From positions 2,233 to 66,232 of the forward strand of contig CALMQS010000124.1 in NCBI GenBank assembly GCA_937871285.1: a DNA stretch of 64,000 nt. The letters are read 5' to 3'. Below the pieces are notes generated by a model. That model had not been told where the DNA came from. It searched no databases and was given only the letters and a program-made list of their open reading frames with translations. Numbering within the stretch: the stretch's first letter is position 1; each line of letters begins with the position of its first letter. The position numbers and the translations under genes are program-made. This stretch comes from an uncultured Sphingobacteriales bacterium (lineage in GTDB: Bacteria > Bacteroidota > Bacteroidia > Chitinophagales > Chitinophagaceae). Shown here one piece after another: positions 1-64,000 of this stretch.

Positions 1-260
1 CTGATTCCAGGCTGTTTTATTTTTCAAAGGGCTTTTTTCTTTCATAAATCTATTAACAGTAAAAATAAATAGAATTTTCACCAGTAATTACTATAATAAT
101 CAATCGTTTATCGCTTAAAAAAAAGATTTAAAACTGATGATTTTTAAAGGTACTCTCTTGAGCAATTTATTCAGAATAGCCGTCCTATTGAGTGCCGGAA
201 TTTACTAAATACCCTGCCATTTTTATGATGGGTCATTAATATTATATAAATTTTTTACGG

Positions 261-707
261 CTATTTAACTGTAATCTGCTTACTGATTGCCATTTTTTTT
301 GCTTCTTCCTTTTTAGGCAAAACAAGTTTTAAAACACCGTCCTGGTAATGCGCATCAATCTTGTCTTTGTTTACTTCATCAGGAAGCGTAAAGCTGCGCT
401 CAAAAGAGGAATAGCTGTATTCCCGGCGTGTATATTTTTCATCCTTTTCTTCATTCTCTTCTTCTTTTTCACTTCTGACAGCAAGCAAATCGCCTTCCAC
501 ATCAATTTTAAAATCTTCCTTTTTCAGTCCTGGCGCAGCCATAGATACCAGGTAATCGTCTTTTCTTTCGACTATATTTACCGCAGGCACATTCATTACC
601 CTTGATGAAAAACCATCGTCAAACAGGTCCAGCAAGGATTTGTTAAAAAAATCCCCGGATAGGGAGGGCATTCTTTCCCTTCTTTTTGCCAATGTTCGTG
701 TGTTCAT
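261..707 (-). CDS. Hsp20/alpha-crystallin small heat shock protein
   Basis: 148 aa; PAVNIVE...APGLKKEDFKI...RREYSYSSFERSFTLP...A.Y.DGVL.L.LPK alpha-crystallin signature. Confidence 0.95.
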   Translation of the reverse strand: MNTRTLAKRRERMPSLSGDFFNKSLLDLFDDGFSSRVMNVPAVNIVERKDDYLVSMAAPGLKKEDFKIDVEGDLLAVRSEKEEENEEKDEKYTRREYSYSSFERSFTLPDEVNKDKIDAHYQDGVLKLVLPKKEEAKKMAISKQITVK

Positions 708-1445
708 AATTATTTGCTTTTGATATTAAGAAATTGTTTATACAGTAAAAATATGCAAGTCATTTCCCGGAACAAGTAGCGATAATCAACGAAAACAATG
801 ACATTGGTCAGCGGTTGTTGATGTGTCAATTTTGAACGCCGGATAAAAATGAGGAATTATTTATATCATCTCATGGTAATCAGCTCGGGGTGCTCTTAGG
901 ACATTGCGTTAAATTTCCCGGGAACCTGCTCAAATACAGGCAATTCCTATACCCAAAGCAGTGAGGACAATCAACAATTTTTGTGACAGCCATCAACCTC
1001 TGCACAAATGATTAAAAGTAGCTTCGGTCTCTAAATCATTTTTTATGAATCCAATATTACAACCGCAGATACAGGAACTGATAGAAACCGTGCATTATCG
1101 CCCCGCCAGAGAATGGAATGCTTGCACAATATGGGGGTGCCGTGCTGATTAAACATTACTAGCCTGCTATTGACGTAGATGAACATAAGCGTTCTGAGAT
1201 AATCCAGTTCAGCGGTCATCACCACAAACAATACTTAAAACAATGAAAGGTCTTGAAAATGATTTATATGCCAGGCCTGGAATGCAATAAGCTCCACCCT
1301 CGGCCCGATATTTCACATCGGCGGGTGCTCCGGCGCTATCTTCTTTCTGATGAGTTTTGTACTCGTTGGAACAGGTTCCGGTTTTTCGGCCCCGATTATT
1401 CTGTTAATTATTATCCCGGTTCTTTTAACTAAAAAAATACAAAGT

Positions 1446-2297
1446 ATGTATAGCAATACAATCGACTTACGTACAAAACAAGATAATATCTTTTTGTCGT
1501 TGTCTTTCCTGCAGGCAGCGATGATTCTTACTGCTGCAATACAAAGCCTGCTGGAGCCATCAGTGTACAAGCTGGAATCCCGCAACTGGCAAATTCAAGC
1601 TATCGGACAAGACCTTATAAACAGCGTATTGGTTGCGCCTGCACTGGTCATATGTACTGTGTGCGTTTTCCGGAACAAGGCAAAAGCTTTTTATATTTGG
1701 GGTGGATTTCATTTGTATCTGTTGTATACATTTATCATCTATGCCTTTAACGTCCATTTCAACAGCTTTTTTTTGTTGTATTGCGGCGTCTTGGGAATCT
1801 CTGTATATTCATTGCTCTGGTATTCCAGCCGCATACTCCAACTCAACTCCCCTACCCTGTTTCGCCCAACGTTTTCATCAAAAATAATTGCAGTTTATTT
1901 TATTATGGTGGGTTCCTTCTTTATGGTGTTGTGGCTTTTTGAAATAGTTCCTGCAATTATAGCGGGAGGCCAACCCGACTCACTGGACAAAACAGCATTA
2001 TTCACGAACCCTGTGCATGTACTGGATATATCTGTTGTTTTGCCATCTTTTATAATAATAGCTATATTATTGTTAAAGGGGCACCGAATCGCTTTCCTAC
2101 TGGTACCTTCATTACTAACCTTCATGCTATTGATGAGTATCACTATTATGTTCCTGACAGTTTTTGCCGGGTACCAAGAACAGCAGCATAACGCGGCCTT
2201 AGCGTCTAACATGGCGTTGTTTTCACTGATATGTTTTTTCCTGTTAAGAAGGCATCTCGGGGAGTTAGTAAAACCACTCTCTACCAACCAGGAATAG
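1446..2297 (+). CDS. Multi-pass membrane hypothetical protein
   Basis: About 7 hydrophobic segments; NPVHVLD motif; start placed at ATG 1446 (A-rich context) rather than the ORF-track start at 1350. Confidence 0.75.
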   Translation: MYSNTIDLRTKQDNIFLSLSFLQAAMILTAAIQSLLEPSVYKLESRNWQIQAIGQDLINSVLVAPALVICTVCVFRNKAKAFYIWGGFHLYLLYTFIIYAFNVHFNSFFLLYCGVLGISVYSLLWYSSRILQLNSPTLFRPTFSSKIIAVYFIMVGSFFMVLWLFEIVPAIIAGGQPDSLDKTALFTNPVHVLDISVVLPSFIIIAILLLKGHRIAFLLVPSLLTFMLLMSITIMFLTVFAGYQEQQHNAALASNMALFSLICFFLLRRHLGELVKPLSTNQE

Positions 2298-2579
2298 CTA
2301 AATCGCTTTTACAACAAAACGATGAGAGAGATCATACTGAAACATTCAGTCTTTAAAGCCTCAGCCGGTACAAGTTCCTGTACCCGCTAAGGATTAGTGT
2401 AAAACCGGATGCATTCTGTGTATCCGGCCTTTGTTTAGTGCTTAGCTTATACTCACTAAGATGTTCACAGTGCAGAAAAGAGTTTTCAATCATTGATAGC
2501 TTAATGAAACCGGTCTGCTTTTCTGACGGAATGTTTTAGAAATATTCCCGGGCATTATCTCTTTACCGGATTGCCTAAG

Positions 2580-2650
2580 AGGTGCTGACCGGATTTGAAC
2601 CGATGTATCGGCTTTTGCAGAGCCGTGCCTAACCACTCGGCCACAGCACC
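2580..2650 (-). tRNA. tRNA-Cys (GCA)
   Basis: Reverse complement folds as GGTGCTG/CAGCACC acceptor, GCC/GGC D stem, CGGCT-CT(GCA)AA-AGCCG anticodon arm, ATCGG-TTCAAAT-CCGGT T arm; U discriminator; CCA not encoded. Confidence 0.97.
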
Positions 2651-2704
2651 ATTTCATAACGCGTTATCATTTTCAAAGGAATATTACCTAAAGTAACTAC
2701 AGGG

Positions 2705-2899
2705 CTATGTTTTTAAAATGGTACGCGGGCGTTCTTTTCGCAAAAAATACGGCAGGAAAGAGGTTATCACAAAAGCCAGAAAACCGGCTATATTTCTGCC
2801 TTTCGGATTACCTGCCACAGCTTTTTTTTCATGCGGCAGCCATGCATAATCTTCTTCCTCCCCGTACCGAAAGCCATCCGTATTCTTTTGCTTTGACAT
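2705..2899 (-). CDS. Possible small membrane protein (64 aa) upstream of tRNA-Cys
   Basis: A-rich start context and one hydrophobic stretch (IAGFLAFVITSFLPYFL); no family recognised. Confidence 0.3.
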   Translation of the reverse strand: MSKQKNTDGFRYGEEEDYAWLPHEKKAVAGNPKGRNIAGFLAFVITSFLPYFLRKERPRTILKT

Positions 2900-2933
2900 T
2901 TTTTGACATTTTTATTGACAACAATACAAAGGC

Positions 2934-2963
2934 AAAGCTATCCTGTAGACACAGGACAGCTTT
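2934..2963 (-). terminator. 13-bp hairpin (terminator/attenuator-like) downstream of the 2972-3061 sORF
   Basis: AAAGCTGTCCTGT-GTCT-ACAGGATAGCTTT on the minus strand, followed by T-rich sequence. Confidence 0.5.
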
Positions 2964-2971
2964 GGTGTACC

Positions 2972-3061
2972 TTATGACTCGATGACATGAGTGGATTCGA
3001 ACCACATACGTGATAAACCACGTCTCTTCCTGTAGTAAAGAGCATGCATTTTAGTAAACAT
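2972..3061 (-). CDS. Candidate leaderless sORF MFTKMHALYYRKRRGLSRMWFESTHVIES (29 aa)
   Basis: ATG lies 4 nt after a TACTTTTG -7 box; overlaps the cloverleaf. Confidence 0.35.
   Translation of the reverse strand: MFTKMHALYYRKRRGLSRMWFESTHVIES
2982..3049 (-). ncRNA. tRNA-like cloverleaf element (non-canonical)
   Basis: GCATG/CATGT closing stem, CTCTT-TACTACAGG-AAGAG D-like arm, ACGTG-GTTTAT-CACGT arm with a 6-nt loop, GTGG-TTCGAAT-CCAC canonical T arm. Confidence 0.4.
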
Positions 3062-3065
3062 GCTC

Positions 3066-3110
3066 CAAAAGTATTTTAATACTATTAGTCTACCAAATTA
3101 ATAGAATAAT
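3066..3110 (-). promoter_or_regulatory. Sigma70-type promoter (-7 TACTTTTG at 3066-3073, -33 TTTG at 3094-3097) with palindromic operator 3084-3110
   Basis: ATTAGTCTAC-CAAATTA-ATAGAATAAT; 20-nt -33/-7 spacer. Confidence 0.7.
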
Positions 3111-3173
3111 AATTTTTTATTGCACATTTCCACGTCCCAACAACTTCATAAAAAATTATTCTTCAAAAATAAA

Positions 3174-3217
3174 ATTAGTCTACTTATTTTGTAGACTAAT
3201 AAAATCTCCTATATTTG
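3174..3217 (+). promoter_or_regulatory. Sigma70-type promoter (-33 TTTG at 3188-3191, -7 TATATTTG at 3210-3217) with perfect palindromic operator 3174-3200
   Basis: ATTAGTCTAC-TTATTTT-GTAGACTAAT; 18-nt spacer, slightly short of consensus. Confidence 0.75.
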
Positions 3218-3221
3218 CAGC

Positions 3222-3272
3222 ATGAATTATCCTTCGCACAGGTTTCGTTGTTGTTGCCGCCTGGCAACATAA
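3222..3272 (+). CDS. Candidate Cys-rich leader peptide MNYPSHRFRCCCRLAT
   Basis: ATG 4 nt after the -7 box; three consecutive Cys codons (TGT TGT TGC); GTTGCC-GCCT-GGCAAC hairpin covers the Cys codons and ORF end. Confidence 0.55.
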   Translation: MNYPSHRFRCCCRLAT

Positions 3273-3358
3273 TCAATTATACACCGCTCCATGCGGAAAT
3301 CATTTTCCTTCCATTTACAAGGTTTTAAATATCACATCATAAAATATAATTCATTGTT

Positions 3359-4264
3359 ATGGGTACCATAAACAACTCCCTGTTCCATTTAGGGGATACA
3401 TTAACAACAGAACAGAAAAACTTTTTCCACAAATTTGGCATATTACAGTTCCGTAATTTTATAGATAAAGCAACGGTGGCCTCCTTTATAGAAGAGATCA
3501 GCAGTGTAGAACAAGAGTTATTAACCGAAGGCATACAAAAGATCAATGGCATACCACTGAAATTTGGAAAGAATACAGACGGAAGGCGCTTTATCCAGCG
3601 TATAGCATTCACCTCCCAGCATAGCAACCGGCTTAGCGTATTTCTTAAAGACAAACGCCTGGCAGCACTGGTTGCATTGCTGTATCCGTATGAAGGAAGG
3701 GTGGGCGAAAACGAAAAAGACGGGCTGGTGCTTAACCACTACATTAATACCCCGGACAGCGAATACAAGCAGCTCGGCTGGCATACAGACAGTCCCCGGG
3801 ATATATTCCTGGGATCGAGGATCATGCCCATGCTGAATGTTGGCCTGCATTTGGACGATTATCCTTTCGAGAAGGGAGGATTGAGAGTACTAACGGGAAC
3901 GCATACCCAAAATTTATTCCGGTTGCTGTTCCGAAAAAAATATTTTGTAGACAATGATCCTGATCCCCGGGAAGTAGGCTTTAATATTGAAGCCGGAGAC
4001 CTCACCGTTCATGATGGCAGGCTATGGCACAGGGTTCAACGCTCTGCATATTCCGGCGATGAAAGCCGCCGCAGGGTAATGTATATCCCGATTGTAACCG
4101 GCGCATACAGGCCTAAACACGCAGACAGCCCAACGCCTTTTTATCACAAGCTGGCCTTACCCAGGCTGGAACGGTACCGCGAGAGCCTCAGGTGGCCCAC
4201 TGTAAAAGAAAAAGGGCTGAAATGGAGCAGACTCGTTTCAGCAAAGCAACCTGAAAAAATATAA
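3359..4264 (+). CDS. Phytanoyl-CoA dioxygenase (PhyH)-family 2OG-Fe(II) oxygenase
   Basis: WHTD (HxD) ... GGLRVL.GTH ... GDLTVHDGRLWH ... RRVMY facial-triad pattern. Confidence 0.85.
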   Translation: MGTINNSLFHLGDTLTTEQKNFFHKFGILQFRNFIDKATVASFIEEISSVEQELLTEGIQKINGIPLKFGKNTDGRRFIQRIAFTSQHSNRLSVFLKDKRLAALVALLYPYEGRVGENEKDGLVLNHYINTPDSEYKQLGWHTDSPRDIFLGSRIMPMLNVGLHLDDYPFEKGGLRVLTGTHTQNLFRLLFRKKYFVDNDPDPREVGFNIEAGDLTVHDGRLWHRVQRSAYSGDESRRRVMYIPIVTGAYRPKHADSPTPFYHKLALPRLERYRESLRWPTVKEKGLKWSRLVSAKQPEKI

Positions 4265-4269
4265 AAGAC

Positions 4270-5046
4270 ATGGCATACGCACTCATCACCGGGGCTGCAA
4301 AGGGCATTGGTAAAGCAATCGCGTCTGAACTGGCATCGAAAGGCTATGATCTGCTGCTTGTTGACCTTGATGCTGCCGGTCTGGCACATACAGCCGCAAC
4401 ATTGGTTTCCGAACGCAAAGTGTTGGTGCATACCCTCACAGCAGACCTCTCTGCGCCTGACACTGCATACAAAATAAAGGAATGGACCGTTGCTTTTGAA
4501 AGCGAACTGCAGGTGCTGGTGAACAACGCGGCATTCGGGTTGAACGGCGCATTTGACAAGCTTTCACTCACCGAACAATTGCATATTATAGATGTTAATG
4601 TTAAGTCGGTAGTAGCGCTTTGCCACCTGTTTATACCGGTGCTCCGGCAGCAAGAGAAGGCGTATATACTTAACATCGGCAGCAATGCAGGTTACCAGCC
4701 TGTACCTTATCTTAACATCTATGCCGCTTCCAAAGCATTTATTATTTCGTTTACACGCAGCCTGCGTTATGAGTTGCGCAGATCCAATGTGCACGTGAGC
4801 TGTGTGAGCCCGGGAAGCACCGACACTGGCTTTGTAGACCGTGCAGGCATGAGCAGCGCGATCAGGAAAACTGCCGAAAGGTACAATATGAGCGCAGCGG
4901 AAGTGGCAAAAATAGCAGTAAAAGCATTGCTCAGTAAAAGAAAGGAACGTATTACAGGGGTGCAAACAAAGTTAGGTGTGTTTCTTTCGTGGCTTGCACC
5001 TAAATCGTGGTCTGAAAAATTTGGCGCTGATATATTCAGCAAATAA
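4270..5046 (+). CDS. Short-chain dehydrogenase/reductase (SDR)
   Basis: TGAAKGIG, LVNNAAFG, catalytic YAASK. Confidence 0.95.
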   Translation: MAYALITGAAKGIGKAIASELASKGYDLLLVDLDAAGLAHTAATLVSERKVLVHTLTADLSAPDTAYKIKEWTVAFESELQVLVNNAAFGLNGAFDKLSLTEQLHIIDVNVKSVVALCHLFIPVLRQQEKAYILNIGSNAGYQPVPYLNIYAASKAFIISFTRSLRYELRRSNVHVSCVSPGSTDTGFVDRAGMSSAIRKTAERYNMSAAEVAKIAVKALLSKRKERITGVQTKLGVFLSWLAPKSWSEKFGADIFSK

Positions 5047-5192
5047 AAACATGTAAAACATTAAGTCCGGGCGCGTTTTTCTTTGCAGTTGGTTTAATAC
5101 GAATTACGGTTATCGCCCGGCACAACTTCCACACGGGTTAAGGAGCCCGCACAGCGCTGGTTTCCTTAATCCGGATATTTTATCAATCTATT

Positions 5193-5795
5193 ATGGTTTA
5201 CAAAAGCATTGTGGCATTACTTTATTTGCTCACGGCGGCTTATCACGGCGGGGATAAGGATTACGTATATGAATCATACTATAACATTTTCAGGGATGGT
5301 AAGATCGTTGGTCATGTACGGTGCAGCAGATCGGAAAAGAATGGAGTAACGGAATATGTTACCGAATCAAAAGTGAAAATATCATTACTTGTAGATATTT
5401 CCATTTACAATAAGATAGAGAGTTCTTTTATTAACGGTATTTTATCTCAGGGCAGTATGGTTCGTAAAATTAACGGAAAGGCAAGGTCGGAATCGCGTAT
5501 CTCCTGGCAAAACGATAAATATATGGTTAGCGGTGCGGACGGCAAAAGCGGCGAATTGCGCTCCAGGATAGAATTCAGCACAGGCTGCCTTATGCACGCA
5601 GAGCCTGACCGCCATACAAAGATCTATTCCGAAAATTTCAGGCAACTGGTAGCCGTTCAACCGGTTGGACCACATAAGTATGCTATCAAACTACCCGATG
5701 GGAAAGATAATTTCTATACTTATAAAGACGGCGTTTGTATAGAAGTAGAAGTACCCACTGCATTTGCAACAGTATATATCAGGCCTGTAAAATAA
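5193..5795 (+). CDS. Secreted beta-rich hypothetical protein (DUF6134-like)
   Basis: Short signal-like N-terminus; YNIFRDGKIVG motif; family recalled from memory. Confidence 0.55.
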   Translation: MVYKSIVALLYLLTAAYHGGDKDYVYESYYNIFRDGKIVGHVRCSRSEKNGVTEYVTESKVKISLLVDISIYNKIESSFINGILSQGSMVRKINGKARSESRISWQNDKYMVSGADGKSGELRSRIEFSTGCLMHAEPDRHTKIYSENFRQLVAVQPVGPHKYAIKLPDGKDNFYTYKDGVCIEVEVPTAFATVYIRPVK

Positions 5796-5937
5796 GCTGA
5801 GTTTTGAATGTACCATCTGCCTACTGCACTTCAACACATAGGTACAATAGGGTCATAGGAAAACAATGGATATATATTTTCTCATTCAAATTGTTCGTCT
5901 GTACGGGTGTCTTTCAATTTGTTCAGCATAGCATAGC

Positions 5938-6789
5938 TCATTTAATATTTCCTGAAAAATCAACAGACTTTCCAATATGAACAGAGCGGCTGTTTACGGA
6001 AACCCTTGGAGCAAAACCTTTGGCTTCTATGACGTATGCAACAAAAGACAGGTTTTCCTTTACATAGCCAGACGGAATGGTGTAAGTAAACGTTTTAGCA
6101 TATACACCGTTTTTTGCGATAGTACCTAATTCATCTCCAAAGTAATTTCCGGTGAGATAGGCCCTGAGCACATGAAAATGCCGGTAATCTTCAATCCATT
6201 TTAAACTTCCGTCAACGAGATCTGCCTGCCTGTAAGGAATATCATTTTCCAGTACTGCAACCGCCAGGCGATAATCGGCGCTCGCTTCTCCCCTATTGGC
6301 AACCTGCACTTCCACCCTAACCGTATTATCTCCCGTAACAGCAGTGCCAAGCGCAATTCCTATCTTAGCCGTTGCTTTTGCCCGCTCTATGAAAGAACCG
6401 GACGTTGCATCAAATTCGCCTACCGTAACCAGGTCATCACGCTGGTCAATGATAACACCGGGATACCCGGTTACACCATAAAAATAGTTTTGAAACTGTT
6501 TATAGCCGCTGAATTCCATAGGATCATTCTCATCCAACCGGCCATGCACACTTATCAGATCAATCCTTCCGGGATATTTTGTTTCAGATGCTGCTGCTAT
6601 AAGGTCAGACACTTTCGGACAGTATACACAATCGAAAGAAACGAACTCCATGATCAGTACATTTTTAGTAAATGATGAAGTGTCGGAACCGCCCTGGTTG
6701 TTATCACCATCCGGGCCGCTTCCTTTTGTACAGGCGTTAATTGCAAGGGCAAAAACACAAAAGGAAAATATTTTAACGATATGCTTCAT
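5938..6789 (-). CDS. Omp28-related outer-membrane lipoprotein with thioredoxin-like CxxC
   Basis: Lipobox INAC; VLIMEFVSFDCVYCP; V.GYP; LENDI...H.HVLRA; start at MKHIV (6789). Confidence 0.85.
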   Translation of the reverse strand: MKHIVKIFSFCVFALAINACTKGSGPDGDNNQGGSDTSSFTKNVLIMEFVSFDCVYCPKVSDLIAAASETKYPGRIDLISVHGRLDENDPMEFSGYKQFQNYFYGVTGYPGVIIDQRDDLVTVGEFDATSGSFIERAKATAKIGIALGTAVTGDNTVRVEVQVANRGEASADYRLAVAVLENDIPYRQADLVDGSLKWIEDYRHFHVLRAYLTGNYFGDELGTIAKNGVYAKTFTYTIPSGYVKENLSFVAYVIEAKGFAPRVSVNSRSVHIGKSVDFSGNIK

Positions 6790-6800
6790 AGTATCAGGAA

Positions 6801-8384
6801 TTAAAATGATGATGTTACAGCAAGGTTTAACCCTGTATACGCAGGCATGTACAGGCAAACTCCTCCGGCACAAATAAGTCCTTCCCGGTTCCTGCCATAA
6901 TTCAGCGCAATTCTTGTACGCGAAAAAGTATAGCTTCCGCCGAGCCTGTAATAATGAACCCCTGTATCGCCGTAATTATACATATCTCCAATAAAACATG
7001 TAAAGGCAGGAGAAGCTGAGAACTCAACGAGTGCTGCGCCCCAATTCTTCAAATAATCCCTGCTCCAGAGATGCTGCAGCTCAAAACGAAAAGACCTTCC
7101 GGGCGCTGATTTCCAGAGCAGGTCACCTGCAGCTACATGAGAAGCATACAACGTATTTTCTTTACCAATAACAACAGGATTAAATACCTGGCCGGAATAG
7201 AACAGGTGTGTGAGCAATGTAGCACTGATCTTTTTCTCTATATCAATATTAATATCCTGGAAGTATTTTGTATTACCAGTGCCGAGAAAATCATACCCGT
7301 GAACAGCATCTCCTTTCAGATTATAATAGGTGGATGCATTGAATGACAACTGCGTTCCATATTTTCCACCTAATAGGCTTCCACTTTTTAAGCGATATTG
7401 AATATCCAGCTGCCCTCCTGTTTCTTCATTGCCCATCGTATTATGCGGATTCAGCATAGCAAGCGAATAGCCATGCTGTTTCGTAAGGGCAGGCAAATAA
7501 TTCAGGTCCCTGCCAACTCCTGCTATTCCGCGTGTAGTGCCAAATTGCATATACTCCAACCGGCGCAGTGATAGCAAACTTCCAAACCCCGTTGTATTAT
7601 AACCTATTTCGAGCAGCAACGCGCTGCCATTTTTATTTTTATTGTTTGAATATACACTGTTATCCTTCGACTTATATGCATACTCTCCCTGAAAACTGAA
7701 TGCTTCAACATCCCAGTTTACATTGAACGAATACGCCTGCACATTAGGATTAACAGGCTCCTGCCCCGCATAACTTACATAACGATTGATAACATTTATT
7801 GCCGCACCGGCAACGGAATGCTCAAGCTTAAACAATGAAGCCAGATCAACAGACAGGCTTGCACCTTTGATATTTGATTCAGCTTTATCCATAAATTCCC
7901 TGGGGCGGCCCAGGATTCCTTTTACATGAAAAAGATCACGAAATGAATAGGCGAGCCTCACTCCTTCTACAGATGTATTAAGACCAATAGCCCTTTCTTC
8001 ATACGCCCTGAAAATAAGCCCGTTGCCAAACTGATCATAAAAGTCACCGGCTGTAACCGCCAGGTTACTATCCTGAAAAGATGCATATTTAAATACCAGC
8101 CCGCTATTCCGTAAGGTGGTTGGCAATCCCTGCAATACCGGCAAATACGCCTCATACTGTAGGCCTGCCCTGAATTTTTTATATTGATAGTCTACCTTAA
8201 AATAATTATTAGATCCGAGCTTATCATCCGGAGCAATAATGCCGGGTTTACTATCATTTAAATAATAAATCGTATTGGTTTCAAAACTCCCCGATAAATT
8301 GCTTTGGGCGTACATAGATTTGGAGATTATCAAAAAGATGATAACATGTAAGCATATACTGATACAGATCCTGTTCCGCTTCAT
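6801..8384 (-). CDS. DUF6029-family outer-membrane beta-barrel protein
   Basis: GSNNYFKVDY...GDFYDQFGNGLIFRAYEER...YGRNREGLICAGGVCLYMPAYTG; terminal Phe. Confidence 0.8.
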   Translation of the reverse strand: MKRNRICISICLHVIIFLIISKSMYAQSNLSGSFETNTIYYLNDSKPGIIAPDDKLGSNNYFKVDYQYKKFRAGLQYEAYLPVLQGLPTTLRNSGLVFKYASFQDSNLAVTAGDFYDQFGNGLIFRAYEERAIGLNTSVEGVRLAYSFRDLFHVKGILGRPREFMDKAESNIKGASLSVDLASLFKLEHSVAGAAINVINRYVSYAGQEPVNPNVQAYSFNVNWDVEAFSFQGEYAYKSKDNSVYSNNKNKNGSALLLEIGYNTTGFGSLLSLRRLEYMQFGTTRGIAGVGRDLNYLPALTKQHGYSLAMLNPHNTMGNEETGGQLDIQYRLKSGSLLGGKYGTQLSFNASTYYNLKGDAVHGYDFLGTGNTKYFQDINIDIEKKISATLLTHLFYSGQVFNPVVIGKENTLYASHVAAGDLLWKSAPGRSFRFELQHLWSRDYLKNWGAALVEFSASPAFTCFIGDMYNYGDTGVHYYRLGGSYTFSRTRIALNYGRNREGLICAGGVCLYMPAYTGLNLAVTSSF

Positions 8385-8867
8385 TTACAGCCCTTTTAAA
8401 ACTTCCAGTACCTTTGATTCACTGCCCGGGGTATATCCAATATGTGAATAAACAATATTTCCTTTAGGGGTAATAATATATAACTGAGGAATGGAATTGA
8501 CATTCAGGGCCCGCTTAAAATCCTGATTTTTGTCTATTAATACGGTGAATGGCCATTCGCGTGCAGCAGCAAACGTACGAACCCTCGACACAGATCTTGC
8601 ATCATCTGTAGAAACCGCAACTATTTTGAAACTTACTTCTTCCTGCCATGTCGTCCATTGATCTCTAAAGGCATTCAACTCTTCGATGCAAGGCTTACAT
8701 ATTGTTGACCAGAATGATATTACCACCGGCACACCGTCATTAAGCAAAGCGTGTGAATTTATGGTTTCGCCTTTCAACGTATTTAATGGCACAGATGGCA
8801 GTTGTGTTTGACCGGAGACAATTGCAACTGACAGATACGCAAAACAAAACAGGAGATATCTTTTCAT
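8385..8867 (-). CDS. TlpA-family thiol-disulfide oxidoreductase
   Basis: VVISFWSTICKPCIEEL (CxxC), cis-Pro IPQ; signal peptide; stop codon abuts the DUF6029 ATG. Confidence 0.93.
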   Translation of the reverse strand: MKRYLLFCFAYLSVAIVSGQTQLPSVPLNTLKGETINSHALLNDGVPVVISFWSTICKPCIEELNAFRDQWTTWQEEVSFKIVAVSTDDARSVSRVRTFAAAREWPFTVLIDKNQDFKRALNVNSIPQLYIITPKGNIVYSHIGYTPGSESKVLEVLKGL

Positions 8868-9030
8868 TTTAAATTATTCTCAACTTATTTATAATCATAT
8901 ACCAGCTATCATCATCCTGCAAAATTGGAACACGACCTACAGCATTTCTCTTTTTTCATTTACATTTATCGAACACAGAAATTATTGAGCATATACATCT
9001 TCCCATATAATTCGTGGCAGATAATGAATC

Positions 9031-9495
9031 CTAGTGCTCATGTTCATGCTCACCGCTGCCATCTCCGGCTTTAACGGTTATATTTTCATCCAGAGCAGCT
9101 ACCTGGCCTTCCTGATCCGTAACTTTAAGATGGAAACTATAGGCCCCGATAGCCTCTCCTTCGGGAATTACAGGGTAATCCTGAAATCCGGGTACTTCTT
9201 TCCTGCCCACATAATCTCCTTCGTATACCTTGCTAAGGCTAAATATTCCATAGCCACTTTCCTGGTATATCTCCAGCTCAATTTTTTTTATTCGCCCGGG
9301 CACCTTGATATTAACTTCAAAATGTCCTTCCTCGCCTAAATAAAAAATGCCATCTTCCTCCGCCTCATGAATTCCCAGGTGAACCACCTCTATTGTTGGA
9401 GCTGCCGGTTTTTCCTTTTCCTTACTGCATGATGAAAATAAAAGCAGCAATGCCCCCGCAAGCAGTAAATTCCATAATGATTTTTTGTTTTGCAT
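9031..9495 (-). CDS. DUF4625-like lipoprotein with C-terminal HEHEH
   Basis: Lipobox FSSC; IP...IGAYSFHLKVTDQEG motif; His-rich tail. Confidence 0.7.
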   Translation of the reverse strand: MQNKKSLWNLLLAGALLLLFSSCSKEKEKPAAPTIEVVHLGIHEAEEDGIFYLGEEGHFEVNIKVPGRIKKIELEIYQESGYGIFSLSKVYEGDYVGRKEVPGFQDYPVIPEGEAIGAYSFHLKVTDQEGQVAALDENITVKAGDGSGEHEHEH

Positions 9496-9571
9496 GTTAA
9501 AATAATTTGGTGGGATAAATCCCGGTTATCAGCCCAATCATTTATGAGCTTTTCATAGGGGGAAAAAAGCG

Positions 9572-9615
9572 AAAAACATCACCTGCCGGGCAGCGCCGGA
9601 ACAGGTGATATTTTT
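9572..9615 (-). terminator. Intrinsic terminator after susD
   Basis: AAAA(C/T)ATCACCTG ... CAGGTGAT(A/G)TTTTT inverted repeat with T tracts on both strands. Confidence 0.75.
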
Positions 9616-9646
9616 GTGCGCTTAAAACGTTGATGCAAAAGCAATA

Positions 9647-11365
9647 TTAGTATCCCGGGTTCTGGGCAATTCCCAAATCGTTGCCCGACAATCCTTTCGG
9701 AATAGGGAAACGATAGAACTTGCCGCTAATATTTTGTGTTTTTGAACGGAGATGCTTATGCACTTTCGCGAAAAACGGGTAATTTGTTTTAACACTTCCC
9801 GCGGTACCATCACTTTCAGGACCAAACTTAGCAGCAATAGATTCTACAGAACTGTAATCATCCTTGTAGTACTCGAATTCCGGTACATCTGTAAGTATGG
9901 TATTAACCAATTTTCTCCAACGTACCAGGTTAGACCAATGTCTTTGCTCAAAATACAGCTCGAGATACCACTCTTTTTCCAGGTGATCCTGTGTAATTGT
10001 ACTGTATTCACTTACCCCCGCTCTGCGCCTTAATTGATTAATTACCTGTGCTGCTTCAGTTGCTTTACCTAATTGAAGCAGTGCTTCGGCTTTGATCAGC
10101 AAAACTTCGGCATAGCGGATTTCAATGCGGTTCATATTATTGGGCTGGGCCGCTTCTGAACCCGGGGCAACATCCGTGAGTTTTGCATTACGGTGCACAA
10201 ACTTGCCAATACGTGGTGAAGTAACCGGGAATATATAGTCATATTCTTTATAGTCCGTTGCTTTTGTTGCAGGTGATGCAACCGGTTCATCCTGGTTATA
10301 CAATTTTGTGAAAAGTGAATAATGCTTACGTTTATCATTATCCGGGAAACGGTTAACTAATGAAACATCAGCCGGGCCGATATGGTTATCCTGATAAAGA
10401 TCAAAACGGAAAGTGAACGGGCAGTGCGTTTGGTGATTGCCCTGTGCATCACCCAGGCCGTCTCCATCATGATGAATGGTGAAAATATGTTCAGGCGATT
10501 TGTTTTCAGCGGGCACACCGAAATTACTTTCAAAATTATCTTCCAGCCTGTAGTTACCGCTATTGATCACTTTATCGGCATACTCAACGGCTTTCTGCAG
10601 TTTGGCTGCGTCCCAGGCAGCGGCTGCGGGGTCTGACTTACCGCCTGCGATGGCAGCCACTTCAGTTTGTGATAGCGGCTTACTTGCCCATGCCAGGTAT
10701 GCTCTTGCCAAAAGCGCATTGGCAGCGCCTTTGCTTGGGTTAGAACGGATCACATCGTATCCCGGCAAGGCAGCTTCAGCTTCTGTAAAATCTTTTACGA
10801 TTTGTGTGTACACTTCATCAATAGACTTACGGGATGTTTGTTCGGCCGAAGACGGAGTTGAAGTTAATATGAGCGGTACCTCACCCCAAAGATTTACAAG
10901 ATAAGCATAACCCTGTGCACGGATGAATTTTGCCCTCGCTCTTGCCAGGTCTATACTGGACTGGCTCAAATTATTACCGGCACTGCTGGAGTCGGCTTTA
11001 CCTATCGTTCTGTTGGCTTCACCTATACTCACATACAGATAATTGAAGATTTTTGTAGGATACCAGTTATTGACATCTGTCTTTAGCTGGCTCACCAATG
11101 GTCCGTCTGCATCATCAGCACCTTCAAAACTGATTGTATGCTCACTGGTAGATTCCAAAAGAAATGAAAACGAAGAGCTCAATCTTTGCCAGGGCGGGAA
11201 AGCAGCATTGGCTGTTGCCAATGCTTCCTGGTCGGTTTTCCAAACTGATTCTCCTGTAATTACGTCCGGAGGATTTCCTCCTGTTGTATCCTTTTTGCAG
11301 GAGTAGCCTGCCAAAGAACCAACTGCAATAGCTGTAATAGCTAACTGTTTAAGGGATTTTGTCAT
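9647..11365 (-). CDS. SusD/RagB-family lipoprotein (Met/Cys-poor)
   Basis: Lipobox GYSC; WGEVPL; RYAEVLLIKAEA; QNPGY end; only 2 Met and 2 Cys in 572 aa. Confidence 0.95.
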   Translation of the reverse strand: MTKSLKQLAITAIAVGSLAGYSCKKDTTGGNPPDVITGESVWKTDQEALATANAAFPPWQRLSSSFSFLLESTSEHTISFEGADDADGPLVSQLKTDVNNWYPTKIFNYLYVSIGEANRTIGKADSSSAGNNLSQSSIDLARARAKFIRAQGYAYLVNLWGEVPLILTSTPSSAEQTSRKSIDEVYTQIVKDFTEAEAALPGYDVIRSNPSKGAANALLARAYLAWASKPLSQTEVAAIAGGKSDPAAAAWDAAKLQKAVEYADKVINSGNYRLEDNFESNFGVPAENKSPEHIFTIHHDGDGLGDAQGNHQTHCPFTFRFDLYQDNHIGPADVSLVNRFPDNDKRKHYSLFTKLYNQDEPVASPATKATDYKEYDYIFPVTSPRIGKFVHRNAKLTDVAPGSEAAQPNNMNRIEIRYAEVLLIKAEALLQLGKATEAAQVINQLRRRAGVSEYSTITQDHLEKEWYLELYFEQRHWSNLVRWRKLVNTILTDVPEFEYYKDDYSSVESIAAKFGPESDGTAGSVKTNYPFFAKVHKHLRSKTQNISGKFYRFPIPKGLSGNDLGIAQNPGY

Positions 11366-11402
11366 ATTTTCTAATATTTAAGCAATTAATAAATGTATTT
11401 TT

Positions 11403-14400
11403 CTAGTATGAAATATTTACACCAAACAAGAACGTGCGGGGCATCGGATAGGTTCCCAGATCAATACCTGTTGCTACTTCCGGGTTGTAGCCCTTATACC
11501 TTGTAAGGGTTACAGGATTTTGCGCAGTGGCAAATAAACGAACCCGCAATGACGGCAGCTTACGGGAAGCTAACCACGCCTTATCAACAGTGTACCCCAG
11601 CGTTATCGTTCTGATCCGGAGAAAGGAAGCATCTTCCACGTACCGGCTATCCAGCTCCGATGAAAAAGGAGCACTGGTAATCCGCGGTACTGTATTAGAA
11701 GGATTGGCCTCTGTCCATGCGTTCAGCAATGCAGATGAAGCATTATACGCATCATTGGGTCTTTCTAAGTAGCGGCGTAACTGGTTGTATACGCTATTGC
11801 CGCTTGTTCCCTGCAACAAAACAAACAAATCAAAACCGTATGCATTTACCGATGAAGAAAAACCATATATCAGATTTGGCTGTTTACTGCCCAAAACCAC
11901 GCGATCGTTTTGGTCAATATGGCCATCCCTGTTCACATCTCTCAATTTAGGATCTCCGGGTTGCGGTATAGTATAGGATGGACTGGTAGGTAATTTAGAA
12001 ACATCCTCTCCCTTTTGAATTATGCCGTCAAATACCTGTCCGTAAAATGAGCCTAAAGGTTCGCCAACACGCAAAATCTCCACTCCCAGTATTCTCTCCG
12101 TCAGGTTATTGTACAGGCGGGTAATCTTATTTGTATTATGGGCAACATTGGCGGCTACGGACCATTGAATACGTTTCTTATCTATAACCAAAGCATTTAC
12201 CGACAGTTCCACGCCCTTGTTTTCAAGATTACCTACGTTAACTAATTGTTCATTACTCTGCCCGAGATTCGGGGGAATGCGTATGAGCAGGTCTGAAGTT
12301 TTTTTATGATACACATCAACGGTAGCAGAAATCCGGTTATTCAGGAAACCGGCATCTACCCCAATATTATACTGGGCTGTTGTTTCCCATTTCAGGTTTT
12401 CATTTCCGTTGTTGCCTACACTATATGCCACATTACCTCCATAATACACTGCTTCCAAAAGCTGCAGATACTCATAATCACCAATTTCCTGGTTACCTAC
12501 CTGGCCTGCGCTCAACCGTAATTTTAAATTACTGAGCTGTTGGAAATCCTTCAGGAAGGATTCTTCATTGATATTCCATGCCAGGCCTAAAGAAGGAAAT
12601 ATTCCCCATTTGTGATTTTTGGCAAACCTGGTGGAGTAATCACTTCTGAAATTGGCCGTCAGATGATACCTGTCTAACAACGAGTAATTTACTCTTCCCA
12701 ATAATGAATGCAGCCTACTCTGTGTTGCCCCGCTAAAGATCGGCCTGCTGCCATATGGCTTACCATCCTGTAAATTATTCACACCCAGGTCTTCGTTTGT
12801 AAAGCTTGAGCTCAGGGTTGTAATAAAGTTGTTCCTGGTATGCTGAAAAGTATATCCTGCCAGCGCATCAAAAGTGTGCTTATCGTTTATCCGTTTTGCA
12901 TACGACAAAGTAAATTCAGACAAAAGGATCTCGGTCTTTTTATTACCAATACCTCCCACACCCTGCGGTTCAAGTCCGAGAGCCGTATAGGAAGGTGAAA
13001 AATAATGCTGGGTGGTATACCCTAAATTACTGCCAACACTAACTTTTGCAGTAATGCCGCCCTCCGATTTATACTGGGCATACACGTTTCCCAATATAGA
13101 GGAGTATTCGGTTTGCGCCGTACTTTTTAAAAGGTCGGCTATTGGATTTGCGGTAGTATCTCCTTCTCTTAAATACGCGTATTCAAAAGGATTATTGAGG
13201 TTATATCCGCCGCTGGCATTATAAAATGGCAATACCGGCGGCATATACAAAGCGTACGTCAGCGAATTGGTAATACCTGCAGAATAGGGAGAGCTGTTAT
13301 AATTTACAGCTTCAAAAGTAGTGAGCGTATTTTGGGTGCTTTTACTACCTGTGAGGTTTACACCTATTTTCAACCCGGGCAATAAAGTACGATCATAATT
13401 TGCCCGGCCAACAAATCGCTTGAAGCCGGAGTTAAGCACTACACCCTCCTGGTTTAAATAATTACCGGAAAGAAAATACTGCGATTTTTCATCACCGCCG
13501 CTAATGGAAAGCGCATGGTTCTGCGTGGTACCTGTTTGCAACACTGCCTTTTGCCAGTTGTATCCCTGGCCCAGTTGTGCAATCTCCTGGTCGCTATAGC
13601 CGGGTTTGTTAAGGAAATAATCTTTCTGCAAGCGGGCCCATTGTGTTGCATTGAGCAGATCCAGTTGTTTGGCTGAATTGGCTGCTCCAAAAGAATATTG
13701 ATAGTCAATTAAACTTCCGCCTTTCTTACCCTTCCTGGTAGTGATCAGTATAACGCCATTGGATCCGCGTGAACCATAAATAGCCGTTGCCGACACATCC
13801 TTCAGCACCTCGATGGATTCTATATCGGAAGGATTGAGAAAGGAAAGCGGATTAAGCTCACCTTCAATTCCTCCTAAACCAACTTTTGTTGAAGCATTAT
13901 CACTGAAATACAGGAATCCGTCAATTACAAATAAAGGATTATTACTCGCATTTACAGAGTTCCCTCCCCTGATGCGAATGGTTGACGGTGCACCAGGCTG
14001 TCCGGATCCCTGTGTTACGTTTAAGCCCGCTACGGCTCCTCCAAGCAAACCATCAATGGTAGGAGATACATTATATTCTAAAATTTTCTTCGAAACTGAG
14101 GTCACAGCTCCAGTAAGGTCTTTACGCCGCTGTGTACCATATCCTACAACAACCACTTCATTCAATTCATTGATATGCTGAGATAAAGAAATGGTAACAG
14201 GATTATTTACCGAGCGTAATGCTTCTTCACCTGGTTTATAACCAACAGAAGTTATTACCAGCGTTACAGGGAAAGCCTTTACTGACTGAAGTGAAAAAAA
14301 ACCTTTTGTATCACTTAAAACCTTGTTATCGGTTCCTTTTTCACTTATAACTGCACTAATTACCGGTTCATTCGTTTTGCTGTCTATAATATAACCTTCA

Positions 14401-14495
14401 ACAATATGGTTTTGTGCCTGCAGCACTGAAAAACAAAGAAAGAGACCTGTAAATAACCATATTTTTTTTATACACACCCTAAAAAGAAAACTCAT
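11403..14495 (-). CDS. SusC/RagA-family TonB-dependent transporter (Met/Cys-poor)
   Basis: VVVVGYGTQ; LNPSDIESIEVLKDVSATAIYGSRGSNGVILITT; LKWETT; 3 Met, and both Cys in the signal peptide. Confidence 0.97.
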   Translation of the reverse strand: MSFLFRVCIKKIWLFTGLFLCFSVLQAQNHIVEGYIIDSKTNEPVISAVISEKGTDNKVLSDTKGFFSLQSVKAFPVTLVITSVGYKPGEEALRSVNNPVTISLSQHINELNEVVVVGYGTQRRKDLTGAVTSVSKKILEYNVSPTIDGLLGGAVAGLNVTQGSGQPGAPSTIRIRGGNSVNASNNPLFVIDGFLYFSDNASTKVGLGGIEGELNPLSFLNPSDIESIEVLKDVSATAIYGSRGSNGVILITTRKGKKGGSLIDYQYSFGAANSAKQLDLLNATQWARLQKDYFLNKPGYSDQEIAQLGQGYNWQKAVLQTGTTQNHALSISGGDEKSQYFLSGNYLNQEGVVLNSGFKRFVGRANYDRTLLPGLKIGVNLTGSKSTQNTLTTFEAVNYNSSPYSAGITNSLTYALYMPPVLPFYNASGGYNLNNPFEYAYLREGDTTANPIADLLKSTAQTEYSSILGNVYAQYKSEGGITAKVSVGSNLGYTTQHYFSPSYTALGLEPQGVGGIGNKKTEILLSEFTLSYAKRINDKHTFDALAGYTFQHTRNNFITTLSSSFTNEDLGVNNLQDGKPYGSRPIFSGATQSRLHSLLGRVNYSLLDRYHLTANFRSDYSTRFAKNHKWGIFPSLGLAWNINEESFLKDFQQLSNLKLRLSAGQVGNQEIGDYEYLQLLEAVYYGGNVAYSVGNNGNENLKWETTAQYNIGVDAGFLNNRISATVDVYHKKTSDLLIRIPPNLGQSNEQLVNVGNLENKGVELSVNALVIDKKRIQWSVAANVAHNTNKITRLYNNLTERILGVEILRVGEPLGSFYGQVFDGIIQKGEDVSKLPTSPSYTIPQPGDPKLRDVNRDGHIDQNDRVVLGSKQPNLIYGFSSSVNAYGFDLFVLLQGTSGNSVYNQLRRYLERPNDAYNASSALLNAWTEANPSNTVPRITSAPFSSELDSRYVEDASFLRIRTITLGYTVDKAWLASRKLPSLRVRLFATAQNPVTLTRYKGYNPEVATGIDLGTYPMPRTFLFGVNISY

Positions 14496-14631
14496 ATTGC
14501 AGTAGTTAAAAATTTTAATTCAATGTTTTATCAGTGGAACATATTTATCATCAGGCGAAAAAAATCTTTTGAAAAACGGATTGCTATCATTAAATAAACA
14601 GGCGGTAACAACAATTCATTCTACAAATTCT

Positions 14632-14658
14632 ATTAGTCCACAAAATTAGTAGACTATA
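14632..14658. promoter_or_regulatory. Palindromic operator copy in the susC leader
   Basis: ATTAGTCCAC-AAAATTA-GTAGACTATA; no matching -7 box found next to it. Confidence 0.65.
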
Positions 14659-14727
14659 ATTAAATACCAAAATTTTTTTTAACCTCATTACAATAAATTT
14701 TCTGAATCTTTACATAAACCATAACCC

Positions 14728-14805
14728 TTAAGGATTGTCGCCGAAGTAATGAAAATAACTTAAAACATGGTTAGTATTACTACAACGAATTGTAGTAATA
14801 AACAT
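14728..14805 (-). CDS. Candidate leader peptide MFITTIRCSNTNHVLSYFHYFGDNP
   Basis: TIRCS motif resembles TLRCS at 21422-21469; an 11-bp TTCG-loop hairpin (14775-14800) is centred on the Ile-Arg codons and its 3' arm carries the Cys codon. Confidence 0.4.
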   Translation of the reverse strand: MFITTIRCSNTNHVLSYFHYFGDNP

Positions 14806-14863
14806 GATTCAAACGTGATAAAAATCAATTAAACATCATCACTTACGGGGATAAAAGGCATAG

Positions 14864-14938
14864 CTATAAAGCTAAAGTGGACATCAGCCACAAAGGACAT
14901 CGTGACATGGAATAGTCAATATGGTTACTACGCTTCAT
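14864..14938 (-). CDS. Candidate leader peptide MKRSNHIDYSMSRCPLWLMSTLAL
   Basis: ATG 9 nt after the -7 box; contains RC and 3 Met. Confidence 0.35.
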   Translation of the reverse strand: MKRSNHIDYSMSRCPLWLMSTLAL

Positions 14939-14947
14939 AATTAAATG

Positions 14948-14992
14948 CAAAACTATATTATTTATATTAGTCTACAAATATTATAGACTAAT
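14948..14992 (-). promoter_or_regulatory. Sigma70-type promoter (-7 TAGTTTTG at 14948-14955, -33 TTTG at 14975-14978) with operator 14966-14992, driving susCD
   Basis: ATTAGTCTAC-AAATATT-ATAGACTAAT; 19-nt spacer. Confidence 0.78.
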
Positions 14993-15133
14993 TTATTTTT
15001 ATTTTTTTTAAAAGGATACAGGCGTCATTTAAACCAGGAATGTCCAAACAATTGCTTTCCATCGCCTGCATTAGCTATCATACCTGAATATCCGATGACA
15101 GGGCTAAACCAGTATAACAATTAATCCGTTGGT

Positions 15134-17749
15134 TTATAATGTAAATTTTGCGCCCGCATAAACCATCCTGCCAGCTACCGGCCCCCAAACCAAGGAAGCA
15201 TCGAAATATTTACCGAAAGGATTTTCCGCATCAAGGATCAGCATCTTTTGCCTGTAACCGGTTAAATTTTCGCCACCGGTATATATCTCCCATTTTTTAC
15301 CGAATTTCCTGGTTACCTGGGCCATCATTTGAATGAAAGCAGGCGAATAATCACTAAGGCGTAAACCTTCGGGATTTGAAGCCGTATAGGGTATCCGTTT
15401 TCTGCCATACCACTGTGTGGTATAATCGAATTTCCATTTATCTGAAATTTTATACTCAAAATTTATAAAGGCCCTATGCTTAGATATGAGTGGCTTTTCC
15501 TGCAATGCTCCCTGGTAATCCGTTTTTACATCAAGCCACCTGTAAGCGAGCCGCAGATCAAGTTTCTTTAACAGCTCATAATTCAATTCTACCTGGATAT
15601 TGTTTGAATATGATTTTCCATCAAGATTATAGAAGTTTAATTCCCGCGGGGTTGCATCAAAATCAACAACGGTTTGATTGATAAAATCTGTTCTGTACGC
15701 ATCTATACTTACAATACCGGCACGTTCGTACAACCTGAAGGAATGAAGAAAGTTGATGCCCACTGTCCAGGCTTTTTCGGGGTCAAGACCGTAACCAAAA
15801 CTCTGCGTTGGATTTATTACCCGGTATTGTCTTGAGCTTACAAATGCTGCGGTATTCTCCGAAAAAATATTGGCCATTCGGAAACCCGATCCTGCAGAAA
15901 TACGAACGTTGGTTTTTTCTGTAAAATCATATTTTAAGTTAAGTCTTGGAGTGGTAATCCATCCAAAGTAATTGTGATGATCTGCACGTAATCCGGCAAT
16001 TACAGACAGGTTAAATGGTGTGGTATAAGTGTATTCAAAAAAGGCTCCCGGTATTATTTCATTACGGGTGTACAGGAATGTTTCACCTGATGTGCCGGGT
16101 TCCCCATGATCATGCCCGGGTTCACCCGGCTCATCCGTATGACCGGTGTGATCAGCGGTATATATTTCACGATAATTTTCATTGCTGAAGCTTACCCCCG
16201 TTCTGTATTTGTGTGCGGTTGTGCCAATGATGGACTGATAAATAAAGTTGGCATAAATGTTTTTCTGATTACCTGTATAGGTATTTATTCCATATACAGA
16301 TTCATTATTGTAAATGTTGCCGGAAAAAACGAATCCTATGCTTTTATATTTATGCTGCGGGAACACATAACCCAGTTTCCCGGTTATGGCGTATTGTTCC
16401 GTATTCATATCCACGTTGTAGTGATCGCCGGGTACATCAGCACTGTGATGCGAACCGCGCTGTCCTGCATATCTTTTATCGTTCAGCGCTTTTACAGCAA
16501 ACTGACCAACCCATCCTTCATTATTCATATACTTCCACCGGTTAATAATATTGAACTGCCGTCCTCCAGGCATATCAACAAACCCATCATGATTTCCATC
16601 ATGCCTCCATACAACAGCGTCGGTATGGCTCAACAGCGCAGTGCTCCATTTGTCATTTAACCTTTGTGTAAAATTAATATTGCCTTCAACCCGCCCCATA
16701 CTGTTAACATAACTATTTACCAGTAAGCGCCCGGCATCGTCTGGTTTTTTCTCTTCAACATTTATTTGTCCTGCAATGCTTTCATAACCATTTACCACGG
16801 AGCCCACTCCCTTGGTTATTTGTATGCTTTCAATCCAGGGACCAGGGATAAAGGTAAGCCCATAGCTACCCGGAAGACCTTTTAATTCCGGTACATTTTC
16901 GGTAAGTAACTGGGTATAAATGCCCGACAGTCCCAGTAATTGTATTTGCTTTATGCCGGTAACCGCATCTGAATAGCTTACGTCAACGGAAGGGCTGGTT
17001 TCAAAACTTTCAGAGAGGTTACAGCAGGCTGCTTTTGATAATTCAGCAGCGCCAAGGTTTACAGTATTATACACATTACGCAATGTTAGGTAGGCAGGCG
17101 CTTTTCTTGATGTTATTGTTACGCCCTTCAGGTTAACGGATGCCGCATTCTTTAATGTAAGCGTAATGAAATCTGTATTTGTTATGGTTATGGTATCCGG
17201 TGTCAATTCCGTGTAGCTTATAATTACAGGTGCAGGAACTGTAGATTGAAATTGAAACACACCGGTGCTGTCGGTAATAAAGCGCTCCCCCGAATGAAGA
17301 TTCTTTACGGTAGCGCCTGCTACCGGATAAATTTTTCCTTTAACTGTTTCTTCAAGTATTACGCCAGATATGCTATGTAATATATGCTTTGGATCAGCTT
17401 TGTTTGTTCTCTGGTAATGACAGCATGAAGGCAGTGTTTTATATACTTCCTCAGACGCTTTAAACAATTCATTATCATGTCCCGCCTCCGCAATTTTTTG
17501 CTGAATGAGGATTTTAGATGTTACCGTGCTGTCAAATTCAACCAGGAGTTGATTTGTTTTACTATTCCATGTAGCACGGGCGGTAGATTTGAGCCCCAGC
17601 GCCGACTGCTCTATCCGTTCCTTACACATTTCGCAATTACCTGATACCCGGAAAGTTTCAGTAATTACATTATGAGTCTGGGCAACAGATCCCAAACTGA
17701 AAAGCATACATGTAATGCCTGTATATATATATTTATTATTTCGTATCAT
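15134..17749 (-). CDS. TonB-dependent receptor with N-terminal heavy-metal-associated (HMA) domain
   Basis: VSGNCEMCKERIE HMA motif; LPSCCHY; KAACCNLSESFETSPSVDVSYSDAVTG plug; internal His-rich loop. Confidence 0.9.
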   Translation of the reverse strand: MIRNNKYIYTGITCMLFSLGSVAQTHNVITETFRVSGNCEMCKERIEQSALGLKSTARATWNSKTNQLLVEFDSTVTSKILIQQKIAEAGHDNELFKASEEVYKTLPSCCHYQRTNKADPKHILHSISGVILEETVKGKIYPVAGATVKNLHSGERFITDSTGVFQFQSTVPAPVIISYTELTPDTITITNTDFITLTLKNAASVNLKGVTITSRKAPAYLTLRNVYNTVNLGAAELSKAACCNLSESFETSPSVDVSYSDAVTGIKQIQLLGLSGIYTQLLTENVPELKGLPGSYGLTFIPGPWIESIQITKGVGSVVNGYESIAGQINVEEKKPDDAGRLLVNSYVNSMGRVEGNINFTQRLNDKWSTALLSHTDAVVWRHDGNHDGFVDMPGGRQFNIINRWKYMNNEGWVGQFAVKALNDKRYAGQRGSHHSADVPGDHYNVDMNTEQYAITGKLGYVFPQHKYKSIGFVFSGNIYNNESVYGINTYTGNQKNIYANFIYQSIIGTTAHKYRTGVSFSNENYREIYTADHTGHTDEPGEPGHDHGEPGTSGETFLYTRNEIIPGAFFEYTYTTPFNLSVIAGLRADHHNYFGWITTPRLNLKYDFTEKTNVRISAGSGFRMANIFSENTAAFVSSRQYRVINPTQSFGYGLDPEKAWTVGINFLHSFRLYERAGIVSIDAYRTDFINQTVVDFDATPRELNFYNLDGKSYSNNIQVELNYELLKKLDLRLAYRWLDVKTDYQGALQEKPLISKHRAFINFEYKISDKWKFDYTTQWYGRKRIPYTASNPEGLRLSDYSPAFIQMMAQVTRKFGKKWEIYTGGENLTGYRQKMLILDAENPFGKYFDASLVWGPVAGRMVYAGAKFTL

Positions 17750-17857
17750 AACTTAACGGATCTATTCTTATCATTAATAAAGTGGCTTACCGTGGGTGCA
17801 TTTCAAATTGTTGCCGGTTGGTGTAGACACCAACCGGGGCGGTCCACAGGAAGCAAG

Positions 17858-19078
17858 TCAAAGCGGTTTTATTATCTTATAAAAAACCTTTTCCTCATCA
17901 TCCGGTTGTTTTTTACCGGAGAAAGCCACTATAAACTGGTTGCCAAACGGCTTTATTACAGGAAAAGACGCGTAACCGGTGCTGTCTGTTAAATACGTTG
18001 TTAGCATTTTTTTCCCGCACGGAGACCTGATTTCGAGGCCTATGCGATTGCCTTTTGATGCGCTTTCATCCCATACGATCAATTGTTCACCTGCTTTGGC
18101 AACTGCTAACTGGGGGTGTTTGGCGGAAGGCCTGCTACTCACAGCATCTCTTTTTGAAAACGTTTTACCATTGTCTTTTGAAGCTGCATAAAAAACACCA
18201 CTGCCATTTCCCGAAGTATACCAAACAAAAGAAAGACCTTCGGGTGTTTGTGCTATGGCAGGCCCAGTGTGCGGGCAGCCATTGATCACCCAATTATCAG
18301 GACTGATACGTTCAGGCGGCGCGAAGGTATTTCCGTTATCAAAAGAAACGGCATGAACCATATCTCTTATTGAATCATTAATTATTTTCCTGTAAACGGC
18401 ATGCAGGTTTCCCTGCTGATCAGCAAACAGGTCTGTACGGCAGCAGGGGCAAACGGAAATGTCAACAGGCTTTTCATTTTCCAGTTCGCTATTGCTGTCA
18501 AAAGTTGCAAAGTACAGGGTTGAGCCTTCCTTGTCTGTGCTCTTCCGGCTATCGAGCCAGATTACTCCTACCGTGTTATCCTTTAATATTTCTATATCAA
18601 AATAGCGTTGATCAACACTGTTTGTATCCTTACTTAATGTTTTGCGGGTTGTCCAGTTCTTACCCCCGTCTAATGACCAGCTATAATAAACAAGTCCCGA
18701 ATAAGGATTTTCAGGATTGGGATTTGACGCTCCCCAGGCGGCCAAAATTTTTCCGTTTGGAGCTATGATTACCCTGGGTAAATTTTCACCGTGCGGATAT
18801 GCATTATCACTGCCGGGTACCGTTATTGCTGAGCCGAAGTGAGTTCCATTTTCAGATACCGCATAACACAATACAGATGCCGTATCTGAGATATCACGCA
18901 ACCAGCTTATAACCGTTATTCCATCCTTTCCTTTAAACAGGTTGGGGCAGGATCCTGAAAAAGCGCTATCCTTCGCAATTCCCCATTCGTCTGTTGCAAC
19001 CTGCTTCAACTTTTGCTCCCTGGAGTTACAGGATAAGAGAAAAATGAGCAGAAGGCTATACACCGTAAATTTCATCAT
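17858..19078 (-). CDS. BNR/Asp-box (sialidase-like) beta-propeller lipoprotein
   Basis: Lipobox LLSC; Asp boxes SLDGGKNW, SFDNGNTF, SKDNGKTF; VCPCC and GCPHTGP motifs; ATGA overlap with the upstream TBDR. Confidence 0.82.
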   Translation of the reverse strand: MMKFTVYSLLLIFLLSCNSREQKLKQVATDEWGIAKDSAFSGSCPNLFKGKDGITVISWLRDISDTASVLCYAVSENGTHFGSAITVPGSDNAYPHGENLPRVIIAPNGKILAAWGASNPNPENPYSGLVYYSWSLDGGKNWTTRKTLSKDTNSVDQRYFDIEILKDNTVGVIWLDSRKSTDKEGSTLYFATFDSNSELENEKPVDISVCPCCRTDLFADQQGNLHAVYRKIINDSIRDMVHAVSFDNGNTFAPPERISPDNWVINGCPHTGPAIAQTPEGLSFVWYTSGNGSGVFYAASKDNGKTFSKRDAVSSRPSAKHPQLAVAKAGEQLIVWDESASKGNRIGLEIRSPCGKKMLTTYLTDSTGYASFPVIKPFGNQFIVAFSGKKQPDDEEKVFYKIIKPL

Positions 19079-21369
19079 TGATTGCTTTTGTTGATCTTCC
19101 ATGCAATACCAGCATTAATTGTTCTGAGCTGACCGGGGCGATATGTGGTTCCCCACGAACTTTTTTCTACCGTAGTAGCATATACAGCATCTCCTACGTT
19201 CAAACAGTTTACCCAAACCTCTACCGATTTAAACTGGTACCCTGTTCTGGCGTTAAAAATGTTAAAGCCTTTATATTTTGCGGTATTTTCCGGGTCGGTA
19301 TGATAGCCTCCCATGCCCTGCCACTCAAATGAAATTCTAAAGCCTTTAAAAAAATGTGGCTTGTAACTAACCTCACTGTTGATAAAATACGGAGGAGCCT
19401 GGCTCATGTGATGACCCGAAAGATTTTTATCGTTTCTCACATAATCTTTATATTCATGGTGAGCAATGGTTCCGCCGGCTCTTAGTGTTAACCCTTTCAC
19501 CACTTCATAACGGGCATTTGCCTCCATACCATAATGTGTTGTTTCCCCTACATTTTGGTTTTTGTAAGTTCCATCCACCTGTCTCACACTCATTATCTCA
19601 TTTTTACCATCCATTTTATAAAGCGCGATATCTGCATTTCCTCTTCCCTCATTAAAGCCTGACCAGCCTCCTATCTCATAGTTGTTATAAGTTGAGGGCT
19701 TAAGGGTAGGCACCTGTACGCCTGTAAATAAGTCTGTGATATTGGGTGGTGCAAAGCCTACGCTATAATTAGCGTATAAACCTTTGGTATTTGTAAAGCC
19801 ATACGTAAATCCAACTTTGGGAGTGAAATACGAAAAATAATTAGAAGCGTCTGCAGCTCCTGAATAAGATCCGGGCGGAAGCAGGTTCCTGAAATCGTAA
19901 TCCATTCTGTCGTACCGCGCCGCTACAAGCACCTTAAGCTTTTCTACAGGGTTAATTTCAAATTGCGTATAAACGGCGGAATTAAAGAGATCAACTTTAT
20001 AATTGGTAAGCACAGAATCGGTAGTTGTATATGCATAGTATACCTTGTCTGCATTAACATCTATATCAATGTAGTTTGCATAGTAAGTAGCGGGGCTGAA
20101 ATCCACGCTAACACCCGTGATCCACCTTGCATTAAGGAAGTTGAAATTTTTTCTGTGCTGGGCAATGACGCCATAGCTGCTAAATGCGTCTTCATTAATT
20201 TGTCCCTTAGCTTTAGCAGGGTTGCCGGGTACAGCCCCAATACTGTAAAAAGGGTTTTGACCTATTGCCGTATTCCGGTGAAACAGTGTTATGGTTGTTT
20301 TATTATGCTCATTCCAGGTATGCTCAAACGCTGCTTTCAGCCTAAAAGCATTTACTTTCCGGTAAGTGAACCTGTAAAAGCTTTCATAGTCTTTACCGTA
20401 AAATTTGGTACTGTCTAACCCGCCCACCTGGTCTGTTTTATAGTTGATATAATCCGCCGTAAAATTCAACAGGCTTTTTTCGTCAAAGTGATAGTCGGCA
20501 CGGAATGTTAACGCAAGCTTTCTGAAATCATTATGTTGCCTGTCATCCTCATTTCTATCCGCAAAATAACCTCCTGCATATAATCCTAACTTTTTAAAAG
20601 AATTAGAAGCAAAAAAATCGGTTCTTTTATACCCGCGGCTGCCCGCTTCAATTTGAATTTTACCGGAAGGGGCCTGGGAGGGAGCAGGTGTAATAAAATT
20701 AACAGCGCCGCCAACAGCCTCACTTCCATATAATGAAGAAGCCGGCCCCTTAATTACTTCTACCCGCTCTACTGCTGCCTGGTTTATTTCGATCAACGCG
20801 TTGTGGTTAAAGTCGCCAACGGTACGGATAGGAACACCATCTTCCAGGTACAGGTACATATTGCTGTATCCCATAGGCTGGCGTATAGACATGGCATGTT
20901 GTTCGTTGCCCAGATCAACCATAAACACGCCAGGTACCTTGTTCAGCAACAAATCAAGACGTGTAGCCTTGGTGTCATTAATCGTAGTTTTTGAAATAGT
21001 GTGTATAGCAATAGGAGCTTCTGACCGGGGTTGCAGCTCTCTGTTCGCTGATACAATTACTTCTGCAAGCTGCGTGCCTTCAGGCTGAAGAAATACCTGG
21101 ATAAGTTTATCTGAAACGGGAAGTTTCTGATACTTATAATTTACGGCTGAAATAATGATGCTGTCAATCCGGGCAGCCGGTTCAAGTACAAATAATCCGG
21201 ACTTATTGGTTTTTGTAAATATTTTTTTGTTGGCAGATGATATGCTCACATCCGGAACAGGAAGCCTGCTTTCTTTATCAAACACATATCCGCTAATGCG
21301 GCTCTGCGACTGAGCCTCAGTTCCAATAGTTGCCAAAAGAACGAATGAAATGAATAACCTCAATGACAT
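19075..21369 (-). CDS. TonB-dependent receptor
   Basis: CarboxypepD-like N-domain; ERVEVIKGPASSLYGSEAVGGAVNFIT plug motif. Confidence 0.93.
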   Translation of the reverse strand: MSLRLFISFVLLATIGTEAQSQSRISGYVFDKESRLPVPDVSISSANKKIFTKTNKSGLFVLEPAARIDSIIISAVNYKYQKLPVSDKLIQVFLQPEGTQLAEVIVSANRELQPRSEAPIAIHTISKTTINDTKATRLDLLLNKVPGVFMVDLGNEQHAMSIRQPMGYSNMYLYLEDGVPIRTVGDFNHNALIEINQAAVERVEVIKGPASSLYGSEAVGGAVNFITPAPSQAPSGKIQIEAGSRGYKRTDFFASNSFKKLGLYAGGYFADRNEDDRQHNDFRKLALTFRADYHFDEKSLLNFTADYINYKTDQVGGLDSTKFYGKDYESFYRFTYRKVNAFRLKAAFEHTWNEHNKTTITLFHRNTAIGQNPFYSIGAVPGNPAKAKGQINEDAFSSYGVIAQHRKNFNFLNARWITGVSVDFSPATYYANYIDIDVNADKVYYAYTTTDSVLTNYKVDLFNSAVYTQFEINPVEKLKVLVAARYDRMDYDFRNLLPPGSYSGAADASNYFSYFTPKVGFTYGFTNTKGLYANYSVGFAPPNITDLFTGVQVPTLKPSTYNNYEIGGWSGFNEGRGNADIALYKMDGKNEIMSVRQVDGTYKNQNVGETTHYGMEANARYEVVKGLTLRAGGTIAHHEYKDYVRNDKNLSGHHMSQAPPYFINSEVSYKPHFFKGFRISFEWQGMGGYHTDPENTAKYKGFNIFNARTGYQFKSVEVWVNCLNVGDAVYATTVEKSSWGTTYRPGQLRTINAGIAWKINKSNQ

Positions 21370-21421
21370 GGGATCTAAAATTGTTAGTTTGGAAAACAGT
21401 TGCTGGTATAACAGGGTTTTG

Positions 21422-21469
21422 TTATTTCTGTGGAGTACTACATCGAAGTGTGTTCAGCATTTTTTTCAT
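21422..21469 (-). CDS. Candidate leader peptide MKKMLNTLRCSTPQK
   Basis: Lies between the operator-promoter and the TBDR; A-rich start context; TLRCS motif. Confidence 0.4.
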   Translation of the reverse strand: MKKMLNTLRCSTPQK

Positions 21470-21504
21470 TTGTTGTACAGGGATTGATTTTGTAAAAGGA
21501 GAGG

Positions 21505-21549
21505 CAAAACTAATATCAATTTATTAGTCTACCAAATAAGTAGACTAAT
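21505..21549 (-). promoter_or_regulatory. Sigma70-type promoter (-7 TAGTTTTG at 21505-21512, -33 TTTG at 21533-21536) with perfect operator 21523-21549
   Basis: ATTAGTCTAC-CAAATAA-GTAGACTAAT; 20-nt spacer. Confidence 0.8.
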
Positions 21550-21645
21550 AAATTATTTTAATTTTTTCTTTTGCTGCAGGCGCGATGCTCCTGCCCTGTT
21601 TTTTTGATTTTATGATCAGCGTCAATAAATATTTACTCAAAAAAA

Positions 21646-21678
21646 TTTGCTGGTAAGAAAATAATGCCATTACCTTTG
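21646..21678 (+). promoter_or_regulatory. Sigma70 promoter of the SAM riboswitch transcript
   Basis: TTTG (21646-21649), 21 nt, TACCTTTG (21671-21678). Confidence 0.7.
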
Positions 21679-21711
21679 CTGCAGTTCTTTACACCGTATG
21701 ATTTACGGAAT

Positions 21712-21829
21712 ACTTATCAAGAAAGGTGGAGGGTAATGGCCCTGCGAAGCCTTGACAACCTCCTTTTATGCCGCATGGAATAAAAGGGAAGGTGCCAATT
21801 CCATCACGCCAACGGCGTGGGAGATAAGC
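21712..21829 (+). ncRNA. SAM-I (S-box) riboswitch
   Basis: CTTATCAAGAAAGGTGGAGGG...GGCCC...GAAGCC...CAACC...GGTGCCAATTCC...GAGATAAG; P1 CTTATC/GATAAG; P4 CACGCC/GGCGTG. Confidence 0.95.
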
Positions 21830-21867
21830 CAGATTCATAGCTCCGCAATATGTGTAACACAATATTT

Positions 21868-21900
21868 GAAGCTCGTCTGATTTATCGGACGAGCTTTTTT
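21868..21900 (+). terminator. Riboswitch expression-platform terminator
   Basis: AAGCTCGTCTGA-TTTA-TCGGACGAGCTT followed by a T run. Confidence 0.85.
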
Positions 21901-21970
21901 GTTGCTCCCCGGTATGCTTTTTTGATAAGTGTTCTTTACCCAATTAATTCACATTTTAAATCAAAAAAAG

Positions 21971-23158
21971 ATGAGCAACAACGCAACAAGCCTTATTCAC
22001 AGCATTCCCGTTGATCCTTTAACCGGAGCTATTGCCGTACCCATTTACCAAACCAGCACATTTATCCAGGAAGCCCCCGGTATAAATAAGGGTTATGATT
22101 ATGCCCGCACCGGCAATCCTACCAGGCAGGCGCTCGAAAACCTTATTGCCACGCTGGAAAAAGGAACCACAGGCATTGCTTTTGCCAGCGGACTGGCAGC
22201 TATTGACGCGGTAGTAAAATTATTGGAAAGCGGCGATGAAATACTGGCGGTGGATGACATCTATGGCGGCGCATTCCGCCTGTTCACACACATTTACGGG
22301 AAATTCGGCGTCACTGTAAACTACGTTGATACAACGCGGGCCGAAAATGTTTTTAACGCCATTACTCCCAAAACCAGGCTGATATGGATTGAAACACCTA
22401 CCAATCCTACGTTAAAAATTTCCGATATCCGGGCCGTGGCTGCCATTGCAAAGGCCAGCGGGTGTTTGCTGTGCGTAGACAATACCTTTGCATCACCGGC
22501 GCTTCAGCAGCCACTTGAGCTGGGTGCAGATATTGTCGTTCATTCTGCTACCAAATATCTTGGCGGCCACAGCGACCTGATAGCCGGTCTTGTGATCACC
22601 AAAACAAAAGAGTTAGGCGAAAAAATAAAATTCATTCAAAACGCGAGTGGCGCCATTTTGGCTCCGTTCGATAGCTGGCTGGTGATACGCGGCATTGAAA
22701 CTTTACACCTGCGCGTAAAGCAACATTGTTTTAATGCCCAGGCTGTAGCAGCATTTCTACAATCACATCCCGATGTTGACCAAGTTTATTACCCGGGATT
22801 AAAATCGCATTTCAATCATGCCATTGCGGCTCAGCAATCAAAGGGTTTTGGCGGTGTTGTTTCTTTTACCCTCAAAGATGATACAGAAGAAGCCGCCACT
22901 GCATTTGTTACTTCCACCCAATATTTTAAGCTGGCAGAAAGCCTGGGCGGTGTAAAAAGCCTGTTGTGCCATCCCGCACAAATGACCCACCTGTCTATTC
23001 CGGCAGAAAAGAGGAAAGCCGCCGGCGTTGCAGACAGCCTCATCAGGCTAAGCGTGGGATTAGAAGATGCCGGTGACCTGATCAGTGATCTGCAGCAGGC
23101 GTTTGAAAAAATTAAAACCAGGCAGCATTCAGTAAAAAAGCCGGTGGCTCACATATAG
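21971..23158 (+). CDS. metB: Cystathionine gamma-synthase/lyase (Cys/Met metabolism PLP enzyme)
   Basis: YDYARTGNPTR, FASGLAA, ETPTNP, VDNTFASP, HSATKYLGGHSD, LAESLGG; downstream of a SAM riboswitch; MetB versus MetC/CGL not resolvable by eye. Confidence 0.85.
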   Translation: MSNNATSLIHSIPVDPLTGAIAVPIYQTSTFIQEAPGINKGYDYARTGNPTRQALENLIATLEKGTTGIAFASGLAAIDAVVKLLESGDEILAVDDIYGGAFRLFTHIYGKFGVTVNYVDTTRAENVFNAITPKTRLIWIETPTNPTLKISDIRAVAAIAKASGCLLCVDNTFASPALQQPLELGADIVVHSATKYLGGHSDLIAGLVITKTKELGEKIKFIQNASGAILAPFDSWLVIRGIETLHLRVKQHCFNAQAVAAFLQSHPDVDQVYYPGLKSHFNHAIAAQQSKGFGGVVSFTLKDDTEEAATAFVTSTQYFKLAESLGGVKSLLCHPAQMTHLSIPAEKRKAAGVADSLIRLSVGLEDAGDLISDLQQAFEKIKTRQHSVKKPVAHI

Positions 23159-23412
23159 CACGCAATCATGCAAAAATATTTTAGGCAGAAAGAGCGCCGC
23201 ATATAAACAGGTGTATTTAATAGTATGTGTTAAGCATTACTTTTGAAATACACCTGTTTATCAGCAAACGCTATACGAAAGGGATACCGCTACAGGGCTT
23301 TATTGCCGGCAGCTCTGCCTGATCCTGGCAGGTTTTCAGAAATTGAGCATCAGAACTGAACTTAATCCTTACTTTTATTGAAAGCTTTGGTTTCGGTATT
23401 TGTAATTTTATT

Positions 23413-24990
23413 ATGAGACAACTAATCCCATTTTGCATTTCATTATACCTGCTTGTTTCATGTACAGCTAAAAGACAAAATGATAAAGTTCAATTTGAAG
23501 AACCACCTGTTTCGGGGCGCTCAGGGAAAGAGCTGGCGATAGCGCACTGCAGCCGGTGCCATGCTTTTGTGAGTCCTGAATTATTAACAAAAACCATTTG
23601 GAAAGAAGATGTGCTTCCGGCTATGGGGTACCAGATGGGCATATACAGCGGCGGGTTCAGACCCGATAGTTTGTTTGATCCCGGCGTAAGCGGCGATATT
23701 GTACGTAATGCCGGTATCTATCCGGAAAGTCCGGTGCTGGCAAAAGCGGATTGGCACAAAATAGAGCAATATTTTATGGAGCATGCGCCGGATACCATTC
23801 CGCCTCCCCTTCGCAAAAGTGCAATCCGGATGGGACTGCAGCATTTCAAATACAAAGAAGCTTCCTTTTCTCATCGCCCTTCGCTGACCACTATGGTCAA
23901 AATTCTTCCTGATAACCGGGGCATCGCATATAGTGATGGAAAAAGCAGGCGTAATGTTTTAACCTTTCTAACCCCCGATCTTAAAGAAAATTACAGCATC
24001 CCGCTGCAATCAACGCCTGTTCAGTTTGATGAAAAAGCAAACGGGCTGTACCTCACAACTACCGGGAACGGAATTTTTCCAACGGATGCTCCCGGGGGTG
24101 CTATACAACGATGGGTAAAAAATGAACCGCAGCCGGGATATCAACCCGGGAATATCATTATTCCAAATTTACAGCGGCCCGTTTGTATAGCATACGGCGA
24201 TTTGAATAACGATGGATTTGAAGATATTGTGGCCTGTGAATTTGGCAACCAGACCGGGCAATTGGCCTGGTACGAAAACAATGGGAAAGGAGGTTATAAC
24301 AAAAGGGCCCTGCGCGATAAGCCCGGTGCGATCACGGCCATTATTAAGGATGCCAATAACGATGGATTACCCGATATTTATGTGCTCATGGCACAGGGTG
24401 ATGAGGGTGTTTTTTTGTATGAAAACCAGGGAGCGGGTACATTTAAGGAAAAACGGCTGTTATCCTTCCTGCCCCTGAATGGATCCCAGTATATTGAACT
24501 TGCGGATTTTAACAAAGATGGTTTTGATGACATCTTATACGTTTGTGGAGACAATGCCGACAAAACACCGGTATTAAAGGACTATCACGGCATTTATATT
24601 TTTCTGAATGATGGTAAATCCAACTTTACGCAATCGTATTTCTACCAAATGAACGGCGCTTATAAAGCGATGGTACGGGATTATGACCTGGATGGTGACC
24701 TGGATATAGCTGCCATCTCTTTTTTCCCCGATTATCTCCGCTACCCGGAAGAAAGCTTTATTTATTTGAAAAATATAGGAAATTTAAAATTTGACGATTA
24801 TTCATTTCCCGAAGCTCCAAAGGGTAGATGGGTGGTAATGGATGCGGGCGATATGGATGGTGACGGGGATATTGATCTTGTTTTGGGTTCTTTTGTATAT
24901 TTTTTACCGCAGGGTGATACCACGGGGCTGGGTAAAAAATGGCTATTAACCGGGCCTTCTGTAGTGGTTTTGGAAAACACGATCCGATAG
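23413..24990 (+). CDS. FG-GAP/VCBS-repeat lipoprotein with N-terminal c-type heme motif
   Basis: Lipobox LVSC; CSRCH; repeated D.N.DG..D motifs. Confidence 0.85.
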   Translation: MRQLIPFCISLYLLVSCTAKRQNDKVQFEEPPVSGRSGKELAIAHCSRCHAFVSPELLTKTIWKEDVLPAMGYQMGIYSGGFRPDSLFDPGVSGDIVRNAGIYPESPVLAKADWHKIEQYFMEHAPDTIPPPLRKSAIRMGLQHFKYKEASFSHRPSLTTMVKILPDNRGIAYSDGKSRRNVLTFLTPDLKENYSIPLQSTPVQFDEKANGLYLTTTGNGIFPTDAPGGAIQRWVKNEPQPGYQPGNIIIPNLQRPVCIAYGDLNNDGFEDIVACEFGNQTGQLAWYENNGKGGYNKRALRDKPGAITAIIKDANNDGLPDIYVLMAQGDEGVFLYENQGAGTFKEKRLLSFLPLNGSQYIELADFNKDGFDDILYVCGDNADKTPVLKDYHGIYIFLNDGKSNFTQSYFYQMNGAYKAMVRDYDLDGDLDIAAISFFPDYLRYPEESFIYLKNIGNLKFDDYSFPEAPKGRWVVMDAGDMDGDGDIDLVLGSFVYFLPQGDTTGLGKKWLLTGPSVVVLENTIR

Positions 24991-24996
24991 GGCCGG

Positions 24997-25060
24997 GTGA
25001 GACGGGAGAGGTGAAAGGTGAGAAGTGAGCGGTTTCTCGTTTCACGTTTATCGTTTCACG
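24997..25060 (+). repeat. Heptamer-based hairpin repeat directly after a stop codon (copy 1)
   Basis: GTGAGAAGTGA...TTCTCGTTTCACGTTTATCGTTTCACG; related to 44318-44386. Confidence 0.6.
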
Positions 25061-25196
25061 GGGCCATCGTAAAAATACAGGGAGATCAGCGGTTTGTCGT
25101 ATTTCTATTACAAAACAAAAACATCTTATTCTATTTTTTTTACGGGCCGGGTGCATTTCCTTTGAGGAATCCAATTCATCCTAAAAACCAATTCCT

Positions 25197-25445
25197 ATGT
25201 CTTTAACCATAGCTCAATTTTCCGTGCTCACTGAAGTTCAAAAACTCGAACTCATTGTTAAAAACGCCGTCATACTTGGCGAGAGAAGAGATAATGTTTT
25301 TGAATATGTTCTCTATGATATTGATGGTTTGTATGTAGAAGAAATACGTGGAATTCACTATACTGACTGGTATCAGTATACTGCCATTGACGACATGAAC
25401 CTCGTGCTCCCATACACAGAAGAAATACAGGTAGTTTTTGAATAA
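25197..25445 (+). CDS. Small hypothetical protein
   Basis: 82 aa; resembles a small Bacteroidota family (F..L...Q.......G..+G.R.D......LY.+D..YVE), recalled from memory. Confidence 0.7.
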   Translation: MSLTIAQFSVLTEVQKLELIVKNAVILGERRDNVFEYVLYDIDGLYVEEIRGIHYTDWYQYTAIDDMNLVLPYTEEIQVVFE

Positions 25446-25804
25446 TCTTTTACACACCCTAAAATCAATGTTTCATTCAGGCACAGGTCTCGCAGTGGTG
25501 GCTCCGCCGCTTTACCGGAACTGTGCTTAATTACAATTTGCATTTGCTTATATATCGTGCAGTAGTCGTCATTGCGCTGTTGGCAATGCCGGTAATTTCA
25601 CGGACAGGCGCTTTATGCTTTTTCATTTTATAGTATTTCATGTAGTTATATTCTTTATAATAGAATGAACCGAGGCTACGCCTCTTGGTTTTTACATTAT
25701 TCGAAATTAAAAGGGATATAGCACATCAAAATATTAATTTAGCCTAATAACCCTCTTCCCCCCTCCCACTCCAATCTACTATATTTGTTCCACAATGATG
25801 CTGT

Positions 25805-27487
25805 ATGAACCTATCCATTAAGCTCCTTGCTGCTTCCGTCTTTTTATTTCTGACGCTAAATAATGCAACCACCCAAAGCATTCCTGATTCTGTTGCGCAA
25901 AAAATTGATAAGCTTTTCAGCCAATGGAACAATCCCAACACACCCGGCTGTGCCATTGGCGTGGTGCGCAACGATTCATTGATCTACGCCAAAGGATATG
26001 GTATGGCCAACCTCGAGTATGGTATCCCTGTTTCTCCTGAAACCATTTTTCATATGGCTTCGGTATCCAAACAGTTTACGGCCTACAGCATCGTGCTGCT
26101 CGCCCGCCAGGGAAAGCTGCGGTTAGATGATGACATTCACCAATACCTGCCCTGGTTTCCCTACCTTAAAGAAAAGATCACGATCCGCCACCTGCTCAAT
26201 CATACCAGCGGCATCCGCGATCAATGGCAGTTGCTTGCCATTGCAGGCACCCGTTTAGACGATGTGATTACCCAGGATCATATTGTAAAAATACTGGGCA
26301 AACAGCAGGCATTGAATTTTAAGCCCGGAGAACGATACAGCTATTCCAACAGCGGGTTTACCATGCTGGCTGAAATTGTGAAAGCAGTTACAGGGCAATC
26401 GCTCCGCAGGTTTACAGACTCCGCTATCTTTAAACCGCTGGGCATGAAGCAAACGCATTTTCACGATGACTATACCGAGATTGAGAAGAACCGTGCCTAC
26501 TCCTACCAGCGGAAAAATCTCTTTACATTTTCCAACAGTGTACTCTCCTATTCCAATGCCGGCGCCACCAGCCTGTTTACCAATATCAACGACCTTTCAA
26601 AATGGGTGATGAATTTTTATACCCCTGTTGCGGGCACAGCCGCCGATATTGATCAACTGGTGCAGAAAGGAAAGCTGAACAACGGTGTGGAATTAAACTA
26701 TGCGCTGGGCATTGTTTCCGATACATACAAAGGCTTTAAACAATATTCCCACTCCGGCGGTGATGCAGGATTCAGAACATATCTCACCGTATTCCCCGAG
26801 CTGAAAATGGGTTTTATGATATTCAGCAACCTGGCAGAAGTGAATACCTATGAAAAGACTTACCAGTTGGTTGATCTGTTTATCAAAGACACAGCAGCTA
26901 AAGTAAATGCAGACATAAGGATTGACAGCAGCCGCGCTATTATAAAAGATGAAGGGCGTGTAAAAAATTTTACCGGTGATTTTATTTCAGAAGACGGTGC
27001 ACAATTCAGCTTTGTGCTGCGCAACCGGAAATTGTACTGGGAGCGTTATGGGAACTCGGATCTGTTGTACCCCGGGTTGAAAGACAGCTTTACCGTAGCC
27101 AAATCACCGGAGATAAAATTCGTATTTAGTACAGCACCCGATAAAAGCGTGCTGGTAAATCAATACTGGCCGGATAATAACCGGTTACTGATAAAATATA
27201 CCACCGATAGTGTGCAAACAGCACAACAACTACAGCAGTATGCAGGTGTGTACTACTGCCCGGAGCTGGATTGTAAGTATGCCATCGTTGTAAAAGATCA
27301 TGAACTGGTATTAACCGGCAATAAGTATAACGATAGCAAGCTGAAGCTGGTGGAAAAAGACCATCTCTTTACCGATTACTGGTGGATGAGGCATTTAAAA
27401 ACGATCTCAGACAACAATAAGAAAATAACTGGTTTCGAGGTAAACGATGGCAGGATCATGCACCTGCGGTTTAATAAAATACAGTAG
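25805..27487 (+). CDS. Serine hydrolase (beta-lactamase/AmpC-like family)
   Basis: FHMASVSKQF (SxxK), YSYSN, HSGG; signal peptide; TATATTTG -7 box upstream. Confidence 0.93.
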   Translation: MNLSIKLLAASVFLFLTLNNATTQSIPDSVAQKIDKLFSQWNNPNTPGCAIGVVRNDSLIYAKGYGMANLEYGIPVSPETIFHMASVSKQFTAYSIVLLARQGKLRLDDDIHQYLPWFPYLKEKITIRHLLNHTSGIRDQWQLLAIAGTRLDDVITQDHIVKILGKQQALNFKPGERYSYSNSGFTMLAEIVKAVTGQSLRRFTDSAIFKPLGMKQTHFHDDYTEIEKNRAYSYQRKNLFTFSNSVLSYSNAGATSLFTNINDLSKWVMNFYTPVAGTAADIDQLVQKGKLNNGVELNYALGIVSDTYKGFKQYSHSGGDAGFRTYLTVFPELKMGFMIFSNLAEVNTYEKTYQLVDLFIKDTAAKVNADIRIDSSRAIIKDEGRVKNFTGDFISEDGAQFSFVLRNRKLYWERYGNSDLLYPGLKDSFTVAKSPEIKFVFSTAPDKSVLVNQYWPDNNRLLIKYTTDSVQTAQQLQQYAGVYYCPELDCKYAIVVKDHELVLTGNKYNDSKLKLVEKDHLFTDYWWMRHLKTISDNNKKITGFEVNDGRIMHLRFNKIQ

Positions 27488-27563
27488 CGGTCAATTGCTA
27501 AGCCCTGCGTTGAAGATAGCGTTCCTGATATGATTTGATTCATGCTAATTTTACAACAGCCGC

Positions 27564-27941
27564 ATGTGGTACCAGCTTATCAATATTTCCTTCTTTGTAT
27601 TTCATACCCTGTTTACCCTGTTTAATATGGCAGGATGGATTTTTCCATACACCCGGAAACTGCATTTAATCACCCTTTTCCTCACGTCCTTCTCCTGGTT
27701 TATACTCGGCATATGGTATGGCTGGGGATATTGCATTTGTACAGACTGGCACTGGGCTGTGCGGGAAAAGCTGGGTTACCACGACCATTCTGATTCCTAT
27801 ATCCATTTCCTTATATTCAAATTAACAGGGGCCGATCTAAACCCAAAATTTGTAGAGAACGCCACATTGCTGATTTTTTTACTCAGCTTGGCCTTAAGCA
27901 TCGGGTTAAATATAAGAGACCATTATCATCGCAAAAAATAA
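27564..27941 (+). CDS. DUF2784-like membrane protein
   Basis: FHTLFTLFN..GW...WYGWGYCICTDWHW motif. Confidence 0.75.
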   Translation: MWYQLINISFFVFHTLFTLFNMAGWIFPYTRKLHLITLFLTSFSWFILGIWYGWGYCICTDWHWAVREKLGYHDHSDSYIHFLIFKLTGADLNPKFVENATLLIFLLSLALSIGLNIRDHYHRKK

Positions 27942-28381
27942 TGTTGGGGAAAAAGTAACCAAAAGCCGTCCGAAAACCCAGCCTGTCCGGTAAGCAGGGC
28001 TGGCAGGGAATACGGAGCGTTTTCGGAAAGGAGCTTTGATTACGATGTACATTTTACCGGTAACGAAGCAAAAAAGGGCAAAAAAAAGGGGCAGCATAAA
28101 AATGCACCCCGCTTTTAAAATCCAATATCCTATGAAAAACCTGATCAAATGTATCATGCTATTTTGAAAGTAAAGAGGGTTTGCCGTTCTTTTTAGTAAT
28201 CGGTATTATTCCCTGTGTAATTAGCCGAAAAAGGGCTATCCTTTTCTTCGCCCGGGGAGGGTAACCTGGAAAAGTGAATTACCATAAGATGACAATTTTG
28301 CCTGCTGCCAAAAAATCTGCTGCCTCAAAAAGGGATACCGGTGCAGAAAACAAAAGCGGTTACAGCCTTTTGCTCCATGAT

Positions 28382-29131
28382 TCAGAACCTTGAAAAAAGC
28401 TCCATGAACTCCTGCCTGCGGCTACGGGAAAGCGTTATATTATCATCATTATCCATAACAATATACCCGCCCTCGCCGCGAACAAATTTTTTTACATGAT
28501 TGATACCGATGAGAAAGGAGCTGTGCACCCGGTAAAAATCGGGGCCGCTTAATGTTTCATCGAGCTCCTTGAGCACCCTCGACACCATGATCTTCCTGCC
28601 GCCCGTGAGCACCACATTGGTATAATTGCTTTCCGCTTTGCAATAAATAATCTCCGCTGTAGGCACAAATATCAGTCCCTCGCCCGTTGTAAGTGCAATA
28701 CGGGAAGGCGTTGATTTTGGCGGGCGGTTAATATGCTGGAGCAGCAACGCAAACTGCTCCTTGCTGGGAACAGCTCTTTTTTCTTCTACCCGTTGCATGG
28801 TTGCTTTCAGGTCATCGGGATCAACAGGCTTTAATAAATAATTTAACGCGGCATATTTAAAAGCTTTTATAGCAAACTGATCGTAGGCGGTACAAAACAC
28901 GATCTCAAACGTTACGTTCTTAACCTGCTCCAGCATATCAAAACCATTCATCCTGGGCATCTCAATATCAAGGAACACTACATCGGGCTTATGCCTGCTA
29001 ATAGCTTCTATACCTTTTTCCGCGGTATTGCACATTGCCACAATATGGGCCTGCGGGCAATAGGTTTTCAGCAGCCACTCCATCATTTCGAGGGCGTTTG
29101 TTTCATCATCTACCAGCACACATTTTATCAT
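28382..29131 (-). CDS. LytTR-family response regulator
   Basis: VLVDDE, FLDIEMP, TAYDQFA, YLLKP receiver; FYRVHSSFLI LytTR domain. Confidence 0.96.
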   Translation of the reverse strand: MIKCVLVDDETNALEMMEWLLKTYCPQAHIVAMCNTAEKGIEAISRHKPDVVFLDIEMPRMNGFDMLEQVKNVTFEIVFCTAYDQFAIKAFKYAALNYLLKPVDPDDLKATMQRVEEKRAVPSKEQFALLLQHINRPPKSTPSRIALTTGEGLIFVPTAEIIYCKAESNYTNVVLTGGRKIMVSRVLKELDETLSGPDFYRVHSSFLIGINHVKKFVRGEGGYIVMDNDDNITLSRSRRQEFMELFSRF

Positions 29132-29142
29132 ATCAGCTATTT

Positions 29143-32100
29143 TTAAGTTTCATCCACAGGAATGTTTAGTGTAACTTTTGTCCCCAGCGCTTCCCCATAC
29201 GCATCCTTCATGTCTTCAATACCCACTGAAGCATTCAACCCTGCCTGCCGGCCCATTAATACCAGCCTGCTTTCGGTTAGCTGCATCCCCAACGATTTTC
29301 TTGAAGCCGCTGTTTTACTTTTTAATTCTTTAGCCTTCTGCCTGCCCACACCATTGTCTTCAATAATACATTGCAGTATATCATTCCCTTTCCGGCTGAT
29401 GTGAACAGATAAATACCCTTCCGTTGTTTTATGCAATAAGCCATGCCAGATGGCATTTTCTACATAAGGCTGTATAATTAACGGAGGAACATATACACTT
29501 TCGGGGTATACTTCCGCGGTAAAGCTGATATCACAGGTGAATTTTTTTTCAAACCGGATGCCTTCCATCTCAACGTACAGCTTTAATGCTTCCAGCTCAC
29601 TGGCCAATGTAATAGACTTGTTGTTGGAATTATCCAGTATCAGCCGTATCAGCCGGGCAAACCTGGTGAGGTATAAGGATGCTGTTGCCTGGTCGCTTTT
29701 TACAATGTAGCGGTTAATGGAATTAAGGCAGTTAAAGATGAAATGAGGATTCATCTGCGCTCTTAAGGCCTGCATTTCAGCCTCCGCCATTTTTTGCCGT
29801 GTATCCATAAGCACCGACTCGGCCCGCGTCTTTTCCCTGTCGGCTTTTGTTTTTATGATTTTATTGGCGCAAAGTGAAGCAATGGTGGTAAGCACCGATA
29901 AATGTTTTTGCGTAAAAAATCCTTTTTTAGTGTGCCCGCAATATATAATGCCCCATACTTTATCATCGGTAACTACAGGAACGGCAATCTCCGAAAGTAT
30001 GCGTTCTTCATTATCTTTATTTCGCGGGTCCCTGGTGGTATCATAAATGATCTCTGCTCTGCCCGAATGCGCCACCCGGCCGGCAATGCCGCTCTCTGCA
30101 GAAACCTCAGCAGGCTGGCTTGTAGCAGCTTGGCCTGTGGAAGCAGCTTTTTGTTTTAATACTTTTGCCTTCCTGTCTACAGTATATATTACACAGTTTT
30201 CAAAATGGAAGCGCTCAGTACAATGCCTGGCTACATCCGGCAGGATGGCTTCTATGTCATTGGCTTCGTAAATGCTGGAGGAAAAATAATTGATGGCCTG
30301 CGCGGTTTCCAGCTCCTCCTTATGCAAATTGATTTTACGCCTGTGATTTAAAATAACGCGCATTATTATGGCCGCTACCAGCAAAACACACAATGCAATA
30401 AACCACCATGTCATCCAAAAAGGATTAAGGATACGGAAAGCAAGGGTGTTATTTGCTTTTTTCCAGTCAACCTGGTTCAGGCTCGCTTCCATTTCCAAGA
30501 GATAACTGCCTGGCGCCAGCGATGAAAAGCGCACAATACTGCTACTGCCAATCTCTTTCCAGTCCGTATCCAGCCCGGTGAGCTTATACCGGTACCTTAC
30601 TTTCTCGGGGTTATTGAAGTATACGGCGGCAAACGTCACTCCCATTGACCTGTCTGAATAATTAACCGGCCCCAGGGTATCAAAAGCATACATGGAGTAA
30701 TCCATATTGCCGATCCTTGCTTTGCTGATATACGCTTCAAATGACTGGTAAGGAGCTGAAAACGTTTCGGGCTGCCAGTAATTGATACCATTCAGTCCTC
30801 CAAAATAAAGAATACCGTCCCTGTCCCTGAACCAGCTGTTGCTGTTGAAGCCATATCCCTGTATATTATCGGAACGGTCAAAAAGATTCAGTTTAGCCGT
30901 TTTGGGATCAAAGCGGTAAATACCATTTTCTGAACTCGCCCAAATAACTCCCTGGCTGTCACGGTAAACCGTATACAAACCCATGTTATCAAAAACAGTA
31001 GTTATTTTTTTACTCACTACTTTTCCATTTTCATAGTAAAGGGTATATAATCCCTTTGTAGATGAAAACAGCAAACCATTATCCTGCATTATAAACCCAC
31101 TATAGCCGTGGGTAATTACATTACTTTTAAAATCTTCAGGTACAGTTAACAGGTAGTTCATCTCCGCATCGAAGCAGTACACGCCCGTAACTGTTGCAAT
31201 CCATACTATCCCATCGCCTCCCTGCGCACAAAAACTGGCGGCTCCTTTTCCTATTGCCGGATGAATAAGCCGCCGGAGCCGGTAAGTTTTCCCATTTAAT
31301 ATATATACAGCACGATTCGCAACAATAACATGGTTGCCGTTGTGTAAGGTGATAATATCATTTACAAAATCTCTTTCGCTTATTCTTTTCGTTTCATCCG
31401 AATCATAATCCGGCCGTCTGTATTGCCGGGTTTTAATATCAAATAACCACAACCCCTTATTGGTAGGGCCAAGTATGAGGTACCTGCCGTCATATACCAT
31501 TCCCCGTATTGATTCATGACTTAACCTGCTGCTGTCGTCTTTGGCGGGGGGGAACAAAATCCATTCGTTTTTGCTTTTCTTCCAGCAGGCAAAGCCATAA
31601 CCTGTAGCAATCCACAAATCTCCCTTTTCATCCTGTATGATCTTACGCACATCATTGATATTGGCAGATATCTCATCGCTCATCTGGCTTATTTTAATAA
31701 GTGCCATGGGCTGGTTCCTGAAAGCGAACCGTGCAATACCATCTGTTGTAGCTATCCAGGCATAGCCTTCCGCTTCATCATAAAAAATAAAGCTGGCATA
31801 TTCATTAGTCGCTACCTTTCTCCCATTCAGAAAAAAATGCTGCTTCAGAAATTGTTTTTTCGCCACGTCATATTCAAAAATGCCTTCGGAAGAAGCCATC
31901 AGGAAACGGGAAGGAGAAATGGCCGTCATGTTTCTAAAACTAAACGGCCCGGTAAGGTCATTACCAAGCGAGGCGGCAGTAACCGTTTTTGTTGAAAACC
32001 GGTACCATTGCGGTGAAGCATAACGCATACTAATAAGCGCACTGTCTTCGCTTACCGGAAAAATACCATAAATCTGTCCCCCGGCTATGCTGTCTGTGCG

Positions 32101-32685
32101 GCGGGTTTTTATATTATAGCGGTAAATAAAATTGTTATTGTGCACGAATAATACATCGCGGTATAACACACAAATATCCGTAAGCAGTCCGGTTGCCATT
32201 GGTAAGAACGGCTCCAGCTTCTTAAATTCCTGTTTTACCGTGCTGAACTCAAAAAAGCCCTTGTTGGTGAGCATCCATATTTTTCCGTCCGGCAGTTCAA
32301 TAACGGGTCCAACTTTTAGTCCCTCCTTATCGGCTTCAACAGCCACAGCGCCAAATGTTCCTGTTTTTTCGGAAAAAAGAAAAACCTCTTTTTCAGCGCA
32401 CACCCATATGCGGCCTTCCTTATCACAAAGCAGGCTGTTTACCCTGGGAGAAGGCCGGAAATTTTGCACTTCCTTTCCGTCAAAACTTTGCACCTGCGAC
32501 CTGTATAAAATCCAGAGCATCCCTTTTTGATCCTTGTCCATTGCGGTTATAGCATCGGGACGGATACCGCTTGGGTAATCAAATAACTGGAGGTGATACT
32601 CCGGGAACTGCGCCCTTGCCGGAACCAGCAGCAATAAACAAACCACCACCGCACATATGCTTCGGATATTATTAACCATTACCAA
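29143..32685 (-). CDS. LytS-type sensor histidine kinase (beta-propeller/Y_Y_Y, TM, GAF, His_kinase)
   Basis: Propeller repeats (IWASSENGIYRFD, LYFGGLNGI), YRYKLTG, TM segment, GAF (SEIAVPV), ALRAQMNPHFIFNCLNSI, ENAIWHG. Confidence 0.93.
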   Translation of the reverse strand: MVMVNNIRSICAVVVCLLLLVPARAQFPEYHLQLFDYPSGIRPDAITAMDKDQKGMLWILYRSQVQSFDGKEVQNFRPSPRVNSLLCDKEGRIWVCAEKEVFLFSEKTGTFGAVAVEADKEGLKVGPVIELPDGKIWMLTNKGFFEFSTVKQEFKKLEPFLPMATGLLTDICVLYRDVLFVHNNNFIYRYNIKTRRTDSIAGGQIYGIFPVSEDSALISMRYASPQWYRFSTKTVTAASLGNDLTGPFSFRNMTAISPSRFLMASSEGIFEYDVAKKQFLKQHFFLNGRKVATNEYASFIFYDEAEGYAWIATTDGIARFAFRNQPMALIKISQMSDEISANINDVRKIIQDEKGDLWIATGYGFACWKKSKNEWILFPPAKDDSSRLSHESIRGMVYDGRYLILGPTNKGLWLFDIKTRQYRRPDYDSDETKRISERDFVNDIITLHNGNHVIVANRAVYILNGKTYRLRRLIHPAIGKGAASFCAQGGDGIVWIATVTGVYCFDAEMNYLLTVPEDFKSNVITHGYSGFIMQDNGLLFSSTKGLYTLYYENGKVVSKKITTVFDNMGLYTVYRDSQGVIWASSENGIYRFDPKTAKLNLFDRSDNIQGYGFNSNSWFRDRDGILYFGGLNGINYWQPETFSAPYQSFEAYISKARIGNMDYSMYAFDTLGPVNYSDRSMGVTFAAVYFNNPEKVRYRYKLTGLDTDWKEIGSSSIVRFSSLAPGSYLLEMEASLNQVDWKKANNTLAFRILNPFWMTWWFIALCVLLVAAIIMRVILNHRRKINLHKEELETAQAINYFSSSIYEANDIEAILPDVARHCTERFHFENCVIYTVDRKAKVLKQKAASTGQAATSQPAEVSAESGIAGRVAHSGRAEIIYDTTRDPRNKDNEERILSEIAVPVVTDDKVWGIIYCGHTKKGFFTQKHLSVLTTIASLCANKIIKTKADREKTRAESVLMDTRQKMAEAEMQALRAQMNPHFIFNCLNSINRYIVKSDQATASLYLTRFARLIRLILDNSNNKSITLASELEALKLYVEMEGIRFEKKFTCDISFTAEVYPESVYVPPLIIQPYVENAIWHGLLHKTTEGYLSVHISRKGNDILQCIIEDNGVGRQKAKELKSKTAASRKSLGMQLTESRLVLMGRQAGLNASVGIEDMKDAYGEALGTKVTLNIPVDET

Positions 32686-33008
32686 TTTACTCCCCTGTTA
32701 GTTTTAATGAATGAACCGTACCGGTTCAACGGCTGAAAAATAGGCGATTGGCTTGTAACCTGCAATATTTTTTAGTATTTGCCCGAAATTTTGAGTAATG
32801 TGCAGGTTTACAGGTTCGCAGCACAAATGTATGGCAATGATTTTTTCGTTTCCGCTGGTTTGCCTCCCTTTACAAGGGTCATTCTAATTATAGCGTTTCC
32901 CTTCGAATCTAGGATTTTTATGCTTCGGATTTATAATTTATTTGGTTCCTGATGCTTCGTATGCCTCCGGATTTTAAATTGCCGGCTTCATTCATCATCA
33001 CCTGTTTA

Positions 33009-35840
33009 CTATTGATCCTGTGGCAATGGCTTTTCAGCAGCCGGAACAACAGGCGGGGCGGCATCGCGGATGTCTTCGTCATCAGCATCATCATCATGCA
33101 GGTCGTCCGATTGTTTCGATCTTCTCAATTTTACAACAGGAGCTTCCTGTGTGCCGGTAATGCTCATCGGTATACCAATCAAACCAAACGGCGGTAATCC
33201 CAGCCGGGCGCTCAGGTTCAGCCGCCCGTCAAAACTTACCTGGCCTTCAAAGCGCGGTCTGAAACCTTTTACCTTAAGCTTAACTCTTTCAATAGTGATG
33301 ATATTATCTGCAATAGTTGATTTAATATTTACATCCGACAGGTCGGGATCGCCTAATTTTTCCGTATTGGTTTTGTCGCTGATGGCGGAAAACAATTTCA
33401 GTCCCTTTACCTTCACTTTCTTAAGCAACAGCACACCGCCGCCTTTCAGGCTGGAAAAGTTGGGATACATATTGGCATCAAGCAATCCGCCCAACCGGTA
33501 GTTGAGCGATACAATGCCTTCCACATATTGTGCCGAGGGCGCCATTTCCCGGAAAAGCTTTACCTCCTGCCAGGCCCTTTGAATATCAAAACCGGAAGCG
33601 CTTACCTGGTAATCGAATGCTGCGCTGTGCTCATTTAAGCTCGCGTAAGCGGCTTTCATCTGTACGGTTGTTCCTATTACAGAAAAGCCGGCATCACTGA
33701 GCTCCAGTTGTCCCTGCCGCATACTGGCATCAGCCTTAAAATGAAGCACATCCAATCCAGGGTAAGAAATGCTGTCGGCCACAACACCCAGTTGAAAGTC
33801 AATATCACGCGGGAGCACTACCACGCTGGTAGTTGCCGGAGCCACCTGAACCTCGCTGCTGTCCTGTGTTTTGGAGGGCATTAAAGCCGTCCATTCCTCT
33901 ACCCGTAAATGCTTCGTGTATACGTTCAGTTTACCCTCCAGCATGGCGCTGTCTTTCAAAAGATAATTAATGATATTGGCGAACCGCCCGTTTACTGCGG
34001 CATGGGTGCTGCCATAGTTCAGGTTAATGCTGTCAGCCACCAGCTTATCCTTTTCAAAATGAAAAGCGCCGGAACCTATATGAAACGGTTGGGGAAATGC
34101 ATCCGAACGGAACTGAATATTGTGCAATGTAAAATGGCCCCTGTTGTCTAATTTTTCATAGCGGCCGGCCACAGCATCCGATTGTTTTCCTTTAAGCGCT
34201 ATATCCGTTTCTATCATTCCATTCACATCATATCCTTCAACCGCAAAAAGACGGTAGATCTTTCCTATATTCAACATGCCTTTTGATTGCATCTCGTATG
34301 AAAGATCATCAAAGTTGGAGAGCTTACAGGCAATGGTAAAAGGCTGTTCTTCAAAATGAAGGGAAACAGGATCAACACGGAGCTCAAGCGCATCCATCCT
34401 GCCGGTGGCATTGATAACGGCAGCGGCTACCTGCAGTTGGGTAAGGGGGTTGGGATAATAGCCTGTTTTGAGATAACCGTCTTTTAAACGGAAAGCAACA
34501 TCACAAATGGGAAACTCCCCGTTGCGGGGGTGATAGGTTCCGCTAAAGCGGGCATGCATGTTCAGTATGCCCCTTAAATCGAAACTGGAATCGAACGCTA
34601 ATGTTTTGTTCCATTTTTCCAGGTCGGCGCTGGCGTTTATTTTCCCTTCCAGCAACGGACGGCTGAACCCTTTTGTTGCTATAACGGCCGTAACCTCATC
34701 CTTTCCCCTGCCGGCGTGCAGCGAATCCAGCTTAATGGTCATTTTTTCCATATCTAAATTGGGCAGGTCAATGTTGAGTGCCAGGAAAATATTCTTCACC
34801 GGTTCCCTGCTGTCTTTGGCTCCTATGAGCCCATCGGTTACTTTCATTTTCATCGAAAAATCGGGCGCTTTATTTTGAGCTGCTATATAATCGCCCTGTA
34901 AAGCCAGCTCCAGCGCCACTTCTCCCTTTACCCTTGTTTTATCCAGCCAGGAAACCACAGCCGGCGGGAAAGCGGAAAAGAGATTTTCAAAAGCGGTAGG
35001 ACGCGTATTCAGCAAAAAATTCATACTATAGCCATCTTTCAAAAAATCGAACCTGCCGGTAAAGTTCATTGGCAGTTGGTTGATCTTCATCCTGTTCTTC
35101 GCAAAAACCAGGCTGAGCGAATGGGTGTTGATAAGGGTTCTGATACGGCCGGCCAGCTTCTGATCCCTCAGGTAATACCGGTGATCGTACCGGATATGAA
35201 GGCCCTCCATTTTTATTTTGGAAGACAGCTCAAAAACAGCGCTGGCCAAGTCGCCCTTTCCCACATAATCGAACCGGCTGGCGCTGATCTGAAAAGGAAT
35301 AGAGCGGTCGTGATAAACCAGCTCGCAGGCTTCAATCTGGATACGTTCTAATTTTAATGAGGCTGTGCTGCTGTCTGTGGCAGTACTGTCCTTTTCCTTT
35401 TTTTCAGGCACATACACATTGTAGTTGGGCATGCCCTGCTCATTTACCTGCACATTGATCTTACCACTGGTAAGATAAATTTCATCAATACGCAAATCGC
35501 CGCTTAATACGCTCAATACGTTTACGCCCAGCGCCACTTCCTTAGCAGCCAGCAGGGTATCCTGCCGGTAAGGCGCCGAGCCTTTCAGGCTTACATCATA
35601 AAGCGTGAGGGTAAGCGAAGGAAAATGATTGAAGAAAGACAACCGCACACCCGAAAAGTTCAATTCCGTTTCAATGGACCGGTTCGCCCATTGTTTTATT
35701 TTTTGAGTTACAAAATCAGGGAACAATAAGGGCAAAAGAAACATGAGCAACAACAAAACAGCGATACCAATTCCTGTATACTTTAATGAACGTAACAGCC
35801 ATTGGGGAAGCTTCAACAACAGATTGAACTTATTTTGCAT
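33009..35840 (-). CDS. AsmA-family protein
   Basis: N-terminal TM anchor, long beta-taenia-like repeats, RLGLPPFGLIGIPMSITGT C-terminus. Confidence 0.85.
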   Translation of the reverse strand: MQNKFNLLLKLPQWLLRSLKYTGIGIAVLLLLMFLLPLLFPDFVTQKIKQWANRSIETELNFSGVRLSFFNHFPSLTLTLYDVSLKGSAPYRQDTLLAAKEVALGVNVLSVLSGDLRIDEIYLTSGKINVQVNEQGMPNYNVYVPEKKEKDSTATDSSTASLKLERIQIEACELVYHDRSIPFQISASRFDYVGKGDLASAVFELSSKIKMEGLHIRYDHRYYLRDQKLAGRIRTLINTHSLSLVFAKNRMKINQLPMNFTGRFDFLKDGYSMNFLLNTRPTAFENLFSAFPPAVVSWLDKTRVKGEVALELALQGDYIAAQNKAPDFSMKMKVTDGLIGAKDSREPVKNIFLALNIDLPNLDMEKMTIKLDSLHAGRGKDEVTAVIATKGFSRPLLEGKINASADLEKWNKTLAFDSSFDLRGILNMHARFSGTYHPRNGEFPICDVAFRLKDGYLKTGYYPNPLTQLQVAAAVINATGRMDALELRVDPVSLHFEEQPFTIACKLSNFDDLSYEMQSKGMLNIGKIYRLFAVEGYDVNGMIETDIALKGKQSDAVAGRYEKLDNRGHFTLHNIQFRSDAFPQPFHIGSGAFHFEKDKLVADSINLNYGSTHAAVNGRFANIINYLLKDSAMLEGKLNVYTKHLRVEEWTALMPSKTQDSSEVQVAPATTSVVVLPRDIDFQLGVVADSISYPGLDVLHFKADASMRQGQLELSDAGFSVIGTTVQMKAAYASLNEHSAAFDYQVSASGFDIQRAWQEVKLFREMAPSAQYVEGIVSLNYRLGGLLDANMYPNFSSLKGGGVLLLKKVKVKGLKLFSAISDKTNTEKLGDPDLSDVNIKSTIADNIITIERVKLKVKGFRPRFEGQVSFDGRLNLSARLGLPPFGLIGIPMSITGTQEAPVVKLRRSKQSDDLHDDDADDEDIRDAAPPVVPAAEKPLPQDQ

Positions 35841-35930
35841 AGTAATGATTACACCTGCAAAAATAGGCATTGTTCATTGGTTCAGCGTAGGTGGGTTCCG
35901 GAAGATGGGTTAATGCTTAAAAGATCACGC

Positions 35931-36120
35931 TTACCTGTTTAAAGGATAAACAAAATGAACAACTTTTTCATGAATTCCTCCTGTTGAATGATAAAAATAG
36001 AGCGCATAACCATCGGCTTCATCAGCCTGCACAAAAACTTCCGCTATACCCGTTTCTTTGCAATAGCTGGTAATTCCTGATAAAGGTATACTGTCTTTAT
36101 CAGACACTTTTTCTATAAGC
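35931..36120 (-). pseudogene. C-terminal fragment of an AAC(3)-I-like GNAT acetyltransferase
   Basis: YCKETGIAEVFVQADEAD..AL.FYHSTGG..EKVVHF; N-terminal two thirds missing. Confidence 0.6.
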
Positions 36121-36630
36121 ATGTTGCTGATTGTTCTTAATATTAACAGGTTCGGGATCCTTCGCTTTGATGGATGAAAAGTATATCCATCCAATAAAAA
36201 AAAGCTGCAGCGGTACCCTGTACCATAAATAATGCAAGCCATCCCCGTTAAACGTTGCCGTTTCCATATCTACGTGATGTATAGCGGCATAGATATTTAC
36301 AGGGAGTATAAAAATAAAAAAGATGATCAACAGCCACCCGGTCAGTACCCTGAATTTTGGTAATAGCAGTCCTATGGCGGCCGCTATTTCCACAAATCCT
36401 GTAAAGTACACCAGTTCTGTTTTGAAAGGGATAAAGCCTGGCATCATCATCGCCATGCCTTTTGTGAACATAAAATGACCGGTGGCTGTAAGCACCAGCA
36501 TTGCCGATATACCGACCCTGGCCGACAAAGCAAATCTGTATTCCTGCCGGATGAGCTTAGAAGAAAAAAACAGCCAGTCTTTGTCTGTAAGAGCAGTTAT
36601 ACTTTCAAAATATTTTCTGATCTGTTCCAT
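36100..36630 (-). pseudogene. Chimeric ORF: Crp/Fnr N-terminal ~30 aa fused in frame to a DoxX-like membrane protein
   Basis: MEQIRKYFESITALTDKDWLFFSSKL (Crp-like start) followed by GHFMFTKGM...TGFVEIAAAIGLL...PVNIYAA...LWYRVPLQ (DoxX-like). Confidence 0.65.
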
Positions 36631-36715
36631 TTGCTATGCTTTGTATTTTAAGTACTAAAATTATTGTTTATGAAACGGGGATGCTGCATTCGGTATACAA
36701 AATATTGAGAAAACC

Positions 36716-36920
36716 TTTCGGGAGTCTGGTCAGGGATGAACACAGATGCCTGGTTTGTATGGACGCTTCCTTCGTTAAGATGACAGTAGTAACAGGACTG
36801 AGCATTTATAATAAAGTCGAACAAACAACCCACTGCTTGTCACTCTGACGAAGCTTTCTTGCCGGCAGACAGGGAAGGGTCTGGCTTCGCTTTAATCGTT
36901 GCAGACGCTTCCTTCGCCGC
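36716..36920. repeat. Degenerate REP-like palindrome remnants
   Basis: GACGCTTCCTTCG occurs twice (~36763, ~36905), with TGTCACTCTGACGAAG and TAAGATGACA arms. Confidence 0.45.
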
Positions 36921-37006
36921 CGCAACAAACAATAGTAACAATTCTTATGTAATTTAGTGCCCGGCAAACAAATACAGCAACTGCCGGATACGCAAAAACA
37001 CAGCCC

Positions 37007-38215
37007 ATGCGAACAAGATCAACGTTGAATCATTTTCTTTTTATTACGATTATAATCATCTGCATAGTCTCTTGCCGGCAGGGAAAAAATAAAACGGAAA
37101 CCACACCAGTTGCCGCTATCATACCCGACATCAGCGCCATGAAGATCAGCGGCGCCATTTCCTGTACAAAAGGACTAACGCCCGGCGACAGCACCATCTT
37201 CATGAATGGCGGGGGCGCGGCTTTTATAACAACAGCGGAAAATGAAATACCGGCTGATCATGAGAAAATCAATGGCATGGTATATATCCCCGGCGGAACA
37301 TTCAGCATGGGCGGCGTAAACCCCGTGGGCATCACCGAAGGCGGACACGAAGCCATGGACGACGCCCGGCCCATACACCAGGTATACGTTGATCCGTTTT
37401 ACATGGATGAAACAGAAGTAACCAACAAGCAATTCGCCGCTTTTGTAAAAGCCACCGGTTATATTACAGTGGCAGAACAAAAACCCTCAAAGGAAGAATT
37501 CCCTGGCGTGCCTGAAGAAGCGCTTGTTGCAGGCGCGGTGGTATTCACGCCCCCCGCGCATGAGGTGGCATTGAACAATCACCTGCAATGGTGGGAATAT
37601 GTACATGGTGCTAACTGGCGCCACCCATCAGGAGCTAATAGTAATATTACCGGTAAAGAAAATTATCCTGTAGTGCAGATCGCCTATGAAGATGCGGCCG
37701 CTTATGCAAAATGGGCGGGAAAGCGCTTACCCACGGAAGCCGAATGGGAATTTGCCGCAAGAGCCGGCAAAACAGGCAACCTCTATACCTGGGGCAATGA
37801 AATGAAAAGCGCCGGTAAATGGCAGGCCAATACTTTCCAGGGACAGTTCCCTAACGCCGACATCGCCGGCGATGGCTTCGCGGGCATAGCGCCGGTTAAG
37901 CAATTCGCGCCCAACGGGTATGGCTTATACGATGTAGCCGGTAATGTATGGGAGTGGTGCAGCGACTGGTACCGGGCCGATTATTATGCCACGCTTACCA
38001 AAGCAGGTGTTGTTAAAAATCCAAAAGGACCCGATTCATCTTTCGATCCTGCAGAGCCCGGCCAGCAGAAAAAAGTACAGCGCGGCGGTTCGTATTTATG
38101 CACCGACCAGTATTGCACCCGCTACATGGTAGGCACCCGCGGCAAGGGCGAATGGCGCTCCGCCACCAACCATATCGGGTTCCGGTGCGTGAAGGATGCG
38201 GAGGTAAAGCAATAA
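37007..38215 (+). CDS. Formylglycine-generating enzyme (SUMF1/FGE-sulfatase family)
   Basis: FYMDETEVTNKQF, KRLPTEAEWEFAAR, NGYGLYDVAGNVWEW, RGGSYLCTDQYCTRY, HIGFRC; lipobox IVSC. Confidence 0.93.
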   Translation: MRTRSTLNHFLFITIIIICIVSCRQGKNKTETTPVAAIIPDISAMKISGAISCTKGLTPGDSTIFMNGGGAAFITTAENEIPADHEKINGMVYIPGGTFSMGGVNPVGITEGGHEAMDDARPIHQVYVDPFYMDETEVTNKQFAAFVKATGYITVAEQKPSKEEFPGVPEEALVAGAVVFTPPAHEVALNNHLQWWEYVHGANWRHPSGANSNITGKENYPVVQIAYEDAAAYAKWAGKRLPTEAEWEFAARAGKTGNLYTWGNEMKSAGKWQANTFQGQFPNADIAGDGFAGIAPVKQFAPNGYGLYDVAGNVWEWCSDWYRADYYATLTKAGVVKNPKGPDSSFDPAEPGQQKKVQRGGSYLCTDQYCTRYMVGTRGKGEWRSATNHIGFRCVKDAEVKQ

Positions 38216-38330
38216 CCTCACCCTCTTTCCCTCTCCACACCGTAGAGAGGGACGGTGCTTCATAACAATGCCAGAGCAAAAGATTCTTCCACTTGAACTA
38301 CACCAAACCGCTTTGCAGCAAACATTAGCC

Positions 38331-38669
38331 TTATTTCAAAAGCCGACAGACCGTGATAATGATGATAACAACCAAAATTGATGTATAAATTAGCTTCGTA
38401 TATCTCGCGAGCCAATTGGGAAGAAAAATATCAAAATTGTCCTTAGAAGAATCAGTGTACTTCCGGGCTAATACAGTTAATGGACAGAAAAATTTAAACA
38501 TCAGCAATATAAGCCCTTCGAGAACAAATAGCCCATAACCAATCCACAGCCATTTGTCGAGTCTGTTTGTAATAACCGCATACAGCATGTAGAATATTAC
38601 GAAATTGAAAAATATCCATACGGCAGTATGAATGACTTTAATAATATTCAATTTCGTTTCTTTATTCAT
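38331..38669 (-). CDS. Small membrane protein (DUF2784-like)
   Basis: IKVIHTAVW...CPLTVLARKYTDSSKDNFDIFLPNWLA. Confidence 0.75.
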   Translation of the reverse strand: MNKETKLNIIKVIHTAVWIFFNFVIFYMLYAVITNRLDKWLWIGYGLFVLEGLILLMFKFFCPLTVLARKYTDSSKDNFDIFLPNWLARYTKLIYTSILVVIIIITVCRLLK

Positions 38670-38851
38670 ATCAGCATGTAATCCGGGCTGCCAATTTACA
38701 TTTAGCCGCGCCGGGGTCTTCATAAAAGGCCATACGGGCAGCCATGAGACCCTGCGCTAAAAAACCTTTCATAAGATCATTTTTTAGCCTGAGAAAACTT
38801 GTCTCCAGGGTTGGCTCAAAGCTTGAACCCATTATGAGCCAATTGAGCCAA

Positions 38852-39055
38852 TTATGAGCCAATTAAAACATAGTTCGTTCCTGCTCCAATATCACCAGTT
38901 CTTTTAAGAATTTTGAATTTTTCAACAAGTTCTGTCAAGTCTCTTGTTGCGGTTGCTTTTGAAACAGCATTTAGTGTTTGATAATCGCTGTTAGTAATTT
39001 TCCCATGTTGGCGCAAGAATGAGGCATTGCATTGTGCATAGCCTTCTTGGGCCAT
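38852..39055 (-). pseudogene. C-terminal winged-HTH fragment resembling Fic/ATP-dependent helicase-type proteins
   Basis: GKITNSDYQ.LN.VSKATATRDL.ELV...G..GAGT.Y; catalytic part absent. Confidence 0.65.
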
Positions 39056-39089
39056 ATTTATGAACTATATTTTAAATCAATTAATCCTT

Positions 39090-39203
39090 TCAATCCGCAA
39101 AAATCACGAGCGCTTCCCTGACAAATACATCTATCCACCTAACAGCAGCAAATGAAATGAAATATAATTTATCGTTATCGTGGAATTTATATTTTCTACT
39201 CAT
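39090..39203 (-). pseudogene. N-terminal fragment of a REP-associated tyrosine transposase (RAYT)
   Basis: Translated by hand (below ORF-track cutoff): MSRKYKFHDNDKLYFISFAAVRWIDVFVRE, then similarity is lost and a stop follows. Confidence 0.7.
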
Positions 39204-39344
39204 AGGAAAGTAAATATACAATCACATTGATTTTTATAGTAAAACAGTCCTTCCTAAATCCACCGTTCTATAGATACGGGTTTTTGAAACCTTTACTTAA
39301 TTTTCAACTTTTCTTACATGGCACAAGAAACCTTCACTCTTTTC

Positions 39345-39977
39345 CTACGCCTCATTCTTGCGCCAAAATGGGATGGCTAACTTTTGTTTACCTTTTCTCC
39401 AATTCCACGGAGCGATAGGCGAGCTCTCACTCCAAAGCCCGACTTTATTTTTTTGGGCTTCAATTTCCAATTGAGCATATTCCTTACTGTCGGAGTACTT
39501 TTTAAAATGCCAAGCTAATCCATTTTTAACTAACTCGTTGTTTACGTTTGTTCCATCCAATAAAAACATCTCTGAAATTAGGCGTTTGTTTCTGTCATAC
39601 TTATTGTCATTTACAAGGGTAACATTCTTCCCGAAACATAAATCGGAAGCAAACTGTTTTGCCTTATTACCAAATGGTTGTTTTTTTTCGGGACAATCAA
39701 TATGAGCTAACCTTACAGTTTGCTCTTTCCCATCTATAAGTAGAACAAATGTATCGCCGTCTTTTATACCGATTACCTTATAACCTGTTTGATTCTCCTC
39801 GTCTGAACTTTGGGTATTTAACGATGCTTCGTGATTTTTATATCTTTCATAATTTCCACCGACTGGATGATTACAACCTACAGTCGAAATTGTCAAAAAG
39901 AAAAAAAGAAGTTCTATCATTTGAAAATTCTTTGCTGATGGCAAATGATTTTTTATAAAACTATCCAGTATGCTCAT
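39345..39977 (-). CDS. Thermonuclease (SNase-like)
   Basis: IKDGDT, VRLAHIDCPEKKQPFG, DRNKRL, NNELVKNGLAW, GLWS...PW.WR; true start uncertain. Confidence 0.9.
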   Translation of the reverse strand: MSILDSFIKNHLPSAKNFQMIELLFFFLTISTVGCNHPVGGNYERYKNHEASLNTQSSDEENQTGYKVIGIKDGDTFVLLIDGKEQTVRLAHIDCPEKKQPFGNKAKQFASDLCFGKNVTLVNDNKYDRNKRLISEMFLLDGTNVNNELVKNGLAWHFKKYSDSKEYAQLEIEAQKNKVGLWSESSPIAPWNWRKGKQKLAIPFWRKNEA

Positions 39978-40074
39978 GATCTTTAATTTTAAGCTGGATA
40001 AAGATAAATATCTTTTTTGGCCAATAGTCTGCCGGAATTAAAACCTCAAAAAAAGTTGATGAACATTATCTGTT

Positions 40075-41073
40075 TGCCCGTATTTATACCAACTTGCTTG
40101 TTAGCAATAGTTTTTAGGAGTATGTGATAATATAACCATCATCCAATCTATCTCCAGTCTCTAAAAAGTAATATAGGGCATTAATACAATAATCAAGGCT
40201 TTTATAATAGTGCAGTTCTGTAACCCATGAGTTTGGTCTTTTGTCTTTATAGTATGCTTGATTATTCTTAGGCTTTAAATAAACTTCTCCCCTTTTCCCA
40301 TCTAAAAACTCAATTGTATATATTTTAGTCATACCGCCAAAGAATGAAGTGTCTTCAGAAATGTCAAGTGTTTTATATTCAGGCGGATTGATTGTCCGAT
40401 TTTGTGTCGCACCTAAACCCCTTGTTGAATTCTCTTTCAAATATTTGTCATTCAAAAATCTAATAACGTCATTAATATTGTTTAATTCATTATCATATTT
40501 TGATTCATTAACAAAAAATGCATAGCTATCAGTACTGTCTAACTTCAGAGCTATCACGTTTTCGTCAAAAAATCCATGCTTTAATAAATAGCTTTCTTGC
40601 TTTGTGTCAATTAGCAAAGATTGATTTCCTAAATATTCCCAAGAGCCTTTTTCCACTATACCATTTTCAGAAATAAGTAATTGATTGTTTTGTCTGAAAA
40701 TAAAAACCTTTTTAGTTTGATTTATGTCTCCTAATGAGACCCAATGTTGATTTGTCAACTTTGTTAAGTCGTCAAGCTTTTTACTAAATCGCTGAATTTT
40801 CGGAATTATGTCTACTATAAATGTTCTCATAAAACTATCGCTAACGTCGGATTCTGCGTTTGGGGAGCATTTAGAAAACGCCCAGCTCAGAACCGAATCC
40901 GATTAAAGGTACAAAAGATGAAGATTTATTGTTTCACCCGTTGATGCAAAACCTCTCGGTTAAAGGTTATTATTTTGTTGCAAGTATAAATAGAATTTAT
41001 GAACAACTTGGTCAAAGTTGTGATGACTAATGTTTTTCGTCTGCCCGTCTTTATGCCAACCTGTTAGTAGCCG
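40075..41073 (-). mobile_element. attC-like core and inverse-core sites bracketing cassette-like genes
   Basis: GTTAGCGATAG (40835-40845) before the ATG and CTATTGCTAAC (40100-40110) after the stop; related half-site at 41042-41073. Confidence 0.45.
40114..40830 (-). CDS. AT-rich hypothetical protein in a cassette-like unit
   Basis: 238 aa ORF flanked by a 15-bp inverted repeat GTTAGCRATAGTTTT. Confidence 0.75.
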   Translation of the reverse strand: MRTFIVDIIPKIQRFSKKLDDLTKLTNQHWVSLGDINQTKKVFIFRQNNQLLISENGIVEKGSWEYLGNQSLLIDTKQESYLLKHGFFDENVIALKLDSTDSYAFFVNESKYDNELNNINDVIRFLNDKYLKENSTRGLGATQNRTINPPEYKTLDISEDTSFFGGMTKIYTIEFLDGKRGEVYLKPKNNQAYYKDKRPNSWVTELHYYKSLDYCINALYYFLETGDRLDDGYIITYS

Positions 41074-41610
41074 TTTTTCTTTATCATACCATTAGATTCT
41101 TTTTCATAAAGTTCTTTGTATATTCTTACCCCAAATGATGGTTGTCAAAAAATGGTAATTAACGAATTGCTGCACGCAATACGTTCCATTATTAAATATT
41201 TATAAGCGCTTAAAACACTTCCACCTGCTTACAAACAGCTAAAAAGAATATTCCTTCGCTATCGCACGGGTCCAAAAATCCTAAAAATGGAATAAAACGG
41301 GTTGATTGCCGGGTTATAGTAGTGCGGATTGAAACTGTTTCAAACCTATTCTTTTTTTATTAAAAACAGGCATTTTTTTAGTATTTGGTATGTATTGGCA
41401 TGCGAATGGCGGTTTTATTGTGTTCGCGGTTGAAACCCGGTGTTGATAGATTTGCTGCATGCGCTGTTAGTGCGGTCTGATCCGCCGCCGCGGATGCCGG
41501 CCGCAGGCAACTTCGGATCAATACAAAAGTTTAATAGTTTTTATAGCGCCGGGAGCTCGCCGCCACACCGTTGCCCGGCTCTGAAGACCCCTGCGCGAAA
41601 TCTATTTCGT

Positions 41611-42018
41611 CTATGCTACTTCGCCTGCATCGTTAATATGTTTGGTTTTCAAAATTCTCAGGATAAGAACAGCAAAAACAAAAGTCAAAACAGCAAATGA
41701 TCGCTCAAAATTTGTCTTTGCGAAAAGATTACCAACCGTATTCAGAACAAATAAAGCAAGAAAGATCCATAGTATGATGTTTATTGCTTTGTTCTTAAAC
41801 CGGAATTTTATATAGCTGGCTTTCATAAGCAAAACAAGCCCCAAAAATAAGTTGATCAAAATGGAGATGGCTTCAAAAACATACATTTCCCGGTCATTCT
41901 GAAGTCGTCCGCCCCAGGCTATGTTATAAGGAATTGCCTTAGCGATCACAGCGATATGAAAAAGGATTACCGCAACAAGCAATGCCAGTAAAATATTTAT
42001 TGATGCTTTATACTTCAT
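41611..42018 (-). CDS. Membrane hypothetical protein
   Basis: Four hydrophobic helices; IPYNIAWGGRL motif. Confidence 0.75.
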   Translation of the reverse strand: MKYKASINILLALLVAVILFHIAVIAKAIPYNIAWGGRLQNDREMYVFEAISILINLFLGLVLLMKASYIKFRFKNKAINIILWIFLALFVLNTVGNLFAKTNFERSFAVLTFVFAVLILRILKTKHINDAGEVA

Positions 42019-42180
42019 TTTATTTTTTTAAGCAAGTATTAGGTTTGGGCGAAAGAAGAAGTAACAACAAAAAGATGAAAAAAGTATGTCTGCCGGATAA
42101 ATTATTTAGCGGCAAATACAGAGATTATTCGCCGAAAGTTCAAAGTTTCAGACTATGTAAATCCCATTTGCGCGTTTTCT

Positions 42181-42564
42181 TTACTCAATTTCCAAAACAC
42201 CTTTTTTGTCTTTACTCAATGCAAGTCGTTCAAATAAAGAAGAATCTATTTGTCTTTCAAGTTCTCTTACTGACAGGTTTTCATTAAGCGTATGTTTTTC
42301 ATTCCGCATATCCAAAATATTGCGTCTGCCAAATCCTTTGCCATAGCGCTGCCTTAAGTCTTTGGAAAGCTTTGTCAGTAGCTTACTTCCATACTCTGCT
42401 CTTTCTTGTCCGCGCTGTTCATATTCTACTATGTGTCTGCCAATTTCCCAGTTAGTTTTAACCAATTCTGTATTTACTACTATAAAAGCATTTTGCCTTG
42501 CCTGTTCAATGGTAAGGCCGATGCTGTCAGGTAGCTGATTGTACTGATTTGAAGTTGACTTCAT
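42181..42564 (-). pseudogene. Internally deleted and truncated DUF1016 (YhcG-like) gene
   Basis: VNTELVKTNWEIGRHIVEYEQ.G..RAEYGSKLL..LSKDL...YGKGF jumps to LSVRELERQI.SSLFERLALSKDK; nuclease domain missing. Confidence 0.8.
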
Positions 42565-42596
42565 GGTTGTTTATTAGCCGAAATTGTTATGCCACC

Positions 42597-43943
42597 TCAT
42601 TTCTTTGAAGGCTTCACCCCTACCCCTTTCATTACCTGCTTTACAGCCCCCTGTATCCTTTCTTCCACATTGTCGGCAAACGGACCGGGCAGCACATAGT
42701 AGATCATGCTGCTATTGGCTTCATACCCCCCTTCACCCAATATCCGCTTAGTGGGAATATAGCACATCACTTCATTGCTGTACCCGGCTACAAATAAATT
42801 TTCATTCTTAAAGGTTTGCTTCGCCCATAAGGCGTAATCCACCACCACTTCTCCTGCCATAGCCAAAATAGTAAGGTCTTTGCCAAAGCGTATGCACTGA
42901 ACAGGATAGCTGTATTTACTTACATCCCAGCCTTTATTATAAGCCTGCAGCATCAGCTTCGCTCTTCTTTGAACATATTCATCACCGGTTACCATATCGT
43001 TTTGATACAACTGCAGATCAAAAGGGCGGAATGATAATTCCACCGTTTCATAACGGGTAGTAACAGGCGCACGAACAGGTTGCATGGTTGATGTGATCAC
43101 TTTTTGAACCGATTCAGCTAATGTTTTTCCATGTTGCATGGCATGTTCTATGGTACCCCTCGGATTGGGATTAATGTCGCCGCAACAACCCTGGAAAAAC
43201 AAAGCTGTAATGCCGGGGTACATTTTCTCCAGTTCAATTTGTGCATACCCCGCGTAATCGCCGTTCACTTCGGTGTAATCGCCGGGTAGGGTTGTATTGT
43301 GACAGGCATAGCCAAACAATACGGCTTTCAGCTCACCACCCGGCGTAGCAATTTTAAGCACGGGCACATCAAAATCTACCGGACGGATCGTTAATGCCGG
43401 GTCGCGCCTGTTGAAAGCAAAATCTGCTTCTCCATGCCCGCTCCATACCTGCATGGGCGCAAGATCAGCCATCGCCATATCTACGGCAGCAACAATATCC
43501 TCCACCAGCCTGCGGGTATAGTTGTACACCGTTTGCATATCACCGGGCTTATAATAAAACATGCCGGCGGCAGGCCAAACCATGGGAGCCGAATGGGTAT
43601 GCGATGAATTCAACAACAATTGTGAACGTTGGATGCCATATTTATCGTTCAGCTTCTTAGCGATATCCACCGATATTTCGTGCGACAAACCGAGCAGATC
43701 CGTTGTAACGATCACTACCCTGCTGGTAGGCGATTCTTCAAAAACAAGGGCTTTGGCCCAAATATCATGCGCAATGCCGGTAGCGGGTTTTAACCTGGCT
43801 GGATTGGCGTAGCCGTTTAACCAGACATCTCCCTGCGGCGTAATGGCTTTTCGGCCAATACCCACTTTCATGTCGCCGGCCCATGATCCTGCCGTTATTA
43901 ATATAAGGGCTATGGTAAGTACAGGGATGAATATTTTTTTCAT
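42597..43943 (-). CDS. Neutral/alkaline ceramidase-like N-terminal-domain hydrolase
   Basis: G.GRKAITP, DIWAKAL, NSSHTHSAP, YACHNT, QGCCGDINP, GGYE; signal peptide. Confidence 0.8.
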   Translation of the reverse strand: MKKIFIPVLTIALILITAGSWAGDMKVGIGRKAITPQGDVWLNGYANPARLKPATGIAHDIWAKALVFEESPTSRVVIVTTDLLGLSHEISVDIAKKLNDKYGIQRSQLLLNSSHTHSAPMVWPAAGMFYYKPGDMQTVYNYTRRLVEDIVAAVDMAMADLAPMQVWSGHGEADFAFNRRDPALTIRPVDFDVPVLKIATPGGELKAVLFGYACHNTTLPGDYTEVNGDYAGYAQIELEKMYPGITALFFQGCCGDINPNPRGTIEHAMQHGKTLAESVQKVITSTMQPVRAPVTTRYETVELSFRPFDLQLYQNDMVTGDEYVQRRAKLMLQAYNKGWDVSKYSYPVQCIRFGKDLTILAMAGEVVVDYALWAKQTFKNENLFVAGYSNEVMCYIPTKRILGEGGYEANSSMIYYVLPGPFADNVEERIQGAVKQVMKGVGVKPSKK

Positions 43944-44010
43944 ACACGCATTTTTTCTTAAATCTAACACAATTTCCTTTTATATGGCATGCGTTTGCTG
44001 AGATGATCAA

Positions 44011-44270
44011 ATGACAAATCCGAAAAAGAAAACCCGAAATCCGAAGGAAATACAGGAGAATACAAAGCACCAAATACCAAATAACAAGAACCAAACCTGC
44101 CTGCGGCAGGCAAGCTTGTCCGCCGGGGCGGATAAAATTCAAAGGCCAAATCCGAAGCAGAAAATTCGAAATCCGAAAATAAATGCAATCTCAAATTTCA
44201 AATCCGGATCTCACCCCTCACCTCTCCTCCTGAGCTGCCAGCCTTAAGCGATCAGCCATCAGCCAAAGTA
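44011..44270. repeat. Mosaic of short low-complexity and REP-like motifs
   Basis: AAATCCGAA occurs several times, plus CAAATACCAAATAACAA, CCTGCCTGCGGCAGGCA and CAGCCATCAGCC. Confidence 0.5.
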
Positions 44271-44317
44271 TACTAACGATAAGCTCAATTCTTCACACAA
44301 CTTCTCACTTTTCACTT

Positions 44318-44386
44318 CGTGAAACGATAAACCTGAAACGAGAACTATTTCACCGTTCACTTCTCACCATTCACTACTCCACTCAC
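44318..44386 (-). repeat. Heptamer-based hairpin repeat directly after a stop codon (copy 2)
   Basis: CGTGAAACGATAAACCTGAAACGAGAA...TTCACTTCTCACC is the reverse-complement homologue of 24997-25060. Confidence 0.6.
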
Positions 44387-45732
44387 GCCTTACCCAACGC
44401 CGCCGCATTCTTTTGTATCTTACGGATAGCAGCAGCAATCTGATCCATGTCTGTTCTGCTGCCCAGCAACATGTTCTGGAAAAACCATACCGCCTGTTCG
44501 GTGCTCAGTATATCGTTTTGCGGACATTGATTACGCTCTAACCATTCCTGCATGGTCTTTTGGCCGTATATTTTGAGGTAGTGCCTGTTTTGGGCGAGAC
44601 CGGTTACATAGCTGTCTTTGTTGATCATGCCATAACCGCCGGAGCAGGGTATGCCTTCTGCACTCAACGCTTCAAGGAATTTTGCACGGCTTAATCCCGC
44701 GAAATGATCTTTGTTATAGCGGAACATATACAGGTGATACGCGCTTGCCGTAGTGCCTTCATACAGCTTCGCCGGTGTGATACCCGGAATATCGTTCAAT
44801 AATTTACCGAGGTAATCAGCGTTTTCCGTCCTGCGCTTCGACTGCTCCATAAGGCGCGTCATCTGCGCCAGCAAAATACTGCCCTGGAATTCGGTAAGGC
44901 GCATGTTGGTTCCGCGGGTACCCACGCCGGGGTTATATGCTGCACGCAGGCCGCCCTGGCCCTGGTTATGAAACGAATAGCAGGTTTTGGCAAATGACTC
45001 ATCATTGGTAACAATAGCCCCGCCTTCGGCACAGTTTAAATTCTTTGACGACTGAAAGCTAAAGCCGCCGGCCAATCCATACGTACCTACCTTTCTTCCG
45101 CGCCATTCTGCAAGGTGCGCTTGGCAGGCATCTTCAATTACAGGTATCTTTTTCCGGTCAGCAATCTCCATGATCATATCTATATTAGCCGGTGAGCCGC
45201 CTATATGAACGGGCATGATGATCTTAGTTTGAGCGGTGATCGCTGCTTCTATTTTACCGGCATCAACCTGGAAACTTTCTATATCGGTATCCACAAATAT
45301 GGGTAAAGCGTAATTGAGCACCACCACATTGTAGGTGGCTATAAAAGTATACACGGGAATGATCACTTCATCGCCGGGACCAATATCAAGGGCGCCCAGC
45401 ATGGTATACAGCGCACTGGTGCCGCTCGATACGCCAAGACAATGCTTTGCGCCTAACTGTTTCGCGTACGCGCTTTCGAAAGCAGGCATGACAGTGCCGT
45501 CTAACCGCCCCCATTTTTTACTTTTCAGCACCTCCATTAACCCTTTTTCTTCGGGCTGCCCGTATACCGGCCAACCCGGGAATGCCGGGGGAAATGTTTT
45601 TGTGCCTCCCAAAAGCGCAGGCTTTGCATTATCAGGATTTGCACTTACGATATGCGGCATTCCCATGGACAACCCCGCCCCCGCTATAGAAAGGGTATTG
45701 ATAAATTTCCGGCGGTTAAATCTTTTTTGCAT
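44383..45732 (-). CDS. DegT/DnrJ/EryC1/StrS-family sugar aminotransferase with Tat signal
   Basis: NRRKFI Tat motif; SSGTSAL, PVHIGG, IEDACQAH, FSFQSSKNL (PLP Lys). Confidence 0.93.
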   Translation of the reverse strand: MQKRFNRRKFINTLSIAGAGLSMGMPHIVSANPDNAKPALLGGTKTFPPAFPGWPVYGQPEEKGLMEVLKSKKWGRLDGTVMPAFESAYAKQLGAKHCLGVSSGTSALYTMLGALDIGPGDEVIIPVYTFIATYNVVVLNYALPIFVDTDIESFQVDAGKIEAAITAQTKIIMPVHIGGSPANIDMIMEIADRKKIPVIEDACQAHLAEWRGRKVGTYGLAGGFSFQSSKNLNCAEGGAIVTNDESFAKTCYSFHNQGQGGLRAAYNPGVGTRGTNMRLTEFQGSILLAQMTRLMEQSKRRTENADYLGKLLNDIPGITPAKLYEGTTASAYHLYMFRYNKDHFAGLSRAKFLEALSAEGIPCSGGYGMINKDSYVTGLAQNRHYLKIYGQKTMQEWLERNQCPQNDILSTEQAVWFFQNMLLGSRTDMDQIAAAIRKIQKNAAALGKA

Positions 45733-45837
45733 GCGTATCTGTTTAGAATGAGTATTTAATGAACTGGGGGTGAAGCCTCACCCCAACCTCTCTCCGCCCG
45801 GGAGGGGGCTAATAGATTTACACTGGTCAGCATCTCC

Positions 45838-48714
45838 CTATTTGCCCGCCAGTAAATACCCGGCTACATCGGCCAGTTCCTGTTCGGATATGCCCGCAAC
45901 ACCAGGTTCCGGCATGAGGCTTTTACCTTGCTTTTGTTTGGTACTGATCTTATCTGTTGCAATGGTATGCTGCTGACCGGTTACATCTTTTATAATTACA
46001 GCCTGCTTATTTTCGCTGATCAGAAAACCAAAAAAGGAGCCGCCATCTTTGGTATTGATGATCCAGGGTTCATAACCCAATAGTATTGCCGCACTGGGAT
46101 TAATGATGGCGTCTAATAAACCAGTCTTATCAAATTTCTTACCGATGCTCGTCAATTCCGGCCCAATGTTGCTGCCGGTTTTCCCTACCTTATGACAGGA
46201 AGCGCAATGACCGGCAAAAACGGTTTTACCATTTTGCGCATCACCCTTCAGCGCGGCAATATCAGCTATGGAATAGTTTTTTTGCACACCGGGTTGCTTA
46301 AAATATTTTCCCGCCTGCACCCTCACGGTAAGGTCAGGATTTTTGAAAATGCTTTCTTCCATGGCGGGGATCAATGCTTTTGGAAATTTATTTTCCGAAG
46401 CAAGACCGATCAGCAATTGCCCGCCCAATGAATCCGCCGCCATTTGTTCTAACCGCCTTTTCCTGGCGCCTAATGAAAGGTGCTCATCCTGCACCGCCAG
46501 CAGCCTTACTTTTGCTGCAGCCAGCTTTTTCTCATAAGCGGAATTGATATGCAGCTTTTTCCAGTCTAACAATGCATACCAGTCGTTACCCTGGCGGAAG
46601 GAAAGCCAGTAGGAAGCCTGTTCCGCTACATCGGGTAATGTATTTTTACTGAGCGCCAGCATGGCTTCGGCCGCTCCTTTATCTTTCATAAACGCAATGG
46701 CAGTAATAGCAGCCCTTCTTTCTTTAGCATCTAACGTGGGTTCATTAGCACGCAGCAAAAGATCGGGCAATGCCGCTGCCGGGTGTAAACGCCAGGCAAA
46801 CAGGCTCATTCTTTTATCCCACTCAACAGGCGTTTTATCACTGGCCAATAATTGTTTTATTTGGGGATACACTTCCGCTTCATGGCCGGCCATGGCATCG
46901 CCCAGCGCATTCAGGTACCAGCGGTCTTCCCCGTCGTATTGCTTTGCCAGTTCCAGCAGTATGGGTTGGGTTTGCTCAAAAGGCAGATCACGCAGCGCAA
47001 CAGCAATTTCCCTCCGAACAAACGCGGAAGGATCGCTTTGCAGTTGAATGGCGTAAGGCAGTATACCGGCAACGGATACACGCAACGCACGGAAAGCAGT
47101 GGCCCTTATCGTTTCATTATCGCTTTTTAATAACGCCGCGGTAGCTTCTATACCTTTTTGACCTAATTGTGCCAGCAGCCAGATGGCCCTCGCCTGAATA
47201 TATGGATTCTTATCTTTCAATAATGCATGAACGGGTTCCATAACCGCTTCTCCCTGTTGCTTCAGTTGCAGAAACCCCAGGTGGCGCACATTAATAGCGG
47301 GATTGCGGAGTGCCGCTATTTGTCCTGCTGTTGTAGTAAGATCAATTTTGGGAGAACGCAGGGTTTTATTTTTAGGTGTGATGCGGTAAATCCTGCCGAA
47401 ACCTTTCTTATCCTGCATCTGGTGCCCCCCCACAACCGGGTCGTACCAGTCGGCTATATAAATGGCGCCATCTGTGCCTACAGCCACGTCGCTGGGACGA
47501 AACCATTTTTCTTTATGCACATTGGCGGCACTATCGTTCCAAACATATAAAGCGTTATCCTCGCTCAAAGAGGTGATAAAGTTTTTTCTTTCGCCGGGTA
47601 CCATCCCCGATTTTTCCTTATGCGGATAATAACCGAAGATCACATTTCTCCCGGCATCGGCACTTAATAGCAGTCCGCGATATTTTTCTCCCAGCGCATC
47701 GCCTTCATTTAATACCACGCCTGTAGGCGCTCCCGCTCCGCTCCTGTCGCCCACCGGCATTACGCCGGGATCTTCCTGGTGCCAGTGCGCGGTAAATATC
47801 TCCTGGTCGGGCCGCTGGTCGGCCTGCCATGTTCTGGTACCATCCGTGCTGAAATAGCCCGCATTCCCTCCTTCCGGCAACCACGATACACGGCAGGCTG
47901 CTACTTCATCATCGTTATCGTTCTGCCAGAAATTGCCATATGAATCGGCGGTGAGCTCATACGCGTTCCTGAAATTATGTCCCATTACTTTTAACCCCGT
48001 GCCATCCGGGTGAATCCGCAGGGCCAATCCCCCAACCCATACTTTCCCGTCATCACTTTTTAAATTGCCTTCATTTTTGGTATTATAGGGGGTGCCACCG
48101 GTATATATACTGCCCGATCGCAGGTTCCATCCGCTCTTATCGGTTACGGTATGCGGGCCCGCATTGCCTGTATTGAAATACCAGTTGCCATCGGCGCCGG
48201 CCAATACCGCATGCAGCGAATGATCGTGATCCTTTCCGCCAAAACCTGTAAGAAAAATTTCTTTTTTATCGGGCTTGTCATCGCCATCTTCATCCGTATA
48301 GATAATAATGCCGGGGGCGCAGGAAACGATCACTTTGTTTCCAATAACGGCTATGCCTAATGGCGATACGAGGCTGGTATCCTGCACAAATAATGTTGAC
48401 GAATCGGCAACCCCATCGTTATCCGTATCTTCCAGTATCATTACCCTGTCGCCTTTAGAGTGATGAAAGAACGCTGTGGAATCGTTATTGAAATTGCGGT
48501 AGTTCACCGCTTCGGTTACCCACACCCTCCCGCGGGCGTCTATATCTATATTGGTGGGATTATAGAACAGCGGTGTTTCAGCCCATAGTGTAGCTTCCAG
48601 GTCGTTGGGAAGATAAAAGGGCAGATCCGTTTTAGCTTTGGGGTTTGATGGCTGGCAGGCCGCAAGAAAAAGAATAGAAAAAGAAATGCCTGCAAAAGCG
48701 CCTGTTAGTTTCAT
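45838..48714 (-). CDS. PVC-type membrane-bound dehydrogenase-domain protein with HEAT repeats and C-terminal cytochrome c
   Basis: Lipobox LAAC; IDARGRVWV.E..NYR; DHDHSLH; RPSDVAVGTDGAIYIADWYD; CASCH; IGPELT; SLMP; start at MKLTG (48714). Confidence 0.88.
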   Translation of the reverse strand: MKLTGAFAGISFSILFLAACQPSNPKAKTDLPFYLPNDLEATLWAETPLFYNPTNIDIDARGRVWVTEAVNYRNFNNDSTAFFHHSKGDRVMILEDTDNDGVADSSTLFVQDTSLVSPLGIAVIGNKVIVSCAPGIIIYTDEDGDDKPDKKEIFLTGFGGKDHDHSLHAVLAGADGNWYFNTGNAGPHTVTDKSGWNLRSGSIYTGGTPYNTKNEGNLKSDDGKVWVGGLALRIHPDGTGLKVMGHNFRNAYELTADSYGNFWQNDNDDEVAACRVSWLPEGGNAGYFSTDGTRTWQADQRPDQEIFTAHWHQEDPGVMPVGDRSGAGAPTGVVLNEGDALGEKYRGLLLSADAGRNVIFGYYPHKEKSGMVPGERKNFITSLSEDNALYVWNDSAANVHKEKWFRPSDVAVGTDGAIYIADWYDPVVGGHQMQDKKGFGRIYRITPKNKTLRSPKIDLTTTAGQIAALRNPAINVRHLGFLQLKQQGEAVMEPVHALLKDKNPYIQARAIWLLAQLGQKGIEATAALLKSDNETIRATAFRALRVSVAGILPYAIQLQSDPSAFVRREIAVALRDLPFEQTQPILLELAKQYDGEDRWYLNALGDAMAGHEAEVYPQIKQLLASDKTPVEWDKRMSLFAWRLHPAAALPDLLLRANEPTLDAKERRAAITAIAFMKDKGAAEAMLALSKNTLPDVAEQASYWLSFRQGNDWYALLDWKKLHINSAYEKKLAAAKVRLLAVQDEHLSLGARKRRLEQMAADSLGGQLLIGLASENKFPKALIPAMEESIFKNPDLTVRVQAGKYFKQPGVQKNYSIADIAALKGDAQNGKTVFAGHCASCHKVGKTGSNIGPELTSIGKKFDKTGLLDAIINPSAAILLGYEPWIINTKDGGSFFGFLISENKQAVIIKDVTGQQHTIATDKISTKQKQGKSLMPEPGVAGISEQELADVAGYLLAGK

Positions 48715-48802
48715 CCGTATATTTTTACGTATTATTTTATTGTGTTCGCGAATGCTTCGCATTTCCCTCCTGCTTTGCGGGATGAAAAAATTACGCGGTG
48801 TT

Positions 48803-49675
48803 TCATTTGTTAAACAACTTGCGCAGGTAGGCAAGGTTGTGACGGTAACTTTCAACAGTTTCTCCACCTTCCGGAATAGCCCCTTCTATCTGCATCCAGC
48901 CATTGCCTCTATATCCTGTTTGGTAAATGGCTTCGCTTACGCCTTTCCAGTTTACGGTACCCTTATCTAATAAGAAACCATTTTCTTTCATATGTAGTTC
49001 GCATACCTCATCTTTTCCCAGCTTTTTAAATTCGGCAATAGGGTCGTGACCCGCATCGACGGTATTACGGAAATCGAAATATACTTTAAGGTTTTTGGAT
49101 CCTACTTTGTCAATGATCTCCATGTGTTCCTTAGCATCAAGGTAAGATTCGATGCCAAGTATAATCCCTTTAGCTTCCGCATAAGGCATTAGGGCCTGTA
49201 AATGCTTTACAGCGGCTGCTTTCCGGGCATTGTCATTGCGCAGGTCGCTGGCATTAAAAAAAGCCAGCAGCAATACCTTTACTTTTAGATTTTTAGCCGC
49301 ATCAATGGAACCCTTTACCCATTCCTGCACCCGCTCATCGGAGTGAAACGGCACCCGGTTATATATGCCCATCGCCAGGCTCGAAATGGCAATTCCTGTT
49401 TGAGCCGAAGTTTTAAGATAAGCGTCCTGGATTTCTTTTTGCCTGATGTGCAGGTTGTTTTCCACGCTGCCCATATCTACCATAATACCATCCACACCAA
49501 TAGCTTTTGCTACTTCAAAAGCACCGATATTGCTTCCTTTTCCTATAGACCAGTCGCAGGCGCCGATTTTGAAACGGCCTGCACGCTGCTCTGCCATCAG
49601 CTCTTTAAACACACCGGCCTGCAGCAATGAAGAAAGTACCAAAGATTTTTTGATGAGCGATCGTCTTGTTATCAT
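48803..49675 (-). CDS. Sugar-phosphate isomerase/epimerase-like TIM barrel (AP_endonuc_2), probable Tat substrate
   Basis: TRRSLI; IGACDWS; LGIESY; YFDFRN; ELHMKE; WMQIE. Confidence 0.85.
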   Translation of the reverse strand: MITRRSLIKKSLVLSSLLQAGVFKELMAEQRAGRFKIGACDWSIGKGSNIGAFEVAKAIGVDGIMVDMGSVENNLHIRQKEIQDAYLKTSAQTGIAISSLAMGIYNRVPFHSDERVQEWVKGSIDAAKNLKVKVLLLAFFNASDLRNDNARKAAAVKHLQALMPYAEAKGIILGIESYLDAKEHMEIIDKVGSKNLKVYFDFRNTVDAGHDPIAEFKKLGKDEVCELHMKENGFLLDKGTVNWKGVSEAIYQTGYRGNGWMQIEGAIPEGGETVESYRHNLAYLRKLFNK

Positions 49676-49743
49676 ACCGGTTTTTTGGAAAACTAAATAT
49701 ATCAATTTTTTAGGGGTTTTGTAAACTTGCATAAATTTAGATA

Positions 49744-51021
49744 ATGGCTACTGAAATAAAATGTCCGAATTGCGGTCATCCTTTCCCGATGGAAGATGCG
49801 GTTTCTGAAGATTATAAAAGGGAATTGCGTGAAAAGATGACCAGATATATAAAGCAAAAAGACGAAGAACTGCAAAAAAAGCAGGAAGAGTTTTTGCGCC
49901 GGGAACAAACCATGCTGCAGCAGGCACAGCAAAAAGAACTGGAATACGCGAATAAACTGGCCGATGAAAAAGCAAAGCTGCAGAAATCGCTGGAAGAGAA
50001 CATACGGAAAAGTATAAGCGCAGATTTTGAAAACCAGGTGAGCCTGCTGCAACAGACCAACAAGGATAATGAAATAAAACTGCAGGAAGCCCGCAGTAAA
50101 CAATTAGAGTACCTCAAAAAAGAACAGGAGCTGCAAAACAGGGAGCAGGAGATGGAGATACAGATCCAGCAAACCCTGTTAAAGGAACGGCAAAAAATAG
50201 GGGAAGAGATCAGGAAGCTGGAAGAGCAGAGAACAAGCGCGAAAGAAACCGAATACCAGTTGAGGATGAAGGAGATGGAAAAGCAGTTGGAAGACCAGAA
50301 AAAGCTGGTGGATGAAATGAAACGCAAAGCGGAACAGGGCTCCATGCAAATGCAGGGCGAGGTACAGGAACTGTTGCTGGAAAACCTGCTGAGAGGCAGC
50401 TTTCCGTTTGACGTAATTACGGAAGTAAGTAAGGGCGCGCGGGGTGCTGATTGCATTCAAACCATACGCAACCAGTTTGGACAGGAATGCGGTAAGATCA
50501 TTTATGAAAGCAAAAGAGCGCAGCACTTTGCCAATGACTGGATTGAAAAGCTGAAAGCGGAAATGCGAACACAGGGCGCCGACGTAGCCGTTATCGTTAC
50601 CCAGGCTATGCCAAAGGATATGAACCAGTTCGGGGAAAAAAACGGGGTATGGATCTGCAGCTTTGCCGAAGTGAGGGCTCTGGCTCATATTTTGCGGGAC
50701 AGTATCATTAAGATATATAACGCTTCGCGGTCGCAGGAAAATAAAGGCGATAAAATGCATTTGCTGTACGATTATTTAACCGGACAGGAATTCGCCGAAC
50801 AATGGAAAGCCATAAGGGAAGGATTTTTGTCTATGCGGTTGTCCATTCAAAAAGAAAGGGATGCCATGGAGAAATTATGGAAAGCACGGGAGAAGCACTT
50901 GGAAAAGGTATTGTTAAATGCCGCACATATACGCGGCTCTATTGAAGGTATAGCCGGACAGGACTCCATTGACCTCAATTTGCTGGAAGATGATGATAAG
51001 GATAATTTATTGGGGGGGTAA
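49744..51021 (+). CDS. DUF2130 coiled-coil protein
   Basis: IKCPNCG; long coiled coil; QGSMQMQGEVQE; GKIIYESKR; W..KLK. Confidence 0.88.
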   Translation: MATEIKCPNCGHPFPMEDAVSEDYKRELREKMTRYIKQKDEELQKKQEEFLRREQTMLQQAQQKELEYANKLADEKAKLQKSLEENIRKSISADFENQVSLLQQTNKDNEIKLQEARSKQLEYLKKEQELQNREQEMEIQIQQTLLKERQKIGEEIRKLEEQRTSAKETEYQLRMKEMEKQLEDQKKLVDEMKRKAEQGSMQMQGEVQELLLENLLRGSFPFDVITEVSKGARGADCIQTIRNQFGQECGKIIYESKRAQHFANDWIEKLKAEMRTQGADVAVIVTQAMPKDMNQFGEKNGVWICSFAEVRALAHILRDSIIKIYNASRSQENKGDKMHLLYDYLTGQEFAEQWKAIREGFLSMRLSIQKERDAMEKLWKAREKHLEKVLLNAAHIRGSIEGIAGQDSIDLNLLEDDDKDNLLGG

Positions 51022-51051
51022 GACGTTATATATTGTCCCCAAGCAAATGGA

Positions 51052-51912
51052 ATGATTACCTGGATAGTAATAATCATATTAGTTATTGCAGTAATCTGGC
51101 GGCTAACACGGTCTGCCAGGCATACCCTTACCGATTCAACCGATCAGCAGGGGCACGATAAAGTTGCACAGGACGAAGCGCATATTAAATGCCCTTTGGT
51201 ATATAATGGCAATGATCTGGAGTTTCCCGATGAGGTATTGCACACGGTGCTTACTAAGCATTTTTCCTATTATAACCGCCTGCTTGATGTTGACCGTGAA
51301 AAATTCATCAGCCGGCTTAAAAAATTCATTGATACCAAAGTATTTATCATCCACGATAAAAAAGGATACCGTGAGATGCCTATCCTGATCAGCGCGGCTG
51401 CCATTCAGCTCACTTTTGGCTTAAGAAAATACCTGCTGTCGCACTTCAATATCATACAGATCTTCCCGGAGGCTTTTGTTGGACTGGAACCTTTCCGGAT
51501 ACTGATTGGCAATGTAACGGGCAACACCATTAATATTGCCTGGAAACAGTTCCTGGAAGGATATAAGAATAAATATGACCTGCAGAATGTTGGACTGCAT
51601 GAAATGGCGCATGCGCTGTATTACCAGAACTTTGAAACAGCAATAAGCATTGATAAGGATTTTAAAGATTCATTCCGCGAGTTCAATTCTATTGGCGATA
51701 AAATATACCATGTAGAAAAGATCCTTACGATCGGCTTATATTCCGAATACGCGATCAAAGATTTCCAGGAGTTCTGGGCAGAAAGCATTGAGATCTATTT
51801 TAAAAGTCCTGATCGTTTGCAACTGCATTACCCTGAACTGTATAAAGTGCTGTGCGACCTGCTCAACCAGGACCCGTTGAATTATCCCAATCATTTATTT
51901 GAAAAGGTATAG
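51052..51912 (+). CDS. Zinc-dependent peptidase, MtfA/M90-like
   Basis: ISAAAIQLTFG; NVGLHEMAHAL (HExxH); EFWAE; YPELY..L..LLNQDP. Confidence 0.85.
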   Translation: MITWIVIIILVIAVIWRLTRSARHTLTDSTDQQGHDKVAQDEAHIKCPLVYNGNDLEFPDEVLHTVLTKHFSYYNRLLDVDREKFISRLKKFIDTKVFIIHDKKGYREMPILISAAAIQLTFGLRKYLLSHFNIIQIFPEAFVGLEPFRILIGNVTGNTINIAWKQFLEGYKNKYDLQNVGLHEMAHALYYQNFETAISIDKDFKDSFREFNSIGDKIYHVEKILTIGLYSEYAIKDFQEFWAESIEIYFKSPDRLQLHYPELYKVLCDLLNQDPLNYPNHLFEKV

Positions 51913-51933
51913 GGTTAAACTTCCCTCCTTCTT

Positions 51934-52508
51934 CGACCCCTTCGGGGTCGTAATGCATTTCTGTTACTGAAGTTATAAACCTAAGACCCCTTCAGGGTCG
52001 AACACAAATTCCTGCAGTCAATTTCTACTGATCGGTTTTCCTTATCCCAAAGGGATGCAAGGTTTATAATACATACAGACAGAAAAGCTGCGACCTCAAA
52101 GGGGTCGAACTCGCCAGGGATGGTTCGCAATAGGCACAAGCATTTGCGACCTTGCAGATGTTGCTTATACCTTCGGCCCCCTTGGGGTCGTAATGCATTT
52201 CCATTATTGAAGTTATAAACCTTAAGACCCTTTCAGGGTTAAATACAAATTTCTGCGGCCAATTTCTTCGGATGGGTTTTTCTCATCCCAAAGGGATCCA
52301 AGGTTTATAATATATATAGACAAAGAAGTTGCGACCCCAGCGGGGTCGAACAATCCATTCCCATTATTTGGTTATAAACCTAAGACCCTTTCAGGGGCAA
52401 ATACAAATTCCGGTAGCCAATTTCTTCGGATGGGTTTTCCTCACCCTAAAGGGTACAAGATTTATAATATATACAGAAAGAGAAACTGCGACCCCAACGG
52501 GGTCGAAC
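51934..52508. repeat. REP/BIME array: three ~155-175 bp composite units of GACCC/GGGTC-type hairpins
   Basis: Each unit has TTATAAAC+GACCC..GGG hairpin, an inverted ATCCC-AAA-GGGAT+G(T)TTATAA copy, and CGACCCC-n3-GGGGTCGAAC. Confidence 0.85.
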
Positions 52509-52533
52509 AATTCAGTGGAATGATACATGCATT

Positions 52534-52995
52534 TCAATTCAACCAGTCAAACAAATACTGCTCTTCGTGCGGTATTTCAAATTTCTTCAGGAATGCGATG
52601 TATTCTTCTTTAAACGTTTTCTTCCGGTGGTGCTCTTTCTGATTCATAATATACCGGATAACATTATTAAGATGCGAATGACTGTATGAAAAAGCCCCAA
52701 AGCCTCCCTGCCAGTTGAATTTGGATTTTGTAAATCCATTGTCATTAATAAATTCATTGGTGGACTTTTTTACTTCCCTTACCAGGTCAGATAAACAACA
52801 GGTGGGTTTCATACCCATAAAAATATGAATATGATCAGGCATACCATTAATGGCCAGTAATTTCTGGCCCTTATTACGAATGATACCCGTGGTGTACTCG
52901 TATAATCGTTCTTCCCACAAAGGTTGTATTAATGCCTGCCGGTGTTTTACAGCAAATACAACCTGGATATACATTTGCGAAAATGTTCCTGCCAT
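52534..52995 (-). mobile_element. tnpA: IS200/IS605-superfamily Y1 (HUH) transposase, probably REP-associated
   Basis: YIQVVFAVKHR, DHIHI (HUH), F.WQ.GFGAFS, RYIMNQKEHH (catalytic Tyr); REP array immediately downstream; no tnpB. Confidence 0.9.
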
Positions 52996-53049
52996 ATAGT
53001 GTGTTTTAGGTTAACAATTACACTAAGGTAAAAAATATGAAGTAATTGA

Positions 53050-55167
53050 TCACTCCTGTTCTTTCAGCGCAAAAGCAAGATAGGCGTCTCCTGAAGGTGT
53101 GCCCACCTTACCACCGCCGCCGGCGGCAATAACAATATACTGCCTGTTATCAATCATATAAGTAGCAGGAGTAGCATAGCCCCCCGCAGGCAATTGATAT
53201 TCCCATAAAAGCCTGCCATTTTTTTTGTCAAAAATCCTCAGCTTCTCATCGCGTGTGGCGCCGATTATTACAATCCCCCCGGCTGTAACCAATGCGCCGC
53301 CGAGGTTTTGTGTGCCGGTAGCCGGAATATTTTTTGCTGTTAGCTCGGGGTATTCTCCCAAAGGAACCTGCCACGCTATTTCTCCCTTATTTAAATCAAT
53401 GGCATTTAATGTGCCCCATGGAGGCTTCACCCCGGGATAGCCATCCTGATCCTTTAATTCGTTCCATCCATCGTGTACATAACGCACATGCGTAGATGCA
53501 GCCGCCTGCTGTTCTCCAACCTCTGCATTGTCGCGAAGTAAAAACGCTATCAAATCGGTCTTATCTTCTTCTGTTAAATTAGGATATGCGGGCATCTGCC
53601 CTCTGCCACTTTGCAGCAGCCCGGATATTTCTGCAAATGAATATTTTTTAGAAAGCCCCAGTAACGCAGGATATACATGGGTACCCTTTCTGTCGGACCC
53701 GTGACACATCGTACAATTATTCAGTGTGTAGAGTTGCTGACCCTTTGATTCGTCATTGCCATCCATGATAACCGGTTTCATTTTAATCAGCATCGGGATT
53801 TCGTTGGCATTTACATACAACATCCCTGTTTCGGGATCAAAAGAAGCCCCACCCCATTCTGCTCCGCCCCGCGTTCCGGGAAACTGCACTACGCCAGCGG
53901 TATCAGGTGGTGTAAACACAGGTCCTGTTTTAGCATTTCCTATTTTATTTTTTATGTACCTGTAGGAAGAATCGGAAAAATCAAGCATACCGGCATCAGG
54001 AAAATTTTGCCTTACAAACGGAGGAGGTTTTACCGGGAATGGCTGCGTAGCCGAAGTTTGCTCTCCGATGAGTGTAGATTGCGGAACCGGCCGTTCCTGA
54101 ATGGGATATACCGGTTCGCCTGTATTTCTGTTGAACAGGAACACCATACCCATTTTGGTTGTTTGCGCAACAGCCGGTATCGTTTTACCATCCCTTTCTA
54201 CGGTTACCAACGTAGGCGGAGCCGGCAAATCATAATCCCATAAATCGTGATGCACTAATTGATAATGCCATATTCTTTTTCCTGTAAGCGCGTTTAAAGC
54301 CACCAGGCAATTTCCGAACAGGTTATTGCCTTTGCGGTTACCACCGTAAAAATCAAATGCCGGTGAACCCAATGGCAAAAATACCGTTCCGGTTGCTTCA
54401 TCCAGACTTAACCCTGCCCAGGCATTTACACCGCCGGCCTCTTTCCAGGCATCTTCCTGCCATGTATCATAACCAAATTCCCCGGGTTGTGGTATGGTAT
54501 GAAAAGTCCATACCGTTTTGCCTGTAATAATATCGTACCCTCTCACGAAGCCCGGTGCAGCATCATATCCTTCTCCCAGCGCTGTTCCCATAACCAGCAC
54601 ATTTTTATAAATTATTCCGGGAGAGGTAGACCATACCGCCAGCTTTGAGGGATCTCTGCCCAAACCTTTGCGAAGATCAATTTTTCCCTCATCTCCAAAA
54701 GAGGATACAAGCTTCCCTGTTTCTGCATTAACCGCATATAAATAGGGTCCGGCAGAAAAGAAAATTCTTTTTTCCGAATCATTTTCCCAGTAAGTAACGC
54801 CACGGTTTACACCGGTAGCTTCCTCATTTACAAAAGGATCAAACCGCCATATTTCTTTTCCTTTCCGGGCATCGAGCGCTATAAGCTTTAGCTGTGGAGA
54901 GGTAGCATACATTACCGTATCTATAATAACCGGGTTACATTGAATTGCCGAACGGTTACCTTCTCTTGCATCGCCGGATTGATAGATCCAGGCTACTTCA
55001 AGCTGATCGAGATTGGTACTGTTTATTTGTGTAAGCGGGGAGTATCCGCTGCTGGCATTATCCCCACGGTAAACCGGCCAGGGAATATTGCTTACCTGGT
55101 TGCAGGAAATGAACAGAAGCATTATAAAAGAACAAAAAATTATTGAGGGTGTCCGGGTGTAATGCAT
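53050..55167 (-). CDS. PQQ-dependent glucose/quinate dehydrogenase-like protein with inserted cytochrome c
   Basis: WPVYRGD; YSPLTQIN; NRGVTYW; HHDLWDYD; GGAEWGG; CTMCH; GGYATPATY. Confidence 0.9.
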   Translation of the reverse strand: MHYTRTPSIIFCSFIMLLFISCNQVSNIPWPVYRGDNASSGYSPLTQINSTNLDQLEVAWIYQSGDAREGNRSAIQCNPVIIDTVMYATSPQLKLIALDARKGKEIWRFDPFVNEEATGVNRGVTYWENDSEKRIFFSAGPYLYAVNAETGKLVSSFGDEGKIDLRKGLGRDPSKLAVWSTSPGIIYKNVLVMGTALGEGYDAAPGFVRGYDIITGKTVWTFHTIPQPGEFGYDTWQEDAWKEAGGVNAWAGLSLDEATGTVFLPLGSPAFDFYGGNRKGNNLFGNCLVALNALTGKRIWHYQLVHHDLWDYDLPAPPTLVTVERDGKTIPAVAQTTKMGMVFLFNRNTGEPVYPIQERPVPQSTLIGEQTSATQPFPVKPPPFVRQNFPDAGMLDFSDSSYRYIKNKIGNAKTGPVFTPPDTAGVVQFPGTRGGAEWGGASFDPETGMLYVNANEIPMLIKMKPVIMDGNDESKGQQLYTLNNCTMCHGSDRKGTHVYPALLGLSKKYSFAEISGLLQSGRGQMPAYPNLTEEDKTDLIAFLLRDNAEVGEQQAAASTHVRYVHDGWNELKDQDGYPGVKPPWGTLNAIDLNKGEIAWQVPLGEYPELTAKNIPATGTQNLGGALVTAGGIVIIGATRDEKLRIFDKKNGRLLWEYQLPAGGYATPATYMIDNRQYIVIAAGGGGKVGTPSGDAYLAFALKEQE

Positions 55168-55201
55168 TTCTTAATGAAAATTTTGCTTTGCTGATGTACA
55201 A

Positions 55202-56284
55202 TTATTTTTTAAGTATTTTCAGGGCATTCCCTTTATAGATTTTTTTCAATGCGGCATCACTTAAATTAAATCCCTGTAACGGCCAATGGTACTCAAACAG
55301 ATCTGTAGCATAAAAATGCTCATCATTGGTTTGCAGTATGCGGAAAGTTGTTTCATACATAAAATTGCCGGGATGATAATCGGTTCCATATACCAGCTTA
55401 TCCTGATACTTTTCAAAAAAGGCTGATGCAAAACGGGGAATAGGTGCTATCTCTCCAAAACGGGCAGCTACATCGGCATACAGGTTATCATATTTTGAAA
55501 GCAGGTTACCCAGCAGGGTCAGATCATATTCGCAATTGGCAAGATGGCATGCTACAAAAGTGGTACGGGGATTTGCTTTTACCACATTTTCCAATGCCTT
55601 TATCATTTCTCCGTGTCCCCTGAACCCTGGTTTGGAAGGATCCATTTTCCAGCTATAAGCATTCATCAACCCATCATTGGTGGAGTCCATCGGTTCATAC
55701 ATCCACATCGGTTCGGCTACATGAATGCTTACCGGAATTTTTAGTTCCCCGCATTTCTCATACAAAGGCTGCAACCTTTTATCATCCACATGCATGCCGT
55801 AACCGGGTACCGGGTTTGAAAACACTTCTCCCAAACCTTTATCGCCTAATTCTCCAACGCCCCTGGCGCCTGCTTTAACGCAACGTTCCAGCTCCTTTAC
55901 GGCTTTCTCCCCCCATCCGGGTTCCTGGTATCCGGTGTAGTCAAACCCACACCATAGCTCAAACCTGTTTAAATAGGGAGCATATACATTGTAAATGGAA
56001 TCAAACTGGGCGCCGGTAGATTCTGTGAGCAGCACTACTTTTTCTATCCCGAACTTATCCATTAATCTTAACCATTCTTTAATATCCTTTACTTCTTTTG
56101 AATACCAGCTATGGGCGTGCATATCAATAACCGGGAACTTTGCTTTATCAATTGCAGTAACCGGGATTTTATAAATGGATTGGGGGCGATAATGCTTCAA
56201 AAGAAGGCTATCAGGGTTTTGTGCCGGGCAGAACTGGGCTATAGCTCCAATTAATATACAGAGCAGTATTTTTTTTAACAGCAT
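55202..56284 (-). CDS. Amidohydrolase family (Amidohydro_2) secreted protein
   Basis: IDMHAH; GVGEL; SIHVAEP; ACHLA; YGTD; IYKGNA. Confidence 0.88.
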   Translation of the reverse strand: MLLKKILLCILIGAIAQFCPAQNPDSLLLKHYRPQSIYKIPVTAIDKAKFPVIDMHAHSWYSKEVKDIKEWLRLMDKFGIEKVVLLTESTGAQFDSIYNVYAPYLNRFELWCGFDYTGYQEPGWGEKAVKELERCVKAGARGVGELGDKGLGEVFSNPVPGYGMHVDDKRLQPLYEKCGELKIPVSIHVAEPMWMYEPMDSTNDGLMNAYSWKMDPSKPGFRGHGEMIKALENVVKANPRTTFVACHLANCEYDLTLLGNLLSKYDNLYADVAARFGEIAPIPRFASAFFEKYQDKLVYGTDYHPGNFMYETTFRILQTNDEHFYATDLFEYHWPLQGFNLSDAALKKIYKGNALKILKK

Positions 56285-56322
56285 AGATGATATTGTTTTT
56301 AGTTCAAATAAAATCAGGTTGA

Positions 56323-56910
56323 TCAATTGTCGTGTATTTTTCTTTCCAGCTCGCATGATATCTGAGACATGGCTTTGGATATAAGGTTATAAATAGCATT
56401 GGTGCTGATATACATTTTAGCCGCAATTTCGGGGTAGCTGAGATTGGCATAAAATTTAAGCAGAACAGCTTCCTGCTGCCGCCTGGTCAGCACTTTTATT
56501 GCCCTGTGAATGTGCTTTTTCTTTTCAGCATGATACTGCTCCATGATCATCTTTTTTTCTATGCTCTGCACTTCCGTATCATGCAGATCTGCTATCTCAT
56601 ATGGCACATTCGTTCTTTTACGCTTTACCTGGCGGATAATTTTTCGCTGAACCGAACAAAGAAGATATGCTTTTACCGAACGGGGAACACCCAGGTTAGC
56701 TTTATTGTTCCATATTTCAATAAAGAGGTCGTGCACACAATCTTCAATCAGTGTTTTATCGGGGTATAATTTCAGGCTGTTCGTTATCATTATACCAAAA
56801 TACCGGTGGTATAAGCCTGCAAAAGCTTCACGGCTTCCTTTTTTGAAATTATGCCACAACGCTTCGTCACAATATGCCCGGGATGTTGAAGCAGGATATG
56901 TTAGTTGCAT
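56323..56910 (-). CDS. ECF sigma-70 factor
   Basis: AFAGLYHRY; EDCVHDLFIEIW; LTRRQQEAVLLKFYANLSYPEIA. Confidence 0.92.
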   Translation of the reverse strand: MQLTYPASTSRAYCDEALWHNFKKGSREAFAGLYHRYFGIMITNSLKLYPDKTLIEDCVHDLFIEIWNNKANLGVPRSVKAYLLCSVQRKIIRQVKRKRTNVPYEIADLHDTEVQSIEKKMIMEQYHAEKKKHIHRAIKVLTRRQQEAVLLKFYANLSYPEIAAKMYISTNAIYNLISKAMSQISCELERKIHDN

Positions 56911-56954
56911 GTTTTGTGTTTGAATTATTATACAAATACCTGTTAAAAGCCTTG

Positions 56955-57410
56955 TTACAGGTCAAGCTCCATATACACATCAGCCCTTTTGTATTTTGTT
57001 CTGTCTGCAGGTTTATGAATAAAACCGTATTGCCGGTAAATAGCGAGGGCTGTTTTAAGGCTATGCTCCGAATACAATACGATTTTTTTTGCGTTCATTT
57101 CCCGGGCAGCATCAATTGCCGCTTCGCATAACCGCCGGCCAATTCCCAGGCCCCGGAATGACTCATCTACTGCCATCTTTATCATTTCTACCGCTTCATT
57201 TCCTGCATGCTTTAAAGCAACAGTTCCTGCGATCGTGCCATTATAAGATGCAAACAAAATTTTACCGCCTTCTTTCAAAATGGCTTCTTCCGGATTACCC
57301 AGCAGGTATTCATCCACGGGTTCTATGGTAAAGTATTTTTCCAGCCAGGCTTTGTTCAATTTTTCAAAGTATGGCTGATATCCGGGCTGATAGGGCAAAA
57401 TAGTAATCAT
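56955..57410 (-). CDS. GNAT N-acetyltransferase
   Basis: KMAVDESFRGLGIGRRL; AIYRQYGF. Confidence 0.92.
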   Translation of the reverse strand: MITILPYQPGYQPYFEKLNKAWLEKYFTIEPVDEYLLGNPEEAILKEGGKILFASYNGTIAGTVALKHAGNEAVEMIKMAVDESFRGLGIGRRLCEAAIDAAREMNAKKIVLYSEHSLKTALAIYRQYGFIHKPADRTKYKRADVYMELDL

Positions 57411-57433
57411 CGTTCTTCCTGTTTATATTGCGC

Positions 57434-58753
57434 TTACTTCCTTCCGGGATGTACCCACACTCCGTTCAGCATTACCTTTTCTATATTCCGCATTGTGCTT
57501 ATATCCTGCAACGGGTTTCCTTTAATTAAAATAAGATCAGCAATCTTTCCTTTTTCAATACTTCCCAGCCGGTCATCCACCCGGAAGTAACGGGCGTTTT
57601 GCATAGTTGATGCCACAATTACATCTGAGGGATCAACGCCGCTTTCTACCCATAGCTCCATCTCCCTTTGGTAAGCCCATCCCTCTTCCGCATACGGGAT
57701 CATTGAATGCGACCCCAGCACCATGCGTACGCCCAGCTTCTGCAACCGGGCTGTTAAGACTTTCATATTAGTAAAGCCGGAAAGCTTAGCGGTGTCATGA
57801 TCATTTTTCTCCGGCCGGTACTCAAACGGCCCCAATGTAGGGGTAACAAAAGTGCCTTTCTTCATAAGAAATTTAGCCAGGCTGTCCACCTTGTTTCCCT
57901 GCATATCTATTTTTGCCCAAAGCTCATAGCGTCCGTGTTTCCTGAAATCATTACCTGATAAAACGGATTGGCGATATTTTTCCGCTTCTCTCCGCGGAAT
58001 CAATGTCAGTCCAAATGAAGTAATATGTTCCACCCCATCCAGCCCGGCTTCAATAGCCTCCATGGCTTCGGTAATCTCCAGGTGTGCCGTAACCGGAATT
58101 CCTTTCTCCCGGGCGGTATTACAAACAATACGGATAAGATCCGGCGGCATCCTGAAATACACTTTAATGGCTGCTGCACCTTCCTGAATTTGTTTGTTTA
58201 CAGCATATACCGCTTCTATTGAATCCCGTACTATATACGCGTCATATGGATACGCCGGTGGAGGCATGTCTAAGTGCGGCCCGCACAAAAACAACCGGGG
58301 AGCAGCTTTCCCCGGCTTTCTTTCATTTTCATAAGCTTCAATCCATGCACCCGGATCCCGTACCGAAGTAACGCCGTGCTGCAAAAAAAGTGCAGGCAGC
58401 CCCTTTATCCGGTCCAGGTGAAAATGGGCATCCATCAGGCCGGGCATCAATGTTAAACCAGACGCATCAACCCGCTCAGCATCTTTTGGTATGGTAACAG
58501 CATCTATGATGCCCACGGCTTCTATAATATTACCCCTGATCAATACACAACCATTGGAGAGTGGTGGTCCGCCATTGCCGTCTATAACAGTAGCTCCCGT
58601 TATAGCAATTGTACTTTTCCCAACTGCAATTTCTTTAGCGTTTACTTCTGTTACGGATTGGCGTTGTGGTACATTACTATCCTGAGAAACGCCATTGCAG
58701 GAAAGCAATACCAGAACAAAAGCATAATAAGCAAATGTTTGCCGGATAAACAT
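57434..58753 (-). CDS. Amidohydrolase family lipoprotein
   Basis: Lipobox LLSC; MPGLMDAHFH; GVTSVRDPG; IKVY; TAH; VEH; GSIEKGKIADL. Confidence 0.9.
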   Translation of the reverse strand: MFIRQTFAYYAFVLVLLSCNGVSQDSNVPQRQSVTEVNAKEIAVGKSTIAITGATVIDGNGGPPLSNGCVLIRGNIIEAVGIIDAVTIPKDAERVDASGLTLMPGLMDAHFHLDRIKGLPALFLQHGVTSVRDPGAWIEAYENERKPGKAAPRLFLCGPHLDMPPPAYPYDAYIVRDSIEAVYAVNKQIQEGAAAIKVYFRMPPDLIRIVCNTAREKGIPVTAHLEITEAMEAIEAGLDGVEHITSFGLTLIPRREAEKYRQSVLSGNDFRKHGRYELWAKIDMQGNKVDSLAKFLMKKGTFVTPTLGPFEYRPEKNDHDTAKLSGFTNMKVLTARLQKLGVRMVLGSHSMIPYAEEGWAYQREMELWVESGVDPSDVIVASTMQNARYFRVDDRLGSIEKGKIADLILIKGNPLQDISTMRNIEKVMLNGVWVHPGRK

Positions 58754-58789
58754 GTTGGATCTGCAATAATTATTGATGATGTAATATAA

Positions 58790-58935
58790 AGAGGCTGTCT
58801 CAAAAGAGCCGGTATAGAAGATATGCCACTAAGACACAAAGTTCTGATCTTCAGGTTTTATTTTCTTCGTGCCCCTGCCTACCGGCAGGCAGGTTAGTGG
58901 CTTCGTGGCAAAATATTACTTTTTAGACAACCCCT
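58790..58935. mobile_element. MITE-like element (146 bp) with 17-bp imperfect terminal inverted repeats and an internal REP
   Basis: AGAGGCTGTCTCAAAAG versus reverse complement AGGGGTTGTCTAAAAAG (14/17); contains CCTGCCTACCGGCAGGCAGG. Confidence 0.55.
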
Positions 58936-58972
58936 TATGCATTTACGTTAAGTACCCTTCAAAATCCATTTT

Positions 58973-60427
58973 TTATTCATACCCTGGATTCTGACCAATG
59001 GCTTTGGCATCTAAAGCAGGTATAGGCAACAGGTAGTCGTTATCATCATAACCCTGTGCATTGTCGGGCAAATTCACTTCCTGCAAAAGCCGTTTTCTCA
59101 ACACATCAAAATACCTGTCGTTTTCAAAGCACAGCTCAAAGCTTCTCTCATCAATAACCTTTTTATCAAATGCTGCTGCCGACATAGCCATGCCGGCTCT
59201 TTCTTCCGTTCCTGTTCCGGCATTAGCCCTGTCAATGATCTGGTTCAGGCGGTCAACAGCCTTTTGGGTAGGCCCCCCGTTAGCCATGTTTGCCGCTTCT
59301 GCATACAGGAGCAATATATCGGCAAACCTTAATATCTTTATTTCAATACCGGCATCTCCGCCACTCACCTGTTGCTCATAGGTAAGATTGGGCATGTTGT
59401 ATTTACCAACGTACGGCACTCCGTCTGCAGATGCCGACCAGTTAATAACAGGAGCAGACGGGTCATATATATTAGAGGTAAAATCAAGCAGCAAATAACT
59501 ATGTTTGCGCGGCTGCTCCGGGAAGATATCGGTTGCCCATAATATTTTAACCGGCCCGCCGCTCCATCCGTCCATTTCAGAGGGCGCCCACACATTGCCC
59601 GGCATATATGGTGCGTCTGACGACTCGTAAAAAGCAAACATAATTTCCATATTCCTGTTATTGGATGTTTTAAAAACATCTTCAAAATTATCCAGCAGGC
59701 CATATGGGCTATTTTCAATCACATCATCAGCTATATCCCTGGCCTGAGCGTAATATTCTGTTTTATTCAGCGGCGCTGTAGCCATTGTTATATACACTTT
59801 TGCCAAAAGCCCTTTTGCCACCCATTTATCAGGCTTGCCGGGCACCCCCCCGTCATAATCCCCGAGATGATCAACCGCATATTGCAGATCCGATATAATC
59901 AATCCATATACATCTGCAATCTCCAAACGCGACTCAGGTGTTAATGGTGTTGTTACAGGGTCGGGGGTATCTTCTGTTATATAAGGTATTTTGCCGTACA
60001 GCCTTACCAGGGTAAAGTAATTGAATGCCCTTAAAAATCTTCCCTGGGCAACCGTGTTGGCAATTGTTTCTTCCGCATTGCCTTCCAGGCTTCCCGCTTT
60101 AACAGCTTTTAATACTTCGTTGATATTGCCGATGGCCTTGTAATGCCATATCCAGAAATCATTAAAAGAGCTAACGCCGAAATCAAGGCTTGCGTCATCA
60201 TACTGCCCGTCGGGCAAAGTAACCGGGTTTTGATATCCTCCCCAGGTTACCCACAATGCGTTCATAGCGCCGGTGTATGCCGCTTCGCACTGGGATACAG
60301 ACCTGTAAAAATTGGATGGAGTGGAAATGGACTCGGGAGATTCGTCTAACTTTTGACACGACATGCTTCCCACAACGGGAATGAGCATGAGCAGATAACC
60401 CGCTAATTTTATATTGAGATTTTTCAT
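58973..60427 (-). CDS. SusD/RagB-family lipoprotein
   Basis: Lipobox SMSC; LYGKIP; RFADILLLYAEA; ELCFE; QNPGY. Confidence 0.95.
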   Translation of the reverse strand: MKNLNIKLAGYLLMLIPVVGSMSCQKLDESPESISTPSNFYRSVSQCEAAYTGAMNALWVTWGGYQNPVTLPDGQYDDASLDFGVSSFNDFWIWHYKAIGNINEVLKAVKAGSLEGNAEETIANTVAQGRFLRAFNYFTLVRLYGKIPYITEDTPDPVTTPLTPESRLEIADVYGLIISDLQYAVDHLGDYDGGVPGKPDKWVAKGLLAKVYITMATAPLNKTEYYAQARDIADDVIENSPYGLLDNFEDVFKTSNNRNMEIMFAFYESSDAPYMPGNVWAPSEMDGWSGGPVKILWATDIFPEQPRKHSYLLLDFTSNIYDPSAPVINWSASADGVPYVGKYNMPNLTYEQQVSGGDAGIEIKILRFADILLLYAEAANMANGGPTQKAVDRLNQIIDRANAGTGTEERAGMAMSAAAFDKKVIDERSFELCFENDRYFDVLRKRLLQEVNLPDNAQGYDDNDYLLPIPALDAKAIGQNPGYE

Positions 60428-60467
60428 TTTTACTATTTTAATTAATACCAATGGTTAATGCCTGCAA

Positions 60468-63400
60468 TTAAAAAGACAGGTTGATCCCGAAGATGAAGGT
60501 TTTTGAAGTGGGATAATTGCTCAGATCAATACCCAACCCTCCGGCGCCTCCTGCATTGAAAGAACTGACTTCCGGGTCGTAACCTGTGTATTTGGTAATA
60601 GTAAACAGATTTACAGCGGTAACATAAGCGGATAACCTGTTTATACGAATGCGCCTTAGTAAAGTATAAGGAAAGTTATACGTTAATGTTACGTTCTTCA
60701 TACGGATATAAGACCCATCTTCTACCCATCTGCTGGAACGTTGATCCACACCAATGCCGGATGTTTGATTAGGGCCCAGATCAAGAAGATTCCTTTCCAT
60801 AGAGCTTAAAAAAACCGGAACATCCGTGTTTTGATTATCAGCAGTCCAGCGGTTATTTAAATTAGTGCTTAGTCCAACAGCAGGATTTTCGGTTTTTATT
60901 CTTACGGCATTAAAAATATCGTTGCCATAGCTCCCCTGTATCAGGAAGGTTAAATCAAAATCTTTATAGGTGATGTTGTTATTCCAGCCATATATAAATT
61001 TGGGACTTGCATTTCCAATAACTTCATTTCCGTCTGCGGCCCTTGTAATTCTGCCATCACTATTCACATCTTTCCATTTTGCTTCACCAGGGGCCTGTCC
61101 CATATCCTTAGCCGCTTCTCTTTCCGCTTCGCTCCAGGTACCGAGATTCACATAACCTCTCATTTGATCTACCGGCTGGCCTACCTGCAGGTATTTTACT
61201 GAAAACCCGCTGCCATAGATCTGGTAACCACCGCCGGTGTTGGTTCTTATGGCCAGCGGCTGGTCGTCCAGCAGCGCCAGTACTTTGCTCCTGTTAAAAG
61301 AAATATTGAATCCTGTATTCCATTTAAAATCAGTTCCTGAAATGGGTCTGCCGCCAACAGCTATTTCCAGGCCTTTATTTTGAATAGATCCCACATTGGC
61401 AAGCATTGTAGAAAAGCCGGTATAGGCTTCAATTTGCTTGTTGAGCAGCAGGTCTTTGGTAACTTTTTTATAGATGTCGGCAGTTAAAGTTAGCCTGTCT
61501 TCAAAAAAGCCTGCATCTATTCCAAAATTGGTTTGGGTAGTGGTTTCCCATTTTAAATCGGGGTTAGCCGGGCGGCCTAAAGCAAAGCCTATGTTGGCAA
61601 CGCCATTGCCATCGTAAGGATAGTTGTAGCCCGACATTACTGTTGCCAGCGACTGGTAAGGACCAATTGCCTGGTTACCTGTTTTACCCCAGCTGGCCCG
61701 CAATTTCAACTCAGAAAATACAGCCAGCGCTTTTATAAAATCTTCTTCGGCGGCTCTCCAGGCTACAGCGCCAGAAGGGAAATATCCCCATTTATTATTA
61801 GCTCCGAAAACAGATGACCCGTCTGCCCTGTAGCTTGCCGTAAACATATACCTGTTGGCAAGCACATAATTAATGCGTCCCAGGTAGGAGTTTAAGGTTT
61901 GTTTTGCAAGGAAAGAAGTTTTTTCGTTTATCTGCCCTGCACCCCCAAGGTCATTGATACCGGTTTCATCGCTGAAGAATCCCTGCGCGGCTATAAAAAG
62001 TTCCTTAGAACGAATATATTGCTGCTCAGCCACACCGGTTACTGTTAACTGATGCTTTCCAAAAGTTTTATTATACGTAAGTATATTGGAATTTTGAAAA
62101 TACTGGTACTTGCTTTCCGTGAGGTTTCCAAGGCCGCTAACACCAAAACCGGGTTGGGTTTTTGTATTGTAAAAGTATTGCTGATCATTGCTTGTAACAC
62201 TGGCGGCACCGGTAACCCTGAACGTTAGCTCTTCAAGCAGCTTAAAATCGAGAAAAGTGCTGATTTCATTAATAATATTATTTTTCTGCGACCTTGTTTC
62301 CAGGGCAGTGGCCACAGGATTCCACACATCCTGGTCTGCATACGATTTAGTGCCATCCGGCCCTCCCCTCAGCGCTTTATAGTTATAGCTGCCGTCTGCG
62401 CTATAAACCGGGGTAACAGGGTCAAACCTGCCCACCGTATTAATTACCTGTCCTAAAATATCACCAAAGCGGGTTCCCTCGCCTACCGGCGGAACATTTC
62501 CTTCATCTTTTATAACATGCAGGTTTACGCCTGCGGTAATCCAACTGTTAAATTTCAGATCCAGGTTGCTTCTTATATTATACCGCTTATATTTTGTGCC
62601 GATCACTATACCCTGCTGATCCATATAACCGCCGGAAACAAAATACCGGGTATTGTCGGAGCCCCCGCTTATAGAAAGCTGGTGATTTTGTATTAATCCT
62701 GCCCGGTAAACTTCATCCTGCCAGTCTGTTCCGCCGCTTTTATACAGGTCGTCAATTTGCTTTTCAGTGAAAGGCAAAACCGGGGTAACAGGTGCGCCGG
62801 GCGTTCCGTCTTGCATAGCAGCATAATCATTCGACTTGCGGGCATAATCTCCTGCACTCAGCAGGCTGAGCTTATGATTTAAGCGCTGACTGCCGATATT
62901 GAAACCGTAATGAAACGCCGGTCGTCCGGCAGCGCCGCGTTTGGTGGTAATAAGTATCACCCCGTTAGCACCCCTGGCGCCATAAATGGCAGTAGCAGAT
63001 GCATCTTTTAACACTTCCAGCGATTCTACATCATTCGGATTGATAGTACTGATATTTACGCCCTGTATTCCATCTACCACAACCAATGCATTATTCCCCC
63101 CTGTAATAGAATTACCGCCCCTCACGCGTATCATCGCGTTTCCACCCGGAGCGCCATCTGTATTTTGCACCATCACGCCGGCCGCGCGTCCCTGCAAAGC
63201 CTGGTCAACACGCTGCGTAGGAAGCTTCGTAAGATCCCCGCCTTTTACCGAGCTTAAAGCGCCGGTAATATCAGATTTTTTCTGAACGCCATAACCTACA
63301 ACTACCACATCGGTCATGCTGCTGTTATCGGCCTCCAGCATTACCGTTAATTCACCCGAAGTAACACGAACTTCTTTGCTGATGTATCCAACGGACGTGA

Positions 63401-63992
63401 TCTGCAGTACAGCAGATTCATTTTTTACCGTAATGGAAAACCTGCCGTTCTCATTGCTGGTTACACCATTGGATGTGCCCTTTTCTATGATGCTGGCCCC
63501 GGCTAAAGGTTCTCCCCTGTCATTAATTATAATCCCGGAAACTTTAAGCTCCTGGATCTCCATGCCCGGATGATCTGTTTTATCCCTGATAATGATGGTC
63601 TTGTTATCAACCACGTAATCCAAAGGCAGGTGCTCAAATACAAGCTTCAGCACATGCTCTAAGGGCATCTCTTTTACAGATATGTCTAATAATTGTACGC
63701 TCTTCAGTGTGCGGGCATTCACCAAAAAATCAAAATCTGATTGCCTGCGTATTTCCCTGAGGATCTTCTGAATGGAAGCATTCTTTTCGCTTAATGTGAT
63801 TTTTTGTGCTGAAAGAGAAGCACTTGCCTGCATACAGATTACAAACAGCAAAAAAGAAATAAGCTTCATCTGCATAATTAGTTTTGAAACCGGTAATCCT
63901 GTTTTGATGAGGCGTGCTTTATTCAGGAAACCGGTAAAACGATTTTTTCCCAAATAAGCGCATAACTTACCTCTGAAAGTATCAAATTGCAT
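60468..63992 (-). CDS. SusC/RagA TonB-dependent transporter with N-terminal STN domain
   Basis: ITLSEKNASIQKILREIRRQS (STN); INPNDVESLEVLKDASATAIYGARGANGVILITT; LKWETT; start may be 63875. Confidence 0.96.
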   Translation of the reverse strand: MQFDTFRGKLCAYLGKNRFTGFLNKARLIKTGLPVSKLIMQMKLISFLLFVICMQASASLSAQKITLSEKNASIQKILREIRRQSDFDFLVNARTLKSVQLLDISVKEMPLEHVLKLVFEHLPLDYVVDNKTIIIRDKTDHPGMEIQELKVSGIIINDRGEPLAGASIIEKGTSNGVTSNENGRFSITVKNESAVLQITSVGYISKEVRVTSGELTVMLEADNSSMTDVVVVGYGVQKKSDITGALSSVKGGDLTKLPTQRVDQALQGRAAGVMVQNTDGAPGGNAMIRVRGGNSITGGNNALVVVDGIQGVNISTINPNDVESLEVLKDASATAIYGARGANGVILITTKRGAAGRPAFHYGFNIGSQRLNHKLSLLSAGDYARKSNDYAAMQDGTPGAPVTPVLPFTEKQIDDLYKSGGTDWQDEVYRAGLIQNHQLSISGGSDNTRYFVSGGYMDQQGIVIGTKYKRYNIRSNLDLKFNSWITAGVNLHVIKDEGNVPPVGEGTRFGDILGQVINTVGRFDPVTPVYSADGSYNYKALRGGPDGTKSYADQDVWNPVATALETRSQKNNIINEISTFLDFKLLEELTFRVTGAASVTSNDQQYFYNTKTQPGFGVSGLGNLTESKYQYFQNSNILTYNKTFGKHQLTVTGVAEQQYIRSKELFIAAQGFFSDETGINDLGGAGQINEKTSFLAKQTLNSYLGRINYVLANRYMFTASYRADGSSVFGANNKWGYFPSGAVAWRAAEEDFIKALAVFSELKLRASWGKTGNQAIGPYQSLATVMSGYNYPYDGNGVANIGFALGRPANPDLKWETTTQTNFGIDAGFFEDRLTLTADIYKKVTKDLLLNKQIEAYTGFSTMLANVGSIQNKGLEIAVGGRPISGTDFKWNTGFNISFNRSKVLALLDDQPLAIRTNTGGGYQIYGSGFSVKYLQVGQPVDQMRGYVNLGTWSEAEREAAKDMGQAPGEAKWKDVNSDGRITRAADGNEVIGNASPKFIYGWNNNITYKDFDLTFLIQGSYGNDIFNAVRIKTENPAVGLSTNLNNRWTADNQNTDVPVFLSSMERNLLDLGPNQTSGIGVDQRSSRWVEDGSYIRMKNVTLTYNFPYTLLRRIRINRLSAYVTAVNLFTITKYTGYDPEVSSFNAGGAGGLGIDLSNYPTSKTFIFGINLSF

Positions 63993-64000
63993 ACTTTTGT

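Follow-up and report, generated by a model that had tools for sequence, protein, structure and literature searches.

The minus-strand element studied here lies near one end of the window, the 64,000-nt stretch of DNA that was analysed, and judging from its sequence it is probably part of a short leader RNA, neither a tRNA nor a conserved peptide gene. The best reading, which we hold at somewhat less than even confidence, is that of an operator-controlled 5' leader or short RNA with an attenuating terminator at its end. An initial annotation had described a tRNA-like cloverleaf overlapping a candidate leaderless short ORF, under operator control and upstream of a tRNA-Cys gene. All the features that it listed are present on the minus strand where it had placed them, but the tRNA identity, a conserved cloverleaf and a conserved peptide were not borne out. 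The element is known from two close bacterial lineages only, the window's clade and a sister clade. Nine sequences were compared, namely the window, two near haplotypes (B and C) and six sister-clade contigs (L106 to L111), which are about 80% identical to the window and served as a test of the annotated features.

Upstream of the element, a palindrome scan found an operator-like palindrome (palindrome A, TAGTCTA-N9-TAGAATA on the plus strand, 3086 to 3108, with no strand assigned), whose spacer contains a -33 TTTG (3097 to 3094, minus strand) and which is 92% identical between the window's clade and the sister clade. A Bacteroidota-type -7 box, TACTTTTG, was read directly at 3073 to 3066 on the minus strand and is invariant in all relatives; as annotated, an ATG (3061 to 3059) begins 4 nt later. 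Palindromes of the form TAGTCTA-N9-TAGACTA occur five times in the window, against 0.11 expected, and lie 11-12 nt upstream of the -7 box at four promoters, namely that of the element, that of PhyH and those of two TonB-dependent receptors, the spacing being 12 nt at palindrome A and at the copies at 14968-14990 and 21525-21547. This enrichment and the fixed geometry at four promoters argue for the operator control that had been proposed, and the promoter looks like a member of a cysteine-linked regulon. A literature search on the operator half-sites returned nothing relevant.

Module A, made up of the operator, the -7 box and the (G/C)AGCATG behind it, is a paralogue of the PhyH promoter module, duplicated in inverted orientation. 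It is 84% identical, in inverted orientation, to the PhyH-ward promoter of a relative, and it aligns to module B as far as (G/C)AGCATG and no further. The possibility that the element is a duplicate of the PhyH poly-Cys leader past the promoter was rejected, similarity being absent (p = 0.98, 0.98 and 0.94). Among 56 genomes reached via the PhyH neighbour, conservation covers the operator and the PhyH leader but not the element. The start of the PhyH promoter opens a conserved poly-Cys ORF (MNYPSHRFRCCCRLAT), which adjoins the element.

The predicted transcript, a leader or short RNA of about 135 nt, would cover positions 2923 to 3061 of the minus strand. Its start site, following the Bacteroidota promoter consensus, is presumably the purine 5 nt past the -7 box, and its 3' end was placed by terminator scan at the end of the terminator tail. 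A look for RNA evidence found no run that contains the sequence; the only two metatranscriptomes from the same samples are tiny and empty. The scan identified an intrinsic-terminator-like hairpin with its tail, CCUUUGUAUU, at 2923 to 2964 (minus strand). The hairpin itself (2964-2933) has 14 pairs, 6 of them G-C, and is followed by the tail CCTTTGTATT; a strong hairpin past the stop codon had indeed been annotated, with 13 bp instead of the 14 counted here. Such a hairpin and U-rich tail support the proposal of a short unit closed by a real-looking terminator. The sister clade keeps the terminator in a weaker form, with a 2x2 internal loop, and the order promoter, terminator hairpin with U-rich tail, ORF occurs both there and in the window. 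A possible internal -7 box, TAGCTTTG, is located at 2940-2933 in the 3' arm of the terminator and could serve the downstream gene, p64, alone. No conserved -7 box was found between the terminator and the p64 start, where the window has TAGCTTTG and the sister clade CAGCTTTG. The search for a conserved antiterminator gave nothing convincing; a 6-nt candidate seen by eye would oppose ACAGGA/GCAGGA to UCCUGU of the terminator 5' arm.

Comparison of the window with sister-clade contig L107 revealed a mosaic of conservation. Against 64% identity in background spacers, the 5' 23 nt of the element are 87% identical (20/23), the T arm 89%, the terminator 78% and the stretch from terminator to ATG 88%, whereas hairpins H2 and H3 together reach 43% and are hypervariable. 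The clade comparison also defined a conserved linker, UCAUGUCAUCGAGUCAUAAGGUACAC (2965 to 2990, minus strand), which includes the stop codon of the short ORF; it is unchanged across the three haplotypes of the window's clade, and between the clades, where its identity is 76%, GGUACACC does not vary. Within the window's clade, 11 variable sites fall in 3006-3065 and none in 2937-3005, for which a Poisson estimate gives about 1e-4 for a region picked post hoc.

The terminator ends 33 nt upstream of the start codon (ATG 2899) of p64, a 64-aa ORF of the source-assembly gene call (2705 to 2899, minus strand) with an N-terminal EEEDYAW and one C-terminal hydrophobic helix. A tRNA-Cys (GCA) gene follows 55 nt downstream of p64 (2579 to 2650, minus strand; ARAGORN, and 64.9 bits with Rfam). 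The order of the module is fixed: operator palindrome, -7 box, RNA of about 135 nt, terminator, gene for a membrane protein of 61-64 aa and tRNA-Cys. Element, terminator and p64 follow one another without a break in the window, the two near haplotypes and the six sister-clade contigs, and p64 or p61 lies directly downstream in all nine element-bearing sequences where the contig extends that far. The element is likewise always upstream of p64 homologues at 88% and 77% identity. In L106 the upstream gene is a different one, and a further relative has an identical spacing from PhyH to p61. p64 itself seems only weakly constrained, with 85% nucleotide identity between the clades and a C-terminal frameshift; of its codon changes, 7 are synonymous and 12 non-synonymous. 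A distant family of 72 aa (p72) is located after cysK-cysE in relatives. In the sister clade the tRNA-Cys is degenerate; it is ARAGORN negative and its anticodon arm is replaced. Two synteny blocks enclose the segment 2347-3065, and in orthologous regions of the left neighbour, where synteny stops at about 2346, neither a tRNA nor the element was found. A covariance model of the element, run over 0.5 Mb of related loci, recovered the training sequences only and no copy elsewhere; a weak match in another locus (L037) turned out to be a plain terminator. A plus-strand ORF at 2707-2985 has no Pfam match and was judged spurious because it overlaps p64 on the opposite strand.

As had been annotated, four arms, a 2-nt linker between the H3 arm and the T arm, and an alternative 5' hairpin (3065-3059 pairing with 3046-3040) are all present, and every cloverleaf pair was checked in the sequence. 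The closing stem pairs AUGCAUG (3049-3043) with CAUG-U-CAU (2989-2982) in 7 pairs with one bulge in the window. The 'D-like' hairpin H2 (3024 to 3042, minus strand; pair check) consists of CUCUU, a 9-nt loop ending in GG, and AAGAG, and the 'anticodon-like' H3 (3008 to 3023, minus strand; pair check) of ACGUG, the loop GUUUAU and CACGU. In isolation the 68-mer adopts a cloverleaf fold of -17.3 kcal/mol, compared with -12.4 +/- 3.0 for shuffles (p = 0.07), and the minimum-energy fold of the window RNA from 3061 is exactly the cloverleaf plus the terminator, at -43.5 kcal/mol. The whole cloverleaf is not above background.

A conserved four-way cloverleaf finds no support in the sister clade, where the acceptor-like closing stem has 2 of its 7 pairs broken (U.C and A.A) and one changed to G-U, and where the consensus and best folds differ from it. 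The sister-clade minimum-energy structure is a long hairpin that uses up the T arm (-45.8 kcal/mol, versus -37.2 for the three hairpins, whose helix probabilities are about 0). H2 has 5/5 Watson-Crick pairs in both clades, the sister-clade form being CCUGC, a 10-nt loop ending in GGA, and GCAGG, so that four pairs are changed on both sides after realignment; an H2-type stem occurs at that offset in 1.2% of shuffles. In H3, the sister clade shows one compensatory pair, one broken pair and two changed to G-U, and the loop reads UCUUGU in both haplotype C and the sister clade (3/6 bases differ). RNAalifold returned 0 compensatory pairs and a different fold on the MAFFT alignment, which misplaces the H2 arm and makes it appear broken. 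The covariation evidence is thin because there are only two independent lineages.

The T-arm look-alike, GUGG-UUCGAAU-CCAC, is an exact sequence match to a canonical T arm on the minus strand (3005-2991), as reported before. Its stem is invariant in 9/9 sequences. In the sister clade the hairpin is kept at 16/18 nt, versus the 64% background; the loop, canonical in the window, changes there from TTCGAAT to TTCTAAT, a G to U change at the R57-equivalent position that leaves a pyrimidine at 57, while U54, U55, C56 and A58 are retained in both clades. The exact 15-mer is unique in the window, where about 0.002 occurrences are expected by calculation. For the looser pattern of a 4-bp stem and TTCRA loop, about 0.1-0.25 are expected per window, and in about 0.5 Mb of related DNA it was found only in one true tRNA and at the element site. 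The 20-mer GTGGTTCGAATCCACTCATG also makes up the 3' part of numerous genuine tRNAs, and of its 42 matches 33 are called tRNA; these genuine tRNAs have a 5-bp stem with an A-U closing pair, whereas the element has a 4-bp stem followed by U.U in place of that pair. An exact scan for the 20-mer in metagenome and viral contigs returned genuine tRNAs and unrelated sites and no element homologue.

Beyond the T arm, nothing recalls a tRNA. ARAGORN at default settings found no tRNA at the element and reports it only at 80% of the default threshold or less, a setting that yields 32 'tRNAs' across the window, the other 31 being false calls as well. The Rfam runs, whether at gathering score or at E<=10, gave none in three search spaces, and RF00005 had no match at E<=10 when the window or L107 was searched on the scale of 1.1 kb and of 151 nt. 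Together with the absence of similarity to tRNAs outside the T arm, these runs speak against the tRNA identity. The 5' 44 nt of the element resemble the 5' parts of 18 distinct T-arm-sharing tRNAs no better than chance (p = 0.88), and a decayed tRNA, which had also been suggested, finds no recognisable tRNA ancestry beyond the T arm in this comparison or in the model searches. The claim that the element is unlike the downstream tRNA-Cys apart from the T arm agrees with our comparison of its 5' part with that gene (p = 0.18 and 0.76). An origin as the displaced 3' end of the adjacent tRNA-Cys was rejected on account of the differing T arms and of an orientation unfit for an attachment-site repeat. 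The H3 loop was also discarded as an anticodon loop: a tRNA has 7 nt with U33, and the element 6 nt, GUUUAU, changing to UCUUGU.

The same bases contain an ORF of 29 codons plus stop (2972 to 3061, minus strand; translation), encoding MFTKMHALYYRKRRGLSRMWFESTHVIES. The ORF of the annotated candidate is therefore present, but peptide conservation fails: of the codon changes in the window's clade, 6 are non-synonymous and 2 synonymous, and in the sister clade GTG replaces ATG, indels shift the frame, and the resulting peptide, VFTKKYACSLWSRGTSCCVRGSNPLLSSGT, is unrelated beyond the first four residues or past FTK. Start and stop nevertheless fall in identical alignment columns of the two clades, although these differ by three 1-nt indels (net +3). 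Cys codons are absent from the peptides of the window and haplotypes B and C; in the sister-clade peptide they are limited to C8, C17 and C18. On sequence grounds the ORF does not appear to be a conserved small-protein gene under purifying selection.

Taken together, these features suggest the following model, in which we infer transcription, its start, termination or read-through, and the regulator from sequence. The regulon's second, inverted operator-promoter copy, in which the palindrome spans the -33 box and 12 nt separate it from the -7 box TACTTTTG, would start minus-strand transcription at about 3061, initiation being set by an operator-binding regulator. The non-coding leader of about 135 nt would begin with a conserved A/U-rich 5' end, continue through a rapidly evolving middle in which two small hairpins persist, and carry a conserved third hairpin that resembles a tRNA T arm by chance or by descent. 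Past the conserved linker, the strong intrinsic terminator 33 nt before the gene for a 61-64-aa membrane protein would halt most transcripts and yield a short RNA, while read-through, as in attenuation, would express the small protein and possibly the tRNA-Cys.

Other explanations have to be weighed against an attenuated leader. It is unlikely, though not far-fetched, that the element is a non-functional relic, a T arm and 3' flank left from a tRNA gene at a rearrangement junction, either a decayed tRNA-Cys neighbour or an integration scar, with the other hairpins and the ORF due to chance and the conserved parts retained solely through overlap with the terminator and the p64 upstream region. 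The 20-mer is indeed identical to the 3' end of many real tRNAs, two tRNA-Cys among them, segment 2347-3065 is flanked by two synteny blocks, tRNA decay does occur at the locus in the form of the degenerate sister-clade tRNA-Cys, and the middle of the element evolves faster than background. The tRNA model, however, is without a match even in the 151-nt search, similarity outside the T arm is absent (p = 0.88), and for an integration remnant there is no direct-repeat partner or second tRNA in the window (one tRNA per 64 kb) and no integrase among the scanned neighbours. Identity moreover exceeds the 64% background in the T hairpin (16/18) and at the 5' end (20/23), and H2 pairing is maintained through four double changes. 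A stand-alone trans-acting sRNA of the regulon, about 135 nt long, with p64 served by its own promoter, is distinctly unlikely in our view. Its single-stranded conserved 5' end (AUGUUUACUAAAA) or linker would pair with target mRNAs; a regulated promoter, a strong terminator and, as in many sRNAs, conserved ends around a variable middle would suit it, as would the possible -7 box TAGCTTTG in the terminator 3' arm of the window. That box is not conserved in the sister clade, target complementarity does not go past one chance-level 18/20 match within a gene, and the element is always found with p64.

We consider it improbable that the leader is translated without a leader sequence of its own, with ribosomes starting, as they would at the adjacent PhyH poly-Cys leader, at the 5'-terminal AUG/GUG and their progress to the stop, 8 nt before the terminator, deciding terminator formation irrespective of the peptide. 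The promoter copy does carry the (G/C)AGC-ATG start of the PhyH promoter, where that start opens the conserved poly-Cys ORF, both clades share the start and stop columns, and mycobacteria provide known examples of leaderless poly-Cys attenuators (10.1101/834739). Cys codons are missing altogether from the window's clade, though, and the sister clade has three scattered ones and a GTG start; the open ORF is not significant (p ~0.1 by our own estimate), and a ribosome at the stop would presumably cover just 2-3 nt of the 14-bp stem. Very improbable is the idea that the T hairpin and the H2 GG loop form an elbow mimic, bound or cut by a tRNA-recognising factor, that would tie expression of p64 and tRNA-Cys, as a unit in a cysteine-linked regulon, to tRNA or cysteine status; the link to cysteine lies in the adjacent poly-Cys leader and in the cysK-cysE-p72 order of relatives. 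Slighter still is the chance of a true tRNA mimic, in which the four helices, or the T hairpin with the GG-ending loop as an 'elbow', fold tRNA-like and are recognised by RNase P/Z, TruB/TrmA or a sensor, leading to processing or a switch. The window's minimum-energy fold, the retention of U54, U55, C56 and A58 and of the GG ending of the H2 loop in both clades, and a tRNA-Cys within the element's unit would all fit such a mimic. It is opposed by the mismatched acceptor-like stem (U.C and A.A) and the long best fold of the sister clade, by a variable 6-nt anticodon-like loop, by ARAGORN detection at background level only, and by the failure of tRNA, tmRNA, T-box and all other Rfam models to match.

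Among known elements, the T-arm hairpin and the next 5 nt match canonical bacterial Leu, Tyr, Cys, Met, Ile, Arg and Phe tRNAs, the match extending through the T arm into the start of the 3' acceptor strand. The element differs from them in its 4-bp instead of 5-bp T stem, a missing U8/N9 spacer, a 5-bp D-like stem, the 6-nt anticodon-like loop, a 2-nt variable region and a bulged acceptor stem. tmRNA and YrlA carry tRNA-like domains and have curated models. None of the models of Rfam 15 (4227 families), tmRNA and T-box included, matched the element above threshold, and narrow searches on the 151-nt scale matched no curated tRNA-like model; the best sub-threshold match was to 11 nt of the tmRNA T loop (5.8 bits; gathering score 47). 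What the element has in common with tmRNA/YrlA and with the regulatory pseudo-tRNA tRNA-Other of Bacillus cereus, described in PMC3399842 as a predicted pseudo-tRNA flanking a genomic island, is a tRNA-derived or tRNA-like, non-decoding character near tRNA genes or rearranged DNA. Intrinsic-terminator leaders share with it a promoter, about 100 nt of structured untranslated sequence, a hairpin with U-rich tail, an ORF 33 nt on and a conserved linkage to that ORF, but the element has no defined ligand or antiterminator and no match among the 4227 Rfam families. Short leaderless polycysteine ORF attenuators have been reported in mycobacteria (bioRxiv 10.1101/834739). At the sequence level the element is like them in having a start codon 4 nt past the -7 box, where the transcript is predicted to begin, and an operon downstream, and the neighbouring PhyH leader has the run of Cys codons (MNYPSHRFRCCCRLAT) as well; it differs in that the window's clade lacks a Cys run, the peptide is unconserved and the phylum is Bacteroidota.

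If the leader reading holds, the element would add a further lineage-specific cis-regulatory RNA in Bacteroidota, where few are characterised, in a unit built from a duplicated inverted operator-promoter ahead of a relocated small gene. Its T-arm look-alike could serve enzymes that recognise T arms as a natural substrate or decoy. The locus next door may be of greater value, with its widely conserved poly-Cys leader peptide, an operator shared with TonB-dependent receptors and a repeated physical link to tRNA-Cys, which together open the idea of a cysteine-responsive regulon in Chitinophagaceae and Cytophagales to direct testing. The tail CCTTTGT of the terminator is also found at a hairpin at 2405-2427, placed between a 315-aa ORF and the tRNA-Cys.

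The window sequence is identical to contig DAOMPK010000015.1 (assembly GCA_035444765.1), from activated sludge, and its PhyH-family neighbour shows at most 80% identity to Agriterribacter/Terrimonas proteins (Chitinophagaceae, Bacteroidota). Read on the minus strand, the locus comprises palindrome A (3108-3086), a -7 box TACTTTTG (3073-3066), the element, which lies between this box and a 14-bp hairpin with the tail CCTTTGTATT (2964-2933), a 64-aa ORF (p64, 2899-2705), a tRNA-Cys (2650-2579) and, 3' of it, a bidirectional hairpin (2427-2405). PhyH (3359-4264, plus strand), followed by an SDR and a DUF6134 gene, is divergent from the element. As a leader with a terminator, the element is of an ordinary kind. 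The reading we favour, at somewhat less than an even chance, is that of a 5' leader or short RNA under operator control, belonging to a unit made of p64, possibly with tRNA-Cys, in which the T-arm look-alike would be one conserved hairpin. An operator-controlled promoter would produce this RNA, and the intrinsic terminator at its end would attenuate p64 and possibly tRNA-Cys.

All the features listed in the initial annotation are present, including a cloverleaf, whose pairs were verified one at a time, and an ORF, whose translation is exact. The minimum-energy fold of the isolated 68-mer (3049-2982) is a cloverleaf of -17.3 kcal/mol (-15.0 in the annotated version), barely better than shuffles (-12.4 +/- 3.0 kcal/mol, p = 0.07). 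The alternative 5' hairpin proposed there is indeed favoured when the RNA starts at 3065 or earlier (-47.5 vs -42.9 kcal/mol), and an RNA starting at A3061 folds at minimum energy into the cloverleaf plus the terminator (-43.5 kcal/mol). The A3061 start rests on the expectation for Bacteroidota-type promoters, in which transcription begins 5 nt after the -7 box.

Operator control is well founded as an architecture because of palindrome enrichment, fixed promoter geometry and the paralogy of module A (palindrome A and its -7 box) with the PhyH module. The palindrome TAGTCTA-N9-TAGACTA occurs 5 times in the window (3086-3108, 3176-3198, 14634-14656, 14968-14990 and 21525-21547) against 0.11 expected. 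Every oriented copy has a -33 TTTG inside the spacer and a -7 box 11-12 nt after the palindrome (3073, 14955 and 21512 on the minus strand; 3210, for PhyH, on the plus strand). The copies at 21525 and 14968/14634 lie upstream of two TonB-dependent receptor operons, one with an HMA-domain receptor, and the palindrome also fronts PhyH and the element. The site probably matches a T-N11-A box. Module A is 84% identical, in reverse orientation, to the PhyH-ward promoter of a relative (L051), and it aligns with the PhyH promoter copy of the window (module B) as far as (G/C)AGC-ATG, beyond which similarity is lost; judged from these alignments, it duplicates the PhyH module in inverted orientation. 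The palindrome motif (~33 nt) is also found in many contigs of related bacteria, in other contexts. Another palindrome-promoter module (14775-14955, minus strand) forms a predicted short unit, whose 24-codon ORF MKRSNHIDYSMSRCPLWLMSTLAL begins 9 nt past the -7 box and which also contains an 11-bp hairpin, TATTACTACAA-TTCG-TTGTAGTAATA; another palindrome and a SusC-like receptor gene come next. A SAM riboswitch (21711-21830, plus strand, 78.6 bits) precedes the gene for a Cys/Met-metabolism PLP enzyme (21929-23158), and a TonB-dependent receptor operon controlled by the palindrome runs divergently from the riboswitch.

In genus-level relatives found by way of PhyH, conservation is limited to the palindrome, -7 boxes and PhyH leader (window 3066-3121 and 3152-3279); in those found by way of the left neighbour, collinearity ends at ~2346. 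Near haplotypes were obtained from public contigs (haplotype B from runs X3, X4 and X18; haplotype C from X10). A sister clade of six contigs (L106-L111, ~80% identical) carrying the same module was found through p64 homologues, with PhyH-SDR adjoining the module in five of them. Run over 0.5 Mb of related loci, a covariance model built from the nine sequences found no further copy, and the element is known from these two close clades only. In relatives L100 and L102-L104 a baeRF_family3 gene lies 5' of a 283-aa ORF, and in L102-L104 a Usp gene follows HSP20; the window has neither, and a deletion junction lies near 1107/1113.

Conservation between the window and L107, of the sister clade, is a mosaic. 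Against 64% identity in background spacers, palindrome A reaches 92%, the first 23 nt of the RNA 87%, the T arm 89%, the linker 76%, the terminator 78%, the stretch from terminator to ATG 88%, p64 85% and tRNA-Cys 72%, while the two middle hairpins show 43%. The element middle (3008-3042, minus strand) thus falls below apparently neutral spacers (43% vs 64%). The sister-clade tRNA-Cys copy (L106-L110) is degenerate, with the anticodon arm replaced, an insertion in the T loop and unpaired acceptor strands; ARAGORN called nothing there. The window's clade has 11 variable sites across 3006-3065; 2937-3005 is free of variation. Haplotype C and the sister clade have the loop UCUUGU in common, suggestive of allele exchange or of an old polymorphism.

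The annotated four-helix cloverleaf is not conserved. The D-like hairpin, misaligned by MAFFT, realigns as CUCUU/AAGAG vs CCUGC/GCAGG, with five Watson-Crick pairs in both clades, four of them changed on both sides; a stem at the same offset arises in 1.2% of shuffles. The acceptor-like stem has two pairs broken in the sister clade, where the anticodon-like stem shows one compensatory pair, one broken and two G-U, and its loop differs at 3/6 positions. The T stem is invariant and therefore uninformative on pairing; its loop carries a G to U change in the sister clade, at the R57-equivalent position. No thermodynamic fold common to both clades was found: the sister-clade RNA favours a long hairpin that absorbs the T arm (-45.8 vs -37.2 kcal/mol), and RNAalifold returned a fold of this long-hairpin type together with a pairing between the 5' end and GGUACAC before the terminator, with 0 compensatory pairs. 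Because sister-clade helices break and no such fold is shared, the four-way cloverleaf is a property of the window's clade. Both clades share the 5' end, the linker, the terminator and hairpins at three local positions.

The element is not a tRNA, and the tRNA reading given to it initially mostly lacks support. ARAGORN run on the window called tRNA-Cys alone; it calls the site only at <=80% of its default threshold, a setting that yields 32 'tRNAs' in the window. The Rfam tRNA model (E<=10) gave no match in a 1.1-kb search; narrower searches of 151 and 171 nt, on both the window and L107, gave none either, though they do list matches as weak as 9-13 bits. Within the clan, the one match is a tmRNA T-loop fragment (11 nt, 5.8 bits). 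The 20-mer GTGGTTCGAATCCACTCATG corresponds, in a wide range of genuine tRNAs, to the T arm plus the first part of the 3' acceptor strand; of the loci that contain it (36 from metagenomes, 6 viral), 33 are called as tRNA, two of them as tRNA-Cys. The 44 nt on the 5' side of the T arm show no resemblance to the tRNAs sharing that arm (p = 0.88) or, as first remarked, to the window's tRNA-Cys (p = 0.18). We consider a functionless tRNA relic unlikely and a true tRNA mimic very improbable.

A trans-acting sRNA, somewhat less likely than a relic, would be consistent with the conserved 5' end and terminator. The element matched none of 4227 Rfam families. Less likely again is a translated leaderless leader. 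The ORF start and stop occupy the same alignment columns in both clades, which is not significant (p ~0.1, an estimate), and the peptide is not conserved: within the window's clade F2I, A7V, Y10R, G15V, S17L and M19T are non-synonymous and the changes at R13 and L16 synonymous, and the sister-clade ORF has a GTG start, is put out of frame in the middle by three 1-nt indels and is unrelated beyond FTK. No Cys run occurs in this ORF in the window's clade.

The leader that we favour seems to lie within a cysteine-linked regulon, because of a poly-Cys leader, a cysK-cysE-p72 gene order and tRNA-Cys adjacency. After the PhyH -7 box TATATTTG, a 16-codon ORF MNYPSHRFRCCCRLAT starts 4 nt later, box and ORF together lying at 3210-3272 (plus strand) of the window; its three consecutive Cys codons overlap a hairpin (3253-3268). 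PhyH orthologues in both Chitinophagaceae and Larkinella (L001-L007, L013, L014, L016, L017, L051, L054, L055 and L107) are preceded by conserved Cys runs of CCC to CCCCCC, in most cases with R next. Leaderless poly-Cys attenuators have been described in mycobacteria (10.1101/834739), and the PhyH leader, which shares their logic, looks like a candidate leader-peptide attenuator. Members of the p64 family (window 2705-2899, minus strand; L001 2179-2397; L112-L117) share the invariant motif EEEDY[AG]W, and their C-terminal half is hydrophobic. Several other Chitinophagaceae have the gene (p72) in last position behind cysK (PALP) and cysE (hexapeptide), with the palindrome and PhyH immediately following; the p64 gene of the window's clade is inverted and has a promoter copy of its own. 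Two unrelated arrangements place tRNA-Cys beside the poly-Cys-leader/PhyH operon, which is unlikely to be a coincidence: in the window's clade (2579-2650, minus strand) the two are divergent, and in Larkinella (L014 2632-2719; L055 2643-2714, plus strand) the tRNA gene precedes the leader ORF by ~70 nt on the same strand.

Follow-up and report, generated by a model that had tools for sequence, protein, structure and literature searches.

A likely Cys-tRNA-sensing leader ORF upstream of a PhyH-SDR operon in Chitinophagaceae, layered on a probable Rrf2-type sulfur regulon

Known cysteine leader ORFs and the locus compared

Amino-acid sensing by leader ORFs is well established: classical attenuators, such as those of the trp, his and leu operons, have a leader ORF whose consecutive codons for a single amino acid overlap an RNA structure, and in the tnaC leader of the E. 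coli tna operon a ribosome stalled near the stop codon blocks Rho. To our knowledge, cysteine leader ORFs are documented only in mycobacteria and, by comparative sequence alone, in alphaproteobacteria. In mycobacteria, the polycysteine leaderless short ORFs Ms5788A and Rv2334A belong to a “Cys ribulon” (Canestrari et al. 2020, 10.1101/834739). [quoted passage not shown] The alphaproteobacterial case is an upstream ORF of cysS, described as the uORFC-8-2 motif and proposed to sense Cys-tRNA by stalling (PMC8632094). In Flavobacterium psychrophilum, leader-peptide attenuators have been inferred for amino-acid operons, 5.5% of the mRNAs are leaderless, and the σA box TAnnTTTG occupies positions −12 to −5 (PMC9723704). 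On the side of DNA-binding regulators, cysteine metabolism in Bacillus and Staphylococcus is under a master repressor of the Rrf2 family, CymR (PMC2869319).

The locus examined here lies in a stretch of 64,000 nucleotides (the window) whose DNA comes from an activated-sludge metagenome. An earlier note on this DNA had read a short ORF upstream of a PhyH-SDR operon as a cysteine-sensing attenuator on top of an operator, with the polycysteine ORFs of mycobacteria and the leader peptides of biosynthetic operons as precedents, and as a second control level not known to its author from Bacteroidota. The latter point agrees with our search of the literature on cysteine-codon leader ORFs in this phylum, which returned no report. 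We consider it likely that the ORF at 3222-3272 is a cis-regulatory leader that senses Cys-tRNA and is layered on an Rrf2-type sulfur regulon.

The resemblance to the mycobacterial ORFs lies in the architecture. Both are short unannotated first cistrons with an AUG or GUG start, which stands at the 5′ end of the mRNA in mycobacteria and is predicted to do so here, and contain at least two consecutive Cys codons, often C-terminally; both occur at several operons per organism, with little conservation of the rest of the peptide. In the window, the ORF is the first cistron on the PhyH strand and ends 86 nt upstream of PhyH, and such ORFs number two in the window and three in a single Larkinella locus (L055). 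Unlike the mycobacterial promoter, which is reported to be constitutive, the promoter here is accompanied by a DNA operator, the targets encode uptake systems and oxidoreductases in place of cysK/cysE-type functions, and the two sets of ORFs share no sequence homology. The uORFC-8-2 motif likewise has tandem Cys codons in the first stem of the leader and UGC/UGU variation, whereas its 3′ end is an intrinsic terminator including a U run and the gene under its control is that of cysteinyl-tRNA synthetase (PMC8632094); the leader described here has no terminator, sits on a predicted leaderless mRNA and precedes other target genes. With classical attenuators it shares a codon run for one amino acid that overlaps an RNA structure upstream of an operon, yet we found no terminator/antiterminator pair, and the genes of the operon do not make the amino acid that would be sensed. 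In this they differ from the biosynthetic operons whose leader peptides the earlier note mentions. The concept is that of the mycobacterial ORFs; new here would be the phylum, the operator beneath the leader ORF, target genes of another kind and the output mechanism.

A conserved Cys-codon ORF at the predicted transcription start

The leader ORF reads ATG AAT TAT CCT TCG CAC AGG TTT CGT TGT TGT TGC CGC CTG GCA ACA TAA. The elements described in the earlier note are all present (Table 1): the ATG follows the TATATTTG box after the four nucleotides CAGC, close to the expected +1, three consecutive Cys codons stand in the ORF, and a GTTGCC-GCCT-GGCAAC hairpin overlaps these codons and the end of the ORF.

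Table 1. Positions of the leader, its control elements and the associated genes in the window
Feature	Position	Strand	Remarks
Distal operator-like site TAGTCTACCAAATTAATAGAATA	3086-3108	.	2 mismatches; 90 bp 5′ of main operator; found by pattern search; direct repeat D1
Main operator ATTAGTCTAC-N7-GTAGACTAAT	3174-3200	.	perfect palindrome; kept in orthologues; same operator at high-GC Rrf2 loci
Bacteroidota σA −7 box TATATTTG	3210-3217	+	consensus TAnnTTTG, −12 to −5 (box position: PMC9723704)
Leader short ORF MNYPSHRFRCCCRLAT	3222-3272	+	16 codons and stop; predicted leaderless, start at +1
Proposed sensor TGT TGT TGC	3249-3257	+	three consecutive Cys codons
Hairpin 1, GUUGCC-GCCU-GGCAAC	3253-3268	+	6 bp; 5′ arm covers Cys codons 2-3 plus base 1 of the Arg codon
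Hairpin 2 region	3284-3308	+	CCGC-UCCAU-GCGG (3284-3296) and/or GGAAA-UCAU-UUUCC (3295-3308); past the stop codon
Untranslated spacer	3273-3358	+	86 nt; C 21%, G 8%; no U-tract terminator
PhyH-family Fe(II)/2-oxoglutarate dioxygenase	3359-4264	+	301 aa; no Cys, 4 Met
Short-chain dehydrogenase/reductase (SDR)	4270-5046	+	always paired with the PhyH gene
DUF6134 protein	5193-5795	+	third operon gene in Agriterribacter/Terrimonas-type loci
Second leader ORF MNCCYRLFI	14619-14590	-	ATG AAT TGT TGT TAC CGC CTG TTT ATT TAA; 4 nt past AGAATTTG
Operator copy	14634-14656	.	1 mismatch; directly 5′ of second leader

Given the position of the σA box in Flavobacterium psychrophilum, +1 is predicted at A3222, and the mRNA would then be leaderless. 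This geometry recurs throughout the close relatives of the Agriterribacter/Terrimonas type, all 16 of which have an ATG or GTG exactly 4 nt past the −7 box; among the first ten close relatives, the start is GTG in eight, and some have an internal in-frame ATG as well. The versions found in Chitinophaga and Larkinella apparently have a 5′ leader. For Terrimonas sp. NS-102 (L004), a metatranscriptome contig matches the locus in one piece from 2862, across the leader and into PhyH. The match begins 4 nt from the predicted +1 of that locus (2858), and no RNA contig maps upstream of it; since 173 nt at the 5′ end of the contig are unplaced, the boundary lends weak support to the predicted start. 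Metatranscriptome contigs were also looked for at a second locus (L054), where none was found, and a search for RNA data on the window organism gave none either. From the promoter geometry and this one weak RNA boundary, we infer leaderless initiation at A3222. The −33 TTTG element (3188-3191) falls within the spacer and right half of the main operator, so that a bound repressor would cover the promoter.

At first glance, three Cys codons in a row are not unusual: TGYTGYTGY runs occur 18 times in the window against 4.45 expected from shuffles, mostly inside genes and in other frames. As the run by itself is not rare, the case for the leader ORF rests on its conservation in relatives. A protein search of reference genomes with PhyH returned 56 loci, for which the 250 nt upstream of the gene were examined. 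A short ORF with a run of three to six Cys codons was found within this distance in 15 of the 56 orthologues, from Agriterribacter, Terrimonas, Chitinophaga, Larkinella and other Chitinophagaceae, against a single match among 251 other long ORFs in the same DNA. This single match (L050) is an out-of-frame ORF within an SDR gene and was discarded for that reason. A further 12 homologues, picked without knowledge of their upstream DNA, all have a short ORF with a Cys run. Overall, the genera with such an ORF are Agriterribacter, Terrimonas, Chitinophaga, Pseudobacter, Larkinella and Siphonobacter, which span two bacterial orders. Many PhyH-SDR loci have no Cys ORF (Spirosoma and some paralogues), and some PhyH genes have the operator alone, which makes the Cys ORF an optional second layer.

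What is conserved in these leaders is the Cys run and nothing else of the peptide. A relative with 93% identity encodes the leader MNHPPYRFRCCCRMAT; elsewhere, the C-termini read ...GACCCCKC (C. niabensis), ...SCCCRMCC (C. skermanii) and ...SCYCC (C. niastensis) in Chitinophaga, ...WWCCS in Pseudobacter, ...SSLCCK in Siphonobacter and ...ICRCCCR in Larkinella harenae. The ORFs are 4 to 48 codons long, with two to six Cys codons in a run near the C-terminus and often an adjacent Arg, and their N-termini are unrelated. TGT and TGC interchange within the run across genera, which is the kind of synonymous variation at kept Cys codons that the earlier note proposed to look for. The Cys frame of every one of the 23 Bacteroidota leaders contains a start no more than 45 codons before the run and a stop no more than eight codons after it; in the other two frames, both features coincide in none and in one of all 28 leaders tested. 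Among the 16 close relatives, the start and the Cys run are 24, 27 or 30 nt apart, that is, indels come in multiples of three; (TGT)n being a trinucleotide repeat, changes in the length of the run itself are automatically in frame. A chance ORF is rejected by the frame test together with the enrichment over the 251 other ORFs. The leader looks like an ORF that is translated and in which selection acts on the Cys codons rather than on the encoded peptide.

An operator regulon in a sulfur context

The operator of the PhyH leader is one of several in the window: a pattern search for TAGTCTAC-N7-GTAGACTA gave five sites, against 0.09 expected. One of them stands directly upstream of a second leader ORF, which is clearly a shortened copy of the PhyH leader and heads an operon of SusC, SusD, DUF4625, TlpA-like, DUF6029 and Omp28 genes. 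In Larkinella, the order is operator, a short ORF ending in CCC, tRNA-Cys, a second short ORF (MTLVERRLKA..CCCCCR) and PhyH-SDR, and a SusC-like gene is preceded by yet another short ORF (MKRICTAF...SSSRCCCC). A tRNA-Cys(GCA) gene thus lies beside the module in two lineages, at 2579-2650 in the window and between two Cys ORFs in Larkinella. Further Cys ORFs were seen in L078, L150 (MCCC), L151 and L163, those of L151 and L163 at other regulon genes; a gene for a CarboxypepD_reg protein is among those that such an ORF precedes. Scanning metagenomes for the perfect operator gave 119 loci. In Bacteroidota-like DNA, the genes behind it encode TonB receptors, a family of 370-aa lipoproteins, PhyH, FA_hydroxylase, DinB_2, TlpA-like, DUF2490, ceramidase-like and DUF4395 proteins.

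The identical operator is also found in nine high-GC loci, directly 3′ of a gene for an Rrf2 regulator. Where the flank is long enough, cysD/cysN/cysH lie divergently from the Rrf2 gene. The operator is followed by a short ORF of 34-42 codons (M..TP..RCCC...) and then by a TonB receptor gene. The leaders of these loci contain an anti-SD, CUCCUC, which ends 8 nt short of the Cys run; its pairing with the receptor's SD, GAGGAG, gives helices of −54 to −73 kcal/mol, and one locus (L092) has the compensatory pair UUCCUC/GAGGAA. Here the likeness to mycobacteria extends to the duplex, with a Cys-run ORF and an anti-SD/SD pairing at the downstream ribosome-binding site. We found no Rrf2 gene in the window or in the sampled Bacteroidota loci, a literature search with the operator sequence gave only unrelated primer and miRNA matches, and one on Rrf2, sulfur starvation and TonB in flavobacteria gave nothing useful. 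The regulon is probably controlled through the operator by an Rrf2-type repressor, as its placement in the high-GC loci suggests. Such a repressor would recall CymR in being an Rrf2-family regulator tied to sulfur and cysteine genes (cysDNH, in the high-GC loci), and would differ from it in that no Rrf2 gene was found in the window. As far as we know, the operator sequence is unrelated to that of CymR, and we know of no Cys-codon leader ORFs in CymR regulons.

Several features of the regulon point to sulfur limitation as its physiological signal. Internal Met residues make up 0.77% of the regulon proteins against 2.22% of the other proteins of the window (Cys and Met combined, P = 7e-4), and SusC has two Cys and three Met in 1030 aa. 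The operator at 21525 adjoins a SAM riboswitch and a cystathionine lyase/synthase-like gene, and in L182/L183 a sulfatase gene adjoins the PhyH operon. Sulfur content is lower in the PhyH orthologues that follow a Cys leader than in the others, in a comparison that is confounded by phylogeny. The context of the operon points to sulfur scavenging rather than cysteine biosynthesis. As for the dioxygenase itself, a PDB sequence search gave only a weak match to MysH, NCBIfam assigned no specific family, and a single-sequence AlphaFold2 model reached a pLDDT of 31.

From the Cys codons to the downstream genes

We then considered how stalling on the Cys codons might be passed on to PhyH. All 16 close relatives keep hairpin 1, with the Cys codons as its 5′ arm, and 98% of the alignment cells pair; beyond Cys codons 2-3, the hairpin overlaps the Arg codon and the sense codons at the end of the ORF. 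One base pair shows a compensatory change, from C-G to U-A in L001 and L178, as did 49 of 500 shuffles; since the hairpin hardly varies, covariation lends it weak support. It is missing in Chitinophaga and Larkinella, where the Cys ORF is still present. Most relatives have a hairpin of different sequence 4-11 nt past the stop codon, with the stems CCGG, GGGG/CCCC, GGGA/UCCC, GGUAUA/UAUACC and GGGAA/UUCC, and in one subgroup compensatory changes from G-C to A-U and from G-C to U-A. Consensus folding of 10 and of 14 leaders recovered hairpin 1 only; hairpin 2 is seen in each sequence individually and cannot be aligned. In some relatives, the Cys codons could pair with the loop of hairpin 2 or with PhyH codons 2-3, with one possible compensatory change.

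A scan for intrinsic terminators on the plus strand from 3222 to 3359 found none, and hairpins 1 and 2 lack an adjacent U tract. We folded ten leaders in three states (no ribosome, a ribosome at the Cys codons, a ribosome at the stop codon) and saw no difference in how accessible the PhyH start is; an AU-rich pairing of the start region occurs in the window leader only and is not conserved. The duplex that hides the ribosome-binding site in mycobacteria has no consistent counterpart in these ten leaders. Bacteroidota do not use Shine-Dalgarno sequences, which means that the mycobacterial anti-SD mechanism cannot apply and that the output mechanism must differ. In Rfam searches, the region 2000-6500 (E up to 1) matched nothing but the tRNA, apart from a chance match below threshold on the strand opposite to it, and 13 related loci at gathering thresholds gave tRNAs and no match to the leader. 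With neither a terminator nor a consistent occlusion of the start site, the proposal is missing its output step. Of the attenuator proposed in the earlier note, the conserved Cys-frame ORF, its start at the predicted +1 and the regulon operator hold, while the conserved hairpin is not a terminator and no structure that would couple stalling to expression was found.

The untranslated spacer offers a different lead. Before PhyH, spacers measure 68-170 nt across the leaders and average 26% C and 13% G, values to be read with the caveat that the leaders are related and that some controls overlap coding sequence. Since the Cys run always lies near the stop codon and a C-rich spacer, we favor an interference with premature termination or decay. 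By analogy, the arrangement resembles tnaC, with a stall site a few codons from the stop codon followed by a C-rich, G-poor spacer, and differs from it in the cause of stalling, which here would be a shortage of charged tRNA and not an arrest peptide with a bound ligand. Our preferred guess for the output step, held with low confidence, is that transcripts are spared decay or early termination in the spacer, the latter possibly Rho-dependent.

The same observations bear on other readings of the ORF. It could encode a functional Cys-rich micropeptide that is metal- or redox-active or a precursor modified by PhyH and SDR, and it is indeed always linked to an Fe/2OG dioxygenase and a reductase, with the Cys run near the C-terminus and Arg often flanking it. 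Such a product is hard to reconcile with conservation confined to the Cys run in peptides that shrink to the four codons of MCCC, with like ORFs before unrelated genes (SusC-type receptors, tRNA-Cys, the CarboxypepD_reg protein), with the many PhyH-SDR pairs that lack a Cys ORF, and with an operon in which we found none of the recognition-domain, peptidase or export genes typical of peptide maturation; we regard it as improbable. About as improbable, in our judgment, is that the conserved element is an RNA or DNA motif, be it the UGUUGUUGCC hairpin or a protein or sRNA site, and the ORF incidental and untranslated. The near invariance of hairpin 1 in the 16 close relatives would fit this, as would the pairing of the U/G-rich Cys run with a downstream ACAAC or GCAAC in several other leaders, and the Leu frame, too, is unaffected by T-to-C changes in the run. 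Starts and stops are nonetheless kept only in the Cys frame, the start codon stays at the predicted +1 through ATG/GTG exchange, Chitinophaga and Larkinella keep the Cys ORF without hairpin 1, and no Rfam family matches.

If the ORF is translated, its Cys run might still sense something other than cysteine supply. This could be the amount of tRNA-Cys or its modification state; alternatively, thiol, redox or metal stress might affect the nascent peptide or the charging of the tRNA. The tRNA-Cys(GCA) genes beside the module in two lineages could be read in this way; Fe-S clusters are frequent in Rrf2 regulators, Cys residues are clustered in the high-GC Rrf2 protein, and the regulon includes TlpA-like thiol oxidoreductases and DinB_2 proteins. 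Against this stand the adjacency of cysDNH, the sulfur-poor proteins, the sulfatase neighbor and the SAM riboswitch neighborhood, all of which point to sulfur supply, and the response of the mycobacterial precedent to cysteine (10.1101/834739), so that we think a signal of this kind unlikely, if somewhat less so than a micropeptide or an untranslated motif. A constitutive upstream ORF that loads ribosomes or stabilizes the 5′ end, or a chance ORF, with no sensing role in either case, appears very improbable. It would agree with the lack of a switchable structure in the Bacteroidota leaders, and reinitiation after a leader ORF has been put forward as a way to raise translation downstream (PMC4833913); it would leave unexplained why only the Cys run is conserved and why such ORFs recur at several regulon operons and in the high-GC group, and spacers of 68-170 nt are long for reinitiation.

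Under the favored reading, a Cys-tRNA-sensing leader ORF, the TATATTTG promoter would lie under the palindromic operator and transcription would start at the A of the ATG, in which case ribosomes would load directly on the 5′ end. With plentiful Cys-tRNA(Cys), the leader ORF would be read through and the ribosome would leave at UAA. With scarce Cys-tRNA(Cys), ribosomes would stall on the three Cys codons and hairpin 1 would stay open, the stalled ribosome being parked just 5′ of the stop codon and the C-rich spacer, and stalling would lead to higher expression of PhyH-SDR-DUF6134. The operon would be part of a sulfur-limitation regulon of TonB-dependent/SusCD uptake and oxidoreductases, consisting of Cys/Met-poor proteins, to which the short ORF would add a second, ribosome-based input that reports charged tRNA(Cys). 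The sequence features and their conservation, the frame of the ORF, its place in the operator regulon and the sulfur-poor proteins are observed; that the leader ORF is translated, that ribosomes stall on it, which way regulation runs and which repressor acts in Bacteroidota is what we infer from comparison of sequences.

It is tempting to speculate further that a Cys ribulon is nested in an Rrf2-type sulfur-starvation regulon common to Bacteroidota and the SD-using high-GC group, and that leaderless Cys-run ORFs switch on SusC/D, PhyH-SDR and possibly the Larkinella tRNA-Cys. Coupling would then be neither a terminator nor an anti-SD duplex, with masking of a Rho-loading site or protection of the 5′ end as candidates. 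We offer this extension tentatively, as possible rather than probable.

Chitinophagales and Cytophagales abound in soil and activated sludge. If the favored reading is true, it would offer a first entry point to how these bacteria control their response to sulfur starvation, and a natural test of how stalling is transmitted downstream with neither an SD sequence nor a terminator. It would also attach a sulfur-scavenging label to PhyH-SDR-DUF6134, DUF6029, the 370-aa lipoprotein family and SusC/D pairs, all of them widespread and uncharacterized, and would mean that the design of operator plus Cys ORF has been reused across very different rules of translation initiation.

tRNA-Cys genes and Cys-run ORFs

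The predicted leaderless short ORF with three Cys codons that precedes the PhyH-SDR operon (the PhyH leader) has a tRNA-Cys gene in its vicinity (see table), and in two Larkinella genomes a tRNA-Cys gene (L055, 2643-2714; L014, 2632-2719, 88 nt long with a 16-nt insertion) is flanked by two Cys-run short ORFs, all on the same strand as PhyH. That tRNA-Cys genes came to lie next to Cys leaders in two lineages by chance seems unlikely. ARAGORN called no tRNA at the T-arm-like GTGGTTCGAATCCAC (window 2991-3005, minus strand); this region could be what is left of a tRNA or of an attachment site.

At the SusC/SusD operon, the second Cys short ORF appears to derive from the PhyH leader by deletion, with a change of TGC to TAC. 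The further operator copy nearby (the operator being the palindromic site of the proposed sulfur-limitation regulon) is followed, together with its box, by a 24-codon ORF, MKRSNHIDYSMSRCPLWLMSTLAL, and by a 9-bp hairpin, TTACTACAA-TTCG-TTGTAGTAA; this minus-strand stretch (window 14770-14990), which lies upstream of the SusC leader, may yield a small transcript.

Features near the leaders, operator copies and PhyH operons
Feature	Position	Strand	Context
tRNA-Cys(GCA) gene	window 2579-2650	minus	~570 nt upstream of PhyH leader
14-bp hairpin CAAAGCTATCCTGT/ACAGGACAGCTTTG	window 2933-2964		
T-arm-like sequence GTGGTTCGAATCCAC	window 2991-3005	minus	
Second Cys short ORF MNCCYRLFI, predicted leaderless	window 14590-14619	minus	head of SusC/SusD operon
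Operator copy	window 14634-14656		directly upstream of MNCCYRLFI leader
Further operator copy	window 14968-14990	minus	in region 14770-14990; own TAGTTTTG box
Operator copy	window 21525-21547		between minus-strand TonB-receptor/BNR/TonB-receptor operon and plus-strand SAM-I riboswitch
SAM-I riboswitch	window 21711-21830	plus	cystathionine gamma-lyase/synthase-like gene next downstream
Cystathionine gamma-lyase/synthase-like gene	window 21929-23158	plus	3' of SAM-I riboswitch
FA_hydroxylase gene	L179, L184, L185	minus	divergent, upstream of PhyH operon; own operator in L184
Sulfatase gene	L182/L183 1-984		adjoins PhyH operon
TonB receptor gene	L178 1-1165		adjoins PhyH operon

Leaders in the comparison loci

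An Arg codon stands immediately 5' of the Cys run in most Cys leaders, including all those of the high-GC loci (operator-bearing loci from a Shine-Dalgarno-using group), and across all Cys leaders compared one often follows the run immediately as well. This placement could reflect constraint at either the peptide or the nucleotide level. The high-GC loci L081, L082, L088, L092, L108, L126, L130, L161 and L167 share a layout in which cysH-cysN-cysD is divergent from an Rrf2 regulator gene; 3' of that gene comes the identical operator, then a short ORF that has both a Cys run and an anti-SD, and then a TonB receptor gene.

The Cys ORF is absent from the Spirosoma-type PhyH-SDR loci (L021-L042 and L053). 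About 120 nt upstream of PhyH, these loci have in common the conserved promoter AAAATTGTAAATTTNGTAGATTTG, followed by a ~95-nt leader with a CGGT paired with an ACCG adjoining the AUG. This leader had no match in Rfam; it may be a different regulatory RNA serving the same PhyH-SDR operon.

A metatranscriptome contig (run X15) matches the Terrimonas sp. NS-102 locus L004 from position 2862 and continues downstream; the 173 bases 5' of this match, which have no match among the sequences compared, could mean that the contig is chimeric, that its 5' end is an artefact or that it comes from a variant strain.

Composition and neighbours of the operator-linked genes

Met and Cys are strongly depleted in the regulon's proteins (operator-linked genes in window 3359-21369): the 1030 aa of SusC (window 11403-14495) include 3 Met and 2 Cys, against 15-28 Met in other TonB receptors of the window, and SusD has 2 of each in 572 aa. 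Taken together, the FA_hydroxylase, sulfatase and TonB receptor genes neighbouring the PhyH operon in relatives and the regulon's ceramidase-like and DinB_2 members raise the idea that the regulon may have a role in scavenging organosulfur compounds or sulfonolipids.

Follow-up and report, generated by a model that had tools for sequence, protein, structure and literature searches.

The 64-kb stretch of DNA analysed here (the window) comes from a Chitinophagaceae bacterium of activated sludge and carries a PhyH-family dioxygenase operon, a SusC/SusD-type gene string and a gene string that encodes TonB-dependent receptors, as well as a tRNA-Cys gene and the operators and small leader ORFs listed in Table 1. 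The PhyH/SDR/DUF6134 synteny is kept in four further loci (L114-L117). Proteins encoded by the regulated genes are depleted of both Cys and Met (Met makes up about 0.8% of residues, compared with about 2.3% in the rest of the window): PhyH contains no Cys and 3 Met, the SusC-like protein 2 Cys and 2 Met in 1030 residues, and the SusD-like protein 2 Cys and 1 Met in 572 residues. The source sample's single RNA run, which is tiny, held no sequence from the window.

Table 1. Coordinates of genes, operators and leader ORFs in the window.
Feature	Position	Strand	Remarks
tRNA-Cys(GCA)	2579..2650	-	436 nt 3′ of operator 3086..3108, same strand
Weaker operator, 2 mismatches, opposite orientation	3086..3108	.	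-7 box TACTTTTG 3066-3073(-)
Operator, perfect palindrome TAGTCTAC-N7-GTAGACTA	3176..3198	.	-7 box TATATTTG 3210-3217(+)
Leader ORF MNYPSHRFRCCCRLAT	3222..3272	+	ATG 4 nt past -7 box
PhyH-family Fe/2OG dioxygenase	3359-4264	+	first gene of regulated operon 3359..5795
SDR	4270-5046	+	operon 3359..5795
DUF6134	5193-5795	+	operon 3359..5795
DUF4625, thioredoxin-like, DUF6029, Omp28	within 5938..14495	-	same string as SusC-like/SusD-like
SusD-like	9647-11365	-	regulated gene string 5938..14495
SusC-like	11403-14495	-	regulated gene string 5938..14495
Leader ORF MNCCYRLFI	14590..14619	-	followed by three consecutive stops
Operator op2, 1 mismatch	14634..14656	.	internal -7 box TAATTTTG 14641-14648(-)
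ORF MFITTIRCSNTNHVLSYFHYFGDNP	14728..14805	-	weak support as coding element
Leader ORF MKRSNHIDYSMSRCPLWLMSTLAL, single Cys	14864..14938	-	start 9 nt past -7 box; intermediate support
Operator op1, 1 mismatch	14968..14990	.	-7 box TAGTTTTG 14948-14955(-)
TonB-dependent receptor, weak sub-threshold HMA-domain match	15134-17749	-	regulated gene string 15134..21369
BNR-repeat protein	17858-19102	-	regulated gene string 15134..21369
TonB-dependent receptor	19075-21369	-	regulated gene string 15134..21369
Leader ORF MKKMLNTLRCSTPQK, single Cys	21422..21469	-	moderate support
Operator, perfect palindrome	21525..21547	.	-7 box TAGTTTTG 21505-21512(-)

The operator occurs at five sites in the window, where 0.09 would be expected. 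It takes one of two placements, either at the expected -33 element, with a Bacteroidota -7 box (TAnnTTTG) 11-12 nt 3′ of it, a spacing repeated in other genomes at about 40 loci, or so as to enclose the -7 box, as at op2, where the operator spacer and the next G form the box; the latter design is also found in the SusC orthologs L110, L112 and L113. The -7 box of the weaker operator is followed by a structured unit of ~130 nt with a terminal hairpin at 2933-2964(-). Across 100 operator loci, tRNA-Cys accounts for 33 of the 36 tRNA genes, and it lies directly 3′ of the operator in at least 24 genomes (at 35-250 nt in 24 loci); among the further targets are O-acetylhomoserine sulfhydrylase-type enzymes, TauE/SafE, an SrpI-like encapsulin, a NIL-domain protein and peroxiredoxins. 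The regulon that this palindrome marks is a sulfur/cysteine one, and from the neighbours of the regulated transporters and the PhyH enzyme we infer that these have a sulfur-scavenging role. Presumably the operator is bound by a putative sulfur-responsive repressor; a literature search returned no match to its sequence.

Retranslation reproduced exactly the small ORFs at 3222, 14864, 14728 and 21422, together with the peptides given for them in the initial annotation, which had singled out an Arg-Cys (RC) pair in each. RC is indeed present in all four, at codons 9-10, 13-14, 7-8 and 9-10, respectively; T[IL]RCS is common to two, and TTCGWTGTWGT, common to three of the leaders, occurs three times in 64 kb, always in those leaders (0.06 expected, for a pattern derived from these very sites). 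The supposition that RC is above chance also holds, as four of the eight sense-strand leader ORFs of the window contain it (binomial p = 7e-4, post hoc), compared with 45 of all 768 ATG ORFs of 10-40 codons (5.9%) and 3 of the 105 such intergenic ORFs outside the leaders. In an independent set of 33 non-redundant operator-linked leaders of at least 90 nt from other genomes, RC was found in 10, a count reached by none of 1000 dinucleotide shuffles (mean 1.84), with 3 in the reverse complements; it occurred 1.32 times per kb, compared with 0.32 times per kb in the remaining intergenic DNA of these loci. Half of this excess is RCC (5/33, 0.06 expected).

RC is nevertheless a secondary feature: the conserved signal is a run of Cys codons that adjoins the stop, with Arg as a frequent neighbour. 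Runs from CC to CCCCC lie near the stop of short leader ORFs that end, at the stop codon, in MCCCC, MRCC, KRCCCC or, in the window, RCCCRLAT. An ATG ORF containing CC is present in 14 of the 33 leaders, where 1.2 would be expected from shuffles (0/1000 reach 14; z 12.4), and in one reverse complement, the rate in other intergenic DNA being one tenth of that in leaders; CCC is present in seven (0.06 expected). When doublets of all 20 amino acids were compared Cys alone stood out, the runner-up having a z of 3.7. An in-frame ATG was found for 14 of 22 TGY runs, 13 of these 14 having a stop within five codons, and Arg preceded the run in 7 of 22 (3.5 times the 9% of controls, p about 0.004). Several long leaders, L029 and L103 among them, have no Cys ORF.

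Comparison with other genomes supports well the reading of these ORFs as a family of candidate Cys-sensing peptides. Across genera and two orders the Cys-codon runs are the one recurring feature, while the remaining leader sequence diverges. A Cys-run ORF is found at 10 of 12 PhyH-ortholog loci; in a prospective test with five later-chosen PhyH orthologs, four had ORFs with CC to CCCC and the fifth had no leader. Among these four are Larkinella and Siphonobacter (Cytophagales), in which no operator of standard spacing was found, Siphonobacter having half-sites with a longer spacer. Counterparts of ORF 3222-3272 read MKEFSKKPACCCCRQAML in L091, KFIKSHIMYCCCRQATY (with a GTG start) in L114 and ...HICRCCCR in L116, and since exactly 4 nt separate the -7 box from the start codon in the window, L091 and L114, these three ORFs are probably leaderless. 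SusC orthologs (about 80% identity) keep a Cys-rich ORF 3′ of the operator in an otherwise diverged leader, the counterparts of ORF 14590-14619, which the initial annotation had overlooked, being MNRCYQH...SSAC (L112), KRCCCC (L113) and ...PQCCKNFFSVC (L110). The sequence TGTTGTTRCCGCCTG is common to this ORF and to 3249-3263.

Related strains point the same way for the most part. The phyH leader ORF has synonymous changes at Arg9 (CGT>CGC) and Asn2 and no internal indels, versus eight in its flanks, although in strain X2 a Cys11>Tyr change falls within the CCC run and counts against a sensor. In ORF 14590-14619 a new stop right after MNCC (strain X4) gives MNCC, and the loss of two stops (X2/X4) gives MNCCYRLFIEW. 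We regard ORF 3222-3272 as very likely to be a sensor and ORF 14590-14619 as likely to be one with almost the same confidence.

The weakest members are the three single-Cys ORFs between 14728 and 21469. It is unlikely, but deserves to be taken seriously, that these are chance ORFs of AT-rich leaders and that the window's true sensors are only the two ORFs just named. Single-Cys RC shows no significant enrichment outside the window (about 5 of 33 leaders, about 2 expected), the hypothesis came from the window itself, and the SusC orthologs carry op2 only, with nothing equivalent to the op1 module (14657-14967). ORF 14728-14805, for which no counterpart was found elsewhere and which has one synonymous change in strain X2, can be accounted for by a perfect 10-bp hairpin with a UUCG loop (14776-14799), its TIRCS codons forming the loop and 3′ arm; we doubt that it is a sensor. 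Against chance stand the enrichment of Arg before Cys runs, the frequency of RC in the window's leader ORFs and the orthologous receptor leaders that end in ...NRC (L101), ...MRC (L102) and ...ERC (L111). ORF 14864-14938, identical in strain X2, shares its first 12 nt with the L101 ORF, MKRSFLIYNENRC; a sensor is a tentative assignment for this ORF, at somewhat under even chances. For ORF 21422-21469, the sole ATG ORF in its 135-nt leader, the chances are about even. Three related strains show one change in it, synonymous at Thr12, versus six changes or indels in the 107-nt flanks, and L102, an 84%-identical ortholog of the TonB-dependent receptor, has a different leader, ending in ...SKMRC.

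The initial annotation had left a choice between a family of Cys-sensing peptides, which the recurrence of Cys runs and the sulfur regulon support, and an RNA motif read by a common factor. That U/G-rich runs (UGUUGUUGC, UUCGWUGU) are protein-binding sites or helix arms, with the frames incidental, is improbable. Many leaders have their Cys codons paired within predicted hairpins: a GUUGCC/GGCAAC hairpin holds them in window ORF 3222, where it takes in the stop region (GUUGCC-GCCU-GGCAAC), in L091 and in L114, and in L085, L065 and L026 they pair with segments of the ACAACAAC type that lie upstream. Moreover, four PhyH leaders conserve TGTTGTTGCCGCCWG at the nucleotide level, the same sequence is found again at 14599-14613, and the motif of ORF 14728-14805 is a perfect hairpin. 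However, TTCGWTGTWGT is confined to this window, being absent from leaders in other genomes, and the leaders yielded no consensus structure, covariation, intrinsic terminator or Rfam family. Codon choice varies (CGA, CGT, CGC or AGA for Arg, TGT or TGC for Cys), with synonymous swaps between close strains; L068 (MCCCCC) and L072 (MCCCC) differ by a TGT>TGC change and one whole codon; an in-frame ATG and nearby stop accompany the runs in the Cys frame only; and the signal is missing on the reverse strand. The predicted Cys-codon hairpins may still have a role at the RNA level. Least probable of all, and very much so, is that the ORFs encode functional Cys-rich peptides (e.g. metal- or redox-active) made together with the transporters, with which their Cys content, the thioredoxin-like proteins and peroxiredoxins of the regulon and the weak HMA match of one receptor are consistent, but products can be as short as MRC, MRCC or MCCCC, lengths range from 3 to 36 residues with only Cys and a flanking basic residue conserved, and to make such peptides would be wasteful when co-regulated proteins contain so little Cys and Met.

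Taken together, the small ORFs 3′ of the operator-promoters have the appearance of leader peptides that sense cysteine and belong to a sulfur-starvation regulon of Bacteroidota from soil and sludge, and the window probably holds part of such a sulfur/cysteine-starvation regulon, for which we propose two layers of control. As judged from sequence, the palindromic operator TTAGTCTAC-N7-GTAGACTAA overlaps the promoter and would provide the first. In the second, transcripts would open with very short ORFs in which nothing is conserved but one to five Cys codons; these often have Arg or Lys next to them and usually lie 0-5 codons ahead of the stop. With ample Cys-tRNA(Cys) the ribosome would finish and leave, and the leader would attenuate expression; with scarce Cys-tRNA(Cys) it would pause on the Cys codons, lifting attenuation in addition to transcription-factor control and raising expression of the downstream transporter and dioxygenase genes. 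A paused ribosome adjoining the stop might block Rho loading, as in tnaC, or otherwise occupy the leader. We favour such a structure-independent route, and consider a classical hairpin switch less likely, because no terminator hairpin with U-run, alternative antiterminator or other conserved fold was found 3′ of the ORFs and because the spacer to the gene (50-300 nt; 77-86 nt in the six operator-set PhyH loci and more in the others) is rich in pyrimidines and poor in G. The sole basis of the Rho idea is that C exceeds G in 15 of 18 spacers, a bias that 5′ UTRs of Bacteroidota may share in general.

Dedicated factors govern the response to sulfur starvation in other bacteria, such as CysB in enterobacteria, CymR in Bacillus and CysR, with srpI, in Synechococcus. 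As in those regulons, one operator here serves genes for the assimilation and scavenging of sulfur, among them that of an SrpI-like encapsulin, and the induced proteins contain little Cys or Met; the differences are an operator without a literature match, a putative factor, and a tRNA-Cys gene within the regulon, of which we know no instance among the CysB, CymR and CysR systems. In the trpL, hisL, pheL, thrL and leuL attenuators of Proteobacteria the regulatory codons cluster in the C-terminal part of a short leader peptide. The leaders described here likewise have clustered codons for the relevant amino acid in a short ORF 5′ of the regulated operon, but they lack a detected terminator hairpin and U-run or antiterminator, and the genes serve uptake and catabolism, not biosynthesis of the sensed amino acid. 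TnaC, in the E. coli tna operon, senses free tryptophan through the nascent peptide and acts by Rho-dependent attenuation. In both cases the sensing position adjoins the stop of a short leader ORF and an unstructured, C-rich, G-poor spacer precedes the structural gene, but TnaC does not sense tRNA charging and a role for Rho here is conjecture.

Control by cysteine-sensing leader peptides has so far been demonstrated in mycobacteria only, in which leaderless polycysteine sORFs attenuate cysteine operons (the 'Cys ribulon'), in work that stresses regulation independent of a transcription factor (Canestrari et al., bioRxiv 10.1101/834739). The resemblance includes a very short ORF with at least two Cys codons in a row, placed 5′-terminally in cysteine- or sulfur-linked operons, several independent loci per genome, a lack of conservation outside the Cys run and, in at least three loci here (window 3222, L091 and L114), a probably leaderless ORF. 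Bacteroidota belong to another phylum and do not rely on Shine-Dalgarno pairing, and therefore the published mechanism, unmasking of a downstream Shine-Dalgarno sequence, cannot transfer as such. In addition, the Cys run here usually abuts the stop, often with Arg or Lys beside it, and certain members contain only one Cys. Instead of cysteine biosynthesis enzymes, the targets here are TonB-dependent transporters and a PhyH dioxygenase, and every locus also has a transcription-factor operator.

Four short leader ORFs containing Arg-Cys (RC) had been noted in the window, with the proposal that they represent either a family of Cys-sensing peptides or an RNA motif read by a common factor. The translations are exactly as described, and all four ORFs lie on the sense strand behind an operator. 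Of the window's eight sense-strand leader ORFs, four contain RC, compared with 5.9% of all ATG ORFs of 10–40 codons and with 3 of 105 intergenic ORFs (p = 7e-4 for the leader excess, calculated post hoc). We also analyzed a non-redundant set of 33 operator-linked leaders of at least 90 nt, taken from other genomes that carry the operator, with 1000 dinucleotide shuffles and the reverse complements as controls. Specifically, 10 of these 33 leaders contain an ATG ORF with RC, against a shuffle mean of 1.84; none of the 1000 shuffles reached 10, and the reverse complements gave 3. The density of RC in the leaders is four times that in other intergenic DNA of the same loci. Because RC is enriched in independent leaders relative to shuffles, to reverse complements and to other intergenic DNA, the RC observation holds.

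Runs of Cys codons are a much stronger signal than RC. Of the 33 leaders, 14 contain CC where 1.2 would be expected, 7 contain CCC and 5 contain RCC (0.06 expected for each of the latter two), and among the doublets of the 20 amino acids Cys alone stands out (z 12.4, with the runner-up at z 3.7). Fourteen of 22 TGY runs have an in-frame ATG in the Cys frame, and in 13 of these 14 a stop codon follows no more than five codons further on. Arg, encoded by CGA, CGT, CGC or AGA, directly precedes 7 of 22 non-redundant Cys runs compared with 9.1% in control intergenic ORFs (p about 0.003; 0.009 when the window's own case is left out), and by sequence inspection R or K directly follows the run in nine further cases. 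Since Arg is enriched before Cys runs, Arg-Cys is a real but secondary feature; the raw count of CGW-TGY-stop is not enriched near operators (17 near and 75 far, with 16.5% of the sequence near). The sequences thus compared suggest that the functional unit is a minigene of Cys codons, often next to Arg, and that it belongs to a sulfur/cysteine regulon not described before, whose targets also include tRNA-Cys.

Leader ORFs and associated features. Peptides are given up to the stop codon; L numbers denote operator-bearing or orthologous loci in other genomes.
Feature	Position or locus	Strand	Remark
Leader ORF with CCC, MNYPSHRFRCCCRLAT	3222-3272	+	phyH leader
Leader ORF with CC, MNCCYRLFI	14590-14619	-	directly behind the operator at 14634; missed by the initial annotation
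Operator sites	3086, 3176, 14634, 14968, 21525		pattern count
SAM riboswitch	21711-21830	+	Rfam, 78.6 bits
Terminator of SAM riboswitch	21868-21897	+	
Cys/Met-metabolism PLP enzyme gene	21929-23158	+	divergent from the operator at 21525
Cys-run leader ORF, MCCCCC	L068		
Cys-run leader ORF, MCCCC	L072		
Cys-run leader ORF, MRCC	L042, L083		
Cys-run leader ORF, MRCCCNC	L080		
Cys-run leader ORF, ...AGCCCCY	L085		
Cys-run leader ORF, ...ICGCCCC	L094		
Cys-run leader ORF, ...LQCCCR	L065		
Cys-run leader ORF, MKEFSKKPACCCCRQAML	L091		
SusC-ortholog leader ORF, (GTG)KRCCCC	L113		
SusC-ortholog leader ORF, MNRCYQHITCSGCKTKSCRSLSSAC	L112		
SusC-ortholog leader ORF, MYSYNQRMFCFNCNPQCCKNFFSVC	L110		
SusC-ortholog leader ORFs, ...HCCS and ...ERC	L111		

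Two leader ORFs of the window have at least two consecutive Cys codons, those at 3222-3272 and 14590-14619, and the two have TGTTGTTRCCGCCTG in common; the three ORFs of the span initially reported (14728-21469) contain one Cys each, and so no Cys run. All the Cys leader ORFs are preceded by a -7 box and followed by the first long gene, both in the same orientation as the ORF, and would be first on the transcript as judged from promoter motifs. In the one metatranscriptome of the source sample, a very small set, no sequence of the window was present. Relative to the predicted promoters, the start codon lies 4 nt after the -7 box in the phyH leader of the window, at L091 and in Terrimonas, and 9–110 nt after it at other loci. 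We regard the ORFs at 3222-3272 and 14590-14619 as strong candidates for Cys-sensor ORFs. The ORF at 21422-21469 (-) is a plausible one because it is the sole ORF of its leader, is conserved in related strains, and has an orthologous receptor whose leader ORF ends in ...MRC, and that at 14864-14938 (-) is a possible one because it has a counterpart at L101, the locus of a receptor relative. The ORF at 14728-14805 (-) is doubtful, since the nucleotides it shares are explained by a hairpin alone: a perfect 10-bp hairpin at 14776-14799 takes its UUCG loop and its 3′ arm from the TIRCS codons of the ORF.

Among the Cys-run leader ORFs of other genomes, those of L068 and L072 differ by a TGT>TGC change and by exactly one codon. 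SusC orthologs of 76–83% identity keep one operator, with the -7 box inside it, followed by a Cys-rich ORF; another SusC ortholog (L109) is without a leader. The module of the upstream operator (14657-14990), which holds two of the ORFs first noted, has no counterpart in the SusC orthologs. Relatives of the 764-aa receptor have unrelated leaders, yet one of these (L102) ends in ...SKMRC; the leader ORF at L101, MKRSFLIYNENRC, has its first 12 nt identical to those of the ORF at 14864-14938, and there is no such leader ORF at L103. A metagenome scan for relatives of this receptor returned 8 loci, three of which exceed 75% identity, and in two of these three the gene context is different and the operator absent.

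As a prospective test we fetched five further PhyH orthologs. The leader ORF of Terrimonas encodes MYCCCRQATY from an in-frame GTG, and those of Chitinophaga niabensis, Larkinella (Cytophagales; no operator) and Siphonobacter end in ...GACCCCKC, ...HICRCCCR and ...SSLCCK, respectively; Puia lacks a leader, the operator being 12 nt upstream of the gene. Overall, a polycysteine ORF is present at 10 of 12 PhyH loci. When the window leaders were compared by blastn with all 117 loci, the match was confined to the Cys-run segment.

We aligned contigs of related strains, of about 90–97% identity, to the three window leaders. In the phyH ORF the changes at Asn2 and Arg9 (CGT>CGC) are synonymous, residues past the Cys run vary non-synonymously, Cys11 is replaced by Tyr in one strain, and there are no indels inside the ORF vs eight in its flanks. 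Behind the operator at 14634, one strain has a new stop that shortens the peptide to MNCC, and two strains lack the first two of three consecutive stops, giving MNCCYRLFIEW. The ORF at 21422-21469 has a single, synonymous change vs six changes in 107 nt of flanks, while that at 14728-14805 has one synonymous change and that at 14864-14938 none. These changes, which are small in number, are consistent with selection that acts on a short coding core comprising the start, Arg or Asn, and Cys, rather than on a nucleotide motif.

While a Cys-sensing peptide family is thus the part of the original proposal that finds support, an RNA motif read by a common factor does not. The shared pattern TTCGWTGTWGT occurs three times in 64 kb and only in these leaders, a count that is circular because the pattern was derived from those very sites, and it is absent from the leaders of other genomes; neither a consensus structure nor an Rfam family was found. 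RNAalifold gave zero consensus pairs for the PhyH leader spacers of six operator-set loci (77–86 nt; spacers of the prospective set are 88–150 nt), and single-sequence folds of four window leaders did not significantly beat their shuffles in any case (z -1.9 to +1.1). Against Rfam 15 the leaders had no match, relaxing the threshold to E of 1 brought only noise, and in the window only the SAM riboswitch and tRNA pass. A terminator scan of the three window leaders found no intrinsic terminator (GC-rich hairpin plus U-run), and six PhyH leaders showed no conserved pairing that would mask the downstream ribosome-binding site. The T-runs of the receptor leaders were considered as terminators and rejected; they adjoin a second operator and resemble promoter flanks. 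Because Cys codons are paired in local predicted hairpins in many leaders, an RNA-level contribution to control is possible.

The palindromic operator, TAGTCTAC-N7-GTAGACTA, has five sites in the window vs 0.09 expected. A Bacteroidota -7 box (TAnnTTTG) lies 11–12 nt downstream of the operators at 3176, 14968 and 21525, and also of that at 3086 in the opposite direction. At 14634-14656 the operator spacer and the next G are the -7 box itself (TAATTTTG), a register also seen at the SusC-ortholog sites L110:1218, L112:1310 and L113:1308. One operator sequence serves two promoter registers, with the predicted -7 box either 11–12 nt downstream or within the operator; in the downstream register, the TTTG of the operator spacer falls at the expected position of the -33 element. 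An independent scan for the exact operator, with one genome per species, gave 99 loci, nearly all from Chitinophagaceae (Puia, Niabella, Terrimonas, Chitinophaga, Agriterribacter and Flavitalea) together with Chryseobacterium, in which the operator-to-box spacing equals that in the window. No DNA-binding gene recurs near operators across these loci, and the window holds no candidate regulator gene; Crp/Fnr-like genes at two operator loci (L002 and L044), picked out by sequence inspection, are without counterparts in other loci. We note that in Siphonobacter (L117, ~930-970) half-sites TAGTCTAT and GTAGACTA lie 16 nt apart, not 7, upstream of the PhyH leader, and may represent a variant operator in Cytophagales.

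In other genomes, the genes that immediately follow the operator include those for TonB-dependent receptors (11 promoter sites) and PhyH (7). O-acetylhomoserine sulfhydrylase-type enzymes are encoded within 13 operator loci, and targets include thioredoxin-like proteins and peroxiredoxins as well as, in Chryseobacterium, a TauE/SafE sulfite exporter, an SrpI-like type 2A encapsulin and a NIL-domain protein. Of 36 tRNA genes in the 100 operator loci, 33 are tRNA-Cys(GCA), which lies 35–250 nt downstream of the operator on the same strand in 24 loci among L004–L098 (for example L012:5688-5821 and L098:3726-3916). It is unusual for a tRNA gene to be under an operator of the metabolite type. The window's own tRNA-Cys gene (2579-2650, -) follows the weak operator at 3086 at a distance of 436 nt. 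Proteins of the three operator-controlled gene strings are strikingly depleted in sulfur amino acids, a classical mark of proteins induced by sulfur starvation. Cys and Met number 2 each among the 1030 residues of SusC and 2 and 1, respectively, among the 572 of SusD, and PhyH contains no Cys; Met makes up about 0.8% in the operator-controlled strings (5938-21369 and 3359-5795) vs about 2.3% in the window's other proteins, two of which are SusC-like and have 15–18 Met. The window matches a genome assembled from an activated-sludge metagenome. Its gene content (SusC/SusD, TonB-dependent receptors, a PhyH-SDR-DUF6134 operon) is typical of Chitinophagaceae, and the only match of the PhyH protein among solved structures is the distant Fe/2OG dioxygenase MysH (E 3e-4). 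The regulon as a whole is, judging by its gene content, sulfur-related; the role of the window's transporters and PhyH enzyme in sulfur metabolism is putative.

Several other elements lie near operators and tRNA-Cys. In Puia-type genomes, an ORF of ~20–27 codons, hydrophobic then basic (MLLLLLVKLIYEIRGRRLAARRR...) and free of Cys, sits between the promoter and tRNA-Cys, and its amino-acid sequence is conserved in at least seven genomes (L011, L020, L059, L061, L070, L087 and L098). In the window, the weak operator 3086-3108 and a -7 box (3066-3073) precede, and would drive, a structured unit of ~130 nt (2933-3073, -). This unit contains a hairpin GAGCATG...CATGCTC and a stretch similar to a tRNA T-arm (GTGGTTCGAATCCAC), and at 2933-2964 it has a strong hairpin like that of a terminator; it has no Rfam match and no homolog in the fetched loci, and could be a small RNA belonging to the regulon. 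Between this unit and tRNA-Cys is a called 64-codon ORF (2705-2899, -; MSKQKNTDGFRYGEEEDYAWLPHEKK..., with a hydrophobic middle) that lacks Cys and matches no Pfam family. At 21575-21606 (+), between the operator at 21525 and the promoter of the SAM riboswitch, a GC-rich hairpin (GCAGG...CCTGC) with T7 behind it looks like a terminator without an obvious transcript to end. In Niabella (L068:3860), the PLP-enzyme gene type found downstream of the window's riboswitch lies behind an operator and a riboswitch-like leader, the latter identified by eye.

In its sequence anatomy, the operator overlaps the promoter and the predicted transcripts open with short Cys-rich ORFs; the mechanistic steps beyond this we infer. 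At a first layer, a putative sulfur-responsive repressor would bind the operator. At a second, a shortage of charged tRNA-Cys would make ribosomes pause at the Cys codons, and the pause would raise expression of the downstream genes. We favor the conjecture that the paused ribosome denies access to Rho, as in tnaC, an arrangement suggested by spacers richer in C than in G (15 of 18 cases) and by Cys codons that adjoin the stop. In a self-referential version of this sulfur-starvation circuit, conceived for Chitinophagaceae, one operator would control both tRNA-Cys, thus setting the level of the sensor, and scavenging operons, each gated by a minigene of the form Arg-Cys(n)-stop, with no RNA switch and with a ribosome paused by the stop that blocks Rho or occupies the leader. 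We consider this version unlikely. If true, it would amount to a new design of attenuation in a phylum where Shine-Dalgarno pairing does not lead initiation, and to the first regulon with a transcription factor that tunes the very tRNA on which its leader peptides depend. Culturable carriers are Chitinophaga niabensis (CP154260, L115), Terrimonas (T. ginsenosidimutans NA20, L003), Larkinella (L. harenae, L116) and Siphonobacter.

To our knowledge, little is established on sulfur and cysteine sensing in Bacteroidota, and in the open literature we found neither this operator nor Cys leader peptides described for the phylum, and nothing relevant turned up on the operator sequence or on sulfur regulons of the phylum. 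Attenuators of the trp/his type likewise have clustered codons, but the terminator switch was looked for here and not found. The closest system is that of mycobacteria, in which leaderless polycysteine sORFs attenuate cysteine operons, as established by mutation and proteomics (bioRxiv 10.1101/834739). Common to both are consecutive Cys codons, very short 5′ ORFs and several loci per genome, and a leaderless start may apply at some of the loci described here. The two differ in phylum, and in that an operator is present here at every locus whereas the mycobacterial work stresses control free of transcription factors. Here, moreover, the targets are uptake and catabolism, the Cys codons adjoin the stop with Arg or Lys flanking, and no duplex masking the downstream start region is seen. 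If the present reading is true, operator and ribosome-based control would be combined on the same operons, an operator with a Cys minigene would be a signature for sulfur-scavenging transporters and enzymes of unassigned substrate in soil and wastewater bacteria, and cysteine-codon attenuation, known from mycobacteria, would extend to a phylum unrelated to them that initiates translation by other rules.
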